Origin: Patescibacteria group bacterium
GTDB taxonomy: Bacteria; Patescibacteriota; Patescibacteriia; UBA9934
Reading direction: 5' to 3'
Assembly: GCA_041660165.1 (NCBI GenBank)
Contig: JBAZWW010000002.1
Location: 132,074-196,073 of the forward strand
DNA: 64,000 nt
How positions within the stretch are numbered: position 1 is the first letter of the stretch; each line of letters opens with the position of its first letter. The notes under the pieces were generated by a model. That model had not been told where the DNA came from, searched no databases, and worked only from the letters and a program-made list of their open reading frames with translations. Made by a program: the position numbers and the translations under genes. Below, piece by piece: positions 1 through 64,000 of the stretch.

Positions 1-814
1 CTATTCTACGGAGCACGGTGCTCACTTGTTCATCATGGTCAGCGGATAGGCCGTGGATGCGCCGAGGCAACTCCGTTACGCGCAGGCCGAGTACATCATA
101 GACCTCGGCGCTGGCCCGCAACACGGCAGTAGAGAACCGGCGCGCGTGCTCGGTTGGAATAGACGCCCATTTCTGCGCGTTGCCGAAGGGCAACAAGTAG
201 GGAGCTCCGGTATTAGGCAAGTTCGCCAGCGTCCGGCCAGACATGGGAGCACCCGGAAAGAAATCGCGTTCGCAGACTTCATCCAGCACCTCCGCAAACG
301 ACCGCACGGCGTGAACGTCAATGTTGTCGAGCTTCAGCCGGTTAGCTCCTTCGCCAATTGCCACGCCCGCGTACACGCGCCGAACCGCTACGCCGTGCTT
401 GGCAAACGCGCTGATAATTTGCGCCATCATGGCCCCGCTAAAGACGACGTCATCAACGAGCGCAATTTCTGGTTCGCCTACCAGGCGAGCAATTTCTCTA
501 ATCTCCTCGGCCAGATCTAATTGGCGTCCGTCGCGCAGGCCATAGCCCGCATCAGCGCCATTCTTGTCCACCAGGCGCGTGATATTGAGCGCCAGCGGAC
601 GGGGCGCGTAAACGGGGTCAAGGCTGACGATCAGCATCGGACAGGCCTTGAGTAGATGCGCGAGGCCATCAACCATTTCTGTTTCTGCCACCCACTCGCA
701 GTTTCCCACGCTTTCTTCAAGAACCTGTGTCAGCGTCCGGCGGAAGTCAGCTAGCAAGTCGGGAGAAATATCAAGCAACAGCGAAAGATCCGCAGAAATG
801 ACGTACGAATTCAT
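1..814 (-). CDS. Phosphoribosyltransferase-domain protein, 3'-truncated by the window start. ATG at 814-812; no in-frame stop before position 1.
   Basis: My own minus-strand translation (MNSYVISADLSLLLD...) contains a PRPP-binding-like motif EIALVDDVVFSGAMM (hydrophobic-DD-hydrophobic-SG). It is absent from the ORF track, presumably because it runs off the window edge. The exact frame at the 3' end was not fully verified. Confidence 0.4.
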   Translation of the reverse strand, partial: MNSYVISADLSLLLDISPDLLADFRRTLTQVLEESVGNCEWVAETEMVDGLAHLLKACPMLIVSLDPVYAPRPLALNITRLVDKNGADAGYGLRDGRQLDLAEEIREIARLVGEPEIALVDDVVFSGAMMAQIISAFAKHGVAVRRVYAGVAIGEGANRLKLDNIDVHAVRSFAEVLDEVCERDFFPGAPMSGRTLANLPNTGAPYLLPFGNAQKWASIPTEHARRFSTAVLRASAEVYDVLGLRVTELPRRIHGLSADHDEQVSTVLRRI

Positions 815-857
815 TTAGCACCTCTGATTTTATTTTCACCTTCCAATTAGTCCCTCC

Positions 858-1415
858 CTACAAGGAGGGGATTGTATGTTTTGCGTAGACTGCTTTGATG
901 GCCATTGTCACGGCATCGGCTGGTGTCTCAGCGATTTCAACGCGTACGCGTTCGCGCTGATCAATAAAACTTCCCGCCAAACGCTCGCTCCAGCCCCCGG
1001 TATTTTTAAGGGCGATGATTGGAATATTGGCCTGATAGGCAATCGCTATTTCTGTCAGCGTTCCTGACCCGCCGTTCACGCAGATGATTGCGTCGCAAGA
1101 AGAAACGAGCACGAATTCACGTCCGCCCCCTCGGCCCATACCGGCGGTAATAATCGCGTCTGCATTTTTTTCGATAACGCCGTCAATGGTTGCTCCATAG
1201 GTAATGCCGAGTGCTAATCCGCCATTGCGTTTAGCTCCTCTGCAGGCCGCTGAAGAGAGCGAGTCAAGGTCTTTCTCCGCGCCAAAGAGCAGGACAGCAC
1301 CAGCTTTAGCGATTTCTTCGCCAATCTTTTCAGCCAGCATCTGGATCTGGTTCGAGTATTGAAGATCCGCGCAAGAACCCATAACGCCAAGCTGTATCTT
1401 TCGTTCAATAGCCAT
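858..1415 (-). CDS. LOG/TIGR00725-family Rossmann-fold protein (lysine-decarboxylase-like, nucleotide phosphoribohydrolase family)
   Basis: 185 aa ORF with GGSGTLTE and a GRGGG glycine-rich loop typical of the LOG/DprA-like Rossmann family. Confidence 0.6.
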   Translation of the reverse strand: MAIERKIQLGVMGSCADLQYSNQIQMLAEKIGEEIAKAGAVLLFGAEKDLDSLSSAACRGAKRNGGLALGITYGATIDGVIEKNADAIITAGMGRGGGREFVLVSSCDAIICVNGGSGTLTEIAIAYQANIPIIALKNTGGWSERLAGSFIDQRERVRVEIAETPADAVTMAIKAVYAKHTIPSL

Positions 1416-1440
1416 ATGCGATGTAAGGATTGTTAGGAGA

Positions 1441-1470
1441 AATAAAAAGACCCGCAGATAAGCGGGCTTC
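1441..1470 (-). terminator. Intrinsic terminator on the minus strand (stem GCCCGC / GCGGGT followed by TTTTTATTT)
   Basis: Plus-strand sequence aaaaagacccgcagataagcgggc. On the minus strand this is a GC stem followed by a U-tract, lying between a 22-codon small ORF and the LOG gene. Confidence 0.6.
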
Positions 1471-1509
1471 TTTACAGTTATTCAAGGGAATAACGTCAAG
1501 CAATCCCGC

Positions 1510-1578
1510 TTAGGCATGGCGGGTATGATGAGAGATGTTGTAAGTGGCGCTCTTTGATTCCATATCGATGATGAGCAT
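1510..1578 (-). CDS. Candidate 22-aa leader peptide MLIIDMESKSATYNISHHTRHA
   Basis: ATG is preceded by AAGGA 7 nt upstream. The stop is immediately followed by alternative hairpins and the terminator at 1441-1470. It is below the length cutoff of the ORF track. Confidence 0.25.
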   Translation of the reverse strand: MLIIDMESKSATYNISHHTRHA

Positions 1579-1884
1579 AACAGATCCTTTACTCACTTTC
1601 AAGTTTTCAATGTTTTGAGTTTGTCTCCTTCTTTATCCCCAGCGCTGTCGGCACCCGCCGGCACGCTTTTGTCATAGCAGGATTGCGGATTCTGAAAAGG
1701 TGTCGGACACCTCCGACATGAATTGGGCGGGGCGTAATTGAGCGCTTCTTTATTTCTGATGAAATGTCTTTAGGACGTTCCAAGCCAGCCGGCCAGCTGG
1801 CAATCGCATCTGATCATCTGACATGCCCTGAACGAGCAAAAGGGAAGGGCATAACGGAGCGCAGAAGCGAATACATGTGATCTA

Positions 1885-1924
1885 GGGGATCAGGATTTTG
1901 CTGGGGAGTTGAATCCTGATCCCA
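1885..1924. promoter_or_regulatory. Perfect 13-bp inverted repeat GGGGATCAGGATT-N14-AATCCTGATCCCC, about 110 nt upstream of the M23 peptidase gene
   Basis: Read directly from the sequence; candidate operator or RNA stem-loop. Confidence 0.4.
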
Positions 1925-2030
1925 GTTTTCGGACAGAGCGGTGACGGTATTTTCCCCTCGAATGCTGGTGCGTACTCCCACGGCATTCGGGGCGAGAATC
2001 AACTCGCTCCAAGAAAGTTTGGAGGTCCAG

Positions 2031-3773
2031 ATGGACCGTAAGTCACCGATCGTTGTGTTCGTTTCCATGTTCCTTCAGGGTTGTTACGGGTCACAGGCTC
2101 AGCTTGACCGAGCGCTCGAACAGCAGAACGGCGAGGGCGGAGGCACGGACGTCATCACGACGGATATGCCGTTTTCCGCCGGCTACGGAAGCCGTTGTGT
2201 GCAGGGGGCGAACGGTTCGTACTCGCATCAGTTTGTGAGCACGAAGTATGACCTTGACCTTGATACCCCGAACGACGTGAATGATCTGGTCTACGCGCCC
2301 ATGAGCGGGACGGCCTATGTGCATGATGACGGTTCGCACGGCTTTGGCCGGCACGTGAACCTGGATCTGCATGACGGCACGTACCTCATCATGGGCCACC
2401 TGAAAGAGGTGTTTGCGGGTAACGGCACGGACGTGGCGGTCGGGCAGATCCTGGGGTTTGAAGGAACCACCGGGAATTCTACCGGCGATCACGTGCATTT
2501 TGGCCGGCATTCGGGCGACGCCAAGAAAGCCGGGGGCTTGGGCGCCAGCCTGGAGGGACTTCAGGTCAAAATGTTCGACGCCACGACTGGTACTGACGCG
2601 GAAGTCATGACCACGGACGCGGTCTGCGGGCTCACGGGCGGACATCTGTACAAATCGGAACTGCCAACCGCTCACTGGCATCCGGTGGGCACGTTTCTCA
2701 AGCGTCCCGGGGATTTGCTCGTGTTCGAGCGGACCTCCGGCAACGGCGTGCTGGCTTACATGAACGAAGACGCGTTCTTGAGCCGTGGGAACAGCTTCAC
2801 GAATGTGGCGCTGATCTCAGATGAGGAGCTGGCGTGTTACTCGCGCGCGGTCCCGGTGTACAGCCTGGGTTACGTGCGCGCTTTGCGGGATTCCGCGGGC
2901 GATGCCTGGATCCTCCTTGGCCAGGCCACGGACCCGGAACGCAAGCGTTTGCGGGTGGATGAAACCGGCGTGGCGGGCGTTCTGCAGAGCTACGGCATCA
3001 CTGCGTATTCGTACGACGACATTGACCATGGGGCCGATTCGGACATTCATTCCTACCCGAACGCGGGGCGGGCCGGCTACCGGGACGGAACGCTCTTGAG
3101 CCAGGCGGGCAAGAGCGACGTGTATGTCATGAACGCGGGGGTGGCCATGCCCATTCGGGACTGGGACACGTACTTGCTCATGGGGTTCGGCGGGCGGGAC
3201 ATCATCCGGGTCACGTCTGATGAGCTGAACACGAACATTCTGGTCAAGGGCAACTGCGCCACGGACACGTACTGTGTGACGCATGAAGACGTAACCACTT
3301 GTGGCGGAAACGCCAGTGAGGAGAACGGAAATGACACCGAAGAAGGCAGTCAAGAAACGGGAGAATTACCCGGGGATGCGGACACGGGAGTGGATGCAGA
3401 TCAGCCGGTGGATGCGGAAACGCTCACCGTTTCCTGGTCCACGCCCGGGAACGTCCGTGCCGATTGGATCACCATTGCCGGCACGTACCTGACGGCTTCC
3501 GGGGTTTCTACGCCTTGGAATCCCGTCCTGGCAGAAGGCCACAGCGCCACGGCCGTGGTCTACAGCCGGTATGACGCTACGCACGGTGACCGTTTCCGTT
3601 TTTCCGGGGCCTACGGCCTTGGCAACGTGGAAAATTGGTCCTGCGTGGCCCCGTTCCCGCCCGGCATCTTGCAGGGAACTGTCCGCGCCACGGTCAACGG
3701 GATCGCTGTCCCGGTTTCAGCCACGGCGGATCCTGACAGCCAAGGATGCCAGTTGCAAATCGACGTGCCGTGA
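2031..3773 (+). CDS. M23-family (LytM-like) metallopeptidase lipoprotein with a long C-terminal domain
   Basis: HxxxD and HVHFGRH (HxH) motifs of M23 peptidases. Signal peptide with lipobox LQGC starts at an internal Met (MDRKSPIVVFVSMFLQGC) preceded by GGAGG. The ORF track starts earlier, at 1941. Confidence 0.75.
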   Translation: MDRKSPIVVFVSMFLQGCYGSQAQLDRALEQQNGEGGGTDVITTDMPFSAGYGSRCVQGANGSYSHQFVSTKYDLDLDTPNDVNDLVYAPMSGTAYVHDDGSHGFGRHVNLDLHDGTYLIMGHLKEVFAGNGTDVAVGQILGFEGTTGNSTGDHVHFGRHSGDAKKAGGLGASLEGLQVKMFDATTGTDAEVMTTDAVCGLTGGHLYKSELPTAHWHPVGTFLKRPGDLLVFERTSGNGVLAYMNEDAFLSRGNSFTNVALISDEELACYSRAVPVYSLGYVRALRDSAGDAWILLGQATDPERKRLRVDETGVAGVLQSYGITAYSYDDIDHGADSDIHSYPNAGRAGYRDGTLLSQAGKSDVYVMNAGVAMPIRDWDTYLLMGFGGRDIIRVTSDELNTNILVKGNCATDTYCVTHEDVTTCGGNASEENGNDTEEGSQETGELPGDADTGVDADQPVDAETLTVSWSTPGNVRADWITIAGTYLTASGVSTPWNPVLAEGHSATAVVYSRYDATHGDRFRFSGAYGLGNVENWSCVAPFPPGILQGTVRATVNGIAVPVSATADPDSQGCQLQIDVP

Positions 3774-3780
3774 GAATCGT

Positions 3781-3820
3781 GGGGGGTGCTCATGGGAAAC
3801 CATGAGCGCCCCTCTTTTAC
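3781..3820 (+). terminator. Intrinsic terminator after the M23 peptidase gene
   Basis: ggggggtgctcatgg-gaaa-ccatgagcgcccc stem followed by TCTTTT. Confidence 0.55.
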
Positions 3821-3844
3821 ATCTCACTCACTTTCTCACTCTCG

Positions 3845-3853
3845 TGTTATAAT
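3845..3853 (+). promoter_or_regulatory. Extended -10 element TGTTATAAT lying 9 nt before the ATG at 3863 (candidate leaderless transcript)
   Basis: Sequence motif only. Confidence 0.3.
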
Positions 3854-3862
3854 CACACCGCT

Positions 3863-6800
3863 ATGCACCTCATTCCGCTTCTGCGGACAGGTTTGCAAAA
3901 ATATTTTAAGTTTCAAGGAGCCCTCTTCTTGGTGTTTTTTATTACCTTTGGCGTTTTTCTTATTCCGCAGGCTCATGTTTTTGCCGACTGCGCTTCTGAT
4001 TGTAGCGCGAACACAGCTCTGAATCCCGGAGATCCAGCCATCGCGGCGTGTGTGGCCGCTTGTCCTGCTAATCCCTCAACCACCACTCCCGCTTCATCAG
4101 ATGCTGTTACCGGCCCAACATGGGCACTTGATGTAGTGCTGACTCCGCTCACCACCATTCTTGATTACATCGCCGCGGGCATCGTGAAATTGACGCTCGT
4201 GATCATGGAAATGATCCTCATTCCAATTTTGAACTACAACTCATTTTCTACCAGTCCGATCATTGGCCTTGGCTGGTCTCTAGTCAGAGACGTGATGAAC
4301 ATGTTTGTCATTATCTCCCTTCTCTTCATTGCCATTTTTACCATTGTTGGCAATCACCGCGCACATTGGGAACAGCAGTTACCTCAGCTTTTCCTGGCTG
4401 TCATTTTCATGAATTTTAGTAGGACTATCTGCGGTATTTTAATTGATATCAGCCAAGTGGTCATGTTTACGTTTGTGAACGCGCTTCTTGATATTGCGGC
4501 TGGAAACTTTGCCCAGCTTTTTGGCCTCCAGGAATTTGGCAAATACGCCAATCAAGATATTCTGACGTCCATTAACAATGGAACGGGTCTCAGTACGTCA
4601 TCGCAGTTTGTGGCTGCTTTTTTACGTATTCCATTATACGGAGCGATTTTTGCCATCCTTCTTTTACTCGCCCTTGCTTTCCTCTACCGCATTGTCATTC
4701 TCTGGGTCTTGGTTATTCTTTCCCCGGCCACGTTTCTCCTTGGCGGTCTCAAAGGCGTCTTTGGCCAGGCCGCGGGTGATCACGCTCAGTGGTGGGGAAA
4801 GTTTACGGGGGCGCTTCTCATGGGCCCGATTCTCACATTTTTCTTGTGGCTTTCGCTGGCTGCCGCTTCTTCTGGTTCTATTGCCCAATCTGAAAATTTC
4901 CCCACTCCGCAAAACGCGCAGTCTTACGGCTTATCGCTTGAGGTCTTTGATTCAAGCCATCTGACAAGTTTGATCCTGGCTTTGATTCTCCTCATTGCCG
5001 GCATGCAGATAGCTGGCGAGCAATCAAGCAAGGTGGGCGGTTTGGCCGGCCAAATGATTAACGAAGGGATGGGCCAGCGCGTGGTGAGCGGAGCGCTCCG
5101 GGCGCCGTTCCAGGCAGGCGCCTATGCCGGCAGGAAGGCTGACGTGTATGCCGGAAATAAACTTGAGATCGGAACACTCCGTGAAGGTCTTGGTAAGGGT
5201 ATCATTGGCGCCGGAGAAAGGCTGGCGCAAACCGGCGGAGTTGGTATGTATCTTGGCCGGGCAGTGGCTGCTGCCGGCGGAAATATTGAGCTTCAGGGCG
5301 AGCATCTGCGCGCTGAGCGCACGAAGGCCGCTACAGAGCGCGTGGGTAAGATGAGCGATTCTGAAAAAGCCATGCACATGGGCTTGCTGGCTACCGGCCA
5401 GAAGTCAAACATTCTTTCTACCAAAGAAGACTTTGACGCCGTGGCTCTTGATTTCATGAGCGATAAGGTGCAGGACGAAACCAAAGAGCACATTGCCCAC
5501 AATTTGGGTATCCATAAGAATACAGGCGAGAGCGATAAGGACTTTGAAGACCGTAAGGAGAGGGAGGTTGCTCCAGCCTTTAACAGGATGATGGCTCAGA
5601 CGCTGGAGTTTGCTAATAAACAGAAGAAGGCTGGTAAGCTTGATGATTCCGCAAAGAGCAAACTCACTTCGCTCAATACTAAGTACGCTGATCTTTTGAA
5701 GGATCCAGCGGAGACAGCCAAGTGGGTGGATGATGAAAAGTTCAACATGAATGACGCTCGTAAGCGTCCGGAGGTGGTTAATAACCCGGCCTTTAGAGAG
5801 GCGGCAAAAAGAAAGGTACTCAGAACCACAAAGGACAAAGATGGAGTTTCCAGGCCTGTTTACCTTTGGGATGAAATCAAGAAGGGCGTGTACGGTGACA
5901 AACTGAAGAAAGCTGCTGACAGTGTTGAGACTCCGCGGGCAACGACTGCCCAGAGGGTGGGCGAGGCTTTGAATGTGAGCAGAACGCCTCAGGAGGATCT
6001 TGAAAAGCATTTGAACTCTAAGACTGATGCGGTGAATATCGTTGGTGGTCTAAGAAATCCAGAAAGTGGTACCGGCCCGCAGGAAATGGTTCAGCCCATC
6101 CTTCAGCCAGCTGACCTTACGGGGAGCAGGGGTAAGGAAATCGGCGGAGCGATTATCAATTCAGAAGTGGATATTGCAAGCTCGCCCATTAAGACGGAGA
6201 TTGTCCAGAACATTGTTTCCACCCAGCCGGCAGAAACCATTGGCAAAGCGTTTAAGAATGAGCAGGTTAAACCGGCAGATATTCCGGCCAGCGCCTTTGC
6301 GTCTACAAACACGAACCGTCCAGCAGTGGTGGAGAGCGTCATCAAGGGCAATGTTGATGTGAAGTTCATGACTGCTCCTGCACAGGCTTCCTATAAGACG
6401 GCGCTTGAGGAGCTGAACACAAGCGGGGGCGTTAGTTCAAAGGATTATGTATCTGCCAAGTCTTCGCTTCTTGAGGCGGGCAGGCTCCAGCCGGGGAATA
6501 CGATTGATTCCGTTGTCTCTGGCATTACCAGAAATCCTACTACCGGCGCGGTTGCGCTTGATCCCTCAGCTTCAAGAGAGGTGAAACAAATTTTTGAGCA
6601 GAAGCCGGAGAATTATAAGTTTGTTGAACAGGAGATTCCTGCGTCTCCAACGGAGGTGAATGACTTTACGCAAGCTGTCGTTCAGACCGCTTCAGGCAAG
6701 AAAATCCAGGATCTTTCTGAGGCTTGGAAGAGCGCCAAGGGCCAACAGAAGACAGATCTCAAGAGCGCCATGGACGTGATTCATGAGTCTCTGGAGCGCG

Positions 6801-6898
6801 AGATCGCTAGCCGAGTGAACCCAAGGGTTCAGACAAAACAACAGATGCAGAACACGCTTGATGAGAGCGTGACCATTAGGACCAGGCTTGGCTTCTAG
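3863..6898 (+). CDS. Polytopic membrane protein, VirB6/TrbL/PrgH-like, with a signal peptide, at least six TM helices and a ~600-aa hydrophilic Lys/Glu-rich C-terminal tail
   Basis: Hydrophobic segments IAAGIVKLTLVIMEMILIPIL, IISLLFIAIFTIVG, ILIDISQVVMFTFVNALLDIAAG, YGAIFAILLLLALAFLYRIVILWVLVILSP and others. It sits directly upstream of VirB3- and VirB4-like genes, in pCF10 prgH-prgI-prgJ-like order. Confidence 0.5.
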   Translation: MHLIPLLRTGLQKYFKFQGALFLVFFITFGVFLIPQAHVFADCASDCSANTALNPGDPAIAACVAACPANPSTTTPASSDAVTGPTWALDVVLTPLTTILDYIAAGIVKLTLVIMEMILIPILNYNSFSTSPIIGLGWSLVRDVMNMFVIISLLFIAIFTIVGNHRAHWEQQLPQLFLAVIFMNFSRTICGILIDISQVVMFTFVNALLDIAAGNFAQLFGLQEFGKYANQDILTSINNGTGLSTSSQFVAAFLRIPLYGAIFAILLLLALAFLYRIVILWVLVILSPATFLLGGLKGVFGQAAGDHAQWWGKFTGALLMGPILTFFLWLSLAAASSGSIAQSENFPTPQNAQSYGLSLEVFDSSHLTSLILALILLIAGMQIAGEQSSKVGGLAGQMINEGMGQRVVSGALRAPFQAGAYAGRKADVYAGNKLEIGTLREGLGKGIIGAGERLAQTGGVGMYLGRAVAAAGGNIELQGEHLRAERTKAATERVGKMSDSEKAMHMGLLATGQKSNILSTKEDFDAVALDFMSDKVQDETKEHIAHNLGIHKNTGESDKDFEDRKEREVAPAFNRMMAQTLEFANKQKKAGKLDDSAKSKLTSLNTKYADLLKDPAETAKWVDDEKFNMNDARKRPEVVNNPAFREAAKRKVLRTTKDKDGVSRPVYLWDEIKKGVYGDKLKKAADSVETPRATTAQRVGEALNVSRTPQEDLEKHLNSKTDAVNIVGGLRNPESGTGPQEMVQPILQPADLTGSRGKEIGGAIINSEVDIASSPIKTEIVQNIVSTQPAETIGKAFKNEQVKPADIPASAFASTNTNRPAVVESVIKGNVDVKFMTAPAQASYKTALEELNTSGGVSSKDYVSAKSSLLEAGRLQPGNTIDSVVSGITRNPTTGAVALDPSASREVKQIFEQKPENYKFVEQEIPASPTEVNDFTQAVVQTASGKKIQDLSEAWKSAKGQQKTDLKSAMDVIHESLEREIASRVNPRVQTKQQMQNTLDESVTIRTRLGF

Positions 6899-6906
6899 GC
6901 TGGCGT

Positions 6907-8496
6907 ATGTCCATGCAACAACTGCTCAATATCTCGACCGCTAGAAAATTCCTCATTGAAGATCCCATCCTTAAAACGTACCGCAGGATCTTTGAGGAGC
7001 GCGGATTACCCGTTGAACGTCGGTCTGAGCTTTTGGATTTGACGAACGCGATTATTGATGGGGCGTTACCTCCGGCGGATGCCTCGGCCATCATTGAGAG
7101 CGCCTTTGGGCTTGATGAGGAAAAAGCAAAACAATTAACGTGCGACGTGCTCGGCTATGGCGTGTTGCCGCTTGAAAAGTTTATTCCAGGCATTCCTGAG
7201 GCCATTACCGCGCTCGGGGGCGAGGTGGAAAAGTATCCGGCTGTTCGTGTAGAGAAGGACAGGGTTTCGGCCTTTGCGTGGTCAGAGCGCCTGCAGAAAG
7301 AGGCGAACATTCAGTTTTCTGACGTGCTCACTAAACGACTGGCGCTTCTTTTGGAAGGCCGAATGAAGGGCGAGAAGAATGCGGAATCCTTACGGACATA
7401 CTTCGGCCGGTCACTCACAATTGGGGGCCTGGCGCTTCTGAAGGAACAAATTGACGCCCTGGCTACGGCCATTGAAGGAGAGGCGCCATTTGTAGAGCTG
7501 GTGAGTGATGAGGAATGGAAGAAGATGCAGGAGCCCGCGCCTGTGGTGGAGGGGTTTGACGACGCCAAACCCGTACGCGCGGGCGAGATTGAGATCCCGC
7601 CCGGCCATGAATTGGCCGCGGAGGTGCCGGTATTGGAATGGAGGGGAAGGACGGACGCTCGATTAGCAGAAGCGGTTGAGGCCTGTGTTGAGTCAGCGAA
7701 ACCGATTTTGCTCGACAAAAATATTGCGCTTCCAAAGTTCCGCGACCTGGCTGAAAAGAATATCCGCGGGGTTCGTGATCCAGGCAAGACGCGGGATATT
7801 TTGGAGAAGGAGTATGCGCTCTCCGGAGCCGATCTTCGCGTGGTCCTAGACGCGTTGTCTGCGGGGAAGAAAAAGTATGATGGAGAGAAAAGGCCGGCAG
7901 AGGATGGAGAGGGGAAAGAGGAAGGAGAGGGAACTGTAGAGCTGAGAGAATCAGACGCCATGGATGCAAAATTCTTGGCACTGACCAAGACCACGCCAAC
8001 GGAAAGTATTGCGCCTATCATGCCTGGATCAAGGGTGTCGGCTGCTAGAGAGGCCGGAACCGCTACCGTGAAAATGCTACGGCCAAAGCCTGCCAAGGCT
8101 GAGCTGACCGTGGGCAGTGTCTCGCCTACCTCGCCGGAAAGAAAAGTGACGGATGTAGTGCAGGCTTCCAGGCTGATGGGGCCGGCTGAACAGCTGAAGA
8201 ACATGAGTCCGCTAGTCTTTCGCCGGATGTCCTCTGACCCCGCAGAGGCCGCACAAAAGATTGATGACCTGTTGTCTTCGCTGGCGGTTGGTGGGTATGA
8301 GGACAAGGTGCACGGCATCAAGGCTTGGCGCGAGAGTCCCATGAACCAGCTGTATCTGACCATCGCGGAAGAGGCGCTTGGCGCCGGTCTTTCAGTGCCC
8401 GAGGTGGCAAGTAGGCGCAGAAAAGAGGGGAAAGACAGCCTCAGTCCCGCGGAAATTAAGGCGCTCGTTTCATTAAATGCGAAACTGCGTTTCTAG
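6907..8496 (+). CDS. Hypothetical acidic soluble protein (529 aa) within the T4SS-like cluster
   Basis: Long ORF with coding-like composition and no recognisable motif. Confidence 0.6.
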   Translation: MSMQQLLNISTARKFLIEDPILKTYRRIFEERGLPVERRSELLDLTNAIIDGALPPADASAIIESAFGLDEEKAKQLTCDVLGYGVLPLEKFIPGIPEAITALGGEVEKYPAVRVEKDRVSAFAWSERLQKEANIQFSDVLTKRLALLLEGRMKGEKNAESLRTYFGRSLTIGGLALLKEQIDALATAIEGEAPFVELVSDEEWKKMQEPAPVVEGFDDAKPVRAGEIEIPPGHELAAEVPVLEWRGRTDARLAEAVEACVESAKPILLDKNIALPKFRDLAEKNIRGVRDPGKTRDILEKEYALSGADLRVVLDALSAGKKKYDGEKRPAEDGEGKEEGEGTVELRESDAMDAKFLALTKTTPTESIAPIMPGSRVSAAREAGTATVKMLRPKPAKAELTVGSVSPTSPERKVTDVVQASRLMGPAEQLKNMSPLVFRRMSSDPAEAAQKIDDLLSSLAVGGYEDKVHGIKAWRESPMNQLYLTIAEEALGAGLSVPEVASRRRKEGKDSLSPAEIKALVSLNAKLRF

Positions 8497-8513
8497 CGTG
8501 GTAAAATACTGTC

Positions 8514-8954
8514 ATGCCCCGCAATCAATTCGTTGTCCCGCAGTTTCTTGACGTGGAGCCACGCATCATTGGCCCGATTACTGCTCGGCAATTTTTAATC
8601 ATGCTGACCGTCGTATTGGTAGACTTTGCCCTGTATCGCATTTTCATCAAGAGCATTCCAGGAATCCTGGTGACTGCCTTGCCGGTAACGCTTATTGGCT
8701 CGGTCTTTGCCTTTGGAAGAATGAACGGCCAGCCGTTTCATGTGATTGCTCTTAACGTTTTGCAGACCGTGCGCCGTCCGGCTAAGCGCGTGTGGGACAA
8801 GACCATGTCAGATATGGACCTGCGCGTGCTTATGAAAAAGGAGGAAGCTCCGCCATCCATCGTTCGCCACACCAAGGCCCCGCTTGAGCAGTCACGGTTG
8901 TCTGAACTGACACTCGTTGTAAATACCGGCGGTGTCTACAGCGGTGAGGAGTAA
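8514..8954 (+). CDS. Small two-TM membrane protein, PrgI/VirB3-like
   Basis: 146 aa with two hydrophobic helices near the N-terminus (FLIMLTVVLVDFALYRIF, ILVTALPVTLIGSVFAF). It lies immediately upstream of the VirB4 homologue, as VirB3/PrgI does. Confidence 0.4.
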   Translation: MPRNQFVVPQFLDVEPRIIGPITARQFLIMLTVVLVDFALYRIFIKSIPGILVTALPVTLIGSVFAFGRMNGQPFHVIALNVLQTVRRPAKRVWDKTMSDMDLRVLMKKEEAPPSIVRHTKAPLEQSRLSELTLVVNTGGVYSGEE

Positions 8955-8956
8955 TT

Positions 8957-9652
8957 ATGGCCAACGCAAAAAACAATCTAGCAAAACCAAAAGCGGGACC
9001 GCCAACCCAGCGGTATTTGGATATTGCGGAGATTAGGGAAGACTGCGTGGTCTTAAAAGACGGCACGCTCCGTTCAGTATTGCTTGTATCGAGTATTAAC
9101 TTTGCCCTCAAAAGCGAAGATGAACAGCAGGCCACCATTCAGGGGTACATGCAGTTTTTGAATGGGCTTGATCACCCTATCCAAATCACTATTCAGTCCC
9201 GCCGGATGAACATTGACGCCTACATGGGGAAGCTGAAGGCGCAGGAAGAAACGATTCCGAATGAACTGTTGCGCGGACAGATTAGGGACTACATGTCCTT
9301 CGTCAAAGAGCTGGTTGAGCTGGGTGAGATCATGCAGAAGCGGTTTTTCGTCATCATTCCGTATGATCCGGCTGAGGGCGGGAAACAGCACGGTTTTTTT
9401 CAGAAACTGTCGGCGGCTATTTCACCGGCCGCAATTATCAAGCTGAATGCCAAACAGTTCGGTGAGCGCAAAGAATATCTCATGCAACGCGTAGGAAATA
9501 TTGCCGGCGGTCTGCAGAGCATGGGGCTTCAGGCGATTATGCTTGATACACAGGGGCTGATTGAGCTGTATTACAATTCCTACAACCCTGACGTTTCTGA
9601 GGTGCAAAAATTGGCTCCCATTGAAAAAATCCAGGTAGAAACCCGTTTCTAG
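8957..9652 (+). CDS. VirB4/TraE-family ATPase, N-terminal domain fragment (231 aa)
   Basis: YLDIAEIREDCVVLKDGTLRSVLLVSSINFALKSEDEQ resembles the conserved N-terminal region of Gram-positive VirB4 (PrgJ/TraE-type). It ends TAG one nucleotide before the ATG of the next ORF, which is in a different frame. Confidence 0.6.
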   Translation: MANAKNNLAKPKAGPPTQRYLDIAEIREDCVVLKDGTLRSVLLVSSINFALKSEDEQQATIQGYMQFLNGLDHPIQITIQSRRMNIDAYMGKLKAQEETIPNELLRGQIRDYMSFVKELVELGEIMQKRFFVIIPYDPAEGGKQHGFFQKLSAAISPAAIIKLNAKQFGERKEYLMQRVGNIAGGLQSMGLQAIMLDTQGLIELYYNSYNPDVSEVQKLAPIEKIQVETRF

Positions 9653-9653
9653 T

Positions 9654-11567
9654 ATGGCTTTTAACATTGATGAACTGAAAAAACAGCAGACCGTAGCTCC
9701 CATCAGGAGCGAGCGGAAACTTTCCTCTGCGGAAATGAGATCCCAGGAAGAGCGGGCCACGCTTGAAGAAGAGCGCTCGTTCAGGAGAGGCACCGTGTCC
9801 GTTCGTGATCTTATTGCGCCGGCGGCCTTTGAAGTCCAGCCCACGCATTTGGTACTTGGCGATAGATTTGTCCGCACGCTTTTTGTGACTACTTATCCGC
9901 GCTACGTTGGTATTGGCTGGGGCGCGCCGGTTATTAACTTCAAAGGAACAATTGATATCGGGATGTTTGTGTATCCCGTGAAGTCAGAGGTGATCTTGAA
10001 GCAGTTGCGTGATAAAGTGGGACAGATTGAAGCGCAGATTGTGTCTGATAATGAATCCGGACGGCCTCGCGACCCAATTCAAGAAACGGCGCTCCGCGAC
10101 GTTGAGCAACTGCGCGATGACCTTACACAGGGCATTGAGCACTTTTTCCAATTTGCGTTTTATGTGACGCTCTACGCGTCAAGCAAGGTAGACCTTGATA
10201 AGCGGACAGAGGAAGTTGAGGCGATCTTTGGCGGAAAACTTATCTACAGCAAACGCGGGCTGTACCAGGCCGAGCAGGGCTTTAACTCCACGCTTCCTTT
10301 GTGTAATGACGAGCTGATGGTTACGTTCAACATGAACACTAGCCCCATCGCTAGTTCATTCCCATTTATTTCTTCCGATGTTTCAAGCGATAACGGCATT
10401 TTGTACGGCATCAACCGCCATAACAACTCGCTCATTTTGTTCGACCGCTTCTCATTGCAAAATGCGAATGCCGTGGTCTTTGCTACGTCTGGCGCAGGAA
10501 AAAGCTATGCGGTGAAGCTGGAAATCCTGCGTTCCATGATGATGGGCACGGATGTCATTGTTATTGACCCGGAAATGGAATACCGCCAGCTGTCTGATGC
10601 CGTGGGCGGGACGTACGTGAACGTTTCGCTGGCGTCTGAGGCGAAGATCAATCCCTTTGATCTGCCCAGGCCAAAGGGCGAGGAATCTTCCGTTGAGGAC
10701 ATTTTGCGTAGCGCCGTCATTACGATTAAGGGTTTGCTCCGCATCATGATTGGTAAACCCATGGGGGAGAAGTCAGTCCTTGGCTTCACGCCGGAAGAGG
10801 ATAGTTTGCTTGATCGAGCCCTTCTTGAAACGTACGCCAAGAAAGACATCACGCCTGATTTGCCAAGTTTGGCGGAGATTACCGATTATCCTATTCTGAA
10901 TGATCTGTTGGAAATTCTTGAGGGCATGCAGGGCGGTGAGAATTTGGTTGCTCGTCTGACAAAGTTTACAACGGGAACATTTTCCGGATTACTCAACTCA
11001 CCAACTACGGTGGAGATGCGCAATCAGCTGGTCATTTTTTCTGTGCGGGATCTTGAGGACGAATTGCGCGCCATGGCCATCTACACCATCGTCAACTACA
11101 TCTGGAACGTGGTGCGTTCAGAGCGGAAGAAGCGTTTGCTGACCATTGATGAAGCGTGGTGGCTCATGCAGAATGAGGACAGCGCCAAGTTCATTTTCGC
11201 CCTTGTGAAGCGCGCCCGCAAGTATTATCTTGGCGTGACCACCATCACGCAGGACGTGAATGACTTTTTGTCGAGTTCGTACGGCCAGGCGATTGTGACC
11301 AACTCCCAACTGCAGATTCTCATGAAGCAGTCATCGGCCGGCGTGGACGTAATTGCCAAGACGTTTAACCTGACGCAAAGCGAAAAATATCTGTTGCTTG
11401 AAGCCGGCGTGGGCGAGGGCATCTTCTTTGCCGGCCAGAAGCACGCGGCCATCAAGATTGTTGCTTCATACACGGAAGATCAAATCATTACCACGAATCC
11501 TGAGCAGTTACTTCAAATTGAGCGCGCCAAGGAAGAATTCCAGAAGTCCTTACAGCCACCCAAGTAA
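9654..11567 (+). CDS. VirB4/TraE-family conjugal-transfer-type ATPase, C-terminal ATPase part (637 aa)
   Basis: Walker A ATSGAGKSY, Walker B-like DVIVIDPE and LLTIDEAWWL, and the YPRYVGIGW region typical of VirB4. Confidence 0.75.
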   Translation: MAFNIDELKKQQTVAPIRSERKLSSAEMRSQEERATLEEERSFRRGTVSVRDLIAPAAFEVQPTHLVLGDRFVRTLFVTTYPRYVGIGWGAPVINFKGTIDIGMFVYPVKSEVILKQLRDKVGQIEAQIVSDNESGRPRDPIQETALRDVEQLRDDLTQGIEHFFQFAFYVTLYASSKVDLDKRTEEVEAIFGGKLIYSKRGLYQAEQGFNSTLPLCNDELMVTFNMNTSPIASSFPFISSDVSSDNGILYGINRHNNSLILFDRFSLQNANAVVFATSGAGKSYAVKLEILRSMMMGTDVIVIDPEMEYRQLSDAVGGTYVNVSLASEAKINPFDLPRPKGEESSVEDILRSAVITIKGLLRIMIGKPMGEKSVLGFTPEEDSLLDRALLETYAKKDITPDLPSLAEITDYPILNDLLEILEGMQGGENLVARLTKFTTGTFSGLLNSPTTVEMRNQLVIFSVRDLEDELRAMAIYTIVNYIWNVVRSERKKRLLTIDEAWWLMQNEDSAKFIFALVKRARKYYLGVTTITQDVNDFLSSSYGQAIVTNSQLQILMKQSSAGVDVIAKTFNLTQSEKYLLLEAGVGEGIFFAGQKHAAIKIVASYTEDQIITTNPEQLLQIERAKEEFQKSLQPPK

Positions 11568-11570
11568 GCT

Positions 11571-12128
11571 ATGAATAAGAAAGTGGAAATTGGGATTGCG
11601 GTTGGCATACTCGTCCTTCTGCTGATTGTGCTGGCGGTGCTTTTGCGCGCCAAACCGAATACGGTTAGCACGAAACCCGTGCAGGAGCAGATTCCAAACG
11701 CACAAACTAATCCCGGCAGTGTGCCGGTTGTTCCCGTGGTGGTCGCTCCCCCAGAACCGGCCGGACCGCAGACCACGGCCAGCATTTTTGTGGCCAGATT
11801 TGCCAGCTATTCATCTGAATCCGATTTTTCTAACGTGGCTGACGTGCTGGTTCTGGCGACTAAAACATTTCAGGCAAAACTGCAGGGCATTGCCCAGGAT
11901 CAGCGGACGCGAGATCTTTCCACCGCGTATTACGGCCTCTCCACAAAGGTAATTGGCAGTTCAGTTGTTCAAGAGGCAGAAACTTCTGCAGAGATCAAGC
12001 TTATGACCCAACAACAGGTATCTGTTGGCAGTCCGGGCAATACTACGGTGCAGTATAAGAACATTACTGTTGATCTGGTTAAAGAAGGAGATACATGGAA
12101 AGTGAACGGCTTTGCTTGGGAGAGCTAA
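11571..12128 (+). CDS. N-terminally anchored protein, possibly VirB8/PrgL-like with an NTF2-like domain
   Basis: Single N-terminal TM helix, a Pro-rich linker, and a ~130-aa C-terminal domain ending in ...EGDTWKVNGFAWES. The position after VirB4 matches prgL/virB8. Confidence 0.3.
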   Translation: MNKKVEIGIAVGILVLLLIVLAVLLRAKPNTVSTKPVQEQIPNAQTNPGSVPVVPVVVAPPEPAGPQTTASIFVARFASYSSESDFSNVADVLVLATKTFQAKLQGIAQDQRTRDLSTAYYGLSTKVIGSSVVQEAETSAEIKLMTQQQVSVGSPGNTTVQYKNITVDLVKEGDTWKVNGFAWES

Positions 12129-12736
12129 CCAGCTGGTTTTTAAACGCGGTCTTCCCGCGTTTTTGTCTGTCCTGCAAAACGGAAGGCGCTCTGCTTTGTC
12201 CGGCCTGTTTGCGTGCTTTTGATGATCGAGTATTCAGGGAGACTGACGGCCACCTGGCCCTCTTTGCGTACGGCAATCCGGCGATCCGAAATCTCATCCG
12301 CGCTTGGAAGTATGACTTTGATCAATCGGGATTCTCGACGCTCATGAAATTAGCTGAGCCAGGACACTCGACCATCAGAACTTTTATAGATAAGGCAGTG
12401 ATTATCCCGATACCATTATCTGATCTTCGAACAAGAGAGAGGGGCTTCAATCAGGCGGTCGTGCTTGGCGAGTGGGTTGCTGAGGTTTCGGGAAGTGAAA
12501 TGAGGGAGCTTTTAAAAAGGGGAGAAGCGAAGGGACACCAAGCTGAAAGAACTGAGGAGGAGAGAAAAAGAGCCATGGAGAAGAGTCCGTTCCTTTTAAA
12601 GGGGGGGAAGGTGCCAGAAAAGATTGTACTTGTTGATGATGTGTGGACAACAGGGTCAACCATGAGAGCGGCGGAGAGAACTTTGAAGGAAGGGGGAGTA
12701 AAAGAGGTGAAGTTTTTGACTATCGCGAAGGGGTAG
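12095..12736 (+). CDS. comFC: ComF-family phosphoribosyltransferase (ComFC)
   Basis: N-terminal CxxC...CxxC zinc finger (FCLSCKTEGALLCPAC) and the C-terminal PRTase motif KIVLVDDVWTTGSTM. The start is uncertain because it overlaps the previous gene. Confidence 0.8.
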   Translation: MESERLCLGELTSWFLNAVFPRFCLSCKTEGALLCPACLRAFDDRVFRETDGHLALFAYGNPAIRNLIRAWKYDFDQSGFSTLMKLAEPGHSTIRTFIDKAVIIPIPLSDLRTRERGFNQAVVLGEWVAEVSGSEMRELLKRGEAKGHQAERTEEERKRAMEKSPFLLKGGKVPEKIVLVDDVWTTGSTMRAAERTLKEGGVKEVKFLTIAKG

Positions 12737-12769
12737 GGTTCTCTGTTATGAACATGCTCATTTGCTAAA

Positions 12770-12782
12770 GCTACAATGTAGC
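12770..12782. promoter_or_regulatory. Perfect palindrome GCTACA-A-TGTAGC 17 nt upstream of the Fur-family regulator gene (candidate autoregulatory operator)
   Basis: Read from the sequence; an imperfect palindrome ATGAACATGCTCAT also lies about 20 nt further upstream. Confidence 0.3.
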
Positions 12783-12798
12783 GTTAGTATAGAAGGGT

Positions 12799-13242
12799 AT
12801 GCGCAAGATGACAGATGCCAGCGAGTACCTCATTGCGGAAATGCAGGATGAAGGGCACAGGGTGCGCCCTCTTAGGCGAGGCTTGGTTGAGATCTTCGCA
12901 ATGAGAAGGAGCCCCCTTACTTTAAAAGAAATTCAGGACATTCTTGGAAAGAAAAGAATTGTTCATCATCGAGTATCTCTGCACAGGGAACTGCGTTTTC
13001 TGCTTTCCTGGCACATTATTGCTCCAGTTACCTTTGCGGATGGATCTACGAGGTACGAATCTAATACACATGGTCATCACCACCATCTTATCTGCACTGG
13101 CTGTTCCGAGGTGGTGGATATCGAGATACCGGAAGGTGATCTTATAAAGATGGGTACAAAATTCGCTGACGAGCACTCCTTTTCTATAAATGAACATTCT
13201 TTAGAATTCTTCGGCCTATGCAAAAAGTGCAAGCGTTCCTAA
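12799..13242 (+). CDS. Fur-family metalloregulator, Zur-like by genomic context
   Basis: HHHHLICTGC and a C-terminal CKKCK metal-binding motif; lies immediately upstream of a metal ABC transporter. Confidence 0.75.
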   Translation: MRKMTDASEYLIAEMQDEGHRVRPLRRGLVEIFAMRRSPLTLKEIQDILGKKRIVHHRVSLHRELRFLLSWHIIAPVTFADGSTRYESNTHGHHHHLICTGCSEVVDIEIPEGDLIKMGTKFADEHSFSINEHSLEFFGLCKKCKRS

Positions 13243-14123
13243 TTGGCGGGGCGGTTATTGCGTGCGTGGCTATTGGCGTTGTTTGGCGCTGGCGGTCTTT
13301 GCCGAGCGTGCCGGCTGTTGCGGATAGCCGGTTATCCGTGGTGGCTACGTTTTATCCGTTGGCCGAGTTTGCCAAGCAGGTGGGGGGCGAGGATATTCAA
13401 CTAGAGCAGATGGTGCCAGACGGCGTAGAGCCTCATGAGTATGAGCCAACCAGCAAGCAGATCGCTTCGGCGAGTTCAGCTGACGTTTTTATCATGAACG
13501 GCGGGGGAGTAGACGCTTGGGCGGATGACGTGGCGGCCTCAGTGCGAGAGCATGGCGGGCTGGTTTTGAAAATGACGGAGGTTATTGAGACGAATCTGAA
13601 TGATCCGCATATCTGGCTTGATCCAAGCAAGGCCAAGGCCATGGTTGGCGAACTTGAAGGCCCGTTTATTTCGAGGGATGGGGATCATCGAGACGCCTAC
13701 GCTTTACGCTCGAAAGACTATCTGACAAAGCTTGATATGCTCGATGTAAGTTATTCGTCAGGCCTGGCAAAGTGTAGTTTGCGAGAGATCATTGTCTCGC
13801 ATGATGCGTTCGGCTACCTTGGCGCGCGGTATACTTTCATTGTCCACGCCATTCTCGGGCTTTCGCCGGAGGCCGAACCGTCCGTGAAAGCCATCGCAGA
13901 TTTGACCGAGTTGGCAAAACGATCGCATATCACCACGATCTTTTTTGAAACCCTCGTCTCACCCAAGCTGGCGCAAACCCTTGCCGGCGAGGTTGGAGCA
14001 AGGGCCGAGGTGTTGAATCCGGTTGAGGGATTAACCGCCGAGGAAAGAACAGCCGGAAAAGATTACCTTGACCTCATGAATGATAATTTGCTCGCCCTAA
14101 AAACCGCCATGCTGTGCCAGTAG
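13218..14123 (+). CDS. Metal ABC transporter substrate-binding protein (ZnuA/TroA family)
   Basis: N-terminal signal anchor and VVATFYPLAEFAKQVGG typical of cluster-9 solute-binding proteins. Confidence 0.8.
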   Translation: MQKVQAFLIGGAVIACVAIGVVWRWRSLPSVPAVADSRLSVVATFYPLAEFAKQVGGEDIQLEQMVPDGVEPHEYEPTSKQIASASSADVFIMNGGGVDAWADDVAASVREHGGLVLKMTEVIETNLNDPHIWLDPSKAKAMVGELEGPFISRDGDHRDAYALRSKDYLTKLDMLDVSYSSGLAKCSLREIIVSHDAFGYLGARYTFIVHAILGLSPEAEPSVKAIADLTELAKRSHITTIFFETLVSPKLAQTLAGEVGARAEVLNPVEGLTAEERTAGKDYLDLMNDNLLALKTAMLCQ

Positions 14124-14830
14124 AAAAAACAAAAATAGTGTACTCGCTTAAAGATGTTGGCTTCTCCTATGGGGAGAATGTTGTGCTTGACGGCGTCACG
14201 GCTGATATTCATGAAGGGGATTACTTGGGGATCATCGGCCCGAACGGGGGAGGCAAAACCACCATTTTGAAAATATTACTCGGGTTGCTTTCACCAAGTG
14301 AAGGCTCGGTCGAGTTGTTCGGCAAGTCCATTGCCCGCAATCAAGAGCGTGCCAGGGTGGGCTACGTTCCCCAGCGCGCTAATGCGGTGGGCGAGCATTT
14401 TCCAGCCACAGTTTTTGAAATTATTGAAAGCGGTCAGACGCCAATCTTAAAGAACGCTCGAACGCTAAAGCGAGCCATTGAAGCCGCCGGCGTGAAACAT
14501 TTGCTCGGTCGTCTCATCGGTTCGCTCTCAGGCGGGGAACGTCAGCGCGTGCTCATTGCCCGCGCCCTGGCGTGCGACCCGAAGGTGCTCATACTCGACG
14601 AGCCAACCAGTGCAGTTGATGCCAAAGGCCAGGAAAAGTTTTACGAATTCATTCATGAGATTAGGGAGAAACTTCATTTGACGGTGATCCTTGTTTCTCA
14701 CGACATGGACATTGTGGCCCATGAAGTGGACACCGTCTTGTGCTTGAATCGCCATCTGATTTGCCATGGTCCGGCGGAAGAAATTATGCATCATCCCCAT
14801 CTTATCCACGGCCATAAACCCGTTAAATAA
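14114..14830 (+). CDS. Metal ABC transporter ATP-binding protein (ZnuC-like)
   Basis: Walker A GPNGGGKTT, ABC signature LSGGERQRV, Walker B ILDEPTSAVD. Confidence 0.85.
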   Translation: MPVEKTKIVYSLKDVGFSYGENVVLDGVTADIHEGDYLGIIGPNGGGKTTILKILLGLLSPSEGSVELFGKSIARNQERARVGYVPQRANAVGEHFPATVFEIIESGQTPILKNARTLKRAIEAAGVKHLLGRLIGSLSGGERQRVLIARALACDPKVLILDEPTSAVDAKGQEKFYEFIHEIREKLHLTVILVSHDMDIVAHEVDTVLCLNRHLICHGPAEEIMHHPHLIHGHKPVK

Positions 14831-14831
14831 T

Positions 14832-15938
14832 ATGCGCAAATTTCTGCTTGCCCTGGTTTTGCTGACTGCGCTCACGGTTCCCTTTGTTGCTTTTGCGGGG
14901 AATAATTCAGTGTATGTGCGCGGAAAAGTACTGGATATTATTGCTGAAGGAGAACGCGATTTGGGCGATGGGAGTATCGACAGATATCAGACAGTATCGG
15001 TTGAGTTCCTGAGCGGAACAGAGGCGAAAAAAGTGGTGACGATTGAGTTTACCGCTATGAAGCCGGGGTTTGAGCAGAAAAAGCTATACAAAGGGGAGAC
15101 GATTGTGGTTGGACAGACAGATGATGTGCGGGGGAGAACATATTATGTGCAGGACGCATTTCGTTTGCCGATTGTGGCCGTGTTCCTCATCCTCTTTTTT
15201 GTCCTTGCGACCGTCTTCGGCCGGGGCCAGGGCGCGCGTTCAGTTTTAGGCCTGGGCGTCAGTTTGTTGATTCTCATGGTCTTTGTGGTCCCGCGTATTT
15301 TTGCTGGCGAGAGCCCGCTTCTTATTTGTGCCATCGGCTCATCTATCATTGCGGTTGTTTCTATTTTATTAGCTCACGGTTTGCACCGGCGGAGTTTTGT
15401 GGCCCTGCTGGCTACGCTTTTGGCTCTGGTGATGGCCTTCATTTTTGCTTCTCTAGCTGTTCACTTTACTACTCTTTCTGGCAGTGGAACTGAGGAGGCG
15501 GTGTTTTTACAGCTCAATTATCTCTCCGGTATTGATCTGCGGGGACTATTGCTTGGCGGTATGGTTATTGGCGCTCTTGGCGTGCTTGATGACGTTACAA
15601 CTGCTCAGGTGGCGGCCATTGAAGAGATTCATAATGCCGATGCATCGCTTGATGCGCGCGAGCTTTACGCGCGGGGTTCATCCGTTGGCCGTGAACACAT
15701 CGCCTCGCTCGTGAACACGCTAGCGCTCGCGTACGTGGGGGCTTCATTTCCCATCTTTCTGCTTTTTTCAGCGCCGGATAATCCACCGCTGTGGGTTCTC
15801 TTAAACAGCGAGCAGATCATGGAAGAAGCTGTTCGAGCACTCGTGGGAGGCTCCGCGCTCATCCTGGCCGTTCCTATTTCAACAGCCTTTGCCGCCTTTA
15901 TCTTCTCGCGTCTGCCAGCCAAGAAAAAATATGTTTGA
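14832..15938 (+). CDS. YibE/F-family integral membrane protein, inserted inside the metal transporter operon
   Basis: Signal peptide MRKFLLALVLLTALTVPFVAFA followed by about seven TM helices. The ORF track start at 14766 overlaps znuC, so an internal Met is used here. Confidence 0.55.
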   Translation: MRKFLLALVLLTALTVPFVAFAGNNSVYVRGKVLDIIAEGERDLGDGSIDRYQTVSVEFLSGTEAKKVVTIEFTAMKPGFEQKKLYKGETIVVGQTDDVRGRTYYVQDAFRLPIVAVFLILFFVLATVFGRGQGARSVLGLGVSLLILMVFVVPRIFAGESPLLICAIGSSIIAVVSILLAHGLHRRSFVALLATLLALVMAFIFASLAVHFTTLSGSGTEEAVFLQLNYLSGIDLRGLLLGGMVIGALGVLDDVTTAQVAAIEEIHNADASLDARELYARGSSVGREHIASLVNTLALAYVGASFPIFLLFSAPDNPPLWVLLNSEQIMEEAVRALVGGSALILAVPISTAFAAFIFSRLPAKKKYV

Positions 15939-16731
15939 TATTCTTCATTACGCTTTTTTTGTTCGAGCACTCCTGGCCGGACTTTGTATTGGCGCGGCCG
16001 CCCCCTTGCTTGGCATGTTCGTTACGGTTAGGCGCCAGTCCCTCATTGCCGATACGCTTGCACATGCCTCTCTGGCTGGCGTGGCCATTGGCGCCGCGCT
16101 TGGCATTGACCCGCTCCTGGCCGCCGCCGTCTGCGCCGTCTTGGCCGCGGTCGTGATCGAGCGTCTGCGCGTGAACGGCAAGCTGTCTGGCGAATCCACG
16201 CTTGCAATTGTTCTTTCGGGAAGCCTAGCGCTCGCAGTTGTCATCATGAGCGCCACGGGGAATCTTAACGCTGGCGTTATCAGTTATCTCTTTGGCGGGA
16301 TTACTACCGTAAGCCAGCTTGATCTCTACTCAATCGCTATTATTTCCGGCATCGCCGTCCTGTTTTATCTGGCTACGCACAAAGTATTATTTCTCATTGC
16401 CTTTGACGAAGACATCGCCCGCGCCCAAGGCGTTCCCGTGGATCGCTTCAGTCTGTTCCTCGCTATTTTGACCGCGGCCATTGTAGCCGTTGGCATGCGA
16501 GTAGTGGGCGTCCTGCTTGTCGGCGCTCTTATGACCGTGCCCGTACTCGCCGCCGTCCAATTTGGCCTCAGTTTCAAAAAAACCGCCGTCTTGGCCGTTC
16601 TCTTCTCTGTGCTCAGTGTTCTCATCGGCCTCTTCGCAAGTTCATACCTTGATCTGGCTGCCGGCGGAACAATCGTCCTTCTTGCCATGGGCTTTTTCCT
16701 GGCCGGACTTTTGTACAAGTCAGCAAAGTAG
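15931..16731 (+). CDS. Metal ABC transporter permease (ZnuB/ABC-3 family)
   Basis: Start taken at MFDILHYAFFVRALLAGL; multi-TM ABC-3 permease pattern. Confidence 0.8.
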   Translation: MFDILHYAFFVRALLAGLCIGAAAPLLGMFVTVRRQSLIADTLAHASLAGVAIGAALGIDPLLAAAVCAVLAAVVIERLRVNGKLSGESTLAIVLSGSLALAVVIMSATGNLNAGVISYLFGGITTVSQLDLYSIAIISGIAVLFYLATHKVLFLIAFDEDIARAQGVPVDRFSLFLAILTAAIVAVGMRVVGVLLVGALMTVPVLAAVQFGLSFKKTAVLAVLFSVLSVLIGLFASSYLDLAAGGTIVLLAMGFFLAGLLYKSAK

Positions 16732-16743
16732 TAATCACAAAAA

Positions 16744-16770
16744 CACGACCCGTAAGGGTCGCATTTTTGT
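16744..16770 (+). terminator. Intrinsic terminator after the permease gene
   Basis: cgacccgtaagggtcg hairpin followed by CATTTTTGT. Confidence 0.55.
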
Positions 16771-16918
16771 GGCGGAGGGAGAGAGATCCTAACTACGTGG
16801 GTCGCCCCACATACATTTTGTCTAATGTTAGCCAAGCCGTTTTCAGTTTTATGGCCACGACTTGCCGAGACTTTGTTAATCATATATAATCTCCCATAGT
16901 CATAGTATAAGATTATCT

Positions 16919-17971
16919 ATGGATCCACGAAGCAATCGAATCGGCAATATCCCCGAATCTGTCTGGTCCCTCATTAACCAAATCGACCATCTGAAGGGCC
17001 AATGGATCGGCGGTGCCAAACTGAACCCGCAAGCACTTGGTCGCTTGAAGCGGTCGGTTTTGGTGACATCGACTGGCGCGTCAACCCGTATCGAAGGATC
17101 GAAGCTGTCCGATGAGGATGTTGAGAAGTTCATGCGCGGTTTATCGCTACAAAAATTTACCGATCGGGATAAGCAGGAAGTGCAGGGGTACTTCGAGCTG
17201 CTCGAAAATATCTTTACCTCGTGGAAGCACATTCCGTTTACGGAGGGCGTTATCAAACAACTACACCGGGAATTATTGAAGTATGCGGACAAGGACGAGC
17301 GACATCGTGGAGAGTACAAAAAAATGGAGAACTCCGTGGAGATGTTCGATGAGTCAGGAAAGTCTGTCGGCATCATTTTTGAAACGACCCCCGCCTATCT
17401 CACGCCGAAGCGAATGGAGGAGCTCGTTGAGCGGACAGCGGGCGCGCTAAAGCAAGGCGAAAGTCATCCACTAGTCGTCATCGGAAACTTTCTTGTCGAA
17501 TTTCTTGCGATTCATCCGTTCCAAGATGGGAACGGGCGCCTTTCGCGCATTCTCACGAATTTACTACTGCTGAAGGCGGGATACGAATATGTGCCCTACG
17601 TCTCGCACGAGAAACTTGTCGAGGACAACAAGGCGGATTACTACGTCGCTCTCCGCAAGAGCCAAACTTCGCTCGGAACCGGGCGTGAGAATATCACGCC
17701 TTGGTTGGAGTTTTTTTTGACCATCTCGCTTGAACAGGCGCGACAAGCGATTGAGTTATTGTCGCACGAAAATATTGAGAAGATTCTCTCGCCCAAACAG
17801 CTCGCGGTGTGGCGGCATTTTGAACTCGTCCCTGAGGCGACTGCGGGTGATATCGCTAAGGCTACCGATGTTGCACGTCCGACCGTCTCACAAGCAATCG
17901 ATGTCTTGCTACGGTTGAAAAAGATTGAGCGTATCGGCCAAGGACGAACGACACGGTATCGGAAAGTGTAA
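16919..17971 (+). CDS. Fic-family protein (class II, with an N-terminal intramolecular inhibitory motif and a C-terminal wHTH-like tail)
   Basis: Canonical HPFQDGNGRLSR motif. An (S/T)xxxE(G/N) motif, STRIEG, is present near the N-terminus. A TTGCCG-N17-TATAAT promoter lies upstream. Confidence 0.85.
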   Translation: MDPRSNRIGNIPESVWSLINQIDHLKGQWIGGAKLNPQALGRLKRSVLVTSTGASTRIEGSKLSDEDVEKFMRGLSLQKFTDRDKQEVQGYFELLENIFTSWKHIPFTEGVIKQLHRELLKYADKDERHRGEYKKMENSVEMFDESGKSVGIIFETTPAYLTPKRMEELVERTAGALKQGESHPLVVIGNFLVEFLAIHPFQDGNGRLSRILTNLLLLKAGYEYVPYVSHEKLVEDNKADYYVALRKSQTSLGTGRENITPWLEFFLTISLEQARQAIELLSHENIEKILSPKQLAVWRHFELVPEATAGDIAKATDVARPTVSQAIDVLLRLKKIERIGQGRTTRYRKV

Positions 17972-17980
17972 AGGCTGCGT

Positions 17981-18268
17981 ATGGGCAAACCCGTCAAAGC
18001 GCTTCATGCACTGAATTGGTACTACGGAAATATTTGTAGTCGCCAATGCCCGGAAGAGAAACAGCGTGAACATTATGAGCAGATGCGAGAGATCATTAAA
18101 GACCACGAGAATTTCATGATCACACACAAGATGTTCGTCAAAGTTATGCAGGAGAAGCACTGTGTATGCGAATCGTCAAACCTCCAACAGTCGCATCGAA
18201 GCTTCTGGAAACTCGATCATTCTGGCTGTCAGGATTTCTATCGTCATCTGTATGATCTCAGCCACTGA
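17981..18268 (+). CDS. Hypothetical small Cys/His-rich protein (95 aa)
   Basis: ORF lying between the Fic and helicase genes, overlapping the helicase start by 17 nt. The coding call is uncertain. Confidence 0.25.
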   Translation: MGKPVKALHALNWYYGNICSRQCPEEKQREHYEQMREIIKDHENFMITHKMFVKVMQEKHCVCESSNLQQSHRSFWKLDHSGCQDFYRHLYDLSH

Positions 18269-20408
18269 AGATCAGTTGAACTTGTACCTCTCCTTATTTC
18301 GTGGTCGAACGGACGTCTACGCCAGACGATGGGAGAAGGAAGGAAAGTCTGGTTACTCGCCGGCGTATGATTTTGATTGGAACGAATTCCTCGCACATAA
18401 GCGCCGTGGCGGAACAATGACAACCTTCGAAAAGAAGACGGCGATTCCGCTCACTCCAGATATCATCCGTAAGCACCTTGTCGGTCAACACGTCGTCGGT
18501 GTCTATCCGCTCCTTGAAAATAACTCTTCGTATTTTATCGCGGCAGATTTTGATGGCGACCGAGCATTTGATGAAGCAAAGAGTCTCATTTCGGTCTGTC
18601 AAGAAATCGGACTCCCTGCATATCTCGAACGCTCGCGTTCCGGGAACGGCGCGCACGTTTGGTTGTTCTTCGAAGAGCAATATCCTGCCGCGCGAAGTCG
18701 GGTGATCATGCTCGAGTGTGTCCGTCGCGCACTTGGCTTGTCTGCCTTCGATAAAGAAGTATCGTTTGATCGTCTATTTCCAAACCAAGATGCTCAGAGC
18801 GGTAAGGGATTCGGGAATTTGATCGCCCTGCCTTTGCAGGGAATATCCGTCGAACGTAGCAATGCCATTTTTATCGATCCTGACAATTTGGTCGCGTTTC
18901 CCGACCAATGGGATTTTCTTGCGAAGGTGAAAAGAATTTCGCCCCACGATCTTGATGCCGCATTCGCTCAGCTCACCGACCAATCAACCAATGAAGTAAC
19001 GACAGACTCAAAGAACCTCGTTTTGATACTTGGCTCAGGCATTCGTCTACAGAACAATTTGCTCGATAAGGCCACGGTCAACTTTATCCGGGAAGAGTTG
19101 AATTTTTCAAATTTGGATTACTGGCTAAAGAAGCGACTCGGCAAAAGTGTTTACCAGACGGAAAAGTTTTTCCGTTTGATTGAGGAAGTTGGCGAACATA
19201 TCCTCCTGCCGCGAGGTTTTTTGACGAAGCTGACCGGTCATCTCCGTACCCGAGGCATACCATTTCTGATTCGTGATGAACGCACTGCCTTGCCCGATGC
19301 CACGTTTACCTCGACGATTGAGCTACGACCGGAACAGACGGACGCCGTCAATCTCGCTATGGCGGTCGAGCAAGGCGTGATCGTTGCCCCTCCAGGCAGC
19401 GGAAAGACCATTATGGGACTCGAACTCATTGCACGTCGTGGACAACCCGCATTGATCCTCACGCACCGTAAGCAGATCATGGATCAGTGGGTCGATCGGA
19501 TTCAGTCTTTTCTTGGAATCGCCAAGGCGCACATTGGACGAATCGATGGGGTCAAGAAATCCGTTGGCGACAAGGTGACCGTCGCCATGATGCAGAGTCT
19601 CGCCCGACGGGAGGATCTGTCGGATCTGCGAGGCAAGTTCGGACTGGTCATCGTCGACGAGTGTCATCACATTCCCGCAAAAACGTTTCGCAAGGTTATA
19701 TCTTCCATCGACGCAAAATATTGCTACGGACTCACCGCAACGCCCGAACGGAAGCATAAAGACGAAAAGCTGATCTATCTGTTTATTGGAGACATCGTCA
19801 CCGAATTGCACGAAGAACACGCGAAAGAATCCGCTCCATCGAAATATCGCCCGGTCGAACCAACAAAGAACGTGATCGTCCGAGCCACGCAACTCGCCGT
19901 TCCGTTCTCTTTCACAGCCGACAACTATCAGATTCTTGCCCGCATTGTTTCTTTCGACCAAGCGCGGAACCGGTTGGTCCTTGAGGACATCAAACGTTCC
20001 GTGGCGGCGGGATGGAAGACGCTCGTTCTCAGCGAACGCAAGGAGCATCTTGAAGTACTTAGCATGTATCTCAAAGGAAGTTGCGAAGCTATCCTGGTGA
20101 CGGGTGACGATTCTGCCGTTTCGCGTAAAAGTAAATTCGCACAAATCGCGTCGGGACATTATCAGGTCATATTGGCGACGGGCCAGCTCGTCGGGGAAGG
20201 AATGGACGTTCCTGATATCCAGGCCGTCGTCTTGGCGTTTCCCCTCGCTTTCGAAGGCAAGCTCGCCCAGTACATTGGTCGTATTCGTGGGGCGCAAAAG
20301 ACAGTCTGCGATTACCATGATGGTAGGACGCCGTTCCTCGATCGTCAATTTAAAAAGCGGAAGAAGTTTTACGAGAAGAGTGGATTTCGGATAACCGAAG
20401 AGAGCTGA
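18252..20408 (+). CDS. Fusion protein: N-terminal archaeo-eukaryotic-primase-like (PrimPol) domain plus C-terminal superfamily-2 DEAD/DEAH helicase
   Basis: AEP motifs AADFDGD (DxD), SGNGAHVWLFF (sGxGxH) and GNLIALPLQG. Helicase motifs PPGSGKT (I), DECHH (II), TATPER (III), a helicase-C region with QYIGRIRGAQ, and an arginine finger. The start is placed at an internal Met (MISATEDQ...); the ORF track starts at 18162. Confidence 0.7.
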   Translation: MISATEDQLNLYLSLFRGRTDVYARRWEKEGKSGYSPAYDFDWNEFLAHKRRGGTMTTFEKKTAIPLTPDIIRKHLVGQHVVGVYPLLENNSSYFIAADFDGDRAFDEAKSLISVCQEIGLPAYLERSRSGNGAHVWLFFEEQYPAARSRVIMLECVRRALGLSAFDKEVSFDRLFPNQDAQSGKGFGNLIALPLQGISVERSNAIFIDPDNLVAFPDQWDFLAKVKRISPHDLDAAFAQLTDQSTNEVTTDSKNLVLILGSGIRLQNNLLDKATVNFIREELNFSNLDYWLKKRLGKSVYQTEKFFRLIEEVGEHILLPRGFLTKLTGHLRTRGIPFLIRDERTALPDATFTSTIELRPEQTDAVNLAMAVEQGVIVAPPGSGKTIMGLELIARRGQPALILTHRKQIMDQWVDRIQSFLGIAKAHIGRIDGVKKSVGDKVTVAMMQSLARREDLSDLRGKFGLVIVDECHHIPAKTFRKVISSIDAKYCYGLTATPERKHKDEKLIYLFIGDIVTELHEEHAKESAPSKYRPVEPTKNVIVRATQLAVPFSFTADNYQILARIVSFDQARNRLVLEDIKRSVAAGWKTLVLSERKEHLEVLSMYLKGSCEAILVTGDDSAVSRKSKFAQIASGHYQVILATGQLVGEGMDVPDIQAVVLAFPLAFEGKLAQYIGRIRGAQKTVCDYHDGRTPFLDRQFKKRKKFYEKSGFRITEES

Positions 20409-20420
20409 TCGGTAGATAGC

Positions 20421-20446
20421 AAAATGACTCCGAAAGGAGTCATTTT
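20421..20446. terminator. Perfect hairpin AAAATGACTCC-GAAA-GGAGTCATTTT (bidirectional terminator) after the helicase gene
   Basis: Read from the sequence. Confidence 0.6.
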
Positions 20447-20517
20447 GGCATGGGGACAATGCCTTATGGGTCGCCCCGTCGCCATCGGCACACGGGTTGC
20501 ACGATAAGAAATTGTCC

Positions 20518-20606
20518 TGGCGGAGGGGGCGAGATTCGAACTCGCGGAGGCTATTAACCTCGACGGTTTTCAAGACCGTTACCTTAAACCGCTCGGTCAC
20601 CCCTCC
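20518..20606 (-). tRNA. tRNA-Ser (anticodon UGA), with long variable arm and encoded CCA
   Basis: Minus-strand fold: acceptor GGAGGGG/CCCCTCC, anticodon loop cuUGAaa, long variable arm, T-loop TTCGAAT, 3'-GCCA. Confidence 0.8.
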
Positions 20607-20674
20607 CGTTTATCAGCTACGGCTGCGTGGGGCATTCTACGCGGTTTTGTTCAGTTTGTCTATGTGCACATGCT

Positions 20675-20703
20675 ATACAAAAATACGACCTTTACGGGTC
20701 GTA
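20675..20703 (-). terminator. Minus-strand intrinsic terminator downstream of tRNA-Ser(GCU)
   Basis: ACGACC-tttac-GGGTCGT stem followed by a U-tract on the minus strand. Confidence 0.45.
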
Positions 20704-20709
20704 TCTTTG

Positions 20710-20799
20710 TGGCGGAGAGGAGAGGATTCGAACCTCCGGTACCCTTTCAGGTACGCAGGTTTAGCAAACCTGTGCCTTAAGCCACTCGGCCACCTCTCC
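20710..20799 (-). tRNA. tRNA-Ser (anticodon GCU), with long variable arm and encoded CCA
   Basis: Minus-strand fold: acceptor GGAGAGG, anticodon loop ttGCTaa, long variable arm, T-loop TTCGAAT. Confidence 0.8.
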
Positions 20800-21057
20800 G
20801 GGTGGGTGGAAAGCTCCTAAAATCGTTTTCTGCTGTGTCGGCTCTCCGGTCCTCGTTCAACGTACCTGCTGGTACGTCTCACTTCGGTCCTCGCGCCTCC
20901 TTGCATAAAGCGATTTTATTAGCTTTCCAAATGCACGCGCCGTTCGCCTTGGCCTCGCTACGCTCGGCCAGCACGAAACGGTTAAATTCGACTCTGATAA
21001 GAACGCGGGTACACTACCTGAATCGGGAGTCTTTTTCAAGCTCGTCCATGTTATACT

Positions 21058-21597
21058 GTGGGAAAGCATATGGCAAAGGAGGCGAAAAAACGAGCGGTTC
21101 CGTTAGAGGAACATGAACATATTGATGTTGGAAACGTCATCAGTATGTGGGAAACGTGGGAATTCCCGCCTACTACCCGAACTACCAGCTGGTATGCCGT
21201 GGCTGGCACCCTGGGGCTCATCATGCTTTTGTATGCGCTTTTTACGGCCAACTTTGTCTTTGCCGTTATCATTCTCATGTTTGCCGTCATTCTTCTTCTT
21301 AGGGACTTGAAAAAGCCGGGCCGGGTAAATGCCTACGTAACTACGTCCGGCATTGTGCTCGGCGACGAATTCTATCCGTATAACGGCCTCAAGGATTTTT
21401 CCATCTCTTATGAACCGCCGGATGTAAAGTACTTGTACGTCACGTTTCAAAGTCGAACCCAGCCCATGCTTTCAATTCACTTGGACGACAAGAATCCTAA
21501 CGAAGTCCGCCAGGCCCTGCTTCCTTACGTTTTTGAGAATCTTGAGCGCGAAGGTGAAAGTTTGACAGATACCCTCCGTCGCGTGTATAAATTGTAA
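21058..21597 (+). CDS. Hypothetical membrane protein with two TM helices
   Basis: 179 aa ORF with two hydrophobic helices; the start could alternatively be 21070. Confidence 0.55.
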   Translation: MGKHMAKEAKKRAVPLEEHEHIDVGNVISMWETWEFPPTTRTTSWYAVAGTLGLIMLLYALFTANFVFAVIILMFAVILLLRDLKKPGRVNAYVTTSGIVLGDEFYPYNGLKDFSISYEPPDVKYLYVTFQSRTQPMLSIHLDDKNPNEVRQALLPYVFENLEREGESLTDTLRRVYKL

Positions 21598-21630
21598 GGT
21601 TTTTAGGACATTTTATAGCTTTCCAAGTAT

Positions 21631-21707
21631 GCGCGCGTAGCTCAGCTGGATAGAGCATCAGCTTGCGGAGCTGAGGGTCGTAGGTTCAAATCCTGCCGCG
21701 CGCACCA
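21631..21707 (+). tRNA. tRNA-Arg (anticodon GCG by my hand fold, tentative), with encoded CCA
   Basis: Cloverleaf: acceptor GCGCGCG, D-arm GCTCAGCTGGATAGAGC, anticodon stem TCAGC/GCTGA with loop TTGCGGA, T-arm GTAGGTTCAAATCCTGC, 3' ACCA. Confidence 0.75.
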
Positions 21708-21713
21708 CAAACC

Positions 21714-21742
21714 GATCCCTTCACTGGGGTCGTTTTGTTTTT
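21714..21742 (+). terminator. Intrinsic terminator after tRNA-Arg
   Basis: CGATCCC-ttcact-GGGGTCG followed by TTTTGTTTTT. Confidence 0.6.
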
Positions 21743-21804
21743 CCTAATAGCAAAAGGAGCCGCGGGGCTCCTTGAGGACGGTTACGGCGAACGGTGCGCT
21801 TTGG

Positions 21805-22143
21805 CTAGCGCGGGGCGGAGGGCTGGAAGAAGGTTTCCGGCACCTCCGTCAGGATGCACCTGGCCTCGTCTTCGCCGGTCTCACGGCCCTGGTAACTGCC
21901 TACCCACATCCCGGCGTGGTGCCGGAAGCGGTACTTGATCTGGTCCGTCCGGTGGGCGTAGCGCTTGGTGAAGCACAGCTCCTCCGCGGTCAGCACCACG
22001 TCGGTGATGATCGCAGTGCCGAAGTTGTCCCGCATCTCGCCATCGCCCGCGTCTCCGTCCGTCTTGATGACGCCGAAGAAGGTGAATGGACTCGGCCCCC
22101 CAATGTTCTGGAAAAAGACTCCATTGATCAGAAACAGCTTCTT
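21805..22143 (-). CDS. Hypothetical protein (~112 aa) in a locally high-GC segment
   Basis: GGAGG lies 5 nt upstream of a GTG start (MKKLFLINGVFFQ...). The local GC of about 60% is well above the flanking regions. The opposite-strand ORF in the track looks like antisense noise. Confidence 0.35.
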   Translation of the reverse strand, partial: KKLFLINGVFFQNIGGPSPFTFFGVIKTDGDAGDGEMRDNFGTAIITDVVLTAEELCFTKRYAHRTDQIKYRFRHHAGMWVGSYQGRETGEDEARCILTEVPETFFQPSAPR

Positions 22144-22264
22144 CACGGATACCTCCGGTCCTGTTGGCTGCTCGGCTGAGCCGGAATACACTACAGTATT
22201 TTCTATTTGTTGTACAGTACCTCTTCATGATCAATCGTAGTACCATAAGGTTGAACCTAGCTAT

Positions 22265-23107
22265 ATGAAAAATAATCCCAACTCGTTAGCTATTTTTGAG
22301 GATTTCAATATTCGTCGAATTTATGACGAGAAAAAGGAGATCTGGTACTTTTCGGTGATCGATATCGTTGCCGCTTTAACTGAGCAAACGAATTATAATC
22401 GAGCTAAAAGTTACTGGACTACGCTGAAAAATCGACTAAAGTTAGAAGGAAGTGAAGTGGTCACAAAATGTGACCAGTTGAAAATGCTGGCTCAAGACGG
22501 AAAAATGCGAGAGACGGACGTGGCTGACGTGGAGTCGTTATTACGCATTATTCAGTCCGTTCCCTCGAAAAAAGCCGAACCAATCAAACTCTGGTTGGCG
22601 AAGGTCGGATATGAGCGAATGCAAGAAATGACTGATCCAGAGAGGGCCCTGGATCGCAGTCGGGGGTATTGGCAAAAACAAGGTAGAAGTGAGAAGTGGA
22701 TTCAGCAACGGATGACGGGACAAGAGACGAGAAATAAATTAACAGATTATTGGAGCGATCATGGCGTAGAACAGGGCGAGGAGTTCGCTATACTCACAAA
22801 CATAATTCACGAGGAGTGGACGGACTTGTCAGTGAAGAATCATAAAAGTTTGAAAGGATTAAGAACGCAAAACCTTCGCGATCACATGAGTGAAGAAGAG
22901 CTGATTTTTACGGCTCTCGCAGAGCTCTCAACTAGAAGAATAGCGGAAACTGACGAAGCTGAGGGATTAGAAGAAAATAAGATTCCGGCCAAGAAAGGCG
23001 GAAAGATTGCCAGGGATGCACGACTGGCTCTTGAAATAAGAACGGGAAAATCAGTAATAACCGGAGAAAACTTTCTACCAAAAAAGAAGTCTCCAAAATT
23101 GTTATGA
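22265..23107 (+). CDS. DinD/BRO-N-like DNA-damage-inducible-protein-D-family protein
   Basis: Architecture and several conserved stretches resemble E. coli DinD, which has a Bro-N-like N-terminal region and a basic C-terminus. Confidence 0.5.
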   Translation: MKNNPNSLAIFEDFNIRRIYDEKKEIWYFSVIDIVAALTEQTNYNRAKSYWTTLKNRLKLEGSEVVTKCDQLKMLAQDGKMRETDVADVESLLRIIQSVPSKKAEPIKLWLAKVGYERMQEMTDPERALDRSRGYWQKQGRSEKWIQQRMTGQETRNKLTDYWSDHGVEQGEEFAILTNIIHEEWTDLSVKNHKSLKGLRTQNLRDHMSEEELIFTALAELSTRRIAETDEAEGLEENKIPAKKGGKIARDARLALEIRTGKSVITGENFLPKKKSPKLL

Positions 23108-23658
23108 ACCGTCCCAGCTTCCTCAAGACTTTTTTAAAGGACCTCTTTGTGGCCTCAGTTACGCCCACCTCTAACCATGCCGTTCGCAAGATTTGTGACC
23201 AGCTATCTTTTGAGAGATCGGGCATGGTGGTAGTTGAGTACGGCGCGGGCAATGGGGCCGTTAGCCAGGAATTACTCCGCCGATTGCCCGCCGATGGGAA
23301 ATTATTTCTGGTCGAGCGCAACGCCGAGTTTGCCGAGCACTTGCGCAAGACCGTGCTCGATCACCGCGTGACAGTGTTCACTGAGTCAGCCGAAAAGATC
23401 GATGAACTCCTGGCTTCACAGGGTGTCTCTAAGATAGACGCCGTTATATCGAGCATTCCGTTCACATTTTTCACGCCGGCGATTGCCCAGTCGATCATTT
23501 TCAAAACTCGACAGCTTCTAAAGCCAGACGGTGTTTTTGTGGTCTTCCAATTTACCCCCAGAGCTAAACATTTTCTTAAGCAACATTTTTCCAAGATCGA
23601 GACGAAGATCATCCTTCTCAACATTCCTCCGCTCTTGGTGTGGAGGGCCGGGGCTTGA
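23104..23658 (+). CDS. Class I SAM-dependent methyltransferase
   Basis: Motif I VVEYGAGNGAVS; about 184 aa. Confidence 0.65.
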   Translation: MNRPSFLKTFLKDLFVASVTPTSNHAVRKICDQLSFERSGMVVVEYGAGNGAVSQELLRRLPADGKLFLVERNAEFAEHLRKTVLDHRVTVFTESAEKIDELLASQGVSKIDAVISSIPFTFFTPAIAQSIIFKTRQLLKPDGVFVVFQFTPRAKHFLKQHFSKIETKIILLNIPPLLVWRAGA

Positions 23659-23672
23659 TCTTTTTTGGATAG

Positions 23673-25769
23673 TTGGTATACTCCGCGGAACTTATGGCGT
23701 TCCACCTCAAGGACTCCATCGCCTCCGTGGCGACTATTGGCTCAGCCAAGGCAAAAGACTTTGCTAGGCTTGGCATCAATACTCTGCATGAAGCGTTGTT
23801 TGATTTCCCGTTCCGCTATGATGATTTGTCCCACGCGGTCATGATTGAGGACGTGAAGCCGGGGCAGAAGGTGACAGTCCAGGGAACTATCATGAGTATT
23901 GATAATCGCCGAAGCCAGAAGTCCTTCCGCATGATGGTGACGGAGGCAACTATCGAGGATGGGACTGGCGGGATCAAGGCCATTTGGTTTCACCAAGGAT
24001 TCTTGACGAAGATTTTGAAGCCCGGCCAAATTGTATCCCTCGCCGGCAAGGTAGATGACCGCTATGGTTTGTCACTCGTCAACCCTGCCTACGAAGTTGT
24101 CGGCAGTGGCAAGGTGGGGAAGGAGACGGGCAGAATTGTTCCTATTTATAAATTGACGGGCGCGCTTACTCAGAAGATTCGTCGGAAGGTGGCCGAGGCC
24201 TCTCTCGCCGCGGTGAACGAGGTGGAAGAATGGATGCCGGAGCGAATCATGAGGGAGGTTGAGTTAATCGGACTCGACCACGCCATTACTGAGCTTCACT
24301 TTCCTTCAGGCAATGAGGCAAAGGACAAGGCGCTCCGCCGTTTAAAGTTTGACGAGTTTTTCTTGCACCAGCTTTTGCACGCTAAGAGCCGTAGAGAACT
24401 CAAAACTCGCAAAGCGCCAAAGGTGCCGTTCCGTGAGGATTTGATGCGAGAATCGGTGGCGAATTTGCCATTTGCACTGACGGGGGCGCAGAAGAAAGCG
24501 GTCTGGGCGATCATTAAGGACATGAACCGTCCAGAGCCGATGAATAGACTGCTCGAAGGCGATGTAGGAAGCGGTAAGACCGTGGTGGCGGCACTTGTGG
24601 CTATGAACGCCTCACACGATGGCTGGCAGTCCGCTATGCTCGCCCCAACGGAAATTTTGGCCGAGCAACACGCGCAGACTTTGCAGAAGCTCTTTGGTGA
24701 TAAGCTGACCATTGGTCTCTATACTAGAACAAAACGCCGGGTAGGCGGTAAGGAAGTGACCAAGGCCCAGCTTCTCTCGGCCCTCAAGAATGGCGCAGTC
24801 AATCTCGTGGTCGGCACGCACGCGCTCTTAACTGGCGAGGTTTTATTTGATCGCCTCGGCTTGATTGTGGTTGATGAACAGCATAGGTTCGGCGTTCGCC
24901 AGCGTCAGGCGCTTAAAGATAAACAGGGGGATCTCGATGGTATTCCGCATTTGCTTTCAATGACCGCTACGCCGATCCCTCGATCATTGGCGCTGGTTCT
25001 ATATGGCGACCTCGACCGCTCAATTTTGAACGAGTATCCAGCCGGCCGAAAACCCATTCTTACCGAAGTGGTCGAGCTTGGTCGTGAGGAACCAATTTAC
25101 GAAATGATGCGCGAGCAGATGGATGCCGGCCGTCAGATTTTTGTGGTCTGTCCGTTGATTGAGGAATCAGACGCCCTCGGCGTAAACTCGGTGCATGAGG
25201 TCTACAAGGAATTCGTGACTGAGGGCTTCAAAGGCTATCGCGTTTCGATGTTGCACGGCCGGATGAAGACCAAGGAGAAAGATGACGTCATGCGTGCGTT
25301 TGCCAATGGCGAATCTGACATGCTGATTTCAACTACGGTGGTTGAGGTTGGTGTGGATGTGCCGAATGCTACCGTCATGTATGTTGAGGGCGCTGAGCGT
25401 TTTGGTCTGGCCCAGCTTCACCAGCTTCGCGGACGGGTTGGCCGTGGCGAGCACCAGAGCTACTGTTATTTGCATCCATCCGGCATCCTTGGCGATGTAG
25501 CCCACGAGCGCATGAAAGCCATTGAGAATAGCCAGGACGGATTTGATCTGGCTGAACGAGACCTCCAGCTCCGTGGCCCTGGCAGTATTTTTGGCACCGA
25601 GCAATCCGGCTTCGAGCAGTTCAAACTCGGCACCATGCATGACATTGACCTGATGAGCCACGCCAAGGATTTTGCTAAGGAGATGCTCGATGAAAGCCCG
25701 GATCTGGAGACGTTCCCGAAACTGAGAGAGCGATTGTATACGTATGTGAATGAGGTGCACTTTGAGTGA
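23673..25769 (+). CDS. recG: ATP-dependent DNA helicase RecG
   Basis: N-terminal wedge domain, DVGSGKT, DEQHRFGV, and a C-terminal TRG-motif region; 698 aa. Confidence 0.9.
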   Translation: MVYSAELMAFHLKDSIASVATIGSAKAKDFARLGINTLHEALFDFPFRYDDLSHAVMIEDVKPGQKVTVQGTIMSIDNRRSQKSFRMMVTEATIEDGTGGIKAIWFHQGFLTKILKPGQIVSLAGKVDDRYGLSLVNPAYEVVGSGKVGKETGRIVPIYKLTGALTQKIRRKVAEASLAAVNEVEEWMPERIMREVELIGLDHAITELHFPSGNEAKDKALRRLKFDEFFLHQLLHAKSRRELKTRKAPKVPFREDLMRESVANLPFALTGAQKKAVWAIIKDMNRPEPMNRLLEGDVGSGKTVVAALVAMNASHDGWQSAMLAPTEILAEQHAQTLQKLFGDKLTIGLYTRTKRRVGGKEVTKAQLLSALKNGAVNLVVGTHALLTGEVLFDRLGLIVVDEQHRFGVRQRQALKDKQGDLDGIPHLLSMTATPIPRSLALVLYGDLDRSILNEYPAGRKPILTEVVELGREEPIYEMMREQMDAGRQIFVVCPLIEESDALGVNSVHEVYKEFVTEGFKGYRVSMLHGRMKTKEKDDVMRAFANGESDMLISTTVVEVGVDVPNATVMYVEGAERFGLAQLHQLRGRVGRGEHQSYCYLHPSGILGDVAHERMKAIENSQDGFDLAERDLQLRGPGSIFGTEQSGFEQFKLGTMHDIDLMSHAKDFAKEMLDESPDLETFPKLRERLYTYVNEVHFE

Positions 25770-25770
25770 G

Positions 25771-25844
25771 GGGAAACAAAAATCCTGTTCAGAAATGTGG
25801 TCGGATTACCTCCCAACATTTCTTCACAGGAATTTTTGTTTCCC
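25771..25844. terminator. Long imperfect hairpin (GGGAAACAAAAATCCTGT ... ACAGGAATTTTTGTTTCCC) between the convergent recG and surface-protein genes
   Basis: Read from the sequence; contains a nested inner stem. Confidence 0.5.
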
Positions 25845-25851
25845 TCACTTG

Positions 25852-27552
25852 CTAGAAACTGAGCGTGTGGCCGGTGATGGGGAGGGCTTGGATGTACGTG
25901 CCGTTGATGTTGGTTGCGCCTGTGTCAGCGTCATCCCAGAGGATGGCGGGGAACACAATGGTATTTGCGGTCAGCTCGCTTGGAATAGAAGCCTGGATGA
26001 TGTCGTCTGTGCTGGCGCCGGACGTATCAAGGAAAAGTGCGAACGTGGTAGCGCTTGAGCTTTGCGGGAGAATGACGTCCGAAATGCCAAGCGCGGCGAA
26101 TCCTACTGGTGCTGTACTTCTGCCACAGGGAGTTCCATCCACCGCTAGGAATGCGGCATCACTGAACATTTCAGTCACACCATTTGAAAGATTTTTTAGC
26201 TGCCACCGTGCTCCAGAGCCAAGTTTGCCAGCTCCACATCTGTTCCAGCCTGTTCCTCCAGCATCTGAGGAGCTCAGTTGGATCATGACGCGGTTTAATT
26301 TCACGAAACCTCCCGGAGCCACGTTCACGTTAAAGCGGAGCACCTCAGCAAAGGCACCGGGTTGGGTTGGTGCTGTGGTGCCGGACGGGGAGGACGTAGA
26401 GAGCGTGAAGGCCGGGCGAGTCTTCCTGAGTACCATGGTGTTCGCATGAAGGTTGGATTCCAGCCACGCACCGGTTATGACGCGTCCGGAGGTGCGTGCC
26501 GTAGCTATAAAGCCCCCGGTTGTACCAAAGTCCAGATCAAATCCGAAGGTCATGTTTGAACGAGCAGGGCTGGTGGCCGTAATGGGAGCAGTATCAACAG
26601 CCACATCCACAACTGAACTGCTTGACGCGCCGGCCGGTACGTACATGTTAAGGCCAGTGAACTTGGCCGAGTGGTTTGAGAGCATGGCGCTCCTCACTAC
26701 CGTTGCGCCAAGCTGATCGAGATATTTGATTTTAACCGCCTGAATGGCCTGGTCATCACCCACATTTTTCAAGGTGAGGGTTTGGATGGTGAACGGCTCG
26801 TTCGTAGCGGTGAAAACGTAGGAGGCGGTGTTAACAAGTGGGGTGCCGGCTAGCGCGATATCTGCGCTCGGTGTGGTGCCGGAAAGTGAAGCGCTCAGCG
26901 TACCTGAATCACGGAGGGTGATGGAAACAGACGGTGGAACGTTTACGCCCGGGTCCGTTGCTCCGCCTATCTGCACTCGGCTTCCGCTCATTTGCCGTCC
27001 CGTGTAATCCTTTGCGGAAACGCTGGCATCATTCTTGAGCGAGAAAGCGTAAATGTCTGGATTGGTTCCGTCCACGGGAACGCTGGCAAAGGAACAGTTC
27101 ACGCTGTAATTGGCGCTCGTGTTGGCTTTGAGGATAATTGGCAGGCCTGTGAATGAGACGTTACCTAGGCGGTCCACAACTCGGCCCTGGCCAAGCGGAT
27201 GGCCTTGGCTGTCATTCAGAGCGCAGAGGCTGATGTGATCTGCCGGAGCAACGTTGTTTTCAATACTCGCAAATGATCCGTCAGTATCCGCGGTTACGGC
27301 AAACGTCAGGCGGTCAACGCGCACTGCCTGGTTTTGTGCCTGGAGGTTTACCAGGAAGACCGGTTCAAGCGTGGCGCCAGCCACGGTGGCGTGCGAGGTG
27401 AGCGCACTGCCAGTTTTGATAACCAGGATTGAGCCCGTGTTATTCGCCGCGATCATGAATCCGGCCGCTGCCGCTAGCCCGGCCGCCGCCATGATGGAAA
27501 GTCCCACTAACGTATTGGTTGTCGTTTGGACAACAGTGGATGATTTTGTCAT
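25852..27552 (-). CDS. Secreted Thr/Ser/Gly/Ala-rich surface protein, paralog 1 of 5
   Basis: Conserved N-terminal signal ...LAGLAAAAGF(M/L/V)IA, a beta-rich low-complexity body, and conserved C-terminal ...G(G/H)TL(V/S)(F/Y). Confidence 0.8.
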   Translation of the reverse strand: MTKSSTVVQTTTNTLVGLSIMAAAGLAAAAGFMIAANNTGSILVIKTGSALTSHATVAGATLEPVFLVNLQAQNQAVRVDRLTFAVTADTDGSFASIENNVAPADHISLCALNDSQGHPLGQGRVVDRLGNVSFTGLPIILKANTSANYSVNCSFASVPVDGTNPDIYAFSLKNDASVSAKDYTGRQMSGSRVQIGGATDPGVNVPPSVSITLRDSGTLSASLSGTTPSADIALAGTPLVNTASYVFTATNEPFTIQTLTLKNVGDDQAIQAVKIKYLDQLGATVVRSAMLSNHSAKFTGLNMYVPAGASSSSVVDVAVDTAPITATSPARSNMTFGFDLDFGTTGGFIATARTSGRVITGAWLESNLHANTMVLRKTRPAFTLSTSSPSGTTAPTQPGAFAEVLRFNVNVAPGGFVKLNRVMIQLSSSDAGGTGWNRCGAGKLGSGARWQLKNLSNGVTEMFSDAAFLAVDGTPCGRSTAPVGFAALGISDVILPQSSSATTFALFLDTSGASTDDIIQASIPSELTANTIVFPAILWDDADTGATNINGTYIQALPITGHTLSF

Positions 27553-27561
27553 ATTTTGCGC

Positions 27562-29283
27562 TTAGTATACCAGCGTTCCGCCAACGATGCTTGGGGAAGT
27601 AATGTATTGGCCGTCAATGTTCGTGACGCCGGTATCCGCATCTGTCCAGCGGATGGAGTCGTTATTTGTGGCGTTGGCTGTCAGCTCGTCTACAATTTCA
27701 AGACGTATTGTGTCATCTTGAGAACTGCTGGCGCCGGTGCTGTCAAACCAGACTGAGAGCGCCTTTGCCCCAGAAGATGAGGTAGGAATGGCTAAGAGAC
27801 CGCCAGTGGCTTGATTGAAGGTCACGATGGCATATGTAGCGATGCCTGGATTTGAAGCGTTACACGCTGTTCCGTCAGCGGACAGGATGCGCCAGTTGCT
27901 GGCATCGCCAAGAGCAGTGCCCGTACTGAAGTCACGAATTTGCCAGCGGTTTGCATCACCCCCAAAGTTACTGCAAGCGTTCCAGCCCCGGGCCTCATTG
28001 CTCGTGCTCATGAGGCGGAACATGATTTGCTGGAGCGCCACCGGACCGCCGGGAGCTGTCCAAATGTTAAACCTAAGGACCTCGCTCCGGCCTGGAACTG
28101 AGGCTCCGGATGGCGAGGCAGAGGAGAGCGAAAGATAGGGGCGAGTTTTTCTGAGGGTGAGCGTGTCTGCATGGATGCTTGCACCCATTGAGGACTCAGT
28201 GACAGTGTGTCCAGAGGTTTGAGCCACGGCCTTGAAGCCGTTAGCGGTGGTGAAATCAAGATCTAGTCCGAAGATCATGCCTGAGCGAGCCGAACCGGTT
28301 GCAGTAATTGGCGCGGTGTCTACAGCTACGTCGATAACAGCTTTGTTAGAGGCGCCGGCCGGTACATAGGCGTTAAGACCGGTGAATTTCGCGAGGTGAT
28401 TTGAGAGAGTGGCCGTTTTCACAACTTGCGCGCCAAGCTGGTCAAGGTATTTGATCTTGACTGTTTGCACGGCCGTATCATCGCCAGTGTTTTTGAGGGT
28501 GAGCGTCTGGATGATGAACGGTTCGTTCGTGGCGCTGAAGGCGTAGGAGACAGTGTTGACGAGCGGGGTGCCGGCCAGGGCGATGCCTGTGCCAGGGGTG
28601 GAGTAAGGACCGGCACTGAGCGTCCCTCCGTCCCGGACCGTCACCGCAATGTTAGGCGGGAAGTTGACGCCGGGATCATTTGGACCGCCAATATTGATGC
28701 GGTTTCCGGGAAGAATCGCTCCTCGATCAGTGTGTGCATCAACGCTAGCATCGGTTTTGATGGAGAAGGCGTAAATGTCTGCATTAGCGCCATCCGTTGG
28801 GACATTGGCAAAGGTGCACCAGAGCCTGAACGTTCGGGTGACATTGGCTGGAATTGTTTGGGCAAGATTGGTAAAGGAAATATTTCCCTGATTATCAGGA
28901 ATCTGGCCTTGGCCAACTAATGCGCCTTGGGCGTTGTTCAAGACGCAGGAGCTGAGATGGTCACCTGCGTTAATGTTATTTTCAATGCTCGAAAAAGTTC
29001 CGTCAGTATCGGCCGTGGCCGTGAACATCAGACGGTTAACGGTGACCGGTTTGTTCTGCGCCAGCAGACTGAAGCTAAGAACCTGTTCAAATGAACCAGC
29101 CACGGTGGAGTGCGAAGCTGGATTGGGCAACGCTTTAATGACCAGGACAGGTAGTGTATTCCTGGAAGCGATCAGAAACCCCGCCGCCGCCGCTAAACCA
29201 GCGAGAGCGACTATCCCGATGCCGATTTTAGTCGAGGTTTTTGTTTGAGTTTGTGTCTGTGTAGCCGTTGATAGGTTGTCCAT
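27562..29283 (-). CDS. Secreted surface protein, paralog 2 of 5
   Basis: N-terminus MDNLSTATQTQTQTKTSTKIGIGIVALAGLAAAAGFLIA; about 75% identity to paralog 1 over the central region. Confidence 0.8.
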   Translation of the reverse strand: MDNLSTATQTQTQTKTSTKIGIGIVALAGLAAAAGFLIASRNTLPVLVIKALPNPASHSTVAGSFEQVLSFSLLAQNKPVTVNRLMFTATADTDGTFSSIENNINAGDHLSSCVLNNAQGALVGQGQIPDNQGNISFTNLAQTIPANVTRTFRLWCTFANVPTDGANADIYAFSIKTDASVDAHTDRGAILPGNRINIGGPNDPGVNFPPNIAVTVRDGGTLSAGPYSTPGTGIALAGTPLVNTVSYAFSATNEPFIIQTLTLKNTGDDTAVQTVKIKYLDQLGAQVVKTATLSNHLAKFTGLNAYVPAGASNKAVIDVAVDTAPITATGSARSGMIFGLDLDFTTANGFKAVAQTSGHTVTESSMGASIHADTLTLRKTRPYLSLSSASPSGASVPGRSEVLRFNIWTAPGGPVALQQIMFRLMSTSNEARGWNACSNFGGDANRWQIRDFSTGTALGDASNWRILSADGTACNASNPGIATYAIVTFNQATGGLLAIPTSSSGAKALSVWFDSTGASSSQDDTIRLEIVDELTANATNNDSIRWTDADTGVTNIDGQYITSPSIVGGTLVY

Positions 29284-29291
29284 AGATTTTT

Positions 29292-31343
29292 TTAGAAGAC
29301 CAGCGTTCCGCCGTTCACGGTGAGGTAATGAACCAGGTACGCGCCCCAGTATTCCTGGTAGCTTGTGCCCACGCCAGGTGTACCGTCATCCTGCCAGAGA
29401 ACAGATCCTGGCAGACGAACCACGTTTTGGCCGGTGATAGGACGCAGAATGTTCGTACCCAAGTAGCCCCTGGCAAAACTGACATCATTCCCGTTGACCG
29501 CAGTGACGAGCGCCCTTTCCTCGGTGGCCTCGCACGTGGTGTTCGTGCCGGAGAAACAGGCAGTGTCTCCTACGGAGAAGCCGGCTCCTTTGGCCAGGGT
29601 GATGATGGAATCGTTTCTTGTTAGGCTGGCGTCGTTAATGGTTGATCCCGGAAGGAAGGTGCTGACGATGGGGTCAGCAACGATGTCAAAACGTACGGAG
29701 TCGTCGCTTGATGAGCTGGCGCCTGTAGAGTCAAAGTACAGCGCGTATGCGTACGATTGGCCTCTTGGAATGACCTGCGGAACGGGGAAGGCGATACCAG
29801 CAAAGCCAAGTGTTGCACCCGTGCTATCACAATTTGCTCCGGTGGTTTTGTAGAGCGTCCAGTTGTTATCAGCTGTATCAAGAGTTTGCGAAGTGCTCTC
29901 GAGCGTCAGGTTATAGAGGTCAAAATCGCTGGCGGTGGTGACGCCTGAGGTGGCGTCTGTATCGCAGTCATTCCAATGTGTTGTTGGGTAAGTGTTATCC
30001 GTTGAACTTATTTTGAACATCAGCTTTGAGAGCACGGCATCTTCATTTACCCCCGCGGTTACGCTGAAACGAATGACTTCGCCTCGGCCGACAACTGCAC
30101 TGCCCGAAGGAGAAGAGTTACTGAACGAAACGGTCGGTTTCGTTTCGCGAACCACGAAAGTAGAAATTTTGTCCGTGCTGAATGCGTCATCGCCAATAGG
30201 ATTCTGTGCCCTATCATCAAGCACCGTGCCGGATGTCATGCCGACAACTTTGAAATTGTCCTTATTGGCTTTATCTACGAATAATCCCATACGGACCTTC
30301 TCGTTTGAGGTCGCTAGTCCGCCTGAGTTGTGGTCGCTTGTTGGTACGTCGATAGATACGGTGACATCCTTGGGATAGCCCTCAGCTACGTACATGTCGA
30401 GTCCGCTAAACTTGGCTTCATTGCCGGACATGGCCGTGGTAGCTGAGCCGGTTGTGCCGTCAGCTTTTGGATATTGGATTTTGACAAGTGAAATATTGTT
30501 CGTGTAGGCATTTGAATCAGCTGTCCCCGTATCATCTTCTGCCTGTTCTTCAGAGAAGGTCAGCGTTTGAACGTTAAATGGTTCACGCGTTGCGGTGAAG
30601 CGGTATTTTGCCACTTCATTGTTAGCGCTTGGAGCCAGGAGAATATCAGCAATCGGCCAGTTCGGAGCGGATTCAATCGCCAGGTCCCCATGTTCAATAA
30701 CCGTCACATTCACTCGCCGGCCATTCAGATTGATGCCCGGATCACGCGGTCCGCCAAGGTGGATTCTTTGTTCAGGAATGGCCGTGCCGTTATTGACTTG
30801 TTCGGCGGTCACAGATCCGTTCCCTATGAGCTGGAGCGCAAACATGTCCGGGTTGCCATTGAGCGGGGCGGTGGCTGGGATGTCGCACTTCACAATGTAA
30901 GAATTGACGGAGTTTGTGCTTACCGCCAGGGCGACGTTGCCGAACGTCAGACGCTGTTGCGCATCAACTGGTGCCGGGCCGGCCATGAGCGTGGAACCGT
31001 TATAGAGGCTACAGCTGGTGACGAGCTCCGATAGGTGAAGATCGTTTTGGATAGTGGTAAATGATTTATCATCATCAGCTAGGCCGGTGAGGACAAGTTT
31101 TGTCACCATGATGTCCTTATTTTTTGCCGAGAGTAAAAAGTTCAGCACATTGGCTCCCCGTGCTCCGCCAACTGCCACTTGGCTTGGAACCGCAGATCCT
31201 AACTGGACACTCAGCACCGGCTCGCTGGTGGTTGCGATCAGAAATCCGGCCGCCGCGGCTAATCCGGCCAGAGCGATGACCCCGATGCCAACTTTGGTCG
31301 AGGTCTGTGTTTGCGTCTGCGTGGCTGTTGATATTTTTTTCAT
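29292..31343 (-). CDS. Secreted surface protein, paralog 3 of 5 (longest, 683 aa)
   Basis: N-terminus MKKISTATQTQTQTSTKVGIGVIALAGLAAAAGFLIA; C-terminus NGGTLVF. Confidence 0.8.
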   Translation of the reverse strand: MKKISTATQTQTQTSTKVGIGVIALAGLAAAAGFLIATTSEPVLSVQLGSAVPSQVAVGGARGANVLNFLLSAKNKDIMVTKLVLTGLADDDKSFTTIQNDLHLSELVTSCSLYNGSTLMAGPAPVDAQQRLTFGNVALAVSTNSVNSYIVKCDIPATAPLNGNPDMFALQLIGNGSVTAEQVNNGTAIPEQRIHLGGPRDPGINLNGRRVNVTVIEHGDLAIESAPNWPIADILLAPSANNEVAKYRFTATREPFNVQTLTFSEEQAEDDTGTADSNAYTNNISLVKIQYPKADGTTGSATTAMSGNEAKFSGLDMYVAEGYPKDVTVSIDVPTSDHNSGGLATSNEKVRMGLFVDKANKDNFKVVGMTSGTVLDDRAQNPIGDDAFSTDKISTFVVRETKPTVSFSNSSPSGSAVVGRGEVIRFSVTAGVNEDAVLSKLMFKISSTDNTYPTTHWNDCDTDATSGVTTASDFDLYNLTLESTSQTLDTADNNWTLYKTTGANCDSTGATLGFAGIAFPVPQVIPRGQSYAYALYFDSTGASSSSDDSVRFDIVADPIVSTFLPGSTINDASLTRNDSIITLAKGAGFSVGDTACFSGTNTTCEATEERALVTAVNGNDVSFARGYLGTNILRPITGQNVVRLPGSVLWQDDGTPGVGTSYQEYWGAYLVHYLTVNGGTLVF

Positions 31344-31350
31344 ATTTGTA

Positions 31351-33087
31351 TTAGAAGACCAGCGTCCCGCCGGTAAGGGGAAGCGTTTTTACGTTTAGAC
31401 TGTTGGCATTGCACTGGAGACCGGCGTCACACCAGATGAGGTCAAGCGAGCTGTAGTTGGCCGGGGAGTAGGGGATACTCGCGCTTACGGAGTCTCCTGG
31501 TTTTGCTCCTGCGGTGTCCAGCATGAGCGAATAGGTGTGGGTAGTCCCGGCGCTGACAAGGAACTCGCTATGGAGCGAAGAATCCAGGAAATTTACGTTG
31601 ATGGTGTCTACCACGGCGTTATTATCGTATCCGCAATGGTGTATTCCATCAGGCGTCATACCAAAGAGCTCCGTGGTGAAGGTGTGCCCGGTTGTGAGAT
31701 CAGTGACCGTGGCTGGCCGTCCGTTGGTGGTGAACGGTCCGCACGAATTCCATCCGCTGTTCGTGGTGTCTGTTGAGTGGATGTTGAACCTGAGATTAGT
31801 AACCGTAACATCTCCCGTTGGCGCCGCCGAAACATTAAAGCGCAGAATTTCGCTATAGCCATGGGCATCTGGTCGAGCCGGTCCAGAGGGCGAGGCGGAG
31901 CTCAGTGTAATCGTCGGGCGAGTTTTGCGCAGGATGAAGGTTCCGCTTGGTTGAAAATTACTCATGCTCGATTCCGTGACGGTAAACCCGCTCGTGGCGG
32001 CCACCGCTTGGAAGCTTCCGGGGGCAGTAAAATCCATCGTTATGCCCAATTGTCTGCCGGAATCATATGGCGTAATGACTGGCGGGGTATCAACGCCCAC
32101 GTCAATCCTGGCCGCGTTGGCTGCTCCGGTGGGCACGTACATGTCTAGGTTTGAAAACTGGAGAAAGTGGTTTGAGAACGTGCCTGTTTTTGTGACCGCG
32201 ATTCCTGATTGATTGTTATAGGTGAGGGATACAAGCTTGATAGCTGCGTCATCCCCCCAATTCTTCAGCGTGAGTTTTTTGACGGTGAAGGTCTCATTTA
32301 CGGCGGTGAGTGAAAAATCGGCCACTCGGTTATTGTTCGTGTTGCCAATGATAATATCCCCGACTGGGGAGAAGCGGTAATCGTTATCTGCGCTCAGTTT
32401 TCCGTGATCGCGGACGGTGACGGTGGTCGGACCCACAAAATTATGAAGAATATTCACGCCGGTGTCCTGTTCATTCCCAACATAAATCCGACTGCCGGGT
32501 AGGGAATTTCCTTGAGGACCAAGCGCAGTGACATAGCTTGGATCGCCAATGAGTGCAAGGGCCATGATGTATTTACCGGTGGCAGAAGAATTTGCCAGAT
32601 CACAGGAGACGGTGAATGGAGTGACGGAATTTGCCGGGAGTGAAAATCTATCACTGAAGGTGAGTATATTTCCATTTGAAATGACGGGCGCCGGGCCAGC
32701 CCAAACGGCTCCTGTACTATTATTCTTGAGGACGCATGAGGTGACAAGATCGCCCCCCGAGAGGTCATTCTCTATAGTGGCAAAATTGCCATCACTGTCA
32801 AAGAAGGCCGCGAAGGATAGTTTTTGTACGGTGATACTGGCATTTTTTGCTTGAAGCTTTATGCCAAGGATGGGCTCATTTTGTGCACCCATGATTGCGC
32901 TGTGGGCCGTGGGTTCAGGAGCGCTAGTCATGATGAGAAGCGGGTGTAGTATGGAAATCGGCCGTTTTTCTGACGCTATGACAAACCCCGCGGCCGCCGC
33001 TAGTCCGGCCAGGCCAAGGAGGGCAAGGCCGACTTTGGTTGAAGTCTGCGTTTGGGTTTTGACGGTCGTGGCTGACGAAGTTTTCAT
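31351..33087 (-). CDS. Secreted surface protein, paralog 4 of 5
   Basis: Start placed at the internal Met giving MKTSSATTVKTQTQTSTKVGLALLGLAGLAAAAGFVIA; the ORF track extends to 33180. Confidence 0.75.
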   Translation of the reverse strand: MKTSSATTVKTQTQTSTKVGLALLGLAGLAAAAGFVIASEKRPISILHPLLIMTSAPEPTAHSAIMGAQNEPILGIKLQAKNASITVQKLSFAAFFDSDGNFATIENDLSGGDLVTSCVLKNNSTGAVWAGPAPVISNGNILTFSDRFSLPANSVTPFTVSCDLANSSATGKYIMALALIGDPSYVTALGPQGNSLPGSRIYVGNEQDTGVNILHNFVGPTTVTVRDHGKLSADNDYRFSPVGDIIIGNTNNNRVADFSLTAVNETFTVKKLTLKNWGDDAAIKLVSLTYNNQSGIAVTKTGTFSNHFLQFSNLDMYVPTGAANAARIDVGVDTPPVITPYDSGRQLGITMDFTAPGSFQAVAATSGFTVTESSMSNFQPSGTFILRKTRPTITLSSASPSGPARPDAHGYSEILRFNVSAAPTGDVTVTNLRFNIHSTDTTNSGWNSCGPFTTNGRPATVTDLTTGHTFTTELFGMTPDGIHHCGYDNNAVVDTINVNFLDSSLHSEFLVSAGTTHTYSLMLDTAGAKPGDSVSASIPYSPANYSSLDLIWCDAGLQCNANSLNVKTLPLTGGTLVF

Positions 33088-33092
33088 AGATT

Positions 33093-34823
33093 TTAGAAGA
33101 CCAGCGTTCCGCCAGTGACAGGAACCGCGTACACGCCGGCGCCGTCCAGGAGGTCTTGGCCGTGAAGTGTTTCGCGCCACTGCAGGTTATGCAGAAGAGG
33201 GGAGAGATTGGCGGGGTCGGTCGGGATGCTGACGGAAATCTTGTCATCGAGTGACGAGCTGGCGCCCGTGGTGTCCACCGTCAGTGAGAAAGTGTGTGTT
33301 GTGCCTGCGGGAATGTTGTTATTAAGCAAGTTAACCAGGGCATAGACAACTGGGTCTTGTTGCCTATCATCTGGCCCGCAGCGTGTTCCGGAGTTGTCCG
33401 CTATGTACCAAGATAAAGCATTAGTTTCGACGTTTCCTGACGTTATGTCCTTAAGCTCCCACTTGGAAACATCGCCAAGTTTGTTGCCGTACGTTCCGCC
33501 CCCGCAACTTGCCCAATAGTTATTTGCATTATCGGTCGCGTTAATTTTGAACGTAAATTGCGACATGCTCACATCTCCGCCTGGATCAGCCGCTACGTTG
33601 AATCGTAATACCTCCTCGCGTCCAGGAATTGAAGCGCCAGATGGTGAGCTGGTGCTGAGAGAGACGGTGGGTTTGGTTTTGTAAAGCTTGAAGGGATTCC
33701 CGTAAAGGCTGGAGCCCATGCCTGCTTCAGTTTGCGTGTGACCAGATGTGTTGGCGACTGCGCTGAAACTTCCGGGTGTGGCAAAATCAAGCGAGGCTTC
33801 AATGGTCATGCCTGAGGTGGCACCGGTCGTGGCGTTGATGGCCGGGGCGCTGACGGAGACGTCGAGTAGCTGGGCATTAGCGGCGCCGGCTTGAATTGGC
33901 ATGGCCATGCCGGTGAATCTAGCGACGCCATTTACAAACGCCATGGAGTTTGTGCCAAGAGTTCCATCAGGGTATCTGTAGGAAAGGTAGGCGTACGCCA
34001 CGGCTTGCGCTTGGCCTGCTTGTTTGATGGTAAGTGTCCGAACGGTGTAATCCTCATTTGTGCTTGAAAGAGTGAATGAAGCAACTTTGGTTGGCCTGGT
34101 TTGATCACCGGCTACCACAATGCCAATCCACGGCGAGGTGGCGCTCATTCCTGCGCTCAGCACGCCGTAATCTTTTACGGTAACCGTGGTGGCGAGTGCG
34201 GTGTTCACGCCCGGGTCTGTTTGCCCGCCAAGGTAAATTCGACTGCCGGGAATGGAATTTCCTTGAGGACCAACCGCGGTAACATCAGCATCATTTTTGA
34301 GCGAAAAGGCGTAGATGTCTGGCGAGCTGCCGTCAGGATAGGCATCGGAAAAAGTACAACGAAGACGCATGGTTTTTCCGCTATTTGCTGGAATGTTGAG
34401 GCCAAGATTGGTAAAAGTGACGCGTCCGGAACTATCGATAATTTGTCCTTGGCCAATGAGATGGCTTGACGCGTCGTATATTCCGCACAGCGAGATGTGG
34501 TCAGCGGGGGATACGTTGTTCTCCACGCTTGCAAACGTTCCGTCAGTATCGCTAGTTGCGGTGAACACAAGGCGGTTAACCTTCATGGCGATATTTTGTG
34601 CCTGGAGCGTGAAGCCAAGAACGGGATCGAGTTCTGTTCCGCTCGTGATGACATGGGACGCAGGCTGAGGCGTCATTCTGATGATTAGCGTTGGCTGAGC
34701 GGCGGAGGCGATCACAAATCCTGCAGCCGCTGCCAGGCCGGCCAGGCCAAGGAGAGCCACGCCGACTTTGGTTGAAGTTTGCGTTTGGGTTGTTGTTTGA
34801 ACCGCTGTTGATGTTGGTTTCAT
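33093..34823 (-). CDS. Secreted surface protein, paralog 5 of 5
   Basis: N-terminus MKPTSTAVQTTTQTQTSTKVGVALLGLAGLAAAAGFVIA; C-terminus TGGTLVF. Confidence 0.8.
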   Translation of the reverse strand: MKPTSTAVQTTTQTQTSTKVGVALLGLAGLAAAAGFVIASAAQPTLIIRMTPQPASHVITSGTELDPVLGFTLQAQNIAMKVNRLVFTATSDTDGTFASVENNVSPADHISLCGIYDASSHLIGQGQIIDSSGRVTFTNLGLNIPANSGKTMRLRCTFSDAYPDGSSPDIYAFSLKNDADVTAVGPQGNSIPGSRIYLGGQTDPGVNTALATTVTVKDYGVLSAGMSATSPWIGIVVAGDQTRPTKVASFTLSSTNEDYTVRTLTIKQAGQAQAVAYAYLSYRYPDGTLGTNSMAFVNGVARFTGMAMPIQAGAANAQLLDVSVSAPAINATTGATSGMTIEASLDFATPGSFSAVANTSGHTQTEAGMGSSLYGNPFKLYKTKPTVSLSTSSPSGASIPGREEVLRFNVAADPGGDVSMSQFTFKINATDNANNYWASCGGGTYGNKLGDVSKWELKDITSGNVETNALSWYIADNSGTRCGPDDRQQDPVVYALVNLLNNNIPAGTTHTFSLTVDTTGASSSLDDKISVSIPTDPANLSPLLHNLQWRETLHGQDLLDGAGVYAVPVTGGTLVF

Positions 34824-34826
34824 AGG

Positions 34827-35822
34827 TTAGGTTTTGGCTGTTCTATTTTTGGCGGCTTCCGTGTGTGCTCGCCACTGGTTGACTACGTCCTCAACGTCTT
34901 CTTTTTGCACGGCGGGATGTTTTGTCTGTTTAGCCGCTCCGTGGACCAGACCTAAGTGTTTGCCGTGGTGTTTGTCCGAGTACTCGATAGAAACTTTGGC
35001 CGCTGCTTCATCTATCAGGTCAATCGCTTTGTCCGGCAGGAACCGCCCGCGAATATACTTGTCAGAGAGCCTGACGGCTTCTTTTAACACCTCGTCAGGA
35101 ATCGTCACCTTGTGAAACGCCTCATACTCCGGCCTGAGCGTTTGCAGCATTCGTACCGCCTGTTCAGGCTTTGGCTCATCCACGAGTACTGGTTGGAAGC
35201 GTCTGTCGAGGGCCGCATCAGTCTTGATGTACTTGGCGTACTCGTCCCAGGTGGTGGCCCCAATAATATGCAAATCGCCCCTGGCTAGGGCGGGTTTGAA
35301 GATATCCGTGACGTTCAGTGCTCCTTCCGTTCCGCTGGCCTGGACGATCATGTGAACCTCGTCAATAAACAAAATAGTTTCGCGGGATTCTTTTTCCAGC
35401 TCGGCCAAAAAGTCCTGCAGGCGTTTTTCAAGTTCTCCCCGGAACTTCGTTTCGCCGAGTACAGCTGCCAGATTAAGCGCATAGAGCGACTTATCTCTGA
35501 GCGAATCCGGCACGTTGCCATCAGCTATGCGTTGGGCGAGTCCGTGAACAATGGCCGTTTTGCCTACGCCAGGCTCGCCAATCAAGAGGGGATTGTTCTT
35601 TGATCGGCGCATCAAAATATGAATAGTCCGGTCAACTTCCGGTTCCCGTTCGCTAAAAGGATCAAGTTTTTTGTCTTTTGCCTGCTTTACTAAATCTGTA
35701 AAATAATCCTGCTTACGGCTTTTTTTGCCGGCAGTCTTGGGTTGATATTTATTCTGATAAATAATACTGCCTCCGATGATCGCTAAAACCATCGCTATGC
35801 CCCAGAGGACATTTGGATTCAT
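34827..35822 (-). CDS. Membrane-anchored AAA+ ATPase homologous to the D1 nucleotide-binding domain of ClpB/ClpC only (no N-domain, no D2)
   Basis: N-terminal TM helix [15 protein letters not shown], Walker [12 protein letters not shown], Walker B ILFIDEVH, arginine-finger region [11 protein letters not shown]. Its stop lies 3 nt from the ATG of paralog 5. Confidence 0.7.
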
Positions 35823-35870
35823 AAGCCAAGTTATTCCTGGCTATTATAACATCAAAAAATGCCCGCCTAG

Positions 35871-37232
35871 CTACTTTCCTAGCTCCTTTACATGTTTTGT
35901 ATTCTTGGGCGTCAACGATGCGGGCATGCCGAGTCTTTCGGCCTCCTTTAGGCGCCTCTCTAGGAAGGGGACTGAGCGGACTTCACCGCCCAAACCAAGC
36001 TCGCCAAGGATAATCATATCGGCAGGGAAGGTCTTTTCGTTGATCGCCGAAATGATGGCTGCGGCCACCGCTAGGTCAGCGGCGTGCTCGTCAATTTTTA
36101 TTCCGCCGACTACGTTCACATACACATCTTGATCATACACTTTGATGCCGGCGCGTTTAGAGATGATCGCGAGCAACATTTGGAGTCTCGACGCATCATA
36201 ACCGCTGGTTCGGCGAACAGGATTCGGGAAGAAGCTCTTGTCCACGAGCGCTTGGATTTCGACCAGGAATGGTCTCGAACCCGCCATGATACACGTCACG
36301 ACCGAGCCCGGCCCCGGCACCCGTTCTTTCAGAAACCTCGCCGAGGGATTTTCAACGGCGATCAGGCCCTTTTCAGTCATTTCGAAAACTCCGATCTCCT
36401 CGGTGCTCCCGAACCGGTGTTTTTCTGCTCGTAGAATTCTATAGGCCGAGTCTGGATCGCCTTCGAGTGTGAGCACGGTATCGACTAAGTGTTCGAGCGT
36501 TTTCGGTCCGGCGATAGATCCTTCCTTGGTTACTTGGCCGATAATAAGCACAGGAATCCCCGTCGATTTCGCAAATCCTATTAGTTCGGTGGTGGCCGCT
36601 CGCACGGCCGTTGGTGTCCCCGGGAACGAATCAGCCTCGGCCACCATCATCGTCTGGATTGAATCTACAATAACGATACTCGGTTTCTCTGCCTTGGCCG
36701 CTGCCACAATCGCGCCCACGTCAACCGCGTTCGAGAATAGAATGGTCGAAGGATTTATGCCGAGTCTCTCAAAGCGCATCCGTACCTGTCCCTCAGATTC
36801 CTCGCCGGAGGCGTAGTAGGACGTCACCATCCTGAGCGAGAGCGAAGGATCCGACTTTCTCTTGTGAGGGTCGGACCCCTCGGTTGCAACCTCGGGGCGG
36901 GAGGGGATCGAAGTGAAGGATGTTGCGATCTGTGCTACGAGCGTCGATTTTCCAATTCCAGGCTCGCCAGCCAGCAAGGTCACTGAGCCTGGCACAATGC
37001 CTCCGCCAAGCACTCGATCAAGTTCGGATAATCCTGTAGAAACAGGGGAGACCATGGCCCCTGTTGCGTCGCCTAGTTTGAGGGTTTGTGCGGGTTTGCT
37101 CGACGATGTTTTTTTGGATAACGAAGACAGCGCCGTGGCGCCGTCCTCCGAAAGCGTGCCCCATTTCCCGCATTCCAGGCAACGGCCGGACCATCTCAGG
37201 ACTTGCGTGTCGCAGTGTGAACAGCTGAACAT
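35871..37232 (-). CDS. radA: DNA repair protein RadA/Sms
   Basis: N-terminal C4 zinc finger CSHC...CLEC, Walker A GEPGIGKST, and a Lon-like C-terminal domain. It carries an extra ~26 aa between the Walker A helix and the GEES motif. Confidence 0.9.
   Translation of the reverse strand: MFSCSHCDTQVLRWSGRCLECGKWGTLSEDGATALSSLSKKTSSSKPAQTLKLGDATGAMVSPVSTGLSELDRVLGGGIVPGSVTLLAGEPGIGKSTLVAQIATSFTSIPSRPEVATEGSDPHKRKSDPSLSLRMVTSYYASGEESEGQVRMRFERLGINPSTILFSNAVDVGAIVAAAKAEKPSIVIVDSIQTMMVAEADSFPGTPTAVRAATTELIGFAKSTGIPVLIIGQVTKEGSIAGPKTLEHLVDTVLTLEGDPDSAYRILRAEKHRFGSTEEIGVFEMTEKGLIAVENPSARFLKERVPGPGSVVTCIMAGSRPFLVEIQALVDKSFFPNPVRRTSGYDASRLQMLLAIISKRAGIKVYDQDVYVNVVGGIKIDEHAADLAVAAAIISAINEKTFPADMIILGELGLGGEVRSVPFLERRLKEAERLGMPASLTPKNTKHVKELGK
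36828..36905. repeat. Copy C of the palindromic repeat family, inserted in frame inside radA
   Basis: ATCCTGAGCGAGAGCGAAGGATCCGAC...GTCGGACCCCTCGG matches the intergenic copies at 43880 and 49091. Its right end has diverged. Confidence 0.6.
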
Positions 37233-37235
37233 AAT

Positions 37236-38798
37236 TTACGGTGCTTTATCGCTGACACAGACGTCTTCTTTGAAGTTCCAGCGCCCGCAAGTGGCCGGGG
37301 GATTATGTGGTGTCCCGCCTCTGGTGTACGCAGAAGTGGTGTTGGTAATAGAACAAGAAGAAGAAACCTTCTTGTCATTGATTTCAAAGTGCCAGGCCTC
37401 TGCGCTTAATCTGCAGAAACCAGCGGCCACCATAGCTTGCATGAGTTTCACTTGGCAGTCCACATCTGCGGTGAAATTCCCGCTTCCTTCGCACCAGACA
37501 TCTACGGCCACGCGGGAGGTATGCGGGCAACGGCTTAAATCCGCATGGGACACAATCCCGCTGATGATGAGGTTGGGATCCGTTACTCCGGCCAGATCTC
37601 CTACAAGAGTGTATCTCCCGCCCACTTTTTTCACTACAGATGAATCCGCGGGGTTGCAGGTAACCGGACTGCAGACTCCGCCATGCGCCAGACAGCCCTT
37701 ATAAAAGAGCGTGGCCTGTTTAGTGAGATCGCGGTCTGCGGAACTAACCACCACGTTTTTGCCGGTCATGGTAAAGAAAGCGTCCGCCGCCTGGATGAGC
37801 ATGGGCCCGCCTTCAGGATCAATGTTAATCGGTCGATGGCCGCTGATGGCGTTAATGATGTGCGTTCCCTCAACTGGCGCGAAGGCTCCCGTGAGTGCAG
37901 AGTTTGCTGTTCCTTGTTCTTCTTCTTCAACTCCCGATGTATCTAGCGATACTCCGCGTATATCAATAAGCGACAGCGGACCAAAGGTCACCGTGGCGGG
38001 GTCAAGCAGGAAAGCGATATCGTAGGCAGCGAAAAGAAGGATAAGGCCAATGACCGCGTTTTTGATTCTCGTCTTTGCCTTTTCTACGCGCTTGGCGCTG
38101 CCACCAGAAATAGTATATTCGAGTCCGCCAATCATGAGCATGACCACCGCAATGAGGGACATGGCTACGAGCAGAAATCTGTACACGGCTTGAATGTAGA
38201 GGCCCAAGAAGTTTGAGGTGACTGTTCCTGTCTCGGTATTCTGAAAAAGCGAGTTGGCAAAATCTAACCCCGGAATAGGCACGTTGAGAATCGGAATGAC
38301 TGGATCGCGTTTTGGCGCGATGGGTTCCGCCAGCGGGGGAGCTGAGGGAGCGGCGATGCACTTGAAAGATATGAGGCCGCCAACGCCACAGGTTGTTTGG
38401 CAGGCGTCTTCTGTGAGGGGCCCGAAGAGTCTTACATCCTGTGAAGCAATAGAAGCGCGGCACATACAACGAAAGTCCGCCGGATTTGTAGTACAAACGC
38501 TGTATGTAGTGCGGTTTTCGAGCGCGGTGTTAGCACCGAGACTTAGTTCCGTTCCTATGCATTCGTTGAATTGGTAGGAAACGCCATTCAAATTATCGCA
38601 ATCCGCTTCACAATCAATAGCCGTATCGGTTGTGGTGGTGATTATGTCTTCTGGTCCGGCAGGCTGACCGCCGGTGTCGAGAAAGCACATGCATTCGTTA
38701 CTGTCGGGATTGTTTGTGCAATCAAGCGCCGCAAATGAAAGCTTCGGGATGAAGAGGAGGAAGAAGCCGGCAACCATGATCGAAAGAAGATATTTCAC
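37236..38798 (-). CDS. Secreted protein with Cys-rich N-terminal region, one internal TM helix, and a C-terminal M15/VanY-like (LAS) peptidoglycan peptidase domain
   Basis: Signal peptide MKYLLSIMVAGFFLLFIPKLSFA, many Cys, TM segment LLVAMSLIAVVMLMIGG...VIGLILLFAAY. HxxxxAVD and WHFE motifs typical of M15 peptidases. Confidence 0.6.
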   Translation of the reverse strand: MKYLLSIMVAGFFLLFIPKLSFAALDCTNNPDSNECMCFLDTGGQPAGPEDIITTTTDTAIDCEADCDNLNGVSYQFNECIGTELSLGANTALENRTTYSVCTTNPADFRCMCRASIASQDVRLFGPLTEDACQTTCGVGGLISFKCIAAPSAPPLAEPIAPKRDPVIPILNVPIPGLDFANSLFQNTETGTVTSNFLGLYIQAVYRFLLVAMSLIAVVMLMIGGLEYTISGGSAKRVEKAKTRIKNAVIGLILLFAAYDIAFLLDPATVTFGPLSLIDIRGVSLDTSGVEEEEQGTANSALTGAFAPVEGTHIINAISGHRPINIDPEGGPMLIQAADAFFTMTGKNVVVSSADRDLTKQATLFYKGCLAHGGVCSPVTCNPADSSVVKKVGGRYTLVGDLAGVTDPNLIISGIVSHADLSRCPHTSRVAVDVWCEGSGNFTADVDCQVKLMQAMVAAGFCRLSAEAWHFEINDKKVSSSCSITNTTSAYTRGGTPHNPPATCGRWNFKEDVCVSDKAP

Positions 38799-38800
38799 AA

Positions 38801-39436
38801 TTATTTGAGGATAGCGTCTATGGCGCGTTTGAGAACGCTGGTGGACAGATCGCCCGAATAGCGGACGTTATTGAGATAGATGGTTGGCGTGGTAGTTATT
38901 TGCAGGAGCGTGCCTTCATCATAGCCCCTTTGGACAAGCGGGAGCGTTTCTTGGCTCGTGAAGCACCGGCTGAACTTATTCACATTCAGTTTGAGGTCCG
39001 TGGCAATTTTTGTATAGAGGTCCGTGCCAAGGAGCGACTGATTCATCATGAGGGCCGAATGAAATTCCCAGAACTTTTTTTGCTTTTCCCCGCATCGGGC
39101 GGCAATGGCGGAAGAAATTGCTTCACCATGCGCGCCGGAGTTCGGCATATCCTTCCACACAATCCGCAGTTTATCCCCATACTGATCGCGCAGATCTTTG
39201 AGGGTGGACTCGAACAAGGCGCAGGCTTGGCACTGATAGTCTCCGTAGTTCACAATAGTGACCGGTGCATTTTGTGGTCCAAGCGAAGGATCAGCAATAG
39301 TAATCTCCGGAACGGTAGGCGCTTGCTTGTCCGTGAAGGTGATGTGGTTTCTGACGGGAAGCGAGAGAATGAAAAAAACAAAGATGACCGCTGTTACTCC
39401 CGCCAAGATGGCAAATCCCTGCCAGAAGTATTTCAT
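38801..39436 (-). CDS. DsbA/BdbD-family thiol-disulfide oxidoreductase, membrane-anchored
   Basis: N-terminal TM helix and thioredoxin CQAC active site. Confidence 0.75.
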   Translation of the reverse strand: MKYFWQGFAILAGVTAVIFVFFILSLPVRNHITFTDKQAPTVPEITIADPSLGPQNAPVTIVNYGDYQCQACALFESTLKDLRDQYGDKLRIVWKDMPNSGAHGEAISSAIAARCGEKQKKFWEFHSALMMNQSLLGTDLYTKIATDLKLNVNKFSRCFTSQETLPLVQRGYDEGTLLQITTTPTIYLNNVRYSGDLSTSVLKRAIDAILK

Positions 39437-39438
39437 AG

Positions 39439-40662
39439 TTACTTTAATCTGAGGAGGTTGAGCCGTCCGCTTTTATCAGAGTAATAGAGCGCATCTCCGG
39501 CCGGCGTGATGGACAGATTGAACATCTGTGTGGGCACGGCGGGAATAGCTACCACGCTGGTATTCATGGTGTTCAGATCAACTTTGAAAAGCGTGTCATT
39601 CGCGGTAATTAGATCAGGAGCGCTTCCTCCGCCTGCGGGCATGACGGCTGGCACGGCGCAGTACGCCACGGTTGAGGTTGAGAATGTGCACTTACTGGCC
39701 AGCGTTTGGAGAGGAATCTGGCGTCTGGCGGATCCTTTGCGGTCCCCATCTTTGTCAGCGTACCAAAGCGTAGCGCGATAATCTTGCGAATCATCGGCAA
39801 CTGAGTAGATGAGGTGTGATGAATCAGGGGTCCACTTTGCGGTAAAACTTGATCCGTTCACAATGAGTACGCCTGCATCCTTGCCGTTCTTATCAATCAT
39901 GTAGATCTCATTTTGGCCAAAGGCGCTCCCGCCAGGGCCGGTTGCTGAAAAGCCTACAACGCTTCCGTCTGGCGACCAATTCACGCCAACTTTGTCCTGG
40001 TTTGCGCCAAGCGCGGCAATAGGCGTGGCAGAAGAACCGTCAGCGGAGGAGATGACCAGCGCTCTGGCAGAAGGATCTACAGCCACGCTTTTGGCGGCCA
40101 CCTGGCTTCCGTCTTGAGAGAAGGAAAAGCCTTCCCAGTGTGCAGGAAGCGTAGACTGCGTGCTTTTTTCAAAGTTATAAACCACGTTGCTTCCATCAGG
40201 AAACTCCACCGCGGCTTCCGTACCGGATCCTGAAAACGTCACATTTGAGGCTTGGGGAAACTTGGCTTGTGAAAGAGCGGTGGCTGTTCCGTTTTGATCT
40301 ATTGAGTAGAATTTTCCGTCCGCCGGGTCATAGTACGCAATGGAGCCATTTGCCATGACCGTTGGCTGGCGGACTGCTGAGGTAGTGAGCGTGAAGGTGG
40401 AGGTTTTTCCGCCATTGGCAATTTGAGAGATCGGAAGCGTGCCGGTCCCCGTGCCGGGCGTAGTGCCTGAGCCGGGAATAATAGGGATTCCAGCACCTGC
40501 GGTTGGCAGACTGCCCGTTCCAATAGCTGGCGGGGGGGTGACAGCGACTGGTATCACGCTTGGTCTGGCGCGGAAGAAGAGGAAATACATGCCCGTGCCT
40601 ATTGCCAGGGTGATGAGAAGCAATCCGCCAAGACGGACGAACATTTGTGTGCGTTCAGACAT
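39439..40662 (-). CDS. N-terminally anchored beta-propeller protein (TolB-like / PD40-type repeats)
   Basis: TM helix followed by a Gly/Thr/Pro-rich linker and repeated ...DGS..A/V..S.DG... strands. Start chosen at the internal Met MSERTQ, which avoids overlap with the upstream gene; the ORF track starts at 40710. Confidence 0.5.
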   Translation of the reverse strand: MSERTQMFVRLGGLLLITLAIGTGMYFLFFRARPSVIPVAVTPPPAIGTGSLPTAGAGIPIIPGSGTTPGTGTGTLPISQIANGGKTSTFTLTTSAVRQPTVMANGSIAYYDPADGKFYSIDQNGTATALSQAKFPQASNVTFSGSGTEAAVEFPDGSNVVYNFEKSTQSTLPAHWEGFSFSQDGSQVAAKSVAVDPSARALVISSADGSSATPIAALGANQDKVGVNWSPDGSVVGFSATGPGGSAFGQNEIYMIDKNGKDAGVLIVNGSSFTAKWTPDSSHLIYSVADDSQDYRATLWYADKDGDRKGSARRQIPLQTLASKCTFSTSTVAYCAVPAVMPAGGGSAPDLITANDTLFKVDLNTMNTSVVAIPAVPTQMFNLSITPAGDALYYSDKSGRLNLLRLK

Positions 40663-40666
40663 ACAT

Positions 40667-41566
40667 TTATGAAGGAATATGGGAAATAATGACGGTTGCA
40701 ATTGGTCCAAAGCCAGGGAAAAAATCGTATACTTTCTGTGCGGTCAGAACAATGGAAATAAAGATGAAGAGGAGAATGGTGACGGCTACCATGGCCATGA
40801 TGGCTTCAAACAGGAAATAGGCAAAGTCTCCCGGTTCTTTGAGCGGATGGTATGGCGGGACAATGGTGTGAATGAACGTTTTAGCGGCAGATTTTGCTAG
40901 CTGGTTTTTCACGAAGTCCTTGCGGGATTCGTAGCGGGACTGCTTTGTCTGCTGATATTGTTGGAGGAAGGAAGGCTCAATTTCTTCGGGAACAAGAATG
41001 GTGACCGCACCGCGCAGAAGGTCATAGGTGTAGGAAATAAAGAACGTGATCCAGCCGTCTTCTCCCGGCGCGTCTAATGCGTTTGCTCCGTGGCCGATGA
41101 TCTTCGCTGCCCAGCGCGTAAGTTTTTTTGTGCCTTCTTTTGCCATTTTTTGCGCCTGTTCTTTTGCCTGTTCTCCGGCTCGTTGCCCGGCCTGATTGGC
41201 TGCCTGCTTCAGCCGTCCCCGGATTCCGCCCAGCTGTGAAACGCCAAGATTGCGGGATTCATTTCTGAGTGATTGTTCCTGGCCAGCCAGAGTGTCCATG
41301 GCCGATTCTTCACCTCCGGTTGGGCCAGTTGGAATAGTCAAAGAAGAGCGGGCCAGCTCCGCCATTTTATAGCGTTGTCGTTCTGCTGACCACTTATTTT
41401 CTGGTGGAAGGTTTTGTTCGGCTTGGATAACGTTTCCCGGAAGATCCTCGCTAATGCTGGGCGCATCTTGAAGCTGTGCTTGAGACCTGGCGGCCACTTG
41501 GCTTTTATGCAAAATATCCGCGGCTGTCCGCGGGTCAAATGCTTGGGCTGTGGCCACACTCGCCAT
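40667..41566 (-). CDS. Hypothetical protein with a C-terminal TM helix (299 aa)
   Basis: ORF with a Gln/Ala-rich N-terminal half and a hydrophobic C-terminus. Confidence 0.55.
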   Translation of the reverse strand: MASVATAQAFDPRTAADILHKSQVAARSQAQLQDAPSISEDLPGNVIQAEQNLPPENKWSAERQRYKMAELARSSLTIPTGPTGGEESAMDTLAGQEQSLRNESRNLGVSQLGGIRGRLKQAANQAGQRAGEQAKEQAQKMAKEGTKKLTRWAAKIIGHGANALDAPGEDGWITFFISYTYDLLRGAVTILVPEEIEPSFLQQYQQTKQSRYESRKDFVKNQLAKSAAKTFIHTIVPPYHPLKEPGDFAYFLFEAIMAMVAVTILLFIFISIVLTAQKVYDFFPGFGPIATVIISHIPS

Positions 41567-41574
41567 ATAGGCGA

Positions 41575-43842
41575 TTATAGCACGATGACGCTTCCTTTTT
41601 TGCTAACCTTCACCTTATAGCTCCCGTGTTTTCGGCCGATGTTTTCTAAAACCTTCTCGGCGAGTGGTCTTTCAATCTGTTCTTCAATCACTCGGCGTAG
41701 GTCTCTGGCGCCGAATTTCTTATTCACGGCTTTGGCGAGTATAGGCAGTGCTCGCGCTTCTGAAGTCAGGGCAATCCCGTGATTTTTTAGACGCTGGCCA
41801 AGCTCGGCGAGTTCTTTTTTGGCAATTTGCATCAAGTGATCCTCGTTCAACGGCCTGAAGAGACAGACCCGGTCAATGCGGTTCAGGAGCTCGGTCTTGA
41901 ACGAGTCTTCGAGGATATTGCGTACGTCGAGTTTCTCACTTTTCTCGTTTGTGAAGCCAACCGCTCCGCGTTCAAATCGTTCGCGTCCGGCGTTGCTCGT
42001 CATAATGATGATCGTGTTCCTGAAATTCACCGGCGCGCCCGTGGCATCGGTGAGGGTTCCTTCGTCGAGTATTTGGAGCAGGAGGTGATGGATTTCTCTA
42101 TGTGCCTTTTCTATTTCGTCGAACAGAATAACGGCGTGGGGTTTGGCTTTTACGGCATCGGTCAATAATGCTTGATCCCTATAACCAACGTATCCGGGAG
42201 GGGAGCCGATGAGTTTGCTGACCGTGTGCGGTTCAGCGAATTCGCTCATGTCCAGACGGATGAGCGACTTGTTGTCGCCGAATACTTCCTCGGCTACGGC
42301 CTTGGCGAGTGCAGTTTTGCCCACACCCGATGGGCCGACAAAAAGAAACGAGACGAGCGGACGTTCCGGTTTGGTGAAGCCAAGTCTGGCGCGGGTGATC
42401 GCACCAACGACTGACTCAACTGCATCATCCTGCGCTACCACACGACGGGCTAATCTCTCGCCGAGAGTTTTCAGTTCGAAGGCTCCGTGGACATTCAATC
42501 GTTCAACCGGAATGCCCGAAATTCGCGAGGCTACTTTGGCAATGAACTGCTCGTCGATCGCGGTTGTACTTGAGCTCTTGCCTGCACTGCCGGCTTCATC
42601 AAGGAGATCAATCGCCTTATCGGGAAATTTTTTGTGCGGGAAATAGCGCGCCGTGATTTCAATGATCGCTTTCAAGGCCTCGGCCGAGTACTTTACGGCA
42701 TGGTGTTTTTCATATCCACCAGCCAGGCCTTTCAAGATGACGAGCGTTTCTTCGGCGCTTGGTTCCCCTACGTTAATACTCGCGAATCTTCGAGCGAGTG
42801 CGCCGTCTTGCTCGATATGTTTTTTGTATTCCTCGCGCGTAGTGGCGCCAATGACGCGGATTTCTCCACGGGCCAGCGCGGGCTTGAAAATGTTTGAGGC
42901 ATCAAGCGCTCCACCGCCAGCACCGGCGCCCATGATGGTATGGAGCTCGTCAATAAAGAGGATTGCTTCTTTGTGTTCCTTGAGATCATCAATCACATCA
43001 AGCAAGCGCGCCTCAAAATCGCCCCGGTACATGGCGCCAGCCACAATAGACGCCATGTCTAGCATGTAAATTTTCTGGCCCTTGAGCGCCGGGGGAGCGG
43101 TGTCCTCCACAATGCGTTTCGCTAAGCCCTCAACAATGGCCGTTTTGCCAACGCCGGGATCGCCAAGCAGAAGCGGATTGTTTTTCGTTCGCCGGCAAAG
43201 AATGTGCGAGAGCCGGTCAATTTCTGCACTTCGGCCAACCAGTGCATCCGCTTTTTTCACTCGGTCAGGGGCAGTGAGTTCTACGCAGAAAAATTCAAGC
43301 GCGGTTTTTTCTTCAGCCTCATTTGCATCATGCGTCTCTCCGCAGTGCTCGCACTTTTCAACTGGCTTTGCTTCAACCTTGGCCGGTGTTTGCTTTTGAA
43401 AGGCGGCGGTTAAGTGGCGCTCAAGAAAAGCGTGCGTTACTTTATTGCCCTCAAGAAATTTGTTGATTTCCGGTTGTTTGAGCGACAGGATGCCGTAGAG
43501 CAGATGTTCGGTACCGATCATTTGATGGCCGTGCATGGAGGCGGTGAGGAGCGCTTTTTCAACTGCCCGGTGTGATTCCTGGGAGAGGTGCGGACTGATG
43601 TCTTTCGGTTCGTGTTTCTTAAGCGCCACCGCCGGCATTCCGCCCATGAACTTCATGACGGATTCGCGTTGAATCCCCGCGTGCCCAAAAACCGTTTCTG
43701 CAAAAGAACCCGGCTCCGTGGTAATGGCCCACAGCAAATGGCGGGGCGTAATGAACTGACTTTCCTCATCCAGCGCAAAAGCCAGCGCTCTAGTGAGCGA
43801 GGTTTTGAGATGTTCAGAGAATTTGTCGAATGCTTCGGACAT
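41575..43842 (-). CDS. clpC: Clp ATPase with two nucleotide-binding domains (ClpC/ClpB-family chaperone)
   Basis: Clp N-domain repeats, D1 [16 protein letters not shown]2 GPSGVGKTALAKAV, and the sensor motif GARDLRRVIE; 755 aa. Confidence 0.8.
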   Translation of the reverse strand: MSEAFDKFSEHLKTSLTRALAFALDEESQFITPRHLLWAITTEPGSFAETVFGHAGIQRESVMKFMGGMPAVALKKHEPKDISPHLSQESHRAVEKALLTASMHGHQMIGTEHLLYGILSLKQPEINKFLEGNKVTHAFLERHLTAAFQKQTPAKVEAKPVEKCEHCGETHDANEAEEKTALEFFCVELTAPDRVKKADALVGRSAEIDRLSHILCRRTKNNPLLLGDPGVGKTAIVEGLAKRIVEDTAPPALKGQKIYMLDMASIVAGAMYRGDFEARLLDVIDDLKEHKEAILFIDELHTIMGAGAGGGALDASNIFKPALARGEIRVIGATTREEYKKHIEQDGALARRFASINVGEPSAEETLVILKGLAGGYEKHHAVKYSAEALKAIIEITARYFPHKKFPDKAIDLLDEAGSAGKSSSTTAIDEQFIAKVASRISGIPVERLNVHGAFELKTLGERLARRVVAQDDAVESVVGAITRARLGFTKPERPLVSFLFVGPSGVGKTALAKAVAEEVFGDNKSLIRLDMSEFAEPHTVSKLIGSPPGYVGYRDQALLTDAVKAKPHAVILFDEIEKAHREIHHLLLQILDEGTLTDATGAPVNFRNTIIIMTSNAGRERFERGAVGFTNEKSEKLDVRNILEDSFKTELLNRIDRVCLFRPLNEDHLMQIAKKELAELGQRLKNHGIALTSEARALPILAKAVNKKFGARDLRRVIEEQIERPLAEKVLENIGRKHGSYKVKVSKKGSVIVL

Positions 43843-43879
43843 AGTGAGAGGGAAGTCAGGTTTTAGGTGTCAGGTATCA

Positions 43880-43965
43880 GGTTCCCATCCCATCCTGAGC
43901 AATAGCGAAGGATCCGCCCCTCACCGGTGAAAGTCGGACCCTTCGCATGGCTCAGGGTGGGAACC
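43880..43965. repeat. Copy A of the palindromic repeat family (intergenic, between the htpX stop and the clpC start)
   Basis: GGTTCCCATCCCATCCTGAGCAATAGCGAAGGATCCGCCCCTCACCGGTGAAAGTCGGACCCTTCGCATGGCTCAGGGTGGGAACC. The two halves are mutually reverse-complementary (terminal inverted repeats). Confidence 0.7.
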
Positions 43966-43966
43966 A

Positions 43967-44839
43967 TTAGCCTCCCATGCTTCGCAATCGTTTTATCCTC
44001 TCCTCAACCGGCGGATGAGTGGAAAAGAGTTTCGAAGCTTTTCCGGCGAATGGATTCATAATGAACAAATGGGCCGTGGCCTGATTCGCTTGTTGCATCG
44101 GGATATTCGCCTGTGAAATTTTTTCGAGGGCGGAGGCCAGCCCTTCCGGGTATCTCGTCAAAAGCGCACCGGAAGCATCGGCCAGGTATTCGTGACTGCG
44201 GGAGACAGCGAGTTTGATGAGTTGCGCGATGAGTGGCGAGAGCACGGAGAGGAGAACACCGACGAGCATGAGAACGATCATGGCGTCACCGCCCTTGCGG
44301 GATCCTCGGAATCTTGTATGCAGGAAGATGTTCGCCAGAAGCGTGAGCGCGCCAACGAGGACTACTACAAGTGTCATGACACGAATGTCGTAATTCTTCA
44401 CGTGCGACAGCTCGTGGGCCGCCACTCCTTGGAGTTCTGACTTTTCGAGAATGGCCAGGAGGCCGGTTGTGAACACTATGGCCGAATGCTCAGGATCTCG
44501 TCCCGTGGCAAAAGCGTTCGGCGAGGGGTCTTCGATAATATGCACCGTCGGCATCGGTACGCCGTCCGTGATGCAGAGATTCTCCACCAAGTTCCAAAGT
44601 TCCGGATTGTCCGCTTTCTGGATCTGTTTTGCCCCGCTTGTCGATAAAGCAATCCTCGCCGAAAGATAATAACTGATGAGCGAGTAGACGCTGGCAATCA
44701 TGGTACCAATGACAATTGAGGACCCAATGTCCAGGTCGTACGCCACTCCAAAGACAGCGCTAAAGACGACTATCACTGCACAGGCAATGAAGATAAGAAT
44801 CCACGTCTTTCGCTTATTGGCAGTGATTGCAGAGTACAT
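43967..44839 (-). CDS. htpX: Zinc metalloprotease HtpX (M48 family)
   Basis: HELSHV zinc-binding motif and multiple TM helices; 290 aa. Confidence 0.85.
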   Translation of the reverse strand: MYSAITANKRKTWILIFIACAVIVVFSAVFGVAYDLDIGSSIVIGTMIASVYSLISYYLSARIALSTSGAKQIQKADNPELWNLVENLCITDGVPMPTVHIIEDPSPNAFATGRDPEHSAIVFTTGLLAILEKSELQGVAAHELSHVKNYDIRVMTLVVVLVGALTLLANIFLHTRFRGSRKGGDAMIVLMLVGVLLSVLSPLIAQLIKLAVSRSHEYLADASGALLTRYPEGLASALEKISQANIPMQQANQATAHLFIMNPFAGKASKLFSTHPPVEERIKRLRSMGG

Positions 44840-44841
44840 GT

Positions 44842-45390
44842 TTAGAACTTCACTTCAGGCACAGCATTTGCTTCCTCAGGCGCATCATAGAAATCGTACT
44901 TCTTGAAGCCCAAGGAATTTGCAATGAGATTATTCGGGAAGACCTGGATCTTGGTGTTGAAGTCGCGGGTCTGGCCATTGTAGAACCGGCGGGAAGCCTG
45001 GATCTTGTCTTCGGTATCTACCAACTCGGTCTGAAGCTGGCGAAAGTTCTCATTCGCCTTCAAGTCCGGATAGCTTTCTGCCACGGCGAACAATGATTTG
45101 AGCGTGCCCGTGAGTTGGTTTTCAGCCTGCGCATGTTCCGCGGGCGTATTAGCTTGCATGGCTTTACTCCTAGCCTCTGTCACTTTGGTGAAGACCGAGT
45201 CTTCATGCTGGGCATAGCCCTTTACGGTGTTGACGAGGTTTGGAATGAGGTCATACCGTCGCTTCAGCTGGACCTCAATATCGCCCAGCGCTTCCTCTAC
45301 TCTATTCTTGAGTGTGATGAGTCCGTTGTAGATGAACACAAGCCAGAGAACACCGGCTATGATGACGAGCAAAAGGATGGGCATGAACAT
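44842..45390 (-). CDS. lemA: LemA-family membrane protein
   Basis: N-terminal TM helix, then the conserved NGLITLKNRVEEALGDIEVQLKRRYDLIPNLV LemA region. Confidence 0.85.
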   Translation of the reverse strand: MFMPILLLVIIAGVLWLVFIYNGLITLKNRVEEALGDIEVQLKRRYDLIPNLVNTVKGYAQHEDSVFTKVTEARSKAMQANTPAEHAQAENQLTGTLKSLFAVAESYPDLKANENFRQLQTELVDTEDKIQASRRFYNGQTRDFNTKIQVFPNNLIANSLGFKKYDFYDAPEEANAVPEVKF

Positions 45391-45481
45391 ATGCGTTGCT
45401 TCCTTAGATAAAGAGTATTACTATTAGAGTAGTTTTATTGAGCTGTGCTGTCAAAGAAAATATTCTCTTTTTCGCTAACTT

Positions 45482-46813
45482 ATGCAGATCCCCGAACATA
45501 TTTTTCACGTTAATGATGTCAGGGGCCTGCTTGGCGAAGTCACCGCAGAGGTGGCCTACCTGTCCGGCCGGGCGCTCGTCCGTAAGACTGGCGCAAAAAC
45601 CGTGGTGGTTGGCCGTGATATGCGGTCTACCAGCCCCCTTCTCCAGGAGGAAGCTATCAAGGGCGTCATGAGCCTGGGCGCAAACGTCATTGATATCGGC
45701 CTCACCTCAACCTCAATTTACAATTTTGCCACCAGCAGTTTGGGCGAGGCTGAGGCGGGCATCATGATCACCGCTTCGCATAATCCTTCAGAGTATAACG
45801 GCATCAAATTTGCGGATAGCACGGGTTTGCCCATTTCCGGCTTGGACATTCTTTCAGCCATCAAAGAAGATGATGGAAAGATAGAGGTTTTCTCAACGGT
45901 CATGAAGAGGGACGTTATTCCTGTTTACGTTGACGCGTGTATTGCGCATATGGGGCCAGCGGATGTGAAGGGCATGAAGATAGCTGTTGATTATGGGAAC
46001 GGCATGGGCGCGCTCGCGCTTCGTCCGCTCGCCCAAAAACTTGGCGTTGAGCTGACGGAGTTATATGCAGAGCCTGATGCGCGATTTCCAAATCATGACG
46101 CTAATCCCGTGAAGCGTGAGACGCTGGCGGATCTGCAAAAACTGATGAAAGAGGGCGGTTTTGCTTTTGGCGTGGCGCTTGACGGGGACGCTGACAGAAT
46201 AGGTTTCCTTGATAATTTGGGCGAGCCTCTGCGCGGAGATGAGGCGCTCGCCCTGTTTGCCGGGGATGAGCTTGAGCGCCATCCCGGCGCCACGATTATT
46301 TATCAGCCGAACCATTCGTGGGCCACGATCAAGGCCATCCAGGACCACGGCGGGCGCGGAGTGCTCCGGCCCATTGGCCGGGCCAGGGTAGTTGAAGGCA
46401 TGCGGACGGAAAAAGCGCGCTTGGGCGGGGAAGTTTCCAGTCATTTCTTTTTTATCGAGTTTGGCGGGCTCGAATCCGTTGATTTTGCTTTTTGCCGGAT
46501 GCTTGCGCTCCTGGCGAAATCTGGAAAATCACTCGTTGAGTTGGCCTCGCCAATTCGAGCGTTTGCCAATAGTTGGGAAGTGAATTTTGAGGTGGCGGAT
46601 AAAGCCAAGGCGGTGGCCAGAGTAGAGGCAAAATACGCGCCTCTCGCTACGGATACGAATCGTATGGACGGCATCCGCATGGAGTTTGGCCATGACTGGT
46701 GGTTTATTCTCAGGGCCTCAAACACTGAGCCAGTGCTTCGTTTAACCGTTGAAGCAACCTCAAAGGAATTGATGGAAAAACGGCGTGATGAGATTTCCGG
46801 GCTGTTGTTCTAG
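45482..46813 (+). CDS. Alpha-D-phosphohexomutase (phosphomannomutase / phosphoglucomutase / GlmM-like)
   Basis: Active-site loop TASHNPSEYNGIKF and a Mg-binding DGDADR motif; 443 aa. Confidence 0.8.
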   Translation: MQIPEHIFHVNDVRGLLGEVTAEVAYLSGRALVRKTGAKTVVVGRDMRSTSPLLQEEAIKGVMSLGANVIDIGLTSTSIYNFATSSLGEAEAGIMITASHNPSEYNGIKFADSTGLPISGLDILSAIKEDDGKIEVFSTVMKRDVIPVYVDACIAHMGPADVKGMKIAVDYGNGMGALALRPLAQKLGVELTELYAEPDARFPNHDANPVKRETLADLQKLMKEGGFAFGVALDGDADRIGFLDNLGEPLRGDEALALFAGDELERHPGATIIYQPNHSWATIKAIQDHGGRGVLRPIGRARVVEGMRTEKARLGGEVSSHFFFIEFGGLESVDFAFCRMLALLAKSGKSLVELASPIRAFANSWEVNFEVADKAKAVARVEAKYAPLATDTNRMDGIRMEFGHDWWFILRASNTEPVLRLTVEATSKELMEKRRDEISGLLF

Positions 46814-46839
46814 TCTGTGTTCGAGTACAATTCGCCCGT

Positions 46840-47922
46840 ATGATTTTTACGATTTTTATCTTCTTGGCTGTTCTGTCGATTTTAGTTTTGGCGCACGAAT
46901 GGGGGCATTACGCCGCCGCGCGGAAAATGGGAATCGGGATTGAGGAATTTGGCATTGGCTTTCCGCCCAGGTTATTCGGCAGGAAAAATAAAAACGGCAT
47001 GCTCTGGAGCGTGAACCTGATTCCGCTTGGCGGGTTTGTCCGCATCAAGGGTGAAAACGGAGAGCGCCGGCATGAACATGATGCGTTTGCACAGAAGAGC
47101 ATTCCGGCCAGGATTTTTGTTTTGCTGGCCGGCGTTATGATGAACCTGTTGGTAGCTTGGGTCTTGTTTAGCGCGGGTTTTGCTTTTGGCCTGCCGGCGG
47201 TGGTTGAGGATTGGACGGACAAGTCGGCGATTGTTTCAAACTTGTCTGTTGATGTTGTACAAATTGTACAAAACTCGCCCGCCTCAGTTGTCGGTCTTAA
47301 AGAAGGCGATAAAATTTTGCAGATTGACGGACAGGCATACACGGATGGCGTGTTGGCGCGTTCGGCTCTGGCTCCGCATGCAGATGGTTCGCCCATTGCC
47401 ATCACGTATGAACGGGAGGGTGTTCGCGCGCATGTGAGCGTGACGCCGGCGTATGTGGATGAGCTTGGCAAGGCGGGCGTAGGCGTAGCCTTGCTTGGCA
47501 CCGGCAATGTCCGTTACCCGCTCTACCTGGCGCCCGTCAAAGGCGCAGAAACAACTATCAGCATGACCATTCAGGTGGTTGGCGCGTTTGTGGGTTTGCT
47601 CTCTGCGCTCTTTCACCATGAAAATGTTTCGGCCAATCTTTCCGGCCCCATTGGCATTGCCACGCTCACGGGCCAGGTGGCTCGCTTGGGCTTCTTCCAT
47701 CTTCTGCAATTCACCGCCATGCTCTCTGTAAACCTTGCGGTTTTGAACGCGCTTCCGTTCCCGGCGCTGGATGGCGGGCGAGTGTTCTTTGTGCTCGTTG
47801 AGGGCATTCGCAGAAAACCCAACAGCCTCACCTTTGAGCAAACCGCCCACACCATTGGCTTTGCACTATTGATCTTGCTGGTATTGTTTGTTACATATAA
47901 GGATATTGTGAAACTGTTTTGA
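46840..47922 (+). CDS. rseP: RIP site-2 metalloprotease RseP
   Basis: HEWGH (HExxH) in the first TM, an internal PDZ domain, and NLAVLNALPFPALDGG in the last TM. Confidence 0.85.
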   Translation: MIFTIFIFLAVLSILVLAHEWGHYAAARKMGIGIEEFGIGFPPRLFGRKNKNGMLWSVNLIPLGGFVRIKGENGERRHEHDAFAQKSIPARIFVLLAGVMMNLLVAWVLFSAGFAFGLPAVVEDWTDKSAIVSNLSVDVVQIVQNSPASVVGLKEGDKILQIDGQAYTDGVLARSALAPHADGSPIAITYEREGVRAHVSVTPAYVDELGKAGVGVALLGTGNVRYPLYLAPVKGAETTISMTIQVVGAFVGLLSALFHHENVSANLSGPIGIATLTGQVARLGFFHLLQFTAMLSVNLAVLNALPFPALDGGRVFFVLVEGIRRKPNSLTFEQTAHTIGFALLILLVLFVTYKDIVKLF

Positions 47923-47999
47923 GTCGTTGGATCCTTATCCCACTCCATCCCACCCCGACGACAGGAGGGGTAGGGCGGGATGGAACATAAGAATGAACT

Positions 48000-49070
48000 A
48001 TGATAAAGAAATTGCAAGAACTAGAAACAGAATGTCTCAAAGCATTTTCGAGCATCTCAACTTCCGCCGAACTTGAGGCTTCTCGGGTCGCTTATTTGGG
48101 ACGCAAGGGTAGACTCGCAGACATCCTGGCTGATCTGCCGAAATTGTCGAACGACGAAAAGCGTTCGGCCGGCCAGAAGGCCAATGAAGTGAAGTCGGCT
48201 ATTGAGGGAGCATTTGAGGCGGCCGTGGCGCGCATTGACTCGGCCCAATCCGCCAAGCGCGCAGAAAAAGAGTGGCTGGATATTTCTCTGCCAGGTTCAG
48301 AGCCGTCAGTCGGCCATCTTCATTTGACAAGTCAAGCGATTGAGGAAATTTCGGATATTTTTTCCCGCCTTGGTTTCGTTCGCGCTCGTCACCCCGAAGT
48401 AGACTGGGATTATTATGCGTTCGAATCCTTGAACATGCCGAAGGACCATCCCGCTCGGGATGATTGGGAAACGTTTTTTGTCGAGGGTGAAAATAATCGC
48501 GTGGCCGAGGGAGAAAAAGGCAAAATCGTGCTCACTCCGCACACCAGCAACGCGCAGGTGCGGGAGATGGAAAAGGGGCAGTTGCCGATCCGCATGATCA
48601 ATATCGGTAAGTGCTACCGCCGGCAATCAACGGCCAGACATCTGACCATGTTCCATCAGTTTGAAGGATTGGTAATTGACAAAACGGCGACCGTTACAGA
48701 ACTCAAAGGGGTGTGCGATTATTTTGCGAAAGCTTTTTTTGGCGAGGGCCGGGTAACTCGTTTACGCCCCTACCATTTCCGTTTTACGGAGCCGAGTTTT
48801 GAGCTCGATGTCTCGTGCGCCGTGTGCGATGGTTCTGGTCTCGTTGCCGGGGCGAAATGCAAGCTGTGCAAAGGCGGTTGGCTTGAGCTCGGCGGAGCCG
48901 GCATGGTGCATCCAAATGTTTTGAAAGCCGGCGGACTCAATCCGAAAGAGTATCAAGGTTTCGCTTTCGGTTGGGGTGTCGAGAGAACCGCCATGATGCG
49001 TTCCGGTCTGAACATTGATGATATTCGGATCATGTATAAGAATGATCTGAGATTCCTCCAGCAATTTTAG
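48000..49070 (+). CDS. pheS: Phenylalanine--tRNA ligase alpha subunit
   Basis: Class II aaRS motifs and the FGWGVERTAMM region; 356 aa. Confidence 0.9.
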   Translation: MIKKLQELETECLKAFSSISTSAELEASRVAYLGRKGRLADILADLPKLSNDEKRSAGQKANEVKSAIEGAFEAAVARIDSAQSAKRAEKEWLDISLPGSEPSVGHLHLTSQAIEEISDIFSRLGFVRARHPEVDWDYYAFESLNMPKDHPARDDWETFFVEGENNRVAEGEKGKIVLTPHTSNAQVREMEKGQLPIRMINIGKCYRRQSTARHLTMFHQFEGLVIDKTATVTELKGVCDYFAKAFFGEGRVTRLRPYHFRFTEPSFELDVSCAVCDGSGLVAGAKCKLCKGGWLELGGAGMVHPNVLKAGGLNPKEYQGFAFGWGVERTAMMRSGLNIDDIRIMYKNDLRFLQQF

Positions 49071-49090
49071 AGTTAGAGTTTGTTTATCTC

Positions 49091-49193
49091 TATCCTGAGC
49101 GAGAGCGAAGGATCCGACTCCTCGGGCGTAGCCCTACGGGCGAGCCTCACCGGTGAAAGTCGGACTCTTCGCATGGCTCAGAGTGGGACCATT
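49091..49193. repeat. Copy B of the palindromic repeat family (intergenic between pheS and pheT), carrying an extra nested hairpin insert
   Basis: ATCCTGAGCGAGAGCGAAGGATCCGAC ... CTCACCGGTGAAAGTCGGACTCTTCGCATGGCTCAGAGTGGGACCATT. Confidence 0.7.
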
Positions 49194-49206
49194 CACCAAT
49201 CTTTCT

Positions 49207-51615
49207 ATGAACATCCTCGCCTCATATAACTGGATCTGCGAATACCTCGATACAACATTGTCGGCGGACGAATTTGCCAAGGAGCTTTCGCTGAAGTCCA
49301 TGTCCGTTGAGAAAATCGACAAGCTGGGCGATAAGTTTGACCACATGGTGGTGGGCCTCATCAAAGAAATCAAAACGCACCCAAATGCGAACAAGCTTCG
49401 TATTGCCGTGACTGATATTGGCGAGAAGACGGTTGAGATCGTGTGCGGAGGATCGAACCTCGAGGTCGGTCAACGCGTGTTCGTCGCTCTCCCCGGTGCC
49501 AAGGTGAAATGGCACGGCCAAGGCGAGGATATCATCCTCGCAGAGGCTGAAATTCGCGGAGTTAAAAGCATCGGCATGATTTGTGCGCCTGCGGAAGTGG
49601 GATTTGACAAACTGCCAGCGGGCGAGCACGAAATTTGGGATCTCTCAGCGGTTACGAACGCGAAGGCCGGTACTCCGATCGTTGAAGCGCTTGAGCTCAA
49701 CGATACAATTTTCGACATTGAAATCACTACGAACAGACCCGACTGCATGAGTATCATTGGCCTAGCCCGTGAAGGCGCCGCCGTGGTAGATGGGCGTTCC
49801 CCCTCTTTCCAAGAGGGGGCTACGGGGGAGTCTCAGGGTGGCCTCGACGTCAAACTCGAATCCTCAAAGTGCTCCCGCTACATGACGGCTACGGTGAAGA
49901 ACGTCAAAGTTGGCCCTTCGCCATGGTGGCTTCAGAAGAAACTTTTGCTCGCCGGCCACAGACCGATCAATAACATTGTTGATATTACGAATTTAGTTTT
50001 GCACGAGTACGGCCAACCGCTTCATGCATTTGACTCGGCAAAAATCCACGGCGGAAAAATTATTGTGCGCGAGGCCATGAAAGGGGAGAAGCTCAAGGCG
50101 CTGGACGGCAAAGAATACGAGTTGTCTCGTAAGAACCTGATCATCGCGGACGCAGAGGGAGCTCTCGCCGTGGCCGGTGTGATGGGCGGACTCGAGTCCG
50201 GAACGTCGAACGCGACCACGACGGTCATTTTCGAGTCAGCCACATTTGACGCCGTGTCCGTTCGCCGGACGGCAAGAGATTTGAACCTTTACTCGGACTC
50301 CCAGCTCGTTTTCGAAAAGGGTCTCTCGACCGAAGCTTTGCCGAGTGCGTTGGCACGAGCGGTCGAACTCGCAAAAGAGATTGCGGGCGGTACACTCGAC
50401 GGAGTAACTGATGCTCAGCCAAAGCCGTACAAGCATCGAACGTATAAGACCTCGACCAAAAAGATTCGCGCGCGGATCGGCGTGGAAATTTCTGACGAGG
50501 AGATCGAGAAGATTTTGTCGAAACTTGGCTTCGCACTCGAAAAGAAGGGACATGTCATCACAGCCACGGTGCCGTACTGGAGAGATCATGACATCGAGTC
50601 GGAAATTGACCTGACCGAGGAAGTTGCGCGCATTTACGGCTATCACCGCATGCCATCCCGGCTTCCCGCCATTCAACCGCCGGCCGCGGTGAATGATGTT
50701 TCGCTCTCGTGGGAGCGCTCGCTCAAACGCGCGCTGGCAGGACTTGGCTATACGGAATTTTTCGGCTTATCGCTCGTTGATGCAAAGGATCTGGAGCACT
50801 ATGGCCTTTCGCCCGTTGATGCGATCAAGCTTTTGAATCCGCTGACGGAGGATTTGAGCTACCTTCGCCCTTCGCTCATGCCGTCGCTTTTGAAGAGCAT
50901 CGAAAGAAACCAAGCAAACGTCCCCTCGGCCCGTGTTTTCGAACTCGCTCGAGTGCACATGGCGTCTGTCATCCCGAGTGACAACGAGGGATCTGCATTG
51001 CCCGACGAACGCCTGCGCCTGGTCATCGCGGAATTCGGCTACGACAGCGCAGAGTCAGCCTTCATGCATCTCAAAGGAACATTGTCAGAGCTTGGCCGGA
51101 ACACCGGCGTCAGCTTCACGCTCAAGCGCGTAGATGACGAACCGCATTATCACCCCGGTCGTTCGGCGAGTATCCATGCCACGAGTGCAGGCGCTAGCAT
51201 CATTGCCGGTTCCATGGGCGAGCTTGCCCCGGAGTTCGCGCGAGCATTCGGCCTCGCGGGTTCGGTGTTCGTGATCGATCTTGATCTCGAAGCGCTCATC
51301 CCGCATATGCGCAAGAGCCTGCGCTATGAACCCATGGGCGAGTTCCCAACCTCCCGTCGAGACCTGTCATTTGTGGTGAACGAGCGCACGGCGTATGAGG
51401 ATATTGTGACAGCTATCAAGACTCCCTTGCTCTCAGACACCGCACTCGCTGACATTTACCGCGGGGCCGGCGTAGATGACGGCAAGAAATCCCTCACGCT
51501 TTCTCTGACCTTTGGCTCTCTTGATCGCACCCTCACCGGCGAGGAAGTAGAAACGGCCATCAAGGCTATCATTGTTACCCTTGAGGGCAAATTCGGCGCA
51601 GTGTTGCGCGGGTAG
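49207..51615 (+). CDS. pheT: Phenylalanine--tRNA ligase beta subunit
   Basis: Start at MNILASYNWICEYL (canonical PheT N-terminus), followed by tRNA-binding, B3/B4, B5 and FDX-ACB domains in order. The ORF track starts 54 nt upstream. Confidence 0.9.
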   Translation: MNILASYNWICEYLDTTLSADEFAKELSLKSMSVEKIDKLGDKFDHMVVGLIKEIKTHPNANKLRIAVTDIGEKTVEIVCGGSNLEVGQRVFVALPGAKVKWHGQGEDIILAEAEIRGVKSIGMICAPAEVGFDKLPAGEHEIWDLSAVTNAKAGTPIVEALELNDTIFDIEITTNRPDCMSIIGLAREGAAVVDGRSPSFQEGATGESQGGLDVKLESSKCSRYMTATVKNVKVGPSPWWLQKKLLLAGHRPINNIVDITNLVLHEYGQPLHAFDSAKIHGGKIIVREAMKGEKLKALDGKEYELSRKNLIIADAEGALAVAGVMGGLESGTSNATTTVIFESATFDAVSVRRTARDLNLYSDSQLVFEKGLSTEALPSALARAVELAKEIAGGTLDGVTDAQPKPYKHRTYKTSTKKIRARIGVEISDEEIEKILSKLGFALEKKGHVITATVPYWRDHDIESEIDLTEEVARIYGYHRMPSRLPAIQPPAAVNDVSLSWERSLKRALAGLGYTEFFGLSLVDAKDLEHYGLSPVDAIKLLNPLTEDLSYLRPSLMPSLLKSIERNQANVPSARVFELARVHMASVIPSDNEGSALPDERLRLVIAEFGYDSAESAFMHLKGTLSELGRNTGVSFTLKRVDDEPHYHPGRSASIHATSAGASIIAGSMGELAPEFARAFGLAGSVFVIDLDLEALIPHMRKSLRYEPMGEFPTSRRDLSFVVNERTAYEDIVTAIKTPLLSDTALADIYRGAGVDDGKKSLTLSLTFGSLDRTLTGEEVETAIKAIIVTLEGKFGAVLRG

Positions 51616-51633
51616 TGGTATTATTGAGTCAAT

Positions 51634-51945
51634 ATGTTGGGAACCCAAGACATCCTCTTCATCGTTCTCGCTTTTTGCGCGCTGTGGTTCACGGCCTTTC
51701 TTTGCTGGTTGTTATTCCAAGCGGCCAGTTTGCTCAAGCGCCTGCATGGCTTAGTTGATGAAGTCAAAGTAAAAATTGATGAACTCCAGCAGTCCATTGT
51801 TGGCATGAAGCGTAAGTTTGACGGCAACGTAGCCCTCATCACCGGCATTGCCGATGGTGTTCGCAGAATCATGGAAGCGCTGAAAGCCATGGACGGGATG
51901 GGGAGAAAAAAGACGTACAAGAGCGAAGATGAGGAGATGATGTAA
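51634..51945 (+). CDS. Small membrane protein with a coiled-coil C-terminal half (hypothetical)
   Basis: 103 aa with an N-terminal TM helix. Confidence 0.5.
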   Translation: MLGTQDILFIVLAFCALWFTAFLCWLLFQAASLLKRLHGLVDEVKVKIDELQQSIVGMKRKFDGNVALITGIADGVRRIMEALKAMDGMGRKKTYKSEDEEMM

Positions 51946-51953
51946 ACTCTGGC

Positions 51954-52358
51954 ATGTTAAAGCAAGATGAACTACTGGATCTAGCGAAGACTCGGTTCGC
52001 TGAGGCGCGTGTGCTTCATGAAAACGGCAAGCATGACGGCGCCGTCTATCTTTGCGGTTATGCGATTGAGCTGGCCTTAAAATGGGTTATTTTGAAAGAC
52101 AAACTTTGGGGATTTCCTGATGAACCGGAAGAGTTCAAGCTATATGAAGAAGTAAAAACGCATGACTTAGAAAAGTTGCTGACTATTGCAAATAGACAAC
52201 AAATGCAGAATGATAGAGTATTCTCCATACCTTGGGGGTATATCAAAAACTGGAGATCGGAGTTTCGTTATCGGCCGATTGGCATGGTCAAAGAGGTAGA
52301 CTCTTCCCAAATGTTGTCATCTGTGGATGCTATCATGAAAGCGCTTGGAGTAGCCTAA
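51954..52358 (+). CDS. HEPN-like domain protein
   Basis: AVYLCGYAIELALK and THDLEKLL resemble HEPN helices. A canonical Rx4-6H motif is not evident. Confidence 0.4.
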   Translation: MLKQDELLDLAKTRFAEARVLHENGKHDGAVYLCGYAIELALKWVILKDKLWGFPDEPEEFKLYEEVKTHDLEKLLTIANRQQMQNDRVFSIPWGYIKNWRSEFRYRPIGMVKEVDSSQMLSSVDAIMKALGVA

Positions 52359-52359
52359 T

Positions 52360-52740
52360 ATGGATCAGTTGATGAAAGATAAATTGCAGAAGATAGCGTT
52401 AGCCCTCGAATCAACGAAGGGAGAATTAAAATTGCTTGCCTGCGTTTGGAGGGATGATGTAAAAAAATGGGATATTTTGGTCAGTGCTAATTGGATTAAT
52501 TACAGCAAACTTCAAGAAGATATTGGGGTTATTTTTGACGAGTTTAAAAAGGAATTCAATGGGGAATTCGCTCTTCGTTTTTCAGGAATTTTTCCGTTGT
52601 CAACTACTGAACCCTTCGTGAATCAAATAACTCAACTGATTTCTGTTACTTCCGGAACCGTCGAACTTAAGGAGATACGCATCGGGGAGGTAAAAGTTGA
52701 TAAGATCGCCCTGATTGTTTCGAGGCCTGTTGTGGCTTAA
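52360..52740 (+). CDS. Hypothetical protein translationally coupled to the HEPN-like gene; possibly a degenerate nucleotidyltransferase-like partner
   Basis: The start lies 2 nt after the preceding stop. There is no GS...D.D motif; only a KKWDILVSA stretch. Confidence 0.4.
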   Translation: MDQLMKDKLQKIALALESTKGELKLLACVWRDDVKKWDILVSANWINYSKLQEDIGVIFDEFKKEFNGEFALRFSGIFPLSTTEPFVNQITQLISVTSGTVELKEIRIGEVKVDKIALIVSRPVVA

Positions 52741-53005
52741 CGGTTGGTGGTAAAAATATGTTTACAGGCATTTTTTCAGCATTACGCCCAGCATCCGCTG
52801 GAGGTTCAAGCGACTTTTCCAAATTCTTCCGAGAGGCATCTTCCCGTGAAAAGAAGAGAGTCTTTTTGGACGTCGCTAGAAAGGCAAGCAAAGAACAGCG
52901 GGACGTCATCCAAGCCTCTCAGAGAACACGTTAGAAAAAAAGCAGTCCTGCCAGAGATGGCTGGGCTGTTTATTTTTTTGTCCGAATATGGCACAGTAGC
53001 CCTAT

Positions 53006-56000
53006 ATGCTGACGCCAGAAAAAGCACAGATTGCCGTAAATGAGTACTTTTCTGCGTTGGCAGAGAAATTTCGTACAGGACAGGCGCGCGAGCACGCGTA
53101 CAGGCCAGTGCTTGAGAAATTGATGAAGGACCTTGATCAGTCGCTGAACGTTTTGAATGATCCGGCCAGAAGCGAGCACGGAAATCCCGACTTCATCTTT
53201 TTACGCGGTGACATCATGGTGGGTCATGCTGAGACAAAGGATATTGGCGTATCGCTCAGTAAGACAGAGAACTCCGAACAGCTCAGTCGTTATTTTGGTT
53301 ATGCGAACCTTTATCTCACGGACTATCTGGAGTTTCGGTTCTTCAAAAATGGCGCCAGATCAAACGAACCCATTGTGATCGGGACGATCAAAGACGGCCA
53401 GCTCGTGGCTCATCCTGAGCGCTTTGCTGAGCTAGCCACTGCGTTGGCCGATTTCGTGCAGGGCAAGCCTCAGCCCATCAAAAGCGGGAAACGACTCGCG
53501 GAAATTATGGGTGGCAAGGCCCGCCGGCTTCGGGACAATGTCCAGCAGTTTCTTGGGACTGAGTCTGAGAAGAACGCGGAGCTGATGCGTATTTATGAGA
53601 CGATCAAGAAACTTCTTGTTCATGATCTTTCCATAGAAAAGTTTGCGGATATGTACGCTCAGACGCTTGTCTACGGCCTCTTTGTGGCCCGTTACAATGA
53701 CAACACGCCGGAAAACTTTTCACGCCAGGAAGCGCGCGAGTTAGTTCCTGAAAGCAATCCCTTTTTACGCGAATTTTTTGACCACATTGCCGGCACTCGT
53801 TTTGATAAGCGTCTGGGCTTCATTGTAGATGAGCTCTGCGCAGTTTTTACGGTCAGCGATTTGAAGGAAATTGTTCACAGGCATCTCAAGGTAGAAGAGG
53901 ACGGAAAGGATGAGAAGGATCCCATCATCCATTTCTACGAAGATTTTTTGCACGAGTACGATCCGGCAGAGCGCAAGAAAATGGGCGCGTACTACACTCC
54001 GCTTCCCGTTGTCCGTTTCATTGTCCGCGCGGTTGATGAGGCGTTAAAGCGTGATTTTGGCTTGCCCAAGGGTTTGGCTGACACCTCAAAGCGCAAAGTG
54101 ACTGTTACGACTCAGGGCATGAAGCCAAAAGAAGTGGAGATACACCGCGTGCAAATCCTTGATCCCGCCGTTGGTACCGCTACGTTCTTGAATGAAATCA
54201 TTAAGCACGTGGCTAAGGATTTTAAGGGCCAGGAAGGACGCTGGTGTTCCTACGTGGAATCTGACCTCATGCCCCGTCTTCACGGGTTTGAGCTCATGAT
54301 GGCTCCCTACACGATCGCTCACCTCAAGCTAGCGATGACCCTGCAGGAAGCCGGTTGCGGTCATCTCAATCAGCGCCTTGGCGTTTATCTCACAAACACC
54401 CTTGAAGAAGGTGTGAAAGTTGATGACACTCTCTTTGGTCTTGGCCTCTCAGATGCCATCGCCAAAGAAGCCGAAGCTGCCGGCAAAATCAAGCACGAAA
54501 AACCCATCATGGTCATTGTCGGCAACCCGCCGTACAGCGGCGAGTCTTCAAACAAAACCGATTACGCCATGAGTCTTGTGGCGAAATATAAATTCGAGCC
54601 GGGCGGGAAAGAAAAGCTCAAGGAACGCAACCCAAAATGGATCAATGACGATTACGTTAAGTTTATCGCCTTTGCGGAAGACATGATTGAGAAAACCGGC
54701 GAGGGCATTGTGGCCATGATCACAAACCACGGCTACCTCGACAACCCCACCTTCCGCGGTATGCGTTGGCACCTCGCCGAGACATTCGACAAACTTTACA
54801 TTTTGGATTTGCACGGGAATGCCAAGAAGAAAGAGACTTCTCCGGATGGAAGCAAGGATGAGAACGTATTCGCGATTCAACAGGGAGTGTCAATCATCGT
54901 GGCTGTTAAAACAGGTAAGAAAAAGATTGGTGCTCAGGCCGCGGTCATGCACGCGGATCTTTTTGGCACACGGGTGAATAAATTCTCAACACTGAATGAA
55001 GATCGTATTTGTTGGATAGAAATTAAGCTTGATGAGAAGTTTCTATTCTTTGCTAATAAAAATACTGAGGGTAAGGAAGAATACGACCGAGGGATATCAA
55101 TCACCGACCTCTTTCTGGAAAACAGTGTCGGCATTGTTACTGGACGAGACGAACTGACGATTGATTATTCCCGAGAGGATCTCTGGAGAAGGGTTCAAAG
55201 ATTCGCCGATCTTGACGTTGAGGACGCTAGATCAGAGTTCCATCTTGGAAAAGACGCGCGTGATTGGCAGGTAGATCTGGCGCAGAAGGATATCAGAAGT
55301 AACTTCTCTGAAACGAAATTAGAGTCGATATATTATCGGCCATTCGACGTTCGTTGGACGTATTACACCGGCAACTCTCGTGGGTTCTATTGTTATCCGC
55401 GGTACGAAGTCATGCAACATTTTTTGAAAGGGGAGAATGTTGGACTTGATATTTGTCGTCAAAATATCTCGCAAGAATTTTCTCATGTTTTTGTTACTGA
55501 CAGAATCGCCGATGACTCGTATGTATCCAATAAATCCCGTGAGCGCGGATACGTGCTTCCGTTGTTCATCTATCGAGAAGACGGCGAGCGAGTAGCTAAC
55601 TTTGATCCGGAAACAATCAAACAATTCACGGCGAGTTTAGAAGAGTTATTTGACCCGGAAAATGTATTGGATTATATCTACGCAATTTTGTACAGTCCCG
55701 CCTACAGGACAAAGTACATGGAATTCTTGAAGACCGACTTCCCTCGGGTTCCCGTGCCAGAGAACGACAAACAGTTCCACGCACTTGCAGAGTTCGGCAA
55801 ACAATTACGAGAGCTTCATCTGCTCACATCGCCCAAGGTACATGATTTCATCACCACGTATCCCAAGGAGGGATCAAATCTTGTAGAAAAGCTAGCGTAT
55901 AAAGACGGGAACGTCTGGATCAATGCCAACCAGTACTTTGGCGGTGTGCCGGAGATAGCTTGGAACTTCTACATTGGTGGTTATCAGCCAGCTCAGAAGT

Positions 56001-56140
56001 GGTTGAAAGACAGAAAGGGAAGAGCGCTTGAGAATAAAGACATTGAGCATTATCAACAGATGATCGTGGCATTGGCAGAGACCGATAAGATTATGAAGGA
56101 AATTGATACGGTTGCTTTTGTCAGGCTGAACACAGTATGA
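53006..56140 (+). CDS. Fused N-terminal PD-(D/E)xK endonuclease plus gamma-class N6-adenine DNA methyltransferase with a C-terminal target-recognition region (MmeI-family Type IIL / PglX-like)
   Basis: N-terminus NPDFIFLRG...GHAETKD (D...ExK), MTase motif I ILDPAVGTATFL, motif IV VIVGNPPYSG; 1044 aa. Confidence 0.75.
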   Translation: MLTPEKAQIAVNEYFSALAEKFRTGQAREHAYRPVLEKLMKDLDQSLNVLNDPARSEHGNPDFIFLRGDIMVGHAETKDIGVSLSKTENSEQLSRYFGYANLYLTDYLEFRFFKNGARSNEPIVIGTIKDGQLVAHPERFAELATALADFVQGKPQPIKSGKRLAEIMGGKARRLRDNVQQFLGTESEKNAELMRIYETIKKLLVHDLSIEKFADMYAQTLVYGLFVARYNDNTPENFSRQEARELVPESNPFLREFFDHIAGTRFDKRLGFIVDELCAVFTVSDLKEIVHRHLKVEEDGKDEKDPIIHFYEDFLHEYDPAERKKMGAYYTPLPVVRFIVRAVDEALKRDFGLPKGLADTSKRKVTVTTQGMKPKEVEIHRVQILDPAVGTATFLNEIIKHVAKDFKGQEGRWCSYVESDLMPRLHGFELMMAPYTIAHLKLAMTLQEAGCGHLNQRLGVYLTNTLEEGVKVDDTLFGLGLSDAIAKEAEAAGKIKHEKPIMVIVGNPPYSGESSNKTDYAMSLVAKYKFEPGGKEKLKERNPKWINDDYVKFIAFAEDMIEKTGEGIVAMITNHGYLDNPTFRGMRWHLAETFDKLYILDLHGNAKKKETSPDGSKDENVFAIQQGVSIIVAVKTGKKKIGAQAAVMHADLFGTRVNKFSTLNEDRICWIEIKLDEKFLFFANKNTEGKEEYDRGISITDLFLENSVGIVTGRDELTIDYSREDLWRRVQRFADLDVEDARSEFHLGKDARDWQVDLAQKDIRSNFSETKLESIYYRPFDVRWTYYTGNSRGFYCYPRYEVMQHFLKGENVGLDICRQNISQEFSHVFVTDRIADDSYVSNKSRERGYVLPLFIYREDGERVANFDPETIKQFTASLEELFDPENVLDYIYAILYSPAYRTKYMEFLKTDFPRVPVPENDKQFHALAEFGKQLRELHLLTSPKVHDFITTYPKEGSNLVEKLAYKDGNVWINANQYFGGVPEIAWNFYIGGYQPAQKWLKDRKGRALENKDIEHYQQMIVALAETDKIMKEIDTVAFVRLNTV

Positions 56141-56304
56141 CGCCCGATGAAATAAAAGAAAAACGAGCAGAGTTTCTCCGATTAACGCGTCAAGCCCAAG
56201 AAATAAGGGACCGTCTTATTGCGCGTGCTGAAGTGTTGATGAAGGAGCTGGATATTTCTTTTGATGAGGCGCTGAACTATATTCGGAATGTGGACACAAA
56301 GTAG
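56137..56304 (+). CDS. Small ORF (55 aa, MTPDEIKEKRAEFLRLTRQAQEIRDRLIARAEVLMKELDISFDEALNYIRNVDTK) overlapping the MTase stop in ATGA fashion
   Basis: Translationally coupled small ORF found by my own translation; it is below the ORF-track cutoff. Confidence 0.3.
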   Translation: MTPDEIKEKRAEFLRLTRQAQEIRDRLIARAEVLMKELDISFDEALNYIRNVDTK

Positions 56305-56352
56305 CGAATGGTGCTTTGTGTGGTTACGCTAGCTACTTAGTTGGAACGTGGT

Positions 56353-57993
56353 TTAGAATGTTGGGTCGGGCATCATGCCTGTCGCCGGCGATTTTAGTTC
56401 GCGCCAGATAGCCACCATGGCGTAAGTGTCACGCCCGCAGTATTTTCTCAAATTTTGGGAGATTTTCATTTTTTCTTCTTGAGAGATAGAGCCGTAAATC
56501 ATTTCATACCAAGCTTCGATAGCTTCTACGCCATTTTGAATTTCTAGTTCCTTGTAGGTCAGAGAGGGTACCATTACGGGCAGAACATTCTTGATCGATG
56601 TTTTTCCTCTAAATTCGGGATGGACGTAAAACTGTTTTTGAAAGATGTCTTTCAGATCGTAAATCCTATCGTTGATGTTTTCGAGGTAGTCAGCATAGTC
56701 GGGATTTCTCTCGGCTAATTGAGAGTTGATCATTCGTTCAAAAGGTTTATGCCAGACGATGATCGTTCCTTCTGGTCCGATGGTGTCGTGCAGCTTCTTG
56801 ATAATCGTTAATGAGGGGTCAGAGGCCTCTTCGTGTAGGTACTCAAAATGTTCTAAATCAGCTCCAGGTGTAGGGATCATGTCGAGAGAGAATTGAAATG
56901 GAACCTGTTGATATGGTTTAAAGCCTTTAAAGAGAGGGATAGCCGGAGGGTAACTTTCGTAGTCGAGAAAAAATAAGGGGAATGACAACGAAGCAAGCTC
57001 TACTCTGATGGCGATGGGGTCGATGATTGATTTCTTCATCTTGTGGACGGTGACCTGATTCTTTTGGATATCAGAGAGTTTAAAATCCTCAGGGACGTCA
57101 TTCAGATCAAAGATGCCCGATTCGACTAGAGATTCTAACTTCTTTTTGCTTAGGCCGATGCGCGATAAATCATGAACGGAGTAAGGGGGAACTTGTGGAT
57201 GAGAATAATTAAACGTACTGCAATGCGAGCTACGACCTGCAAAGAGACATTCGCATGTTAACGCCTTTTCATCTGTCTGGGTGAGCGCGAGCTTCGCTTT
57301 TTGCATGTTATCTCGTGTTGCGACGAGCCTCGTATGGACCTTATCCGTGACATCATCACACACGAACAGTTCGGCGGCATTTATAGTGTCCCCGCGTGCA
57401 TATTCTTTATTGAGATGGATGATGAAGATGCGACCTAGTTTTATGCCAGCGTCTTCTACGACAACAGCTTGAAAGGCGGCGTCCTCTACATGATCTCTGC
57501 CATCCTCCTTTTCATTCATGGAGTTTGTGCCCTTCACCTCGTGGAGATCCCAACAGTCATTTATGGCGTCGTAAGCTAAAACATCATTGCGTACCAAGAA
57601 TCCGTCATAGATAAAGGTTGCCTGGAAAATAACGGGAGTCTTTTTATCCACGAGCACCTTTGTTACCTGCGCCGCATATTCTCCTGCGCTCTCGATTAGC
57701 GTGCCATCAGGAAAAAGTTTCCGTGCCCATTCTTCGACAAGGTTGCCTTTTGCTAGGAGGCTTAGCTCGAACTCAGACAAAGTAAACATTGATTGAAGCT
57801 CTGGCTTATAGAGCTTGAGCCAAGTATTTTTACCACAGGCCAGGAACTCGAGATAGAGGGTCTTAGTAATGTAGTTCATATACCCAGCCATATTTAAAGC
57901 CATCGGTTTGGCGTTTTCCAGAAGATACGCGTCCAACAATATTTTTATCTGGCTTGGAATAAAGCAAGCCGACTTGTCGGGTTTTGAGTCCAA
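56353..57993 (-). CDS. Putative PD-(D/E)xK-family nuclease domain protein with a C-terminal Cys cluster
   Basis: N-terminal FQATFIYDGFLVRNDVLAYD...DLHEVKG (D-x(n)-ExK) and a later C-x-C...C cluster. The start is probably at an internal Met, because the track ORF overlaps the SNF2 gene end by 131 nt. Confidence 0.45.
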   Translation of the reverse strand: MDSKPDKSACFIPSQIKILLDAYLLENAKPMALNMAGYMNYITKTLYLEFLACGKNTWLKLYKPELQSMFTLSEFELSLLAKGNLVEEWARKLFPDGTLIESAGEYAAQVTKVLVDKKTPVIFQATFIYDGFLVRNDVLAYDAINDCWDLHEVKGTNSMNEKEDGRDHVEDAAFQAVVVEDAGIKLGRIFIIHLNKEYARGDTINAAELFVCDDVTDKVHTRLVATRDNMQKAKLALTQTDEKALTCECLFAGRSSHCSTFNYSHPQVPPYSVHDLSRIGLSKKKLESLVESGIFDLNDVPEDFKLSDIQKNQVTVHKMKKSIIDPIAIRVELASLSFPLFFLDYESYPPAIPLFKGFKPYQQVPFQFSLDMIPTPGADLEHFEYLHEEASDPSLTIIKKLHDTIGPEGTIIVWHKPFERMINSQLAERNPDYADYLENINDRIYDLKDIFQKQFYVHPEFRGKTSIKNVLPVMVPSLTYKELEIQNGVEAIEAWYEMIYGSISQEEKMKISQNLRKYCGRDTYAMVAIWRELKSPATGMMPDPTF

Positions 57994-60900
57994 GTCTAGT
58001 CTTGACTTGGATGCACGCGGCTACACATTGCCCATTGGGAGACAGCTGCGCAGACTCAACTTCGCAGTTTCCACCTCCGATCGCTAAGGTTGCCTTTTCG
58101 GCTATTTCCTTCCAGGATTCTTGCTCCTCACTCGTTCTCTGTATCCCTCCTAGTAGGCGGACAAGCGATTCAAGACGAAACGGTGCCTCCGCTGTCATAT
58201 ATTCGGAACGGATATCCAATCCCGTCAGGTAACAGCTTCTTAAGTCGTTAGGGTGTGATGGCTTTCCACTCCAAGCGCATAGCCTAGCTTCGATGGGAGT
58301 ACAGAACTTTCCATCTACCGATCTTATGGCTTCCGTTTCTAGTAAACGAACTGACGACAGGCTACTGGAGACAAATAGTTTCTTTAATGCCAATTTGCCT
58401 GAAACCGCAGATTTTTCGAGTTCCGCAGGCATTACTTTTTTGCCTGTCACCCCGCATATCTCCAGAATACCGGGCATTACTATCTTGCCGGTCATTTCGC
58501 ATATTTCAGCTTCTCCGGGAAGGAGTTTTTGATTTGTTTCTGCGCAAGAAATAAACTCCTGTATATGTCCTTTCTTACCGCTTATTACCGAGCGAGCTTG
58601 CTCATCATGTCGGTATGGTTTTCCGGATACTTCACTTGTAGCTGATTCGTTAACAAGCATGTCTGACGAACTAAATACACATTTGATAAATTGATTTGGC
58701 TCGGCTCGTTTGCCACTCACCGCAGATGTCAAAAGCATCTCGGTAACTACATTCTTTCCTGTGGTATCGGACTTCGTCATCTCGCTCAAGAGGGCGCGTT
58801 TATTTGTCAGGGAGCAGATCCCTATGTGTTCCGGAAGGGCAAGTTTTCCACTTATTTCGGAATTGCTTAGCAGGTGACGGAGAACTCGCACGTTACTGAC
58901 CTGGCATGTTTCTAGGCATTCGATCGGAACATTGGAGCCAGTCTGAGTACATGAGCCCATCTCAGGTACGACAATAGCGCCACTGGATGGAGTCACTGAG
59001 ATGGAACTTGAGTATTCGAAGGTATTTCCAATCTTGTATCGAATGTTGAAATCAAGAAGTCTTTGCACCGTCCCACTAAGACCGACCAATGTGATCTCAA
59101 CTCTTGGGGTGAGGTCATCCTGAATCTTCTTCTTTCTGTATTCACTCGCTCCTGCCGCAGGGAGTTCTTGAGTTAGTCGTTCACGATAAAAGCGGCCAAA
59201 TTCTGTAACACCCGGGTCAAGTAGTGCTTTCGATACTACGTAATCTGGGACAAGTCCGATGGCGGAGGGGTTTTGGAATACATCACTAATCGGCTCGAGA
59301 CCAGGCCGCCCGATGCTCTTTTTATGTTCCTGGGGAGTGCACTCGACTTCTACGAGTCGCTCGTAGCTGTCATGGGCGACTGTGGTACGTATGAGTAACA
59401 AAACCGTACCTTCGTAGTTCCGCCAAACATCTGTGAGACTCAAATTGCTAGACGTCGCACCAAATCCTTCCACCCACTTTTTAGCGATTTCTTGTGCCTG
59501 AGGAAGAGGGTCTTTATCGATATCTCGAATTTGGTGTTTGCCGTATTTAGCGATCTTATCTGCAAGTTTTTGAAAGGCGGGAGTGCCCTGGGAATAGGTC
59601 GTGGCGGTAATTCCAGTACTGTCGTTGAAGTTGATTAATTTATTTTCACCGTCAAGCGACAGCTCAAATTGTCCAGACGGCTTCTCTACAAGGTCAGCAC
59701 CAAGGCTATTCAAGCCTGACATCACAAAACTACGTTCGTCGATAGAGTACGAAATTGGTGGCAGCTTTGGGCTTAGGGGACCAGAGTCGTCAGAACCATT
59801 GCTGCCAAGAGTCGCATTGATTGTTTCTTCATCGCGTTCTAGTTGGAGTTTGGCTTCAGCTATGTTTTTCTCAGCCAGACGAGTCGCAGCCTCTATGTTC
59901 TTTCCAGCCAGAGACGCGCCAACCAACTTAAGAATTTTGTCCTCTAGGCTTTCACCTTCTTCGCCCATGCCCGCCGCTTCCAATAACGCCTCCACATCGC
60001 CGACTGCATGAGATGCCATCTGCAATTTCTCCAATAGCCTCGCGACAATATATTCTTCAAATGTTCCCTCAAGAACCATGTTAAATATGCAGACGCTGGA
60101 ATGCTGAGATCCAAGGCGTTGTACACGACCAATACGCTGTTCAACAATCATTGGATTCCAGGGGAGATCGTAGTTAACCAGAACATTGGCCGCTTGGAGG
60201 TTGACGCCCTCCGACCCCGCCTCAGTAGAAACGATAACGTGAATTTCTGGAATGTCCTTTTTAAACTTCGCGATTGTCTCTTGGTTCCTTGGCCCCGACG
60301 TCCCGTTGATAAGCCCGCATGTAATCTTTTTATCGGAAAGATGTTCAGCAATGACAGCCTGAGTTTCTTTTCTACAGGTAAAAATAACGACTCTCCATTT
60401 GTCAGGATTCTCAGCCCTTAGCTTCTCGATGAGGGTAGAAAGACCGTGAAGTTTTGCTGTTGTACCGATACGATTCACGACCTCACGAACGTCCACGGCT
60501 AGTGGCTTCTCGATAGTTTGATTTATTGCCATGTTTTCTAGTTGCACGGCTAGGGCTTGGGGGCTGCTGACGAGGGCTTGAGCAATCGAGATTTGACTGA
60601 GACGATTCATTTTTGAGAACTCCTTTTCAATAAGAGAGAAGAGTTCGTCTTCTTCCGCTGTCGGTCTTACCTTGTATAGCTCTACCTTTCGATCTGGAAA
60701 ATCTAAATCGGCGTCTGCGCGCCGAAAGCGAGACATGTAGCTATAAACGATGCTACGGAATTCGTCTCTTTTTTCCGGTTTTAGTTTTCTAGCTTGTATC
60801 TGGTCACCTTCGATAAATTTCCGAGCAAAAGAGCTTTCGCTCCCGAAAGGATTCTCGTGTCCTCGCGCTCCAGTGAGCAAATCAACGAGTGAATAGAGAT

Positions 60901-61585
60901 CCCACAGGCGATTTTGAATTGGAGTGGCCGTGAGCATCAATACGTACCTGAAGAGTCGGTCGGTTAGGGCTTTCTTGAAACGCTTGGCTACTTCTGGCGG
61001 TTTCTCGGTACCGAAAAGATTACGTAATTTATGAGCTTCATCGAGGATGAGCATGTCAAAACCCATCTCGCCTAATTCATCTAAGTATTCCCTGGCTGAA
61101 TGGTAGGTAGTGATGAGAGCGCCTCGGTCTTCTGGAAGTTCGACCTTGAGAATCTTAGAACCCGTTTCTCCTATGCTCGAAATGGCAAATTTAGTCTCGA
61201 GTTCCTCCTTCCACTGAGGGATGAGAAGTTTAGGGCACACAACTAAGACCTTATTAACCCTTCCTCTGGCCATGAGTTCACTGACCACTAGGCCGGCGCT
61301 AATGGTTTTTCCAAGACCCACGTCGTCAGCGAGAAGAGTCACCGGTAACCGACGACAAAAATTCATCAGATTCGAAACCTGATGGCGGTATGGTTTGATC
61401 AGTTCTTTCCAGACTCTTTTGGATCGGAGATCTTCCGGCTTATCTATGATGATCGGGGCTATAAGTCCGTACTCCAGAGCTGCACGATATAGTTTGTACT
61501 CGGCGTCGCTAGTTGCTAGTCGCAATGTTTTAGTTTGGAAGGACGGCTTCGAAGAATCCATACTATAAATGAGACCCTTCATCAA
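57863..61585 (-). CDS. SNF2-family helicase (1240 aa) with a ~600-aa C-terminal extension that includes about 10 tandem degenerate 13-17-aa SGK repeats
   Basis: SNF2 N-terminal motifs LADDVGLGKT and ILDEAHKLRN (DEAH), LMLTATPIQN, and helicase-C STEAGSEGVNLQ...QRIGRVQRLGS. The repeats are of the form SEISGK, TTGK, AVSGK, EVSGK, VISGK, MTGK, VTGK, AVSGK, VDGK, WSGK. Confidence 0.8.
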   Translation of the reverse strand: MMKGLIYSMDSSKPSFQTKTLRLATSDAEYKLYRAALEYGLIAPIIIDKPEDLRSKRVWKELIKPYRHQVSNLMNFCRRLPVTLLADDVGLGKTISAGLVVSELMARGRVNKVLVVCPKLLIPQWKEELETKFAISSIGETGSKILKVELPEDRGALITTYHSAREYLDELGEMGFDMLILDEAHKLRNLFGTEKPPEVAKRFKKALTDRLFRYVLMLTATPIQNRLWDLYSLVDLLTGARGHENPFGSESSFARKFIEGDQIQARKLKPEKRDEFRSIVYSYMSRFRRADADLDFPDRKVELYKVRPTAEEDELFSLIEKEFSKMNRLSQISIAQALVSSPQALAVQLENMAINQTIEKPLAVDVREVVNRIGTTAKLHGLSTLIEKLRAENPDKWRVVIFTCRKETQAVIAEHLSDKKITCGLINGTSGPRNQETIAKFKKDIPEIHVIVSTEAGSEGVNLQAANVLVNYDLPWNPMIVEQRIGRVQRLGSQHSSVCIFNMVLEGTFEEYIVARLLEKLQMASHAVGDVEALLEAAGMGEEGESLEDKILKLVGASLAGKNIEAATRLAEKNIAEAKLQLERDEETINATLGSNGSDDSGPLSPKLPPISYSIDERSFVMSGLNSLGADLVEKPSGQFELSLDGENKLINFNDSTGITATTYSQGTPAFQKLADKIAKYGKHQIRDIDKDPLPQAQEIAKKWVEGFGATSSNLSLTDVWRNYEGTVLLLIRTTVAHDSYERLVEVECTPQEHKKSIGRPGLEPISDVFQNPSAIGLVPDYVVSKALLDPGVTEFGRFYRERLTQELPAAGASEYRKKKIQDDLTPRVEITLVGLSGTVQRLLDFNIRYKIGNTFEYSSSISVTPSSGAIVVPEMGSCTQTGSNVPIECLETCQVSNVRVLRHLLSNSEISGKLALPEHIGICSLTNKRALLSEMTKSDTTGKNVVTEMLLTSAVSGKRAEPNQFIKCVFSSSDMLVNESATSEVSGKPYRHDEQARSVISGKKGHIQEFISCAETNQKLLPGEAEICEMTGKIVMPGILEICGVTGKKVMPAELEKSAVSGKLALKKLFVSSSLSSVRLLETEAIRSVDGKFCTPIEARLCAWSGKPSHPNDLRSCYLTGLDIRSEYMTAEAPFRLESLVRLLGGIQRTSEEQESWKEIAEKATLAIGGGNCEVESAQLSPNGQCVAACIQVKTRLGLKTRQVGLLYSKPDKNIVGRVSSGKRQTDGFKYGWVYELHY

Positions 61586-61770
61586 TTAAAATGCTTGTGC
61601 CAAGCTTAGCCTCATTATAGCTTGTTGTAAAATGAGCCGACACCAAAAGCTCCTTAATGGGCCCTATCTAAATAACAACTTTGACAAAATATAAACGTAA
61701 TATAGGAAATAACTTAGAGCGGTGCTGATGAGTCATTGTTAGCAAAACGGAACAAAGAAGTAATGAACAA

Positions 61771-61796
61771 GCCCCGCCGTTATGGCGGGGTTTTTT
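61771..61796 (+). terminator. Intrinsic terminator (CCCCGCC-gttat-GGCGGGG-TTTTTT) on the plus strand with no plus-strand gene upstream
   Basis: Read from the sequence; lies 25 nt before the bcp start. Confidence 0.55.
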
Positions 61797-61820
61797 GGGC
61801 TGGTGTAGGATTGAATAAGT

Positions 61821-62291
61821 ATGAGCACATTAAACGTTGGCGACAAAGCACCGGAGTTCTCGCTCCCCGATCAAAACGGCACGGTTCACAGCCTCGCCCA
61901 AAATAAGGGGAAGTGGGTTTTGTTGTATTTCTATCCCAAGGACATGACGCCGGGCTGTACGGTTGAGGCTTGTGAGCTTAGAGATGCCTGGCAGGATTTT
62001 GCGAAAGTTAATGCGGTAGTTTTCGGCGTCAGTGCAGACTCGGTGAAGAGCCACAAGAAGTTTGAAGAGAAGCACTCTCTGCCGTTTCCAATTCTTTCGG
62101 ATGAGGACAAGACAGTCATCAATGCCTACGGCGCCTGGGGCAAGAAGAAATTCATGGGACGGGAGTATGAGGGGATTTACCGCTGGTCGTTTTTGATAAA
62201 TCCCACAGGGATGATTGAGAAGATTTACAAAGACGTGAAGCCAAAAGAACATGCGCGGGAGGTGCTTAAAGATTTACACGCCGGCGTATGA
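61821..62291 (+). CDS. bcp: Thiol peroxidase Bcp/PrxQ (peroxiredoxin)
   Basis: FYPKDMTPGCT peroxidatic-Cys motif; 156 aa. Confidence 0.85.
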   Translation: MSTLNVGDKAPEFSLPDQNGTVHSLAQNKGKWVLLYFYPKDMTPGCTVEACELRDAWQDFAKVNAVVFGVSADSVKSHKKFEEKHSLPFPILSDEDKTVINAYGAWGKKKFMGREYEGIYRWSFLINPTGMIEKIYKDVKPKEHAREVLKDLHAGV

Positions 62292-62821
62292 ACTTGCTTG
62301 ATACTCAATACGGCAGAGGCCCGCGCCGGGAAACTGAGCCTGAGGCACGGCGGTCACGATTCCCTCGCTGGCAGTCAGCTGAACGGCTTAATGAAATTTG
62401 GCAAGAGGCGCCAGATTCACTGGGTGCATTTGATAAGGTGGTGGATCGGCCGATTGTTTCTTCGGCTCTTGAACAGGCGAAAGGCCTGAGCAGGGAGGAG
62501 CTGGCTCTGCGATTAGCTGATGGCCTGCGCTCGGCCTTTTTGGCGCTTGGCGAAGATGCTCCAGAGACATTGAATGATCTTGATGATCGCGCAAAGCTCG
62601 CCGAACGTTCCGGCGTGCTTACCGGTACCGCACGCGATTATTTGGCCCAGCGGTTAATGGCCATTTCCGGACCGCTTCAGTTTTTGGACAGAGGAATGAA
62701 AATATCGCCTTCACAAGAAGCCTTTCTCCGGAAGGAGGCTGATCGTCTGGCAGTTTTTCTGACGGCGCTTGAACGGGAGGAGCACGTCGAGCCAGCTCAA
62801 GAATCACTCGCGGCAAAATAG
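62288..62821 (+). CDS. Hypothetical protein (177 aa, Arg/Glu-rich, locally GC-rich)
   Basis: ATGA overlap with the bcp stop. Confidence 0.45.
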   Translation: MNLLDTQYGRGPRRETEPEARRSRFPRWQSAERLNEIWQEAPDSLGAFDKVVDRPIVSSALEQAKGLSREELALRLADGLRSAFLALGEDAPETLNDLDDRAKLAERSGVLTGTARDYLAQRLMAISGPLQFLDRGMKISPSQEAFLRKEADRLAVFLTALEREEHVEPAQESLAAK

Positions 62822-62832
62822 TAGAGTCCAAA

Positions 62833-62863
62833 AACCGCCTGGCCCGTGCGCGGGCTGGCGGTT
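62833..62863. terminator. Nested perfect hairpin AACCGCC-TG-GCCCG-TGCG-CGGGC-T-GGCGGTT between convergent genes
   Basis: Read from the sequence. Confidence 0.5.
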
Positions 62864-63254
62864 ATGCGTCACTGGACGCAGCGAGGGTGTAGACGATGTG
62901 TGTCACGTTGAAGTACTTGATGATGTTATTGCCGTAGGCGACACCAAGGCCGTACTTGAATGCCGGCAGACGCCGATTGGCGGAATTGCGCACAGACTCG
63001 AACATGGCCTTGAGCCCCCGTGTGCCAAGCATGAGCGGACCTACGCGGTCTTCCATGAGTCCGTGGATTTCAAGCAGGACTTGCGTGGGATCTGCCAGCG
63101 TGTCGGCGTGGACGTACTCGACTAGTGGAACGAACTCCCTGGTTCCCACGCGTTCAAGCACCGGAAACCCCAGGTAATTCACCCCGCCTTTGTACCTATC
63201 CGGGTCAGTAAACGTGATTCTGAGCCTTTCTCCAGGCTCAAGGTTATTGAACAT
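62862..63254 (-). CDS. Hypothetical protein (~130 aa)
   Basis: Start at MFNNLEP with GGGGAGG 5 nt upstream; the ORF track starts 36 nt earlier. Confidence 0.5.
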   Translation of the reverse strand: MFNNLEPGERLRITFTDPDRYKGGVNYLGFPVLERVGTREFVPLVEYVHADTLADPTQVLLEIHGLMEDRVGPLMLGTRGLKAMFESVRNSANRRLPAFKYGLGVAYGNNIIKYFNVTHIVYTLAASSDA

Positions 63255-63482
63255 TTGAGCCTCCCCGGAAAGAGAGTAGCACAAAACCAAATCCCCCCGT
63301 AGCTCGCAGAGCTAAGGGGGATTGGTGGTCCCGGGCCTAGGGTATTTCACCAAATGGACCCAACGGGATTCGAACAACTACTGTCCAAAGTCTCATAATT
63401 TACAGTAAACTTAGGGTAAGAATCATCAAAATACCCTATGAGAGGAGGAGCTCTAGGTGTCCGTGCGAGCGAGGTTATCAAT

Positions 63483-64000
63483 ATGGTTCCCGACGAGCTT
63501 CTCGACAGGTTGGCAGATGAGACTGGCGTCGATTACTCGGTACAGAAACTTCATGGTAAAACACTTTTTAAACTTTTTCTTTTTGGATTACTGCAGGAGG
63601 GCGATGTGTCATTGCGTGTCCTCGAAACAATCTTTTCATCACGACGATTCCAGACACTCTTTCCAACAAAGGTTTCAGGCGTAAAACATTCGAGCATCGG
63701 CATGCGATTAGAGAATATCAAGTACGCATATTTTGAGCGCATCTTCGAATCATTACTCACGCACCCCGAGCTACAACAAATATGTTTTGGAGACAAAAAG
63801 ATCCAAACGCACAAGATAGATTCTACCTTCGTCGGCATCGCGGAAAAGCTGCTAACAATTGGCGTAAGAAACGGTCGCAGCGCAGATAGGAAGCATCTAA
63901 AATATAGTGTAGCGATCTCTGGAAGTATTCCCGTTAACATCGTGCTCTATACTGAGCGTTCGGCAGTGAGCGAGGATATCGCTCTGCCACCGCTAGTAAA
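63483..64000 (+). mobile_element. IS4/IS5-superfamily DDE transposase gene, N-terminal part (runs off the window end)
   Basis: My own translation MVPDELLDRLADETGVDYSVQKLHGKTLFKLFLFGLLQEGDVSLRVLETIF...KIDSTFVGI. The HGKTLFKL...SLR.LE helix-turn-helix region and the hkIDSTfv first-D region are typical of IS4-family transposases. Confidence 0.6.

Follow-up and report, generated by a model that had tools for sequence, protein, structure and literature searches.

What kind of element are the palindromic repeats that lie between and within genes of a tiny Patescibacteria genome? The window, which is the whole 64,000-nucleotide stretch of DNA that was analysed, contained three of them (copies A, B, and C) at the places given by a first-pass annotation. 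That annotation had described them as a REP- or RPE-like repeat family and left a mobile MITE, a transcription-terminating or mRNA-stabilising structure, and a small-RNA family as candidate functions. A 23-mer common to the three copies (ATCCTGAGCGAGAGCGAAGGATC) occurred three times with up to three mismatches, and had no match in 100 dinucleotide shuffles. The best explanation, to which we give a probability of about 0.7, identifies the elements as REP-type hairpin repeats belonging to the CGTC/TGTC-headed superfamily, with a build like that of the Ssn-related motifs (SRM/NTS) that flank small GIY-YIG single-stranded DNA nuclease genes.

Copy A (approximately 43880–43966) was an inverted dimer. 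Its two hairpin units, a left one (43891–43917, forward strand) and a right one (43934–43963, reverse strand), were separated by the spacer CCGCCCCTCACCGGTGAAAGTCGGAC and carried TTCCCA heads. The copy was located between the reverse-strand genes htpX (M48 peptidase; 43967–44839), the stop codon of which (43967–43969) abutted the copy, and a clpC/clpB-like ATPase gene (41575–43842), which started at 43842, 37 nt downstream of the copy. Copy B (approximately 49088–49193), also an inverted dimer, lay between the forward-strand genes pheS (48000–49070) and pheT (49207–51615), beginning about 18 nt past the pheS stop codon and directly followed by pheT, with its ATG at 49207. Its left unit (49092–49114, forward strand) and right unit (49160–49185, reverse strand) enclosed the nested hairpin noticed in the first pass, a 24-nt palindromic mini-module (CTCGGGCGTAGCCCTACGGGCGAG, 49121–49144) that recurred at another position in the L137 copy and also in the RadA insert of L126, which was degraded. 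Copy C (approximately 36822–36905) was a dimer in frame within radA/sms (35871–37232, reverse strand), composed of a left unit (36828–36854, forward strand) and a variant right unit (about 36874–36904, reverse strand; CCCC-GA-GG-TTGCAA-CC-GA-GGGG). Two copies were thus intergenic and one intragenic, as had been stated, but both intergenic copies lay between co-directional genes and neither between convergent ones. A lone canonical unit, unit D (CTGTCATCCCGAGTGACAACGAGGGATCTGC, 50966–50996, forward strand), was found within pheT by a covariance model built in this analysis (30.5 bits, E = 1.2e-5). The E-values of this model were about 1e-5 for four units.

Although a core had been proposed for all three copies, copy C shared only the left unit with A and B, its central spacer was inverted relative to theirs, and its right arm had diverged. 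The two halves of each dimer were inverted arms, although their complementarity was 81–85% and not exact. Folding as one long hairpin was confirmed for copy A (z of about −6; RNA fold of −48 and −55 kcal/mol on the two strands) and copy B (z of −3.8 and −2.7), whereas the long-hairpin fold of copy C was not significant (z of about −1.8 to −2.0). The heads of the window dimers were TTCCCA, CTCTA, and CACCA, and the right arms had TCCCA; no GTC head was present among dimers A–C, and the head of unit D was TGTCA.

Each dimer arm was a unit of about 30 nt in its own right and internally palindromic. The unit was composed of a YGTC head, a 5-bp stem of the AT-CCT type, a tandem G·A/A·G, two further base pairs (GC), a loop of the form GNNA or GNA, and a tail with C as its first base. 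Two such units, inverted with heads outward and joined by a short spacer, formed the dimer of 85–105 nt. In an alignment of 60 units, T4, C5, CTGAG, GAAG, and the C27 after the palindrome were invariant, and A6 and T7 were at least 90% conserved. Of 230 units, 164 had the head TGTCA and 38 CGTCA. The loop took the form GNNA in 160 cases and GNA in 39, and the tail after the closing stem T was CT in 175 and CC in 34. The stem comprised nine positions, of which positions 6 and 7 were G·A/A·G and not Watson–Crick, and its outer pair was T-A in 233 of 241 units.

The hairpin within the unit is kept by compensatory changes. At the positions left free by the search pattern, the stems were ATCCT/AGGAT (192), ATTCT/AGAAT (28), or ATGCT/AGCAT (11), against 10 non-Watson–Crick combinations. 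Nearly half of the dimers (31 of 66) were heterodimeric at the covarying position, and in 26 of these 31 both units were Watson–Crick paired though the arms mismatched each other. An orthologous compensatory change was observed in copy A, where ACCCT/AGGGT became ACTCT/AGAGT between the window and the sister genome L128, and the further variants ATCCC/GGGAT and ACCCC/GGGGT were present in lineage copies and in unit D. A single unit was no more stable than its shuffles (z of −0.03 to −1.5 with nearest-neighbour DNA parameters), so that, when set against the z of the full copy A dimer, the long hairpin was favoured on energy alone. Heads-outward dimers (66) exceeded heads-inward pairs (10), and the median spacer length was 29 nt. 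Only 15% of units fell within open frames, compared with 75% of random positions; most copies were intergenic, and a minority were translated and gave their host proteins additional surface loops, as in RadA and PheT of the window.

The first-pass annotation had left open that only three copies exist or that the similarity is confined to a short simple motif. Neither was found. In addition to the fourth unit in pheT, the lineage-specific form occurred in nine more copies on six contigs of one metagenome, and the 22-nt core pattern occurred at at least 120 loci in more than 12 phyla among the matches listed. By our own estimate (19.5 specified bases, 596 Gb, both strands), about two loci were expected by chance. 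Chance or low-complexity similarity, for which the small number of window copies might speak, is refuted by this excess together with the shuffles and the covariance-model E-values, and its remaining probability is negligible. In the first 50 kb of S. meliloti pSymB, the covariance model had no match.

Across phyla the spacers were highly variable and the arm palindromes conserved; within the lineage of the window, the same dimer recurred at different sites with its spacer included. Sister genomes differ through the gain and loss of copies. The radA and pheS–pheT copies were present in the window only, and the lemA–htpX and M50–pheS copies in L128 and L130 only, whereas the htpX–clpC copy (A) occupied the orthologous site in both the window and L128. 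In L129 and L130, whose PheT proteins were 89% and 73% identical to that of the window, respectively, the corresponding intergenic site lacked copy B.

The insert of copy C adds about 30 residues to RadA (...IPSRPEVATEGSDPHKRKSDPSLSLRMV...), and RadA proteins 81–82% identical to it lacked the insert and had the uninterrupted site VAQIAGFQSAYYASGEES. Residues 109–135 of RadA were predicted to form an unstructured loop between a helix (95–107) and a strand (138–142) in a model of low overall confidence. Different palindromic repeats have repeatedly invaded the loop of RadA that directly follows the Walker A helix. Unit D encodes SVIPSDNEGS and falls in a clade-specific extra loop of PheT of 5–7 residues; the L129 PheT had a degenerate version of it of equal length.

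A gene for a 96-residue single-domain GIY-YIG protein adjoined radA in the Patescibacteria relatives L128, L151, and L148–150, and was flanked by units (GTCATTGCGAG...CGAAGCAA). Homologues directly flanked by canonical dimers were found in four unrelated phyla (L062, L072, L069, and L014), and the Ssn-like nucleases were 60–70% identical across phyla. Within the 64 kb of the window, no homologue of ssn was detected. The sole PDB sequence match of the ssn-like proteins was a UPF0213 GIY-YIG protein. Residues Tyr6, Tyr17, and Glu64, mutated in Neisseria SsnA, corresponded to Tyr9, Tyr20, and Glu67 of the L128 protein with an offset of three in an alignment made by eye. The Ssn nuclease cuts single-stranded DNA beside the NTS motif (Chenal et al. 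2025, Nat Commun 16:2388).

The Ssn-related motifs resembled the present units in the HGTCAT head, the hairpin core, and the C directly after the palindrome. They also shared the unit–ssn–unit order around small single-domain GIY-YIG genes, which was not seen in the window itself. However, the unit interior (CCTGAGCG..CGAAGG) lies outside the published degenerate pattern. The published expression, HGTCWYN(0-2)YYVSBRHN(0-5)WNVSBRGN(0-2)RNCYNB, matched the NTS but had no match in the window, and it missed the canonical units, the window units, and the units flanking ssn in L128.

The CGTC superfamily, which includes Neisseria dRS3 and Rickettsia RPE-4 and RPE-6 (Di Nocera, De Gregorio & Rocco 2013, BMC Genomics 14:522), is defined by a CGTC head (variants TGTC and CCTC) at one end of the palindrome, an 8–9-bp stem, a 4–5-nt loop, a 3-nt tail (consensus CCA), and spacers of 20–100 bp (PMC3733652). 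Its members, reported from five phyla, leave the head unpaired, begin their stems with AT, occur predominantly as inverted dimers and mostly outside genes, include in-frame intragenic copies in repair genes, and have no known transposase (PMC3733652). The present family agreed with them in the CGTC/TGTC head and in a stem of about nine positions that starts A-T, T-A, and its short loop and tail were similar to theirs though not identical. It also agreed in its inverted homo- and heterodimers with variable spacers, mostly extragenic location, and in-frame copies in DNA-repair genes, with no associated transposase seen among the loci viewed. This match was made on features in the text of the paper and not on the CGTC-1 to CGTC-4 consensus sequences, and the supplements of the paper (PMC3733652) contained no matching sequence. 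The units here differed in the conserved tandem G·A/A·G of the stem, in a loop of 3–4 nt (GNA/GNNA) instead of 4–5, and in a CT or CC tail instead of CCA. Window dimers A–C had YCCA heads, so that the head agreed with the definition in the wider family and unit D only. The core was found in more than 12 phyla among the matches listed, including Patescibacteria, compared with the five reported.

Two further systems were less close. REPIN/RAYT elements (GTAG REPs of Gammaproteobacteria) were alike in inverted REP pairs that recur whole as a larger hairpin and in the lack of target-site duplications; in contrast, the head here was never GTAG, the units were conserved across phyla and not genus-specific, and no Y1 transposase is known or was seen among the loci viewed, which were not screened systematically. 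Rickettsia palindromic elements (RPE), likened by description only, were alike in in-frame inserts in essential genes that form extra loops in a small reduced genome. RPE-1 is about 100–150 nt and Rickettsia-specific, however, and only RPE-4 and RPE-6 are said to be CGTC elements.

A primarily RNA-level element, selected for its role as a terminator, mRNA stabiliser, processing site, or small RNA, would account for the strong RNA fold of copy A on both strands, for the tandem G·A pairs and GNRA-like loops, which are classic RNA motifs, and for the position of both intergenic copies directly after a stop codon between co-directional genes. Many REPs have been argued to act at the RNA level (Di Nocera et al., PMC3733652). 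The terminator suggested in the first pass was not supported, with no T-run 3' of any copy. The genes pheS and pheT encode one enzyme and are usually co-transcribed, and therefore termination at copy B, between them, would be harmful. The small-RNA family likewise found no support: no Rfam family matched up to an E-value of 10, chance hits to generic miRNA-like hairpins were the only sub-threshold matches at the copies, and only three tRNAs reached the gathering score in the window. The in-frame copies inside radA and pheT, the gain and loss of dimers among close relatives with gene order unchanged, and the lack of RNA binding by Neisseria SsnA also argue against an RNA element, which we hold to be unlikely.

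Slightly less likely again is a non-autonomous transposon of a classical type. It could be a MITE of a DDE insertion sequence or a GTAG REPIN moved by a RAYT (Y1) transposase. The inverted arms, the length of 85–105 nt, the multiple dispersed copies, and their presence or absence between sister genomes are consistent with it, and the spacer conserved in the lineage suggests that the dimer is the copied unit. However, the arms that had been taken for the terminal inverted repeats of a MITE are independent palindromic units with their own covariation, conserved across phyla around highly variable spacers. Target-site duplications were sought by inspection, and no direct repeats flanked A, B, or C. 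The head was YGTC or YCCA and not GTAG, the published CGTC REP survey found no associated transposase (PMC3733652), and the gene adjoining the units encodes a GIY-YIG nuclease. A non-exhaustive view of the window and the loci examined showed no insertion sequence whose ends matched.

If the elements are Ssn-related REP-type repeats, the strand with the G·A form would fold into the unit hairpin when DNA becomes single-stranded in replication, transformation, or repair. A cognate Ssn-type nuclease would bind this hairpin and nick just upstream. Nicking, or recombination and template switching at the hairpins, could then spread or remove copies and modulate recombination. Because their heads are YCCA and not GTCA, and because no ssn is present at the conserved radA-adjacent site, the window dimers are probably orphaned or escaped, largely neutral copies. 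The YCCA head recurred in the nine metagenome copies and is thus a conserved variant, not random decay. A more speculative reading, which we consider improbable, is that the window dimers form a head-switched YCCA subfamily that persists and still moves without the radA-adjacent ssn, either as an escape variant that Ssn cannot cleave or as the substrate of an unrecognised enzyme; in that case, the repeated invasion of the RadA loop would be due to targeting of hairpins or to selection acting on recombination proteins, not to mere tolerance of insertions. Under the preferred reading of largely neutral copies, any effect of the hairpins on mRNA would be a by-product.

The repeats belong to a kind of element that is already known, and in this tiny Patescibacteria genome two of the copies are translated in essential genes. 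They extend a described class, the CGTC REPs and Ssn-related motifs, to the candidate phyla radiation, with one nearly invariant unit sequence common to more than 12 phyla among the matches listed, along with Ssn-like nucleases, and with a tandem-G·A-stem subtype missed by the published search pattern. In practice, such repeats yield spurious small open reading frames, broken assemblies, and inflated apparent protein insertions in metagenome-assembled genomes. The copies inside RadA and PheT provide natural examples of repeats translated within essential genes of a Patescibacteria genome of about 1 Mb.

The window contained three palindromic repeats, copies A, B, and C, each an inverted dimer of ~30-nt units, and the positions previously assigned to them were confirmed in the window sequence. 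Copy A (~43880–43966) was located between two minus-strand genes, htpX and a clpC-like gene; it abutted the htpX stop codon and lay 37 nt upstream of the clpC-like gene. Copy B (~49088–49193) was located between pheS and pheT, and copy C (~36822–36905) lay in frame within radA. The 23-mer ATCCTGAGCGAGAGCGAAGGATC occurred three times in the window at ≤3 mismatches and matched none of 100 dinucleotide shuffles. A repeat search of the window recovered the left part common to the copies, the right part common to A and B, and the palindromy. When the window was searched with a covariance model of the unit built from 60 non-window units, the left units of A, B, and C scored 29–31 bits (E ~1e-5) and the right units of A and B scored 14–16 bits. 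The right arm of copy C was a variant that, by inspection, kept the architecture CCCC-GA-GG-loop-CC-GA-GGGG. The same model found a single unit inside pheT, unit D (CTGTCATCCCGAGTGACAACGAGGGATCTGC, 50966–50996, 30.5 bits), with compensated stems.

The unit was defined by a scan with TCCTGAGCRNNAGCGAAGGATC, using one genome per species, which gave at least 120 loci against a chance expectation of ~2 matches by our own arithmetic. The matches listed included Acidobacteriota, Chloroflexota, Bacillota, Bacteroidota, Cyanobacteria, Planctomycetota, Pseudomonadota, Omnitrophota, Nitrospinota, Cloacimonadota, Patescibacteria, and others. In the flanks of these listed matches, the unit was nearly invariant, (T/C)GTC-AT-CCT-GA-GC-GNNA-GC-GA-AGG-AT-C-T, and an inverted partner unit usually followed beyond a highly variable spacer. 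The hairpin stem comprised 5 bp, tandem G·A/A·G pairs, and a further 2 bp, and was capped by a loop of GNNA or GNA. Among 230 units, the head, which is the unpaired 5′ end, was TGTCA in 164 and CGTCA in 38, and the tail after the closing stem T was CT in 175 and CC in 34. In a 60-unit alignment, there was no variation at T4, C5, CTGAG, GAAG, or the C that immediately follows the palindrome. The window dimers had YCCA-type heads (TTCCCA, TCCCA) in place of GTCA. A hammerhead ribozyme and a K-turn were considered for the CUGAG...CGAAG arrangement and rejected; on inspection the unit had neither CUGAUGA and A15.1 nor a 3-nt bulge, respectively, and neither motif gave an Rfam match.

Covariation was counted at the stem position unspecified by the search regex. 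The pairs were ATCCT/AGGAT in 192 units, ATTCT/AGAAT in 28, and ATGCT/AGCAT in 11, with 10 non-Watson–Crick cases. Paired units comprised 66 heads-outward dimers and 10 heads-inward pairs. At the free position, 31 of the 66 heads-outward dimers were heterodimers, and 26 of these 31 kept a Watson–Crick pair in both units, where pairing between the arms is impossible. Since both units stayed paired despite the arm mismatch, it is the ~30-nt unit hairpin that is under constraint. The repeat unit is the single arm and not the long palindrome.

The long hairpin that the first-pass annotation had expected of each copy was upheld by RNA folding for copy A (−48 kcal/mol for one strand and −55 kcal/mol for the other, z ~−6) and copy B (z −3.8 and −2.7), but not for copy C, whose fold was not significant (z ~−1.8 to −2.0). 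With DNA parameters, every window unit folded to the exact unit-hairpin shape, and single units were no more stable than shuffled sequence (z = −0.03 to −1.5). The unit hairpin therefore rests on covariation and not on thermodynamics.

These features are close to those of the CGTC-tagged REP superfamily, which has CGTC, TGTC, or CCTC heads, stems of 8–9 bp starting with AT, loops of 4–5 nt, and tails of 3 nt, and occurs mostly as dimers, heterodimers included (Di Nocera et al. 2013, PMC3733652). These REPs are mainly extragenic, between unidirectional or convergent genes, their intragenic copies are concentrated in replication and repair genes, and they have no dedicated transposase; Neisseria dRS3 and Rickettsia RPE-4 and RPE-6 are members (PMC3733652). 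The ssn genes, which encode small single-domain GIY-YIG proteins, are flanked by the dRS3-containing NTS motif (CGTCATTCCCGCGMAVGCGGGAATCYRG) and by hairpins related to it, termed SRM (Chenal et al. 2025, PMC11893778). Ssn binds and cuts single-stranded DNA beside a hairpin, and not double-stranded DNA or RNA, and in Neisseria its activity lowers transformation by NTS-carrying DNA (PMC11893778). The window repeats are best read as members of this known kind with a variant stem and head, although the published SRM regex matched none of the units and gave 0 matches in the window. A full-text literature search by sequence string returned unrelated primers only. As a positive control, the unit model was run on S. 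meliloti pSymB (first 50 kb), from a described CGTC-REP host; there was no match, an uninformative result.

When JGI metagenomes were scanned for an exact 24-mer, 16 loci were obtained, nine of which were the same dimer type as in the window and lay on six contigs of sample Ga0172379. These nine copies had YCCA heads like those of the window and a common spacer, CCGAC..TCAC....TGA..GTCGG, in either orientation, and they added compensated right-unit stems (ACTCT/AGAGT, ATCCC/GGGAT, and ACCCC/GGGGT). Two relatives were also compared with the window, a sister genome syntenic with it (GCA_041659765.1, loci L128 and L130; RadA 81% identical) and a closer one (loci L126 and L129; RadA 87% and PheT 89% identical). 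The htpX–clpC copy was orthologous in the window and the sister genome, with one compensatory change. Among the compared genomes, the radA and pheS–pheT copies were confined to the window, with a degraded radA insert in L126, and dimers at lemA–htpX and M50–pheS were confined to the sister genome. On the best-supported reading, one and the same dimer type turns up at different sites within the lineage. BLAST of a canonical dimer against plasmids gave only weak matches to four cyanobacterial plasmids. Elsewhere, an IMG/VR contig (L005, 6777–6845) carried two directly oriented units in an apparently repetitive viral coding region, and in locus L004 a dimer was followed by tandem GCTCAGGATGACAAATGGGC repeats.

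Several smaller elements accompanied the dimers. The central spacer, which has the short inverted repeat CCGAC on one side and GTCGG on the other, was seen in both orientations, as ACCCTCACCGGTGAAAGT or as ACTTTCAC..TGAGGGT (window 36855–36873 versus 43918–43936 and 49146–49164; also L136, L137, L144, and L145), which suggests inversion of the hairpin tip. A 24-nt palindromic module, CTCGGGCGTAGCCCTACGGGCGAG, was present at 49121–49144, in L137 (~170–195), and in the degraded RadA insert of L126; its position differed between dimer copies, and it resembles a mini-hairpin that inserts on its own. The motif AGGTGTCAGGTATCAGG (43858–43881) formed a partial tandem adjoining copy A and an inverted pair in the radA–AAA intergenic region of L126 (8020–8130), and could represent another family of small repeats.

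The two translated copies were located in protein loops. Copy C was inserted in RadA past the helix that follows Walker A and ahead of the next strand; the nearest homologues without an insert (VAQIAGFQSAYYASGEES) have nothing at this site. In a RadA alignment, this loop (residues ~104–137, window 36822–36920) carried unrelated inserts in many other Patescibacteria and is an insertion hotspot across the group. These inserts, such as PPPYEGGGRGEV and GGEGKGS...PPFQGGEGGG, resemble translated copies of further palindromic repeat families. In a predicted RadA model, used solely for the predicted lack of insert structure because of its low overall confidence (mean pLDDT 62), the insert was an unstructured loop (residues 109–135, pLDDT <50). 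Unit D encoded SVIPSDNEGS in a clade-specific PheT loop of 5–7 residues. The public radA call on the source contig (L001, 17785–18969) was 394 aa, starting 59 codons downstream of the 453-aa ORF (window 35871–37232), and omitted the N-terminal zinc-ribbon present in that ORF and in homologues.

In the sister genome, a 96-aa GIY-YIG gene lay immediately downstream of radA, with G·A-type units on both sides (CAGTCyTTGCGAG...GTCGAAGCAATC and inverted GTCATTGCGAG...CGAAGCAA). The same unit-flanked arrangement was found in L151 and L148–L150. The ssn-like gene lay between radA and an AAA ATPase gene in L128 (11335–11625), L151 (3001–3273), and L148–L150. The radA–AAA ATPase slot was conserved in relatives, and it was without an ssn-like gene in L126 and in the window (48-nt gap, 35823–35870); the 64-kb window contained no ssn homologue. 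When the sister-genome protein was searched by tblastn against loci fetched by the repeat pattern alone, homologues directly flanked by canonical dimers were found in Ruminococcaceae (L062), Acidobacteriota (L072), Rubricoccaceae (L069), and Alphaproteobacteria (L014); a fifth match (L108) was a more distant, UPF0213-like protein. The ssn-like protein matched only GIY-YIG in Pfam, and its only PDB match was a UPF0213 protein (E = 3e-6). The family was very large and well conserved, giving 7510 matches at E <1e-10, with proteins 60–70% identical in named MAGs of WOR-3, Elusimicrobia, Ignavibacteriota relatives, and Cyanobacteria. Many members were on contigs <1 kb, as expected of repeat-flanked genes.

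Two further features of the window were observed. On the minus strand (26500–35000), five tandem paralogous genes of ~1.72 kb each were located downstream of the AAA ATPase gene (34827–35822); their ~575-aa products had no Pfam match in the syntenic loci. A 35-nt hairpin-containing sequence, CACAAAAACACGACCCGTAAGGGTCGCATTTTTGT, occurred as two inverted copies (16736–16770 and 20677–20711), one adjoining a tRNA gene, and is probably a terminator-like hairpin; the tRNA genes were at 20521–20606, 20713–20799 (−), and 21631–21704 (+).

The first-pass annotation had offered a mobile MITE, a transcription terminator, and a small RNA beside its REP/RPE-like label. A primary RNA role is unlikely, since the copies carried no T-run, no Rfam family was matched, with nothing relevant in scans of the window either at the gathering score or with E values of up to 10, copy B separates pheS from pheT, and two copies form part of a translated reading frame. 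The small-RNA proposal was not supported by these scans, nor was the terminator proposal supported by a terminator scan, which gave no terminator-like site at the copies. Origin as a DDE-type MITE or from RAYT–REPIN is likewise not supported: no direct repeats, and so no target-site duplications, flanked the copies, each arm was its own hairpin unit, and the head was not GTAG. The published survey found CGTC REPs to be without transposase association, and the transposase screen here was non-exhaustive.

The REP/RPE-like label was borne out, and REP-type units of the CGTC/SRM kind are the best-supported identity of the window repeats. The unit would fold in single-stranded DNA, where an Ssn-type nuclease would recognise the folded form. 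This is uncertain for the YCCA-headed copies of the window, which may be orphans.

Follow-up and report, generated by a model that had tools for sequence, protein, structure and literature searches.

The whole stretch of DNA that was analysed (the window) is 64 kb long. The genes lying between pheT and bcp in this window, together with their borders and the parts of the largest protein, are listed below.

48000-49070, pheS (Pfam match)
49153-51615, pheT (Pfam match)
51634..51945, plus strand, 103-aa ORF directly 3' of pheT, doubtful as a member of the island
51954..52358, plus strand, HEPN-domain protein of 134 aa (PF05168), first gene of a two-gene cassette
52360..52740, plus strand, 126-aa partner of the HEPN protein, starting 2 nt past the HEPN stop codon
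53006..56140, plus strand, Type IIG/IIL restriction-modification (RM) enzyme, a single polypeptide of 1044 aa
56137..56304, plus strand, 55-aa ORF with an ATG overlapping the RM stop codon (ATGA), doubtful as a gene
56353..57879, minus strand, DUF2779 dual nuclease of 508 aa (Pfam DUF2779, 3.2e-40)
57863..61585, minus strand, SNF2-family ATPase, ORF of 1240 aa (Pfam SNF2-rel_dom, 4.8e-31; Helicase_C, 5.5e-19)
59816..61408, minus strand, SNF2 ATPase core (aa ~60-590), to which the Pfam, PDB and PADLOC matches are confined
57866..59788, minus strand, C-terminal domain (CTD) of the SNF2 protein (aa ~600-1240; ~640 aa)
58181..58978, minus strand, ~17 tandem 15-aa beta-hairpin repeats (aa ~870-1135), core [CS]xx[ST]GK
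61821-62291, bcp (Pfam AhpC-TSA, 2.5e-42)

The initial annotation treated the segment between pheT and bcp as non-housekeeping, and this is upheld. Many of the genes are of defence type, and the G+C content of 0.43-0.50 over 51.5-61.5 kb, compared with 0.52-0.57 in the flanks, is consistent with acquired DNA. Searches of Pfam, PADLOC, NCBIfam and PHROGs with the 103-aa ORF returned no match; its translation, as read, has a hydrophobic N-terminal stretch followed by a charged helical one. The 55-aa ORF matched no family, and no homologue of it was found at any related locus.

The 134-aa protein matches the Pfam HEPN family (7.1e-9, 36.3 bits; cut-off 22), PADLOC PDC-M28A (2.2e-5) and phrog_5737 (1e-18). 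Its 126-aa partner is rare, with 5 matching proteins in 5.8 billion clusters including that of the window. In both of the other contexts read (L088 and L089), the partner gene lies 3' of the 134-aa HEPN gene at the same spacing, and the cassette is also present elsewhere without the other island genes. The two had been called a HEPN-like pair, which is correct for the first protein only, as they are not paralogues (BLASTP E=2.1). They may form a toxin-antitoxin-like cassette. As in HEPN-MNT toxin-antitoxin cassettes, the genes of a small HEPN protein and a small partner lie close together and are conserved jointly. However, the HEPN gene comes first here, no Rx4-6H motif was seen on reading the HEPN sequence, and the partner matches no family and has neither an MNT (nucleotidyltransferase) domain nor any other known domain.

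The RM enzyme consists of an N-terminal PD-ExK nuclease, an N6-adenine methyltransferase (MTase) and a Type-ISP-like specificity domain, and GNPPY and PDF...AETK motifs can be read in its translation. It matches PADLOC REase_MTase_IIG (PDLC03610; 1.4e-302, 1005 bits), Pfam Type_ISP_C (4e-90), N6_Mtase (9e-12) and Eco57I (2e-6) and, in the PDB, DrdV (7lo5, 1.7e-47, the closest solved structure), LlaBIII and LlaGI. The match to DrdV, MmeI and the MTase-TRD part of LlaGI/LlaBIII extends over the full length of the window protein (nuclease, gamma-class MTase and TRD), whereas the helicase domain of the Type ISP enzymes is missing. Relatives on other CPR contigs are ~50 % identical. Judged by its sequence, this is a stand-alone DrdV/MmeI-like Type IIG/IIL system of a known kind, which would methylate its own site and cut unmodified DNA. 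The Type IIL-like arrangement proposed earlier, an MTase with its own N-terminal nuclease, is thus confirmed; the description as an MmeI/PglX-like fusion is retained for MmeI and dropped for PglX, which is not among the 15 PADLOC families matched.

The nuclease had been assigned 546 aa. Its start codon is the ATG at 57879 rather than the TTG at 57993, and a database copy (P0001) agrees with it at all 508 residues. An N-terminal Cas4-like PD-(D/E)xK domain with 4 conserved Cys is followed by an RNase-H-fold DEDD(y) 3'-5' exonuclease domain. Residues D99, E114, K116, Q137, C15/C209/C211/C220, D306, E308, D408, Y480 and D484 are invariant across 44 sequences, showing that, at the sequence level, both active sites are intact. 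With the AF2 model (pLDDT 91.5), Foldseek returned Cas4 (7mi4/4r5q, probability 1.0) at the top, then MGME1 and the DinG exonuclease domain. The same Cas4-like plus DEDD architecture, with the same catalytic residues and Cys cluster, is found in Cas4/DUF2779 (PF11074) proteins, COG2251 (PDDEXK_1 + RNase_H_2) and MMSYN1_0389 of JCVI-syn3.0 (PMC3985635, PMC13621843). In contrast to these, the window nuclease is not CRISPR-associated and is in an operon with an SNF2 motor, an association described in neither PMC3985635 nor PMC13621843. PADLOC v2 contains no model for it.

Homologues of the SNF2 protein, 47-55 % identical over their full length across phyla, point to M9 (ATG at 61561) as its probable start. 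The GLGKT motif (aa 90) and the DEAH motif (aa 182) are both intact. The profiles best matching the core are those of defence helicases (BrxHI/II, 2e-58; DrmD, 4e-57; HmaA, 3e-51; compare RapA, 6e-36), which we count as a conflict-type signature. The CTD has no Pfam match and no convincing fold match. It comprises a coiled coil, alpha/beta domains with long strands, the hairpin-repeat array and a terminal beta domain. In the array the motifs are spaced by 15 or 30 aa, and the model has a recurring 'EE------EE-HHH' secondary-structure pattern. Searched with the profile, relatives of 1230-2100 aa contain 2-11 matching stretches.

The SNF2 stop codon overlaps the nuclease ATG by 17 nt on the minus strand and the two genes are translationally coupled. 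This is a same-strand operon, convergent with the RM gene, and not the divergent arrangement originally described. The 17-nt overlap is kept in the three closest relatives (L085, L086 and L087), where the nucleases are 73-76 % identical. About 120 SNF2-CTD relatives (40-55 % identity, many phyla) were found among 185,579 species genomes (~0.06 %). With the SNF2 CTD as anchor, 80 genome loci were compared, ~78 of them distinct; jackhmmer detected a homologous nuclease (DUF2779, or PDDEXK_1 + RNase_H_2) in ~27 of the ~78, in Patescibacteria, Nitrospirota, Acidobacteriota, Alpha-, Beta- and Gammaproteobacteria and Ignavibacteriota. Most of these nuclease genes sit right next to the SNF2 gene on its own strand (gaps of -58 to +60 nt), and no other neighbour family recurs in more than a few SNF2-CTD loci. 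L056 has a single ORF of 1758 aa with the nuclease (residues 1-530) fused in frame to SNF2-CTD (538-1754; 51.6 % identical to the window protein), while in L025 and L070 the SNF2 gene lies beside a nuclease-SF1-helicase fusion of ~1140 aa; L065 clusters with both. Pairwise distances of the SNF2 proteins and nucleases are correlated (Mantel r=0.33, reached in 0 of 2000 permutations), which may partly reflect organismal phylogeny. PADLOC v2 has no system or model matching the pair. The proposal of a separate, undescribed two-gene module is supported in these respects.

The relation to DISARM class 1 (DrmA, DrmB, DrmC, DrmD, DrmMI) considered initially is not supported, although the defence island does combine an SNF2-family helicase with an adjacent large N6-adenine MTase. 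The DrmD equivalog models scored 207 and 195 bits (cut-offs 610 and 950), the MTase belongs to a complete IIG restriction enzyme and is not DrmMI and, as had been recognized, DrmA, DrmB (DUF1998) and DrmC (PLD) are absent from the island. HmaA is an SNF2 helicase with a C-terminal PD-(D/E)xK nuclease that protects alone against T4 (PMC11232893), and the window resembles Hma in its SNF2 motor, PD-(D/E)xK-superfamily nuclease, nearby MTase and defence-island setting. However, the nuclease has a gene of its own here (the only fusion to the SNF2 protein, at its N terminus, is that in L056), is Cas4-like and carries an additional DEDD domain, and the SNF2 protein has a different, uncharacterised CTD. 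With the PADLOC HmaA model the match is limited to the helicase C-lobe (aa 334-552, 173 bits), and HmaB (DUF1156 MTase) and HmaC (DUF499 ATPase) are absent. Membership of the island in DISARM, BREX and Hma was rejected, the tests for DISARM and Hma having failed. Zorya ZorD, an SNF2 helicase with an Mrr-like nuclease, likewise couples an SF2 motor to a nuclease, in this case by fusion, but its models match the helicase core only (PADLOC, 131 bits; NF041790, 73 bits, cut-off 1500). MrfA is not known to be an SNF2 protein. As described in the literature, MrfA-MrfB (helicase and DEDDh exonuclease) also joins an SF2 motor with a nuclease, as a two-gene pair (PMC13621843).

The reading of the SNF2-CTD/DUF2779 operon that we prefer, tentatively, is a helicase-nuclease module directed against mobile elements. 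The SNF2 motor would translocate on double-stranded DNA, the large hairpin-repeat domain may act as sensor or adaptor, and the protein would deliver or activate its partner nuclease. The nuclease would use its Cas4-like domain to attack 5' ends or single-stranded flaps and its DEDD domain to degrade 3' ends, with destruction of the target DNA as the outcome. Among the neighbours at related loci are individual proteins matching known defence types (SIR2-HerA, Old/AriA, LmuB, IIG and a CBASS-type effector). These neighbours, the scatter of the ~120 relatives over many phyla, the low G+C of the island, the serine recombinases and ParB-MTases near some SNF2-CTD genes and the changing gene upstream of DUF2779 likewise count towards a conflict-type signature. 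Against a defence role, most SNF2-CTD genes have mixed surroundings in which housekeeping genes are frequent, and only 6 of the 80 closest DUF2779 loci contain the SNF2 gene. In addition, no nuclease was detectable within 10 kb of ~65 % of the SNF2-CTD genes, so that the partnership is facultative or operates in trans.

The pair could instead be a DNA repair or recombination module, a helicase with an end-processing nuclease like MrfA-MrfB or AddAB, which we consider possible but doubtful. DUF2779 would then be a general DNA-end exonuclease recruited by various helicases, and the SNF2 motor would make way for it by clearing or remodelling stalled complexes or lesions. DUF2779 is indeed strongly conserved in Patescibacteria (>100 clusters at 52-76 % identity), partners PIF1 and SF1 helicases or is fused to the latter, and is found in several lineages in housekeeping synteny, by DciA/MreB or between dsbA/hisS and dnaG-rpoD (6-7 loci), a setting that also counts against defence. 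So does the reported quasi-essentiality of the Mycoplasma homologue MMSYN1_0389, whose DEDDh half has the repair exonuclease MrfB as its best match (PMC13621843). The upstream gene clusters common to three Bradyrhizobium loci (L043, L044 and L048) suggest stable chromosomal inheritance of the SNF2 gene. However, the distribution of SNF2-CTD is extremely patchy, its variable repeat number would be unusual in a core repair enzyme, and it recurs beside transposases, serine recombinases (11/80 loci) and ParB-MTases (5/80). In the window, the pair shares its low-G+C island with an RM enzyme and a HEPN cassette. Immediately upstream of the nuclease gene, DUF2779-anchored loci have by turns SNF2-CTD, a PDC-S37/Hhe-type helicase-nuclease or an enzyme of the same IIG family, the latter two being self-sufficient defence genes.

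It is less probable that the pair belongs to a prophage-like integrative element of Patescibacteria and serves that element in its replication or recombination, in DNA processing linked to packaging or in counter-defence, the window copy being a remnant that has lost its element. The closest relatives do adjoin large serine recombinases, ParB_N, a weak Terminase_6C match, an N6_N4 MTase and a DGR; the serine recombinase, c15 (~495 aa), c12 and the ParB-MTase recur with DUF2779 in metagenome loci and on 4 of 12 IMG/VR contigs; and the best PHROG for the SNF2 core is phrog_62 'DNA helicase' (1e-78). However, no recombinase, terminase-like gene or ParB-MTase was found anywhere in the window, and most SNF2-CTD loci in other phyla lack element markers. 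The CTD has no relatives in IMG/VR (2.9 million contigs), INPHARED phages or PLSDB plasmids, and DUF2779 has no PHROG family and no match in isolated phages.

That the pair, as suggested earlier, reads the methylation of its neighbour and would be the restriction arm of a DISARM- or Hma-like arrangement (both systems join an SNF2 helicase with an MTase; PMC11232893) is very improbable: although the pair adjoins the IIG gene and members of the same IIG family (50-53 % identical) immediately precede DUF2779 in three loci (L105, L168 and L138) and occur near it on IMG/VR contig L176, these loci lack the SNF2 gene, no window IIG homologue was found in the 80 SNF2-anchored loci, no MTase family is among the recurrent neighbours (a large MmeI-like MTase adjoins the SNF2 gene only in L033), and the IIG enzyme, a complete RM system with its own nuclease, is encoded convergently and hence not in one operon with the pair.

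The HEPN cassette, the single-protein RM enzyme and the SNF2 plus double-nuclease operon are mutually unrelated modules and each is found separately at other loci, which argues against one system. In our preferred reading we regard, with the same reserve, the ~10-kb insert as a mosaic that was acquired by horizontal transfer and is made up of three conflict-type modules independent of one another. The anti-mobile-element module would work independently of the neighbouring RM enzyme. By analogy with HmaA and ZorD, in which SNF2 motors are fused to PD-(D/E)xK or Mrr nucleases, its likeliest role would be the restriction of invading mobile DNA, phage or plasmid, and the sufficiency of HmaA against T4 provides a working precedent for an effector composed of an SNF2 protein and a nuclease.

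The island between pheT and bcp does not form a DISARM-like super-system but combines, as a mosaic, three modules that are independent of each other. These are a HEPN cassette, a restriction-modification (RM) enzyme and an operon of an SNF2 ATPase gene and a DUF2779 nuclease gene. The features are listed below with strand where assigned.

48000-49070: pheS (Pfam-confirmed)
49153-51615: pheT (Pfam-confirmed)
between pheT and the HEPN gene: 103-aa ORF without a family match
51954-52740, +: HEPN cassette, encoding a 134-aa HEPN protein and a 126-aa protein beginning 2 nt past the HEPN stop
53006-56140, +: 1044-aa ORF, RM enzyme
56137-56304, +: 55-aa ORF (MTPDEIKEKRAEFLRL...), the ATG of which overlaps the RM stop codon (ATGA)
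61585-57863, -: SNF2 ORF, followed on the same strand by the DUF2779 nuclease ORF
61821-62291: bcp (AhpC-TSA, 2.5e-42)

The 55-aa ORF has no family match and no homologues in related loci, and may not be a gene. The initial annotation recorded a nuclease of 546 aa starting at TTG 57993, which would run 131 nt into the SNF2 gene. The gene itself is confirmed but its start is corrected to ATG 57879, as a 100 % identical database copy (P0001) is 508 aa long, and the overlap with the SNF2 stop is then 17 nt. The SNF2 and nuclease genes had also been described as divergent, and are in fact a co-directional operon that is convergent with the RM gene. The G+C content is 0.43-0.50 across 51.5-61.5 kb and 0.52-0.57 on either side, which is consistent with acquired DNA. 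A search of the island flanks for attachment-site-like direct repeats gave only short chance-level matches, and neither DUF2779 nor SNF2 occurs a second time in the window. Elsewhere in the window, eleven large ORFs of 211-755 aa lie in a row on the minus strand (25852-43842), and two copies of tRNA-Ser and a tRNA-Arg are found at 20.5-21.7 kb.

The RM enzyme is of a known kind, with a nuclease, an N6-adenine methyltransferase and a TRD in one polypeptide, as in Type IIG/IIL enzymes. It matched 15 PADLOC families, the top one being REase_MTase_IIG PDLC03610 (1.4e-302, 1005 bits), and PDLC03631 covers aa 19-1004. Pfam matches were to Type_ISP_C (4e-90), N6_Mtase and Eco57I. The nearest solved structure is that of the Type IIL enzyme DrdV (7lo5, 1.7e-47), and the methyltransferase-TRD parts of LlaBIII and LlaGI are further solved relatives. 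Catalytic motifs can be read in the translation, namely NPPY as VGNPPYSGES and the D...ExK of the N-terminal nuclease as NPDFIFLRGDIMVGHAETKD. On sequence grounds, the enzyme is predicted to be a self-contained one-protein RM system. Hence the earlier description as MmeI/PglX-like holds for a Type IIG/IIL enzyme with its own nuclease but not for PglX, which was matched by no island protein in PADLOC. An identity as DrmMI was also rejected, as no DrmMI model is among the 15 families.

The HEPN cassette is minor and separate from the remaining modules. The 134-aa protein contains a HEPN domain (PF05168, a modest 36.3 bits relative to a cut-off of 22), and no Rx4-6H motif was seen on reading the sequence by eye. 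The two genes were initially taken to be a HEPN-like pair, but the HEPN protein and its 126-aa partner are not paralogues; the partner has no match in Pfam, NCBIfam, PADLOC or PHROGs and hence does not supply the MNT component of a HEPN-MNT toxin-antitoxin. Among 5.8 billion clusters, it matched five proteins, including the window's own. In both of the other contexts read (L089 1-6390 and L088 5594-6402), it follows the 134-aa HEPN gene with identical spacing and without RM or SNF2 genes; the cassette is kept as a unit, and in L089 the cassette is again found a few genes downstream of pheS-pheT. In L088, from an Uhrbacteria MAG, the dnaE gene upstream of the cassette (1-3883) contains an intein (Intein_splicing and LAGLIDADG_3).

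The SNF2 protein is a Snf2 ATPase, with SNF2-rel_dom (108.4 bits) and Helicase_C (68.9 bits) both above their cut-offs, and with GLGKT at aa 90 (Walker A) and DEAH at aa 182 intact. Its homologues begin at residue 8-9 of the window protein. All of its family, PDB and PADLOC matches lie within aa ~60-590, the ATPase core. The protein was scored against the curated equivalog models (NCBIfam for DrmD and RapA), and the scores are far below the cut-offs: for DrmD, 206.7 bits (NF038317, cut-off 610) and 195.3 bits (NF038318, cut-off 950), both limited to the helicase lobes; for DpdE, 176 bits (cut-off 500); for ZorD, 73 bits (cut-off 1500); and for RapA, 124 bits (NF003426, cut-off 576). Membership of DISARM, BREX, Hma, Zorya or Dpd, or identity as RapA, was rejected on such partial profile matches. 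As the initial annotation had noted, the DISARM core of DrmA, DrmB (DUF1998) and DrmC (PLD) is absent from the island proteins, the sole DrmA match being a partial one to the SNF2 core (7e-35); with DrmD and DrmMI also lacking, the resemblance to DISARM that it proposed does not stand. For BREX, neither PglZ nor BrxC was matched by any island protein, and the BrxHI/II match of the SNF2 protein (197 bits) is to helicase motifs only. The three Hma components, HmaA with its own C-terminal PD-(D/E)xK nuclease, the DUF1156 methyltransferase HmaB and the DUF499 ATPase HmaC, are not found here. HmaA, which combines an SNF2 helicase and a PD-(D/E)xK nuclease in one protein and protects alone against T4 (PMC11232893), is the nearest validated precedent for the SNF2 and nuclease pair. 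The pair as such is absent from PADLOC v2, the profiles of which were run as the initial annotation advised, and a full-text literature search found no description of it.

What is known in the pair is the helicase-nuclease theme, and what is new is the C-terminal domain (CTD) of the SNF2 protein. These 640 residues (aa 600-1240, window 57866-59788) have no Pfam match and no convincing match among solved structures. In the AlphaFold model (pLDDT 85.9), a coiled coil is followed by alpha/beta domains whose strands are very long, then by a beta-hairpin array and a terminal beta domain. The array (aa ~876-1132) is built from a 15-aa repeat with the core [CS]xx[ST]GK. A search with the C-terminal part alone returned 129 proteins, and full-length relatives from unrelated phyla share 47-55 % identity with the window protein across ~1,170 aa. 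Among 1.84 billion representatives, the CTD profile matched 1284 clusters formed at 50 % identity, and for 406 the E-value was 1e-30 or lower. Relatives (P0246-P0393) are 1230 to ~2100 aa long, and the profile aligns to them in 2-11 stretches, indicating that the number of repeats varies and that the hairpin array expands and contracts between lineages.

DUF2779 is a conserved family in Patescibacteria that is not known to have been characterised. The window protein matches PF11074 over the whole profile (positions 1-126 of 126; 137.7 bits, cut-off 23.3, 3.2e-40). In 44 sequences, the PD-(D/E)xK triad (D99, E114 and K116), four cysteines (C15, C209, C211 and C220) and DEDD-type residues (D306, E308, D408, Y480 and D484) are invariant. 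A sequence search against PDB gave no match, and Foldseek with the model (pLDDT 91.5) returned Cas4 (7mi4 and 4r5q, probability 1.0), MGME1 and the DinG exonuclease domain. Our analysis agrees with an earlier prediction, of a 3'-5' exonuclease that also has a PD-(D/E)xK-like DUF83 domain (PMC3985635), and with a report of a homologue that is quasi-essential in minimal Mycoplasma and is Cas4-like plus MrfB-like DEDDh (PMC13621843).

The SNF2 and nuclease genes are physically and evolutionarily coupled. The scan covered 185,579 species, each by one genome, and gave ~120 CTD relatives, of which 80 loci with 10-kb flanks were kept; genes in the compared loci are ORFs picked in this analysis. The initial annotation had asked whether the two genes co-occur elsewhere, and an iterative search found a nuclease homologue, of the DUF2779 or PDDEXK_1 plus RNase_H_2 (COG2251) type, in ~27 of ~78 distinct SNF2 loci, where the absences are upper bounds because many contigs are short. 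These loci are from Patescibacteria, Nitrospirota, Acidobacteriota, Alpha-, Beta- and Gammaproteobacteria and Ignavibacteriota. The nuclease gene is mostly the immediate same-strand neighbour of the SNF2 gene, on either side of it and at distances between -58 and +60 nt. In Pfam scans, it was the sole family found in more than a few nearest-neighbour positions, with 10 occurrences on the upstream side and 12 on the downstream side, as against about three each for DUF2130, SF1 helicases and AAA_23. Most neighbours of SNF2-CTD genes are unrelated and frequently housekeeping, and single immediate neighbours match the defence proteins SIR2-HerA, Old/AriA, LmuB, a IIG enzyme and a CBASS-type phospholipase.

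Fusions were also found. In a Pyrinomonadaceae MAG (L056 6368-11644), a COG2251-type nuclease (residues 1-530) and SNF2-CTD (538-1754) are parts of one in-frame 1758-aa ORF. Proteins of ~1140 aa beside SNF2-CTD combine an RNase_H_2-type nuclease with an SF1 helicase (AAA_11/AAA_12) in L025 (2852-6283) and L070 (3742-7155), and a third of this size (L065 13547-16969) was grouped with them by clustering only. In L003, nuclease, SF1 helicase and SNF2 are three consecutive separate genes. Distances among the SNF2 proteins and among the nucleases are correlated (Mantel r=0.33, 0/2000 permutations), and L078 is the locus with the nearest relative of the window's SNF2 protein and also of its nuclease. 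Just downstream of one SNF2-CTD and DUF2779 operon, L120 (10008-11987) encodes a 659-aa fusion of a Schlafen-group-3 helicase and Peptidase_S24. A diversity-generating retroelement (RVT_1 reverse transcriptase and bAvd) lies at L086 8301-9705, directly past SNF2, DUF2779 and serine recombinase genes, the operon there being a close relative of that in the window.

The link is strong from the SNF2 side and weaker when viewed from the nuclease. The two nearest DUF2779 proteins (76 and 73 % identical) follow an SNF2 gene with the identical 17-nt overlap, and only 6 of the 80 closest metagenomic DUF2779 loci include an SNF2 gene. In 7 of the 80, a DUF4011/AAA_11/AAA_12 SF1 helicase gene is upstream on the same strand and mostly directly adjacent. 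Loci with large SF1 helicases include L093 (3409-9500), L103 (3091-9500), L111 (2366-9542, with a 198-aa ORF between the two genes), L098 and L140. Five of the upstream helicases match PADLOC PDC-S37 (1.6e-283) and Hhe (2.8e-147), and the longest, in L103, also has an MTES_1575 endonuclease domain. This arrangement suggests either that a constant nuclease follows a helicase slot of variable content or that the site is a defence hotspot. A PIF1-like helicase is downstream in 4 of the 80 loci, and it seems that the nuclease acts by itself or together with several different helicases. The window's IIG family is upstream in 3 of the 80. With an IMG/VR contig, this makes four contigs in which IIG enzymes 50-53 % identical to that of the window precede DUF2779 on the same strand, all without an SNF2 gene: L105 (2372-7093), L168 (1597-6268), L138 (1-6494, with a HerA-like 744-aa gene between) and L176 (2297-9482). 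Behind this recurrence may be either a functional link or, as the simplest reading, a common hotspot of defence genes.

In the mechanism we infer, the SNF2 protein would be an ATP-driven dsDNA translocase, its repeat-bearing CTD would act as sensor or adaptor, and it would recruit the nuclease, the Cas4-like domain of which might attack 5' ends or flaps and the DEDD domain 3' ends. Our leading, though tentative, reading is that the pair is a defence against mobile DNA, based on its patchy distribution, the island context and the defence-type occupants of the same slot. With less confidence, we consider it possible that SNF2-CTD with the Cas4/DEDD nuclease is an unrecognised anti-phage or anti-plasmid system extending from Patescibacteria to Proteobacteria, with the variable hairpin array as sensor and DUF2779/COG2251 as a shared 'plug-in' effector that also serves Hhe/PDC-S37-like SF1 helicases, PIF1-like helicases and SF1 fusions.

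A role of the pair in DNA repair or recombination is somewhat unlikely, though housekeeping contexts (6-7 of the 80 DUF2779 loci are syntenic with dsbA, hisS, dnaG and rpoD), the quasi-essentiality in Mycoplasma and the analogy to the repair pair MrfAB argue for it. That the pair serves a mobile element is improbable. Element markers do recur near DUF2779 in Patescibacteria, namely serine recombinases, ParB_N-N6_N4 methyltransferases, the ~495-aa protein c15 and the small HTH protein c12 (130 aa). Their module, often with a large serine recombinase, is found in L113 (774-3958), L103 (10706-14243), L171, L173, L174 and L179, and is probably a prophage-like element; among the 12 IMG/VR contigs in which the nuclease was matched, 4 have it. 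The c15 protein, which has no Pfam match, is possibly terminase-like, the corresponding gene of one relative having a weak Terminase_6C match. However, the window contains no recombinase, terminase-like or ParB-methyltransferase gene, and the SNF2 CTD has no relatives in PLSDB plasmids, INPHARED phages or IMG/VR. The nuclease has no match in isolated phages. The earlier suggestion that the pair reads methylation made by the neighbouring IIG enzyme is very unlikely, as adjacency is its sole ground and no methyltransferase family is among the recurrent nearest neighbours of the SNF2 genes in Pfam scans.

Immunity by helicase-nuclease modules is being actively studied, with Hma, Zorya (ZorD), Hachiman and Hhe as examples. 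If the defence reading is correct, an SNF2 motor with a new repeat-bearing CTD and a two-headed nuclease would be a further architecture among these modules, in a family as large as 1284 clusters, and would give DUF2779 its first functional context.
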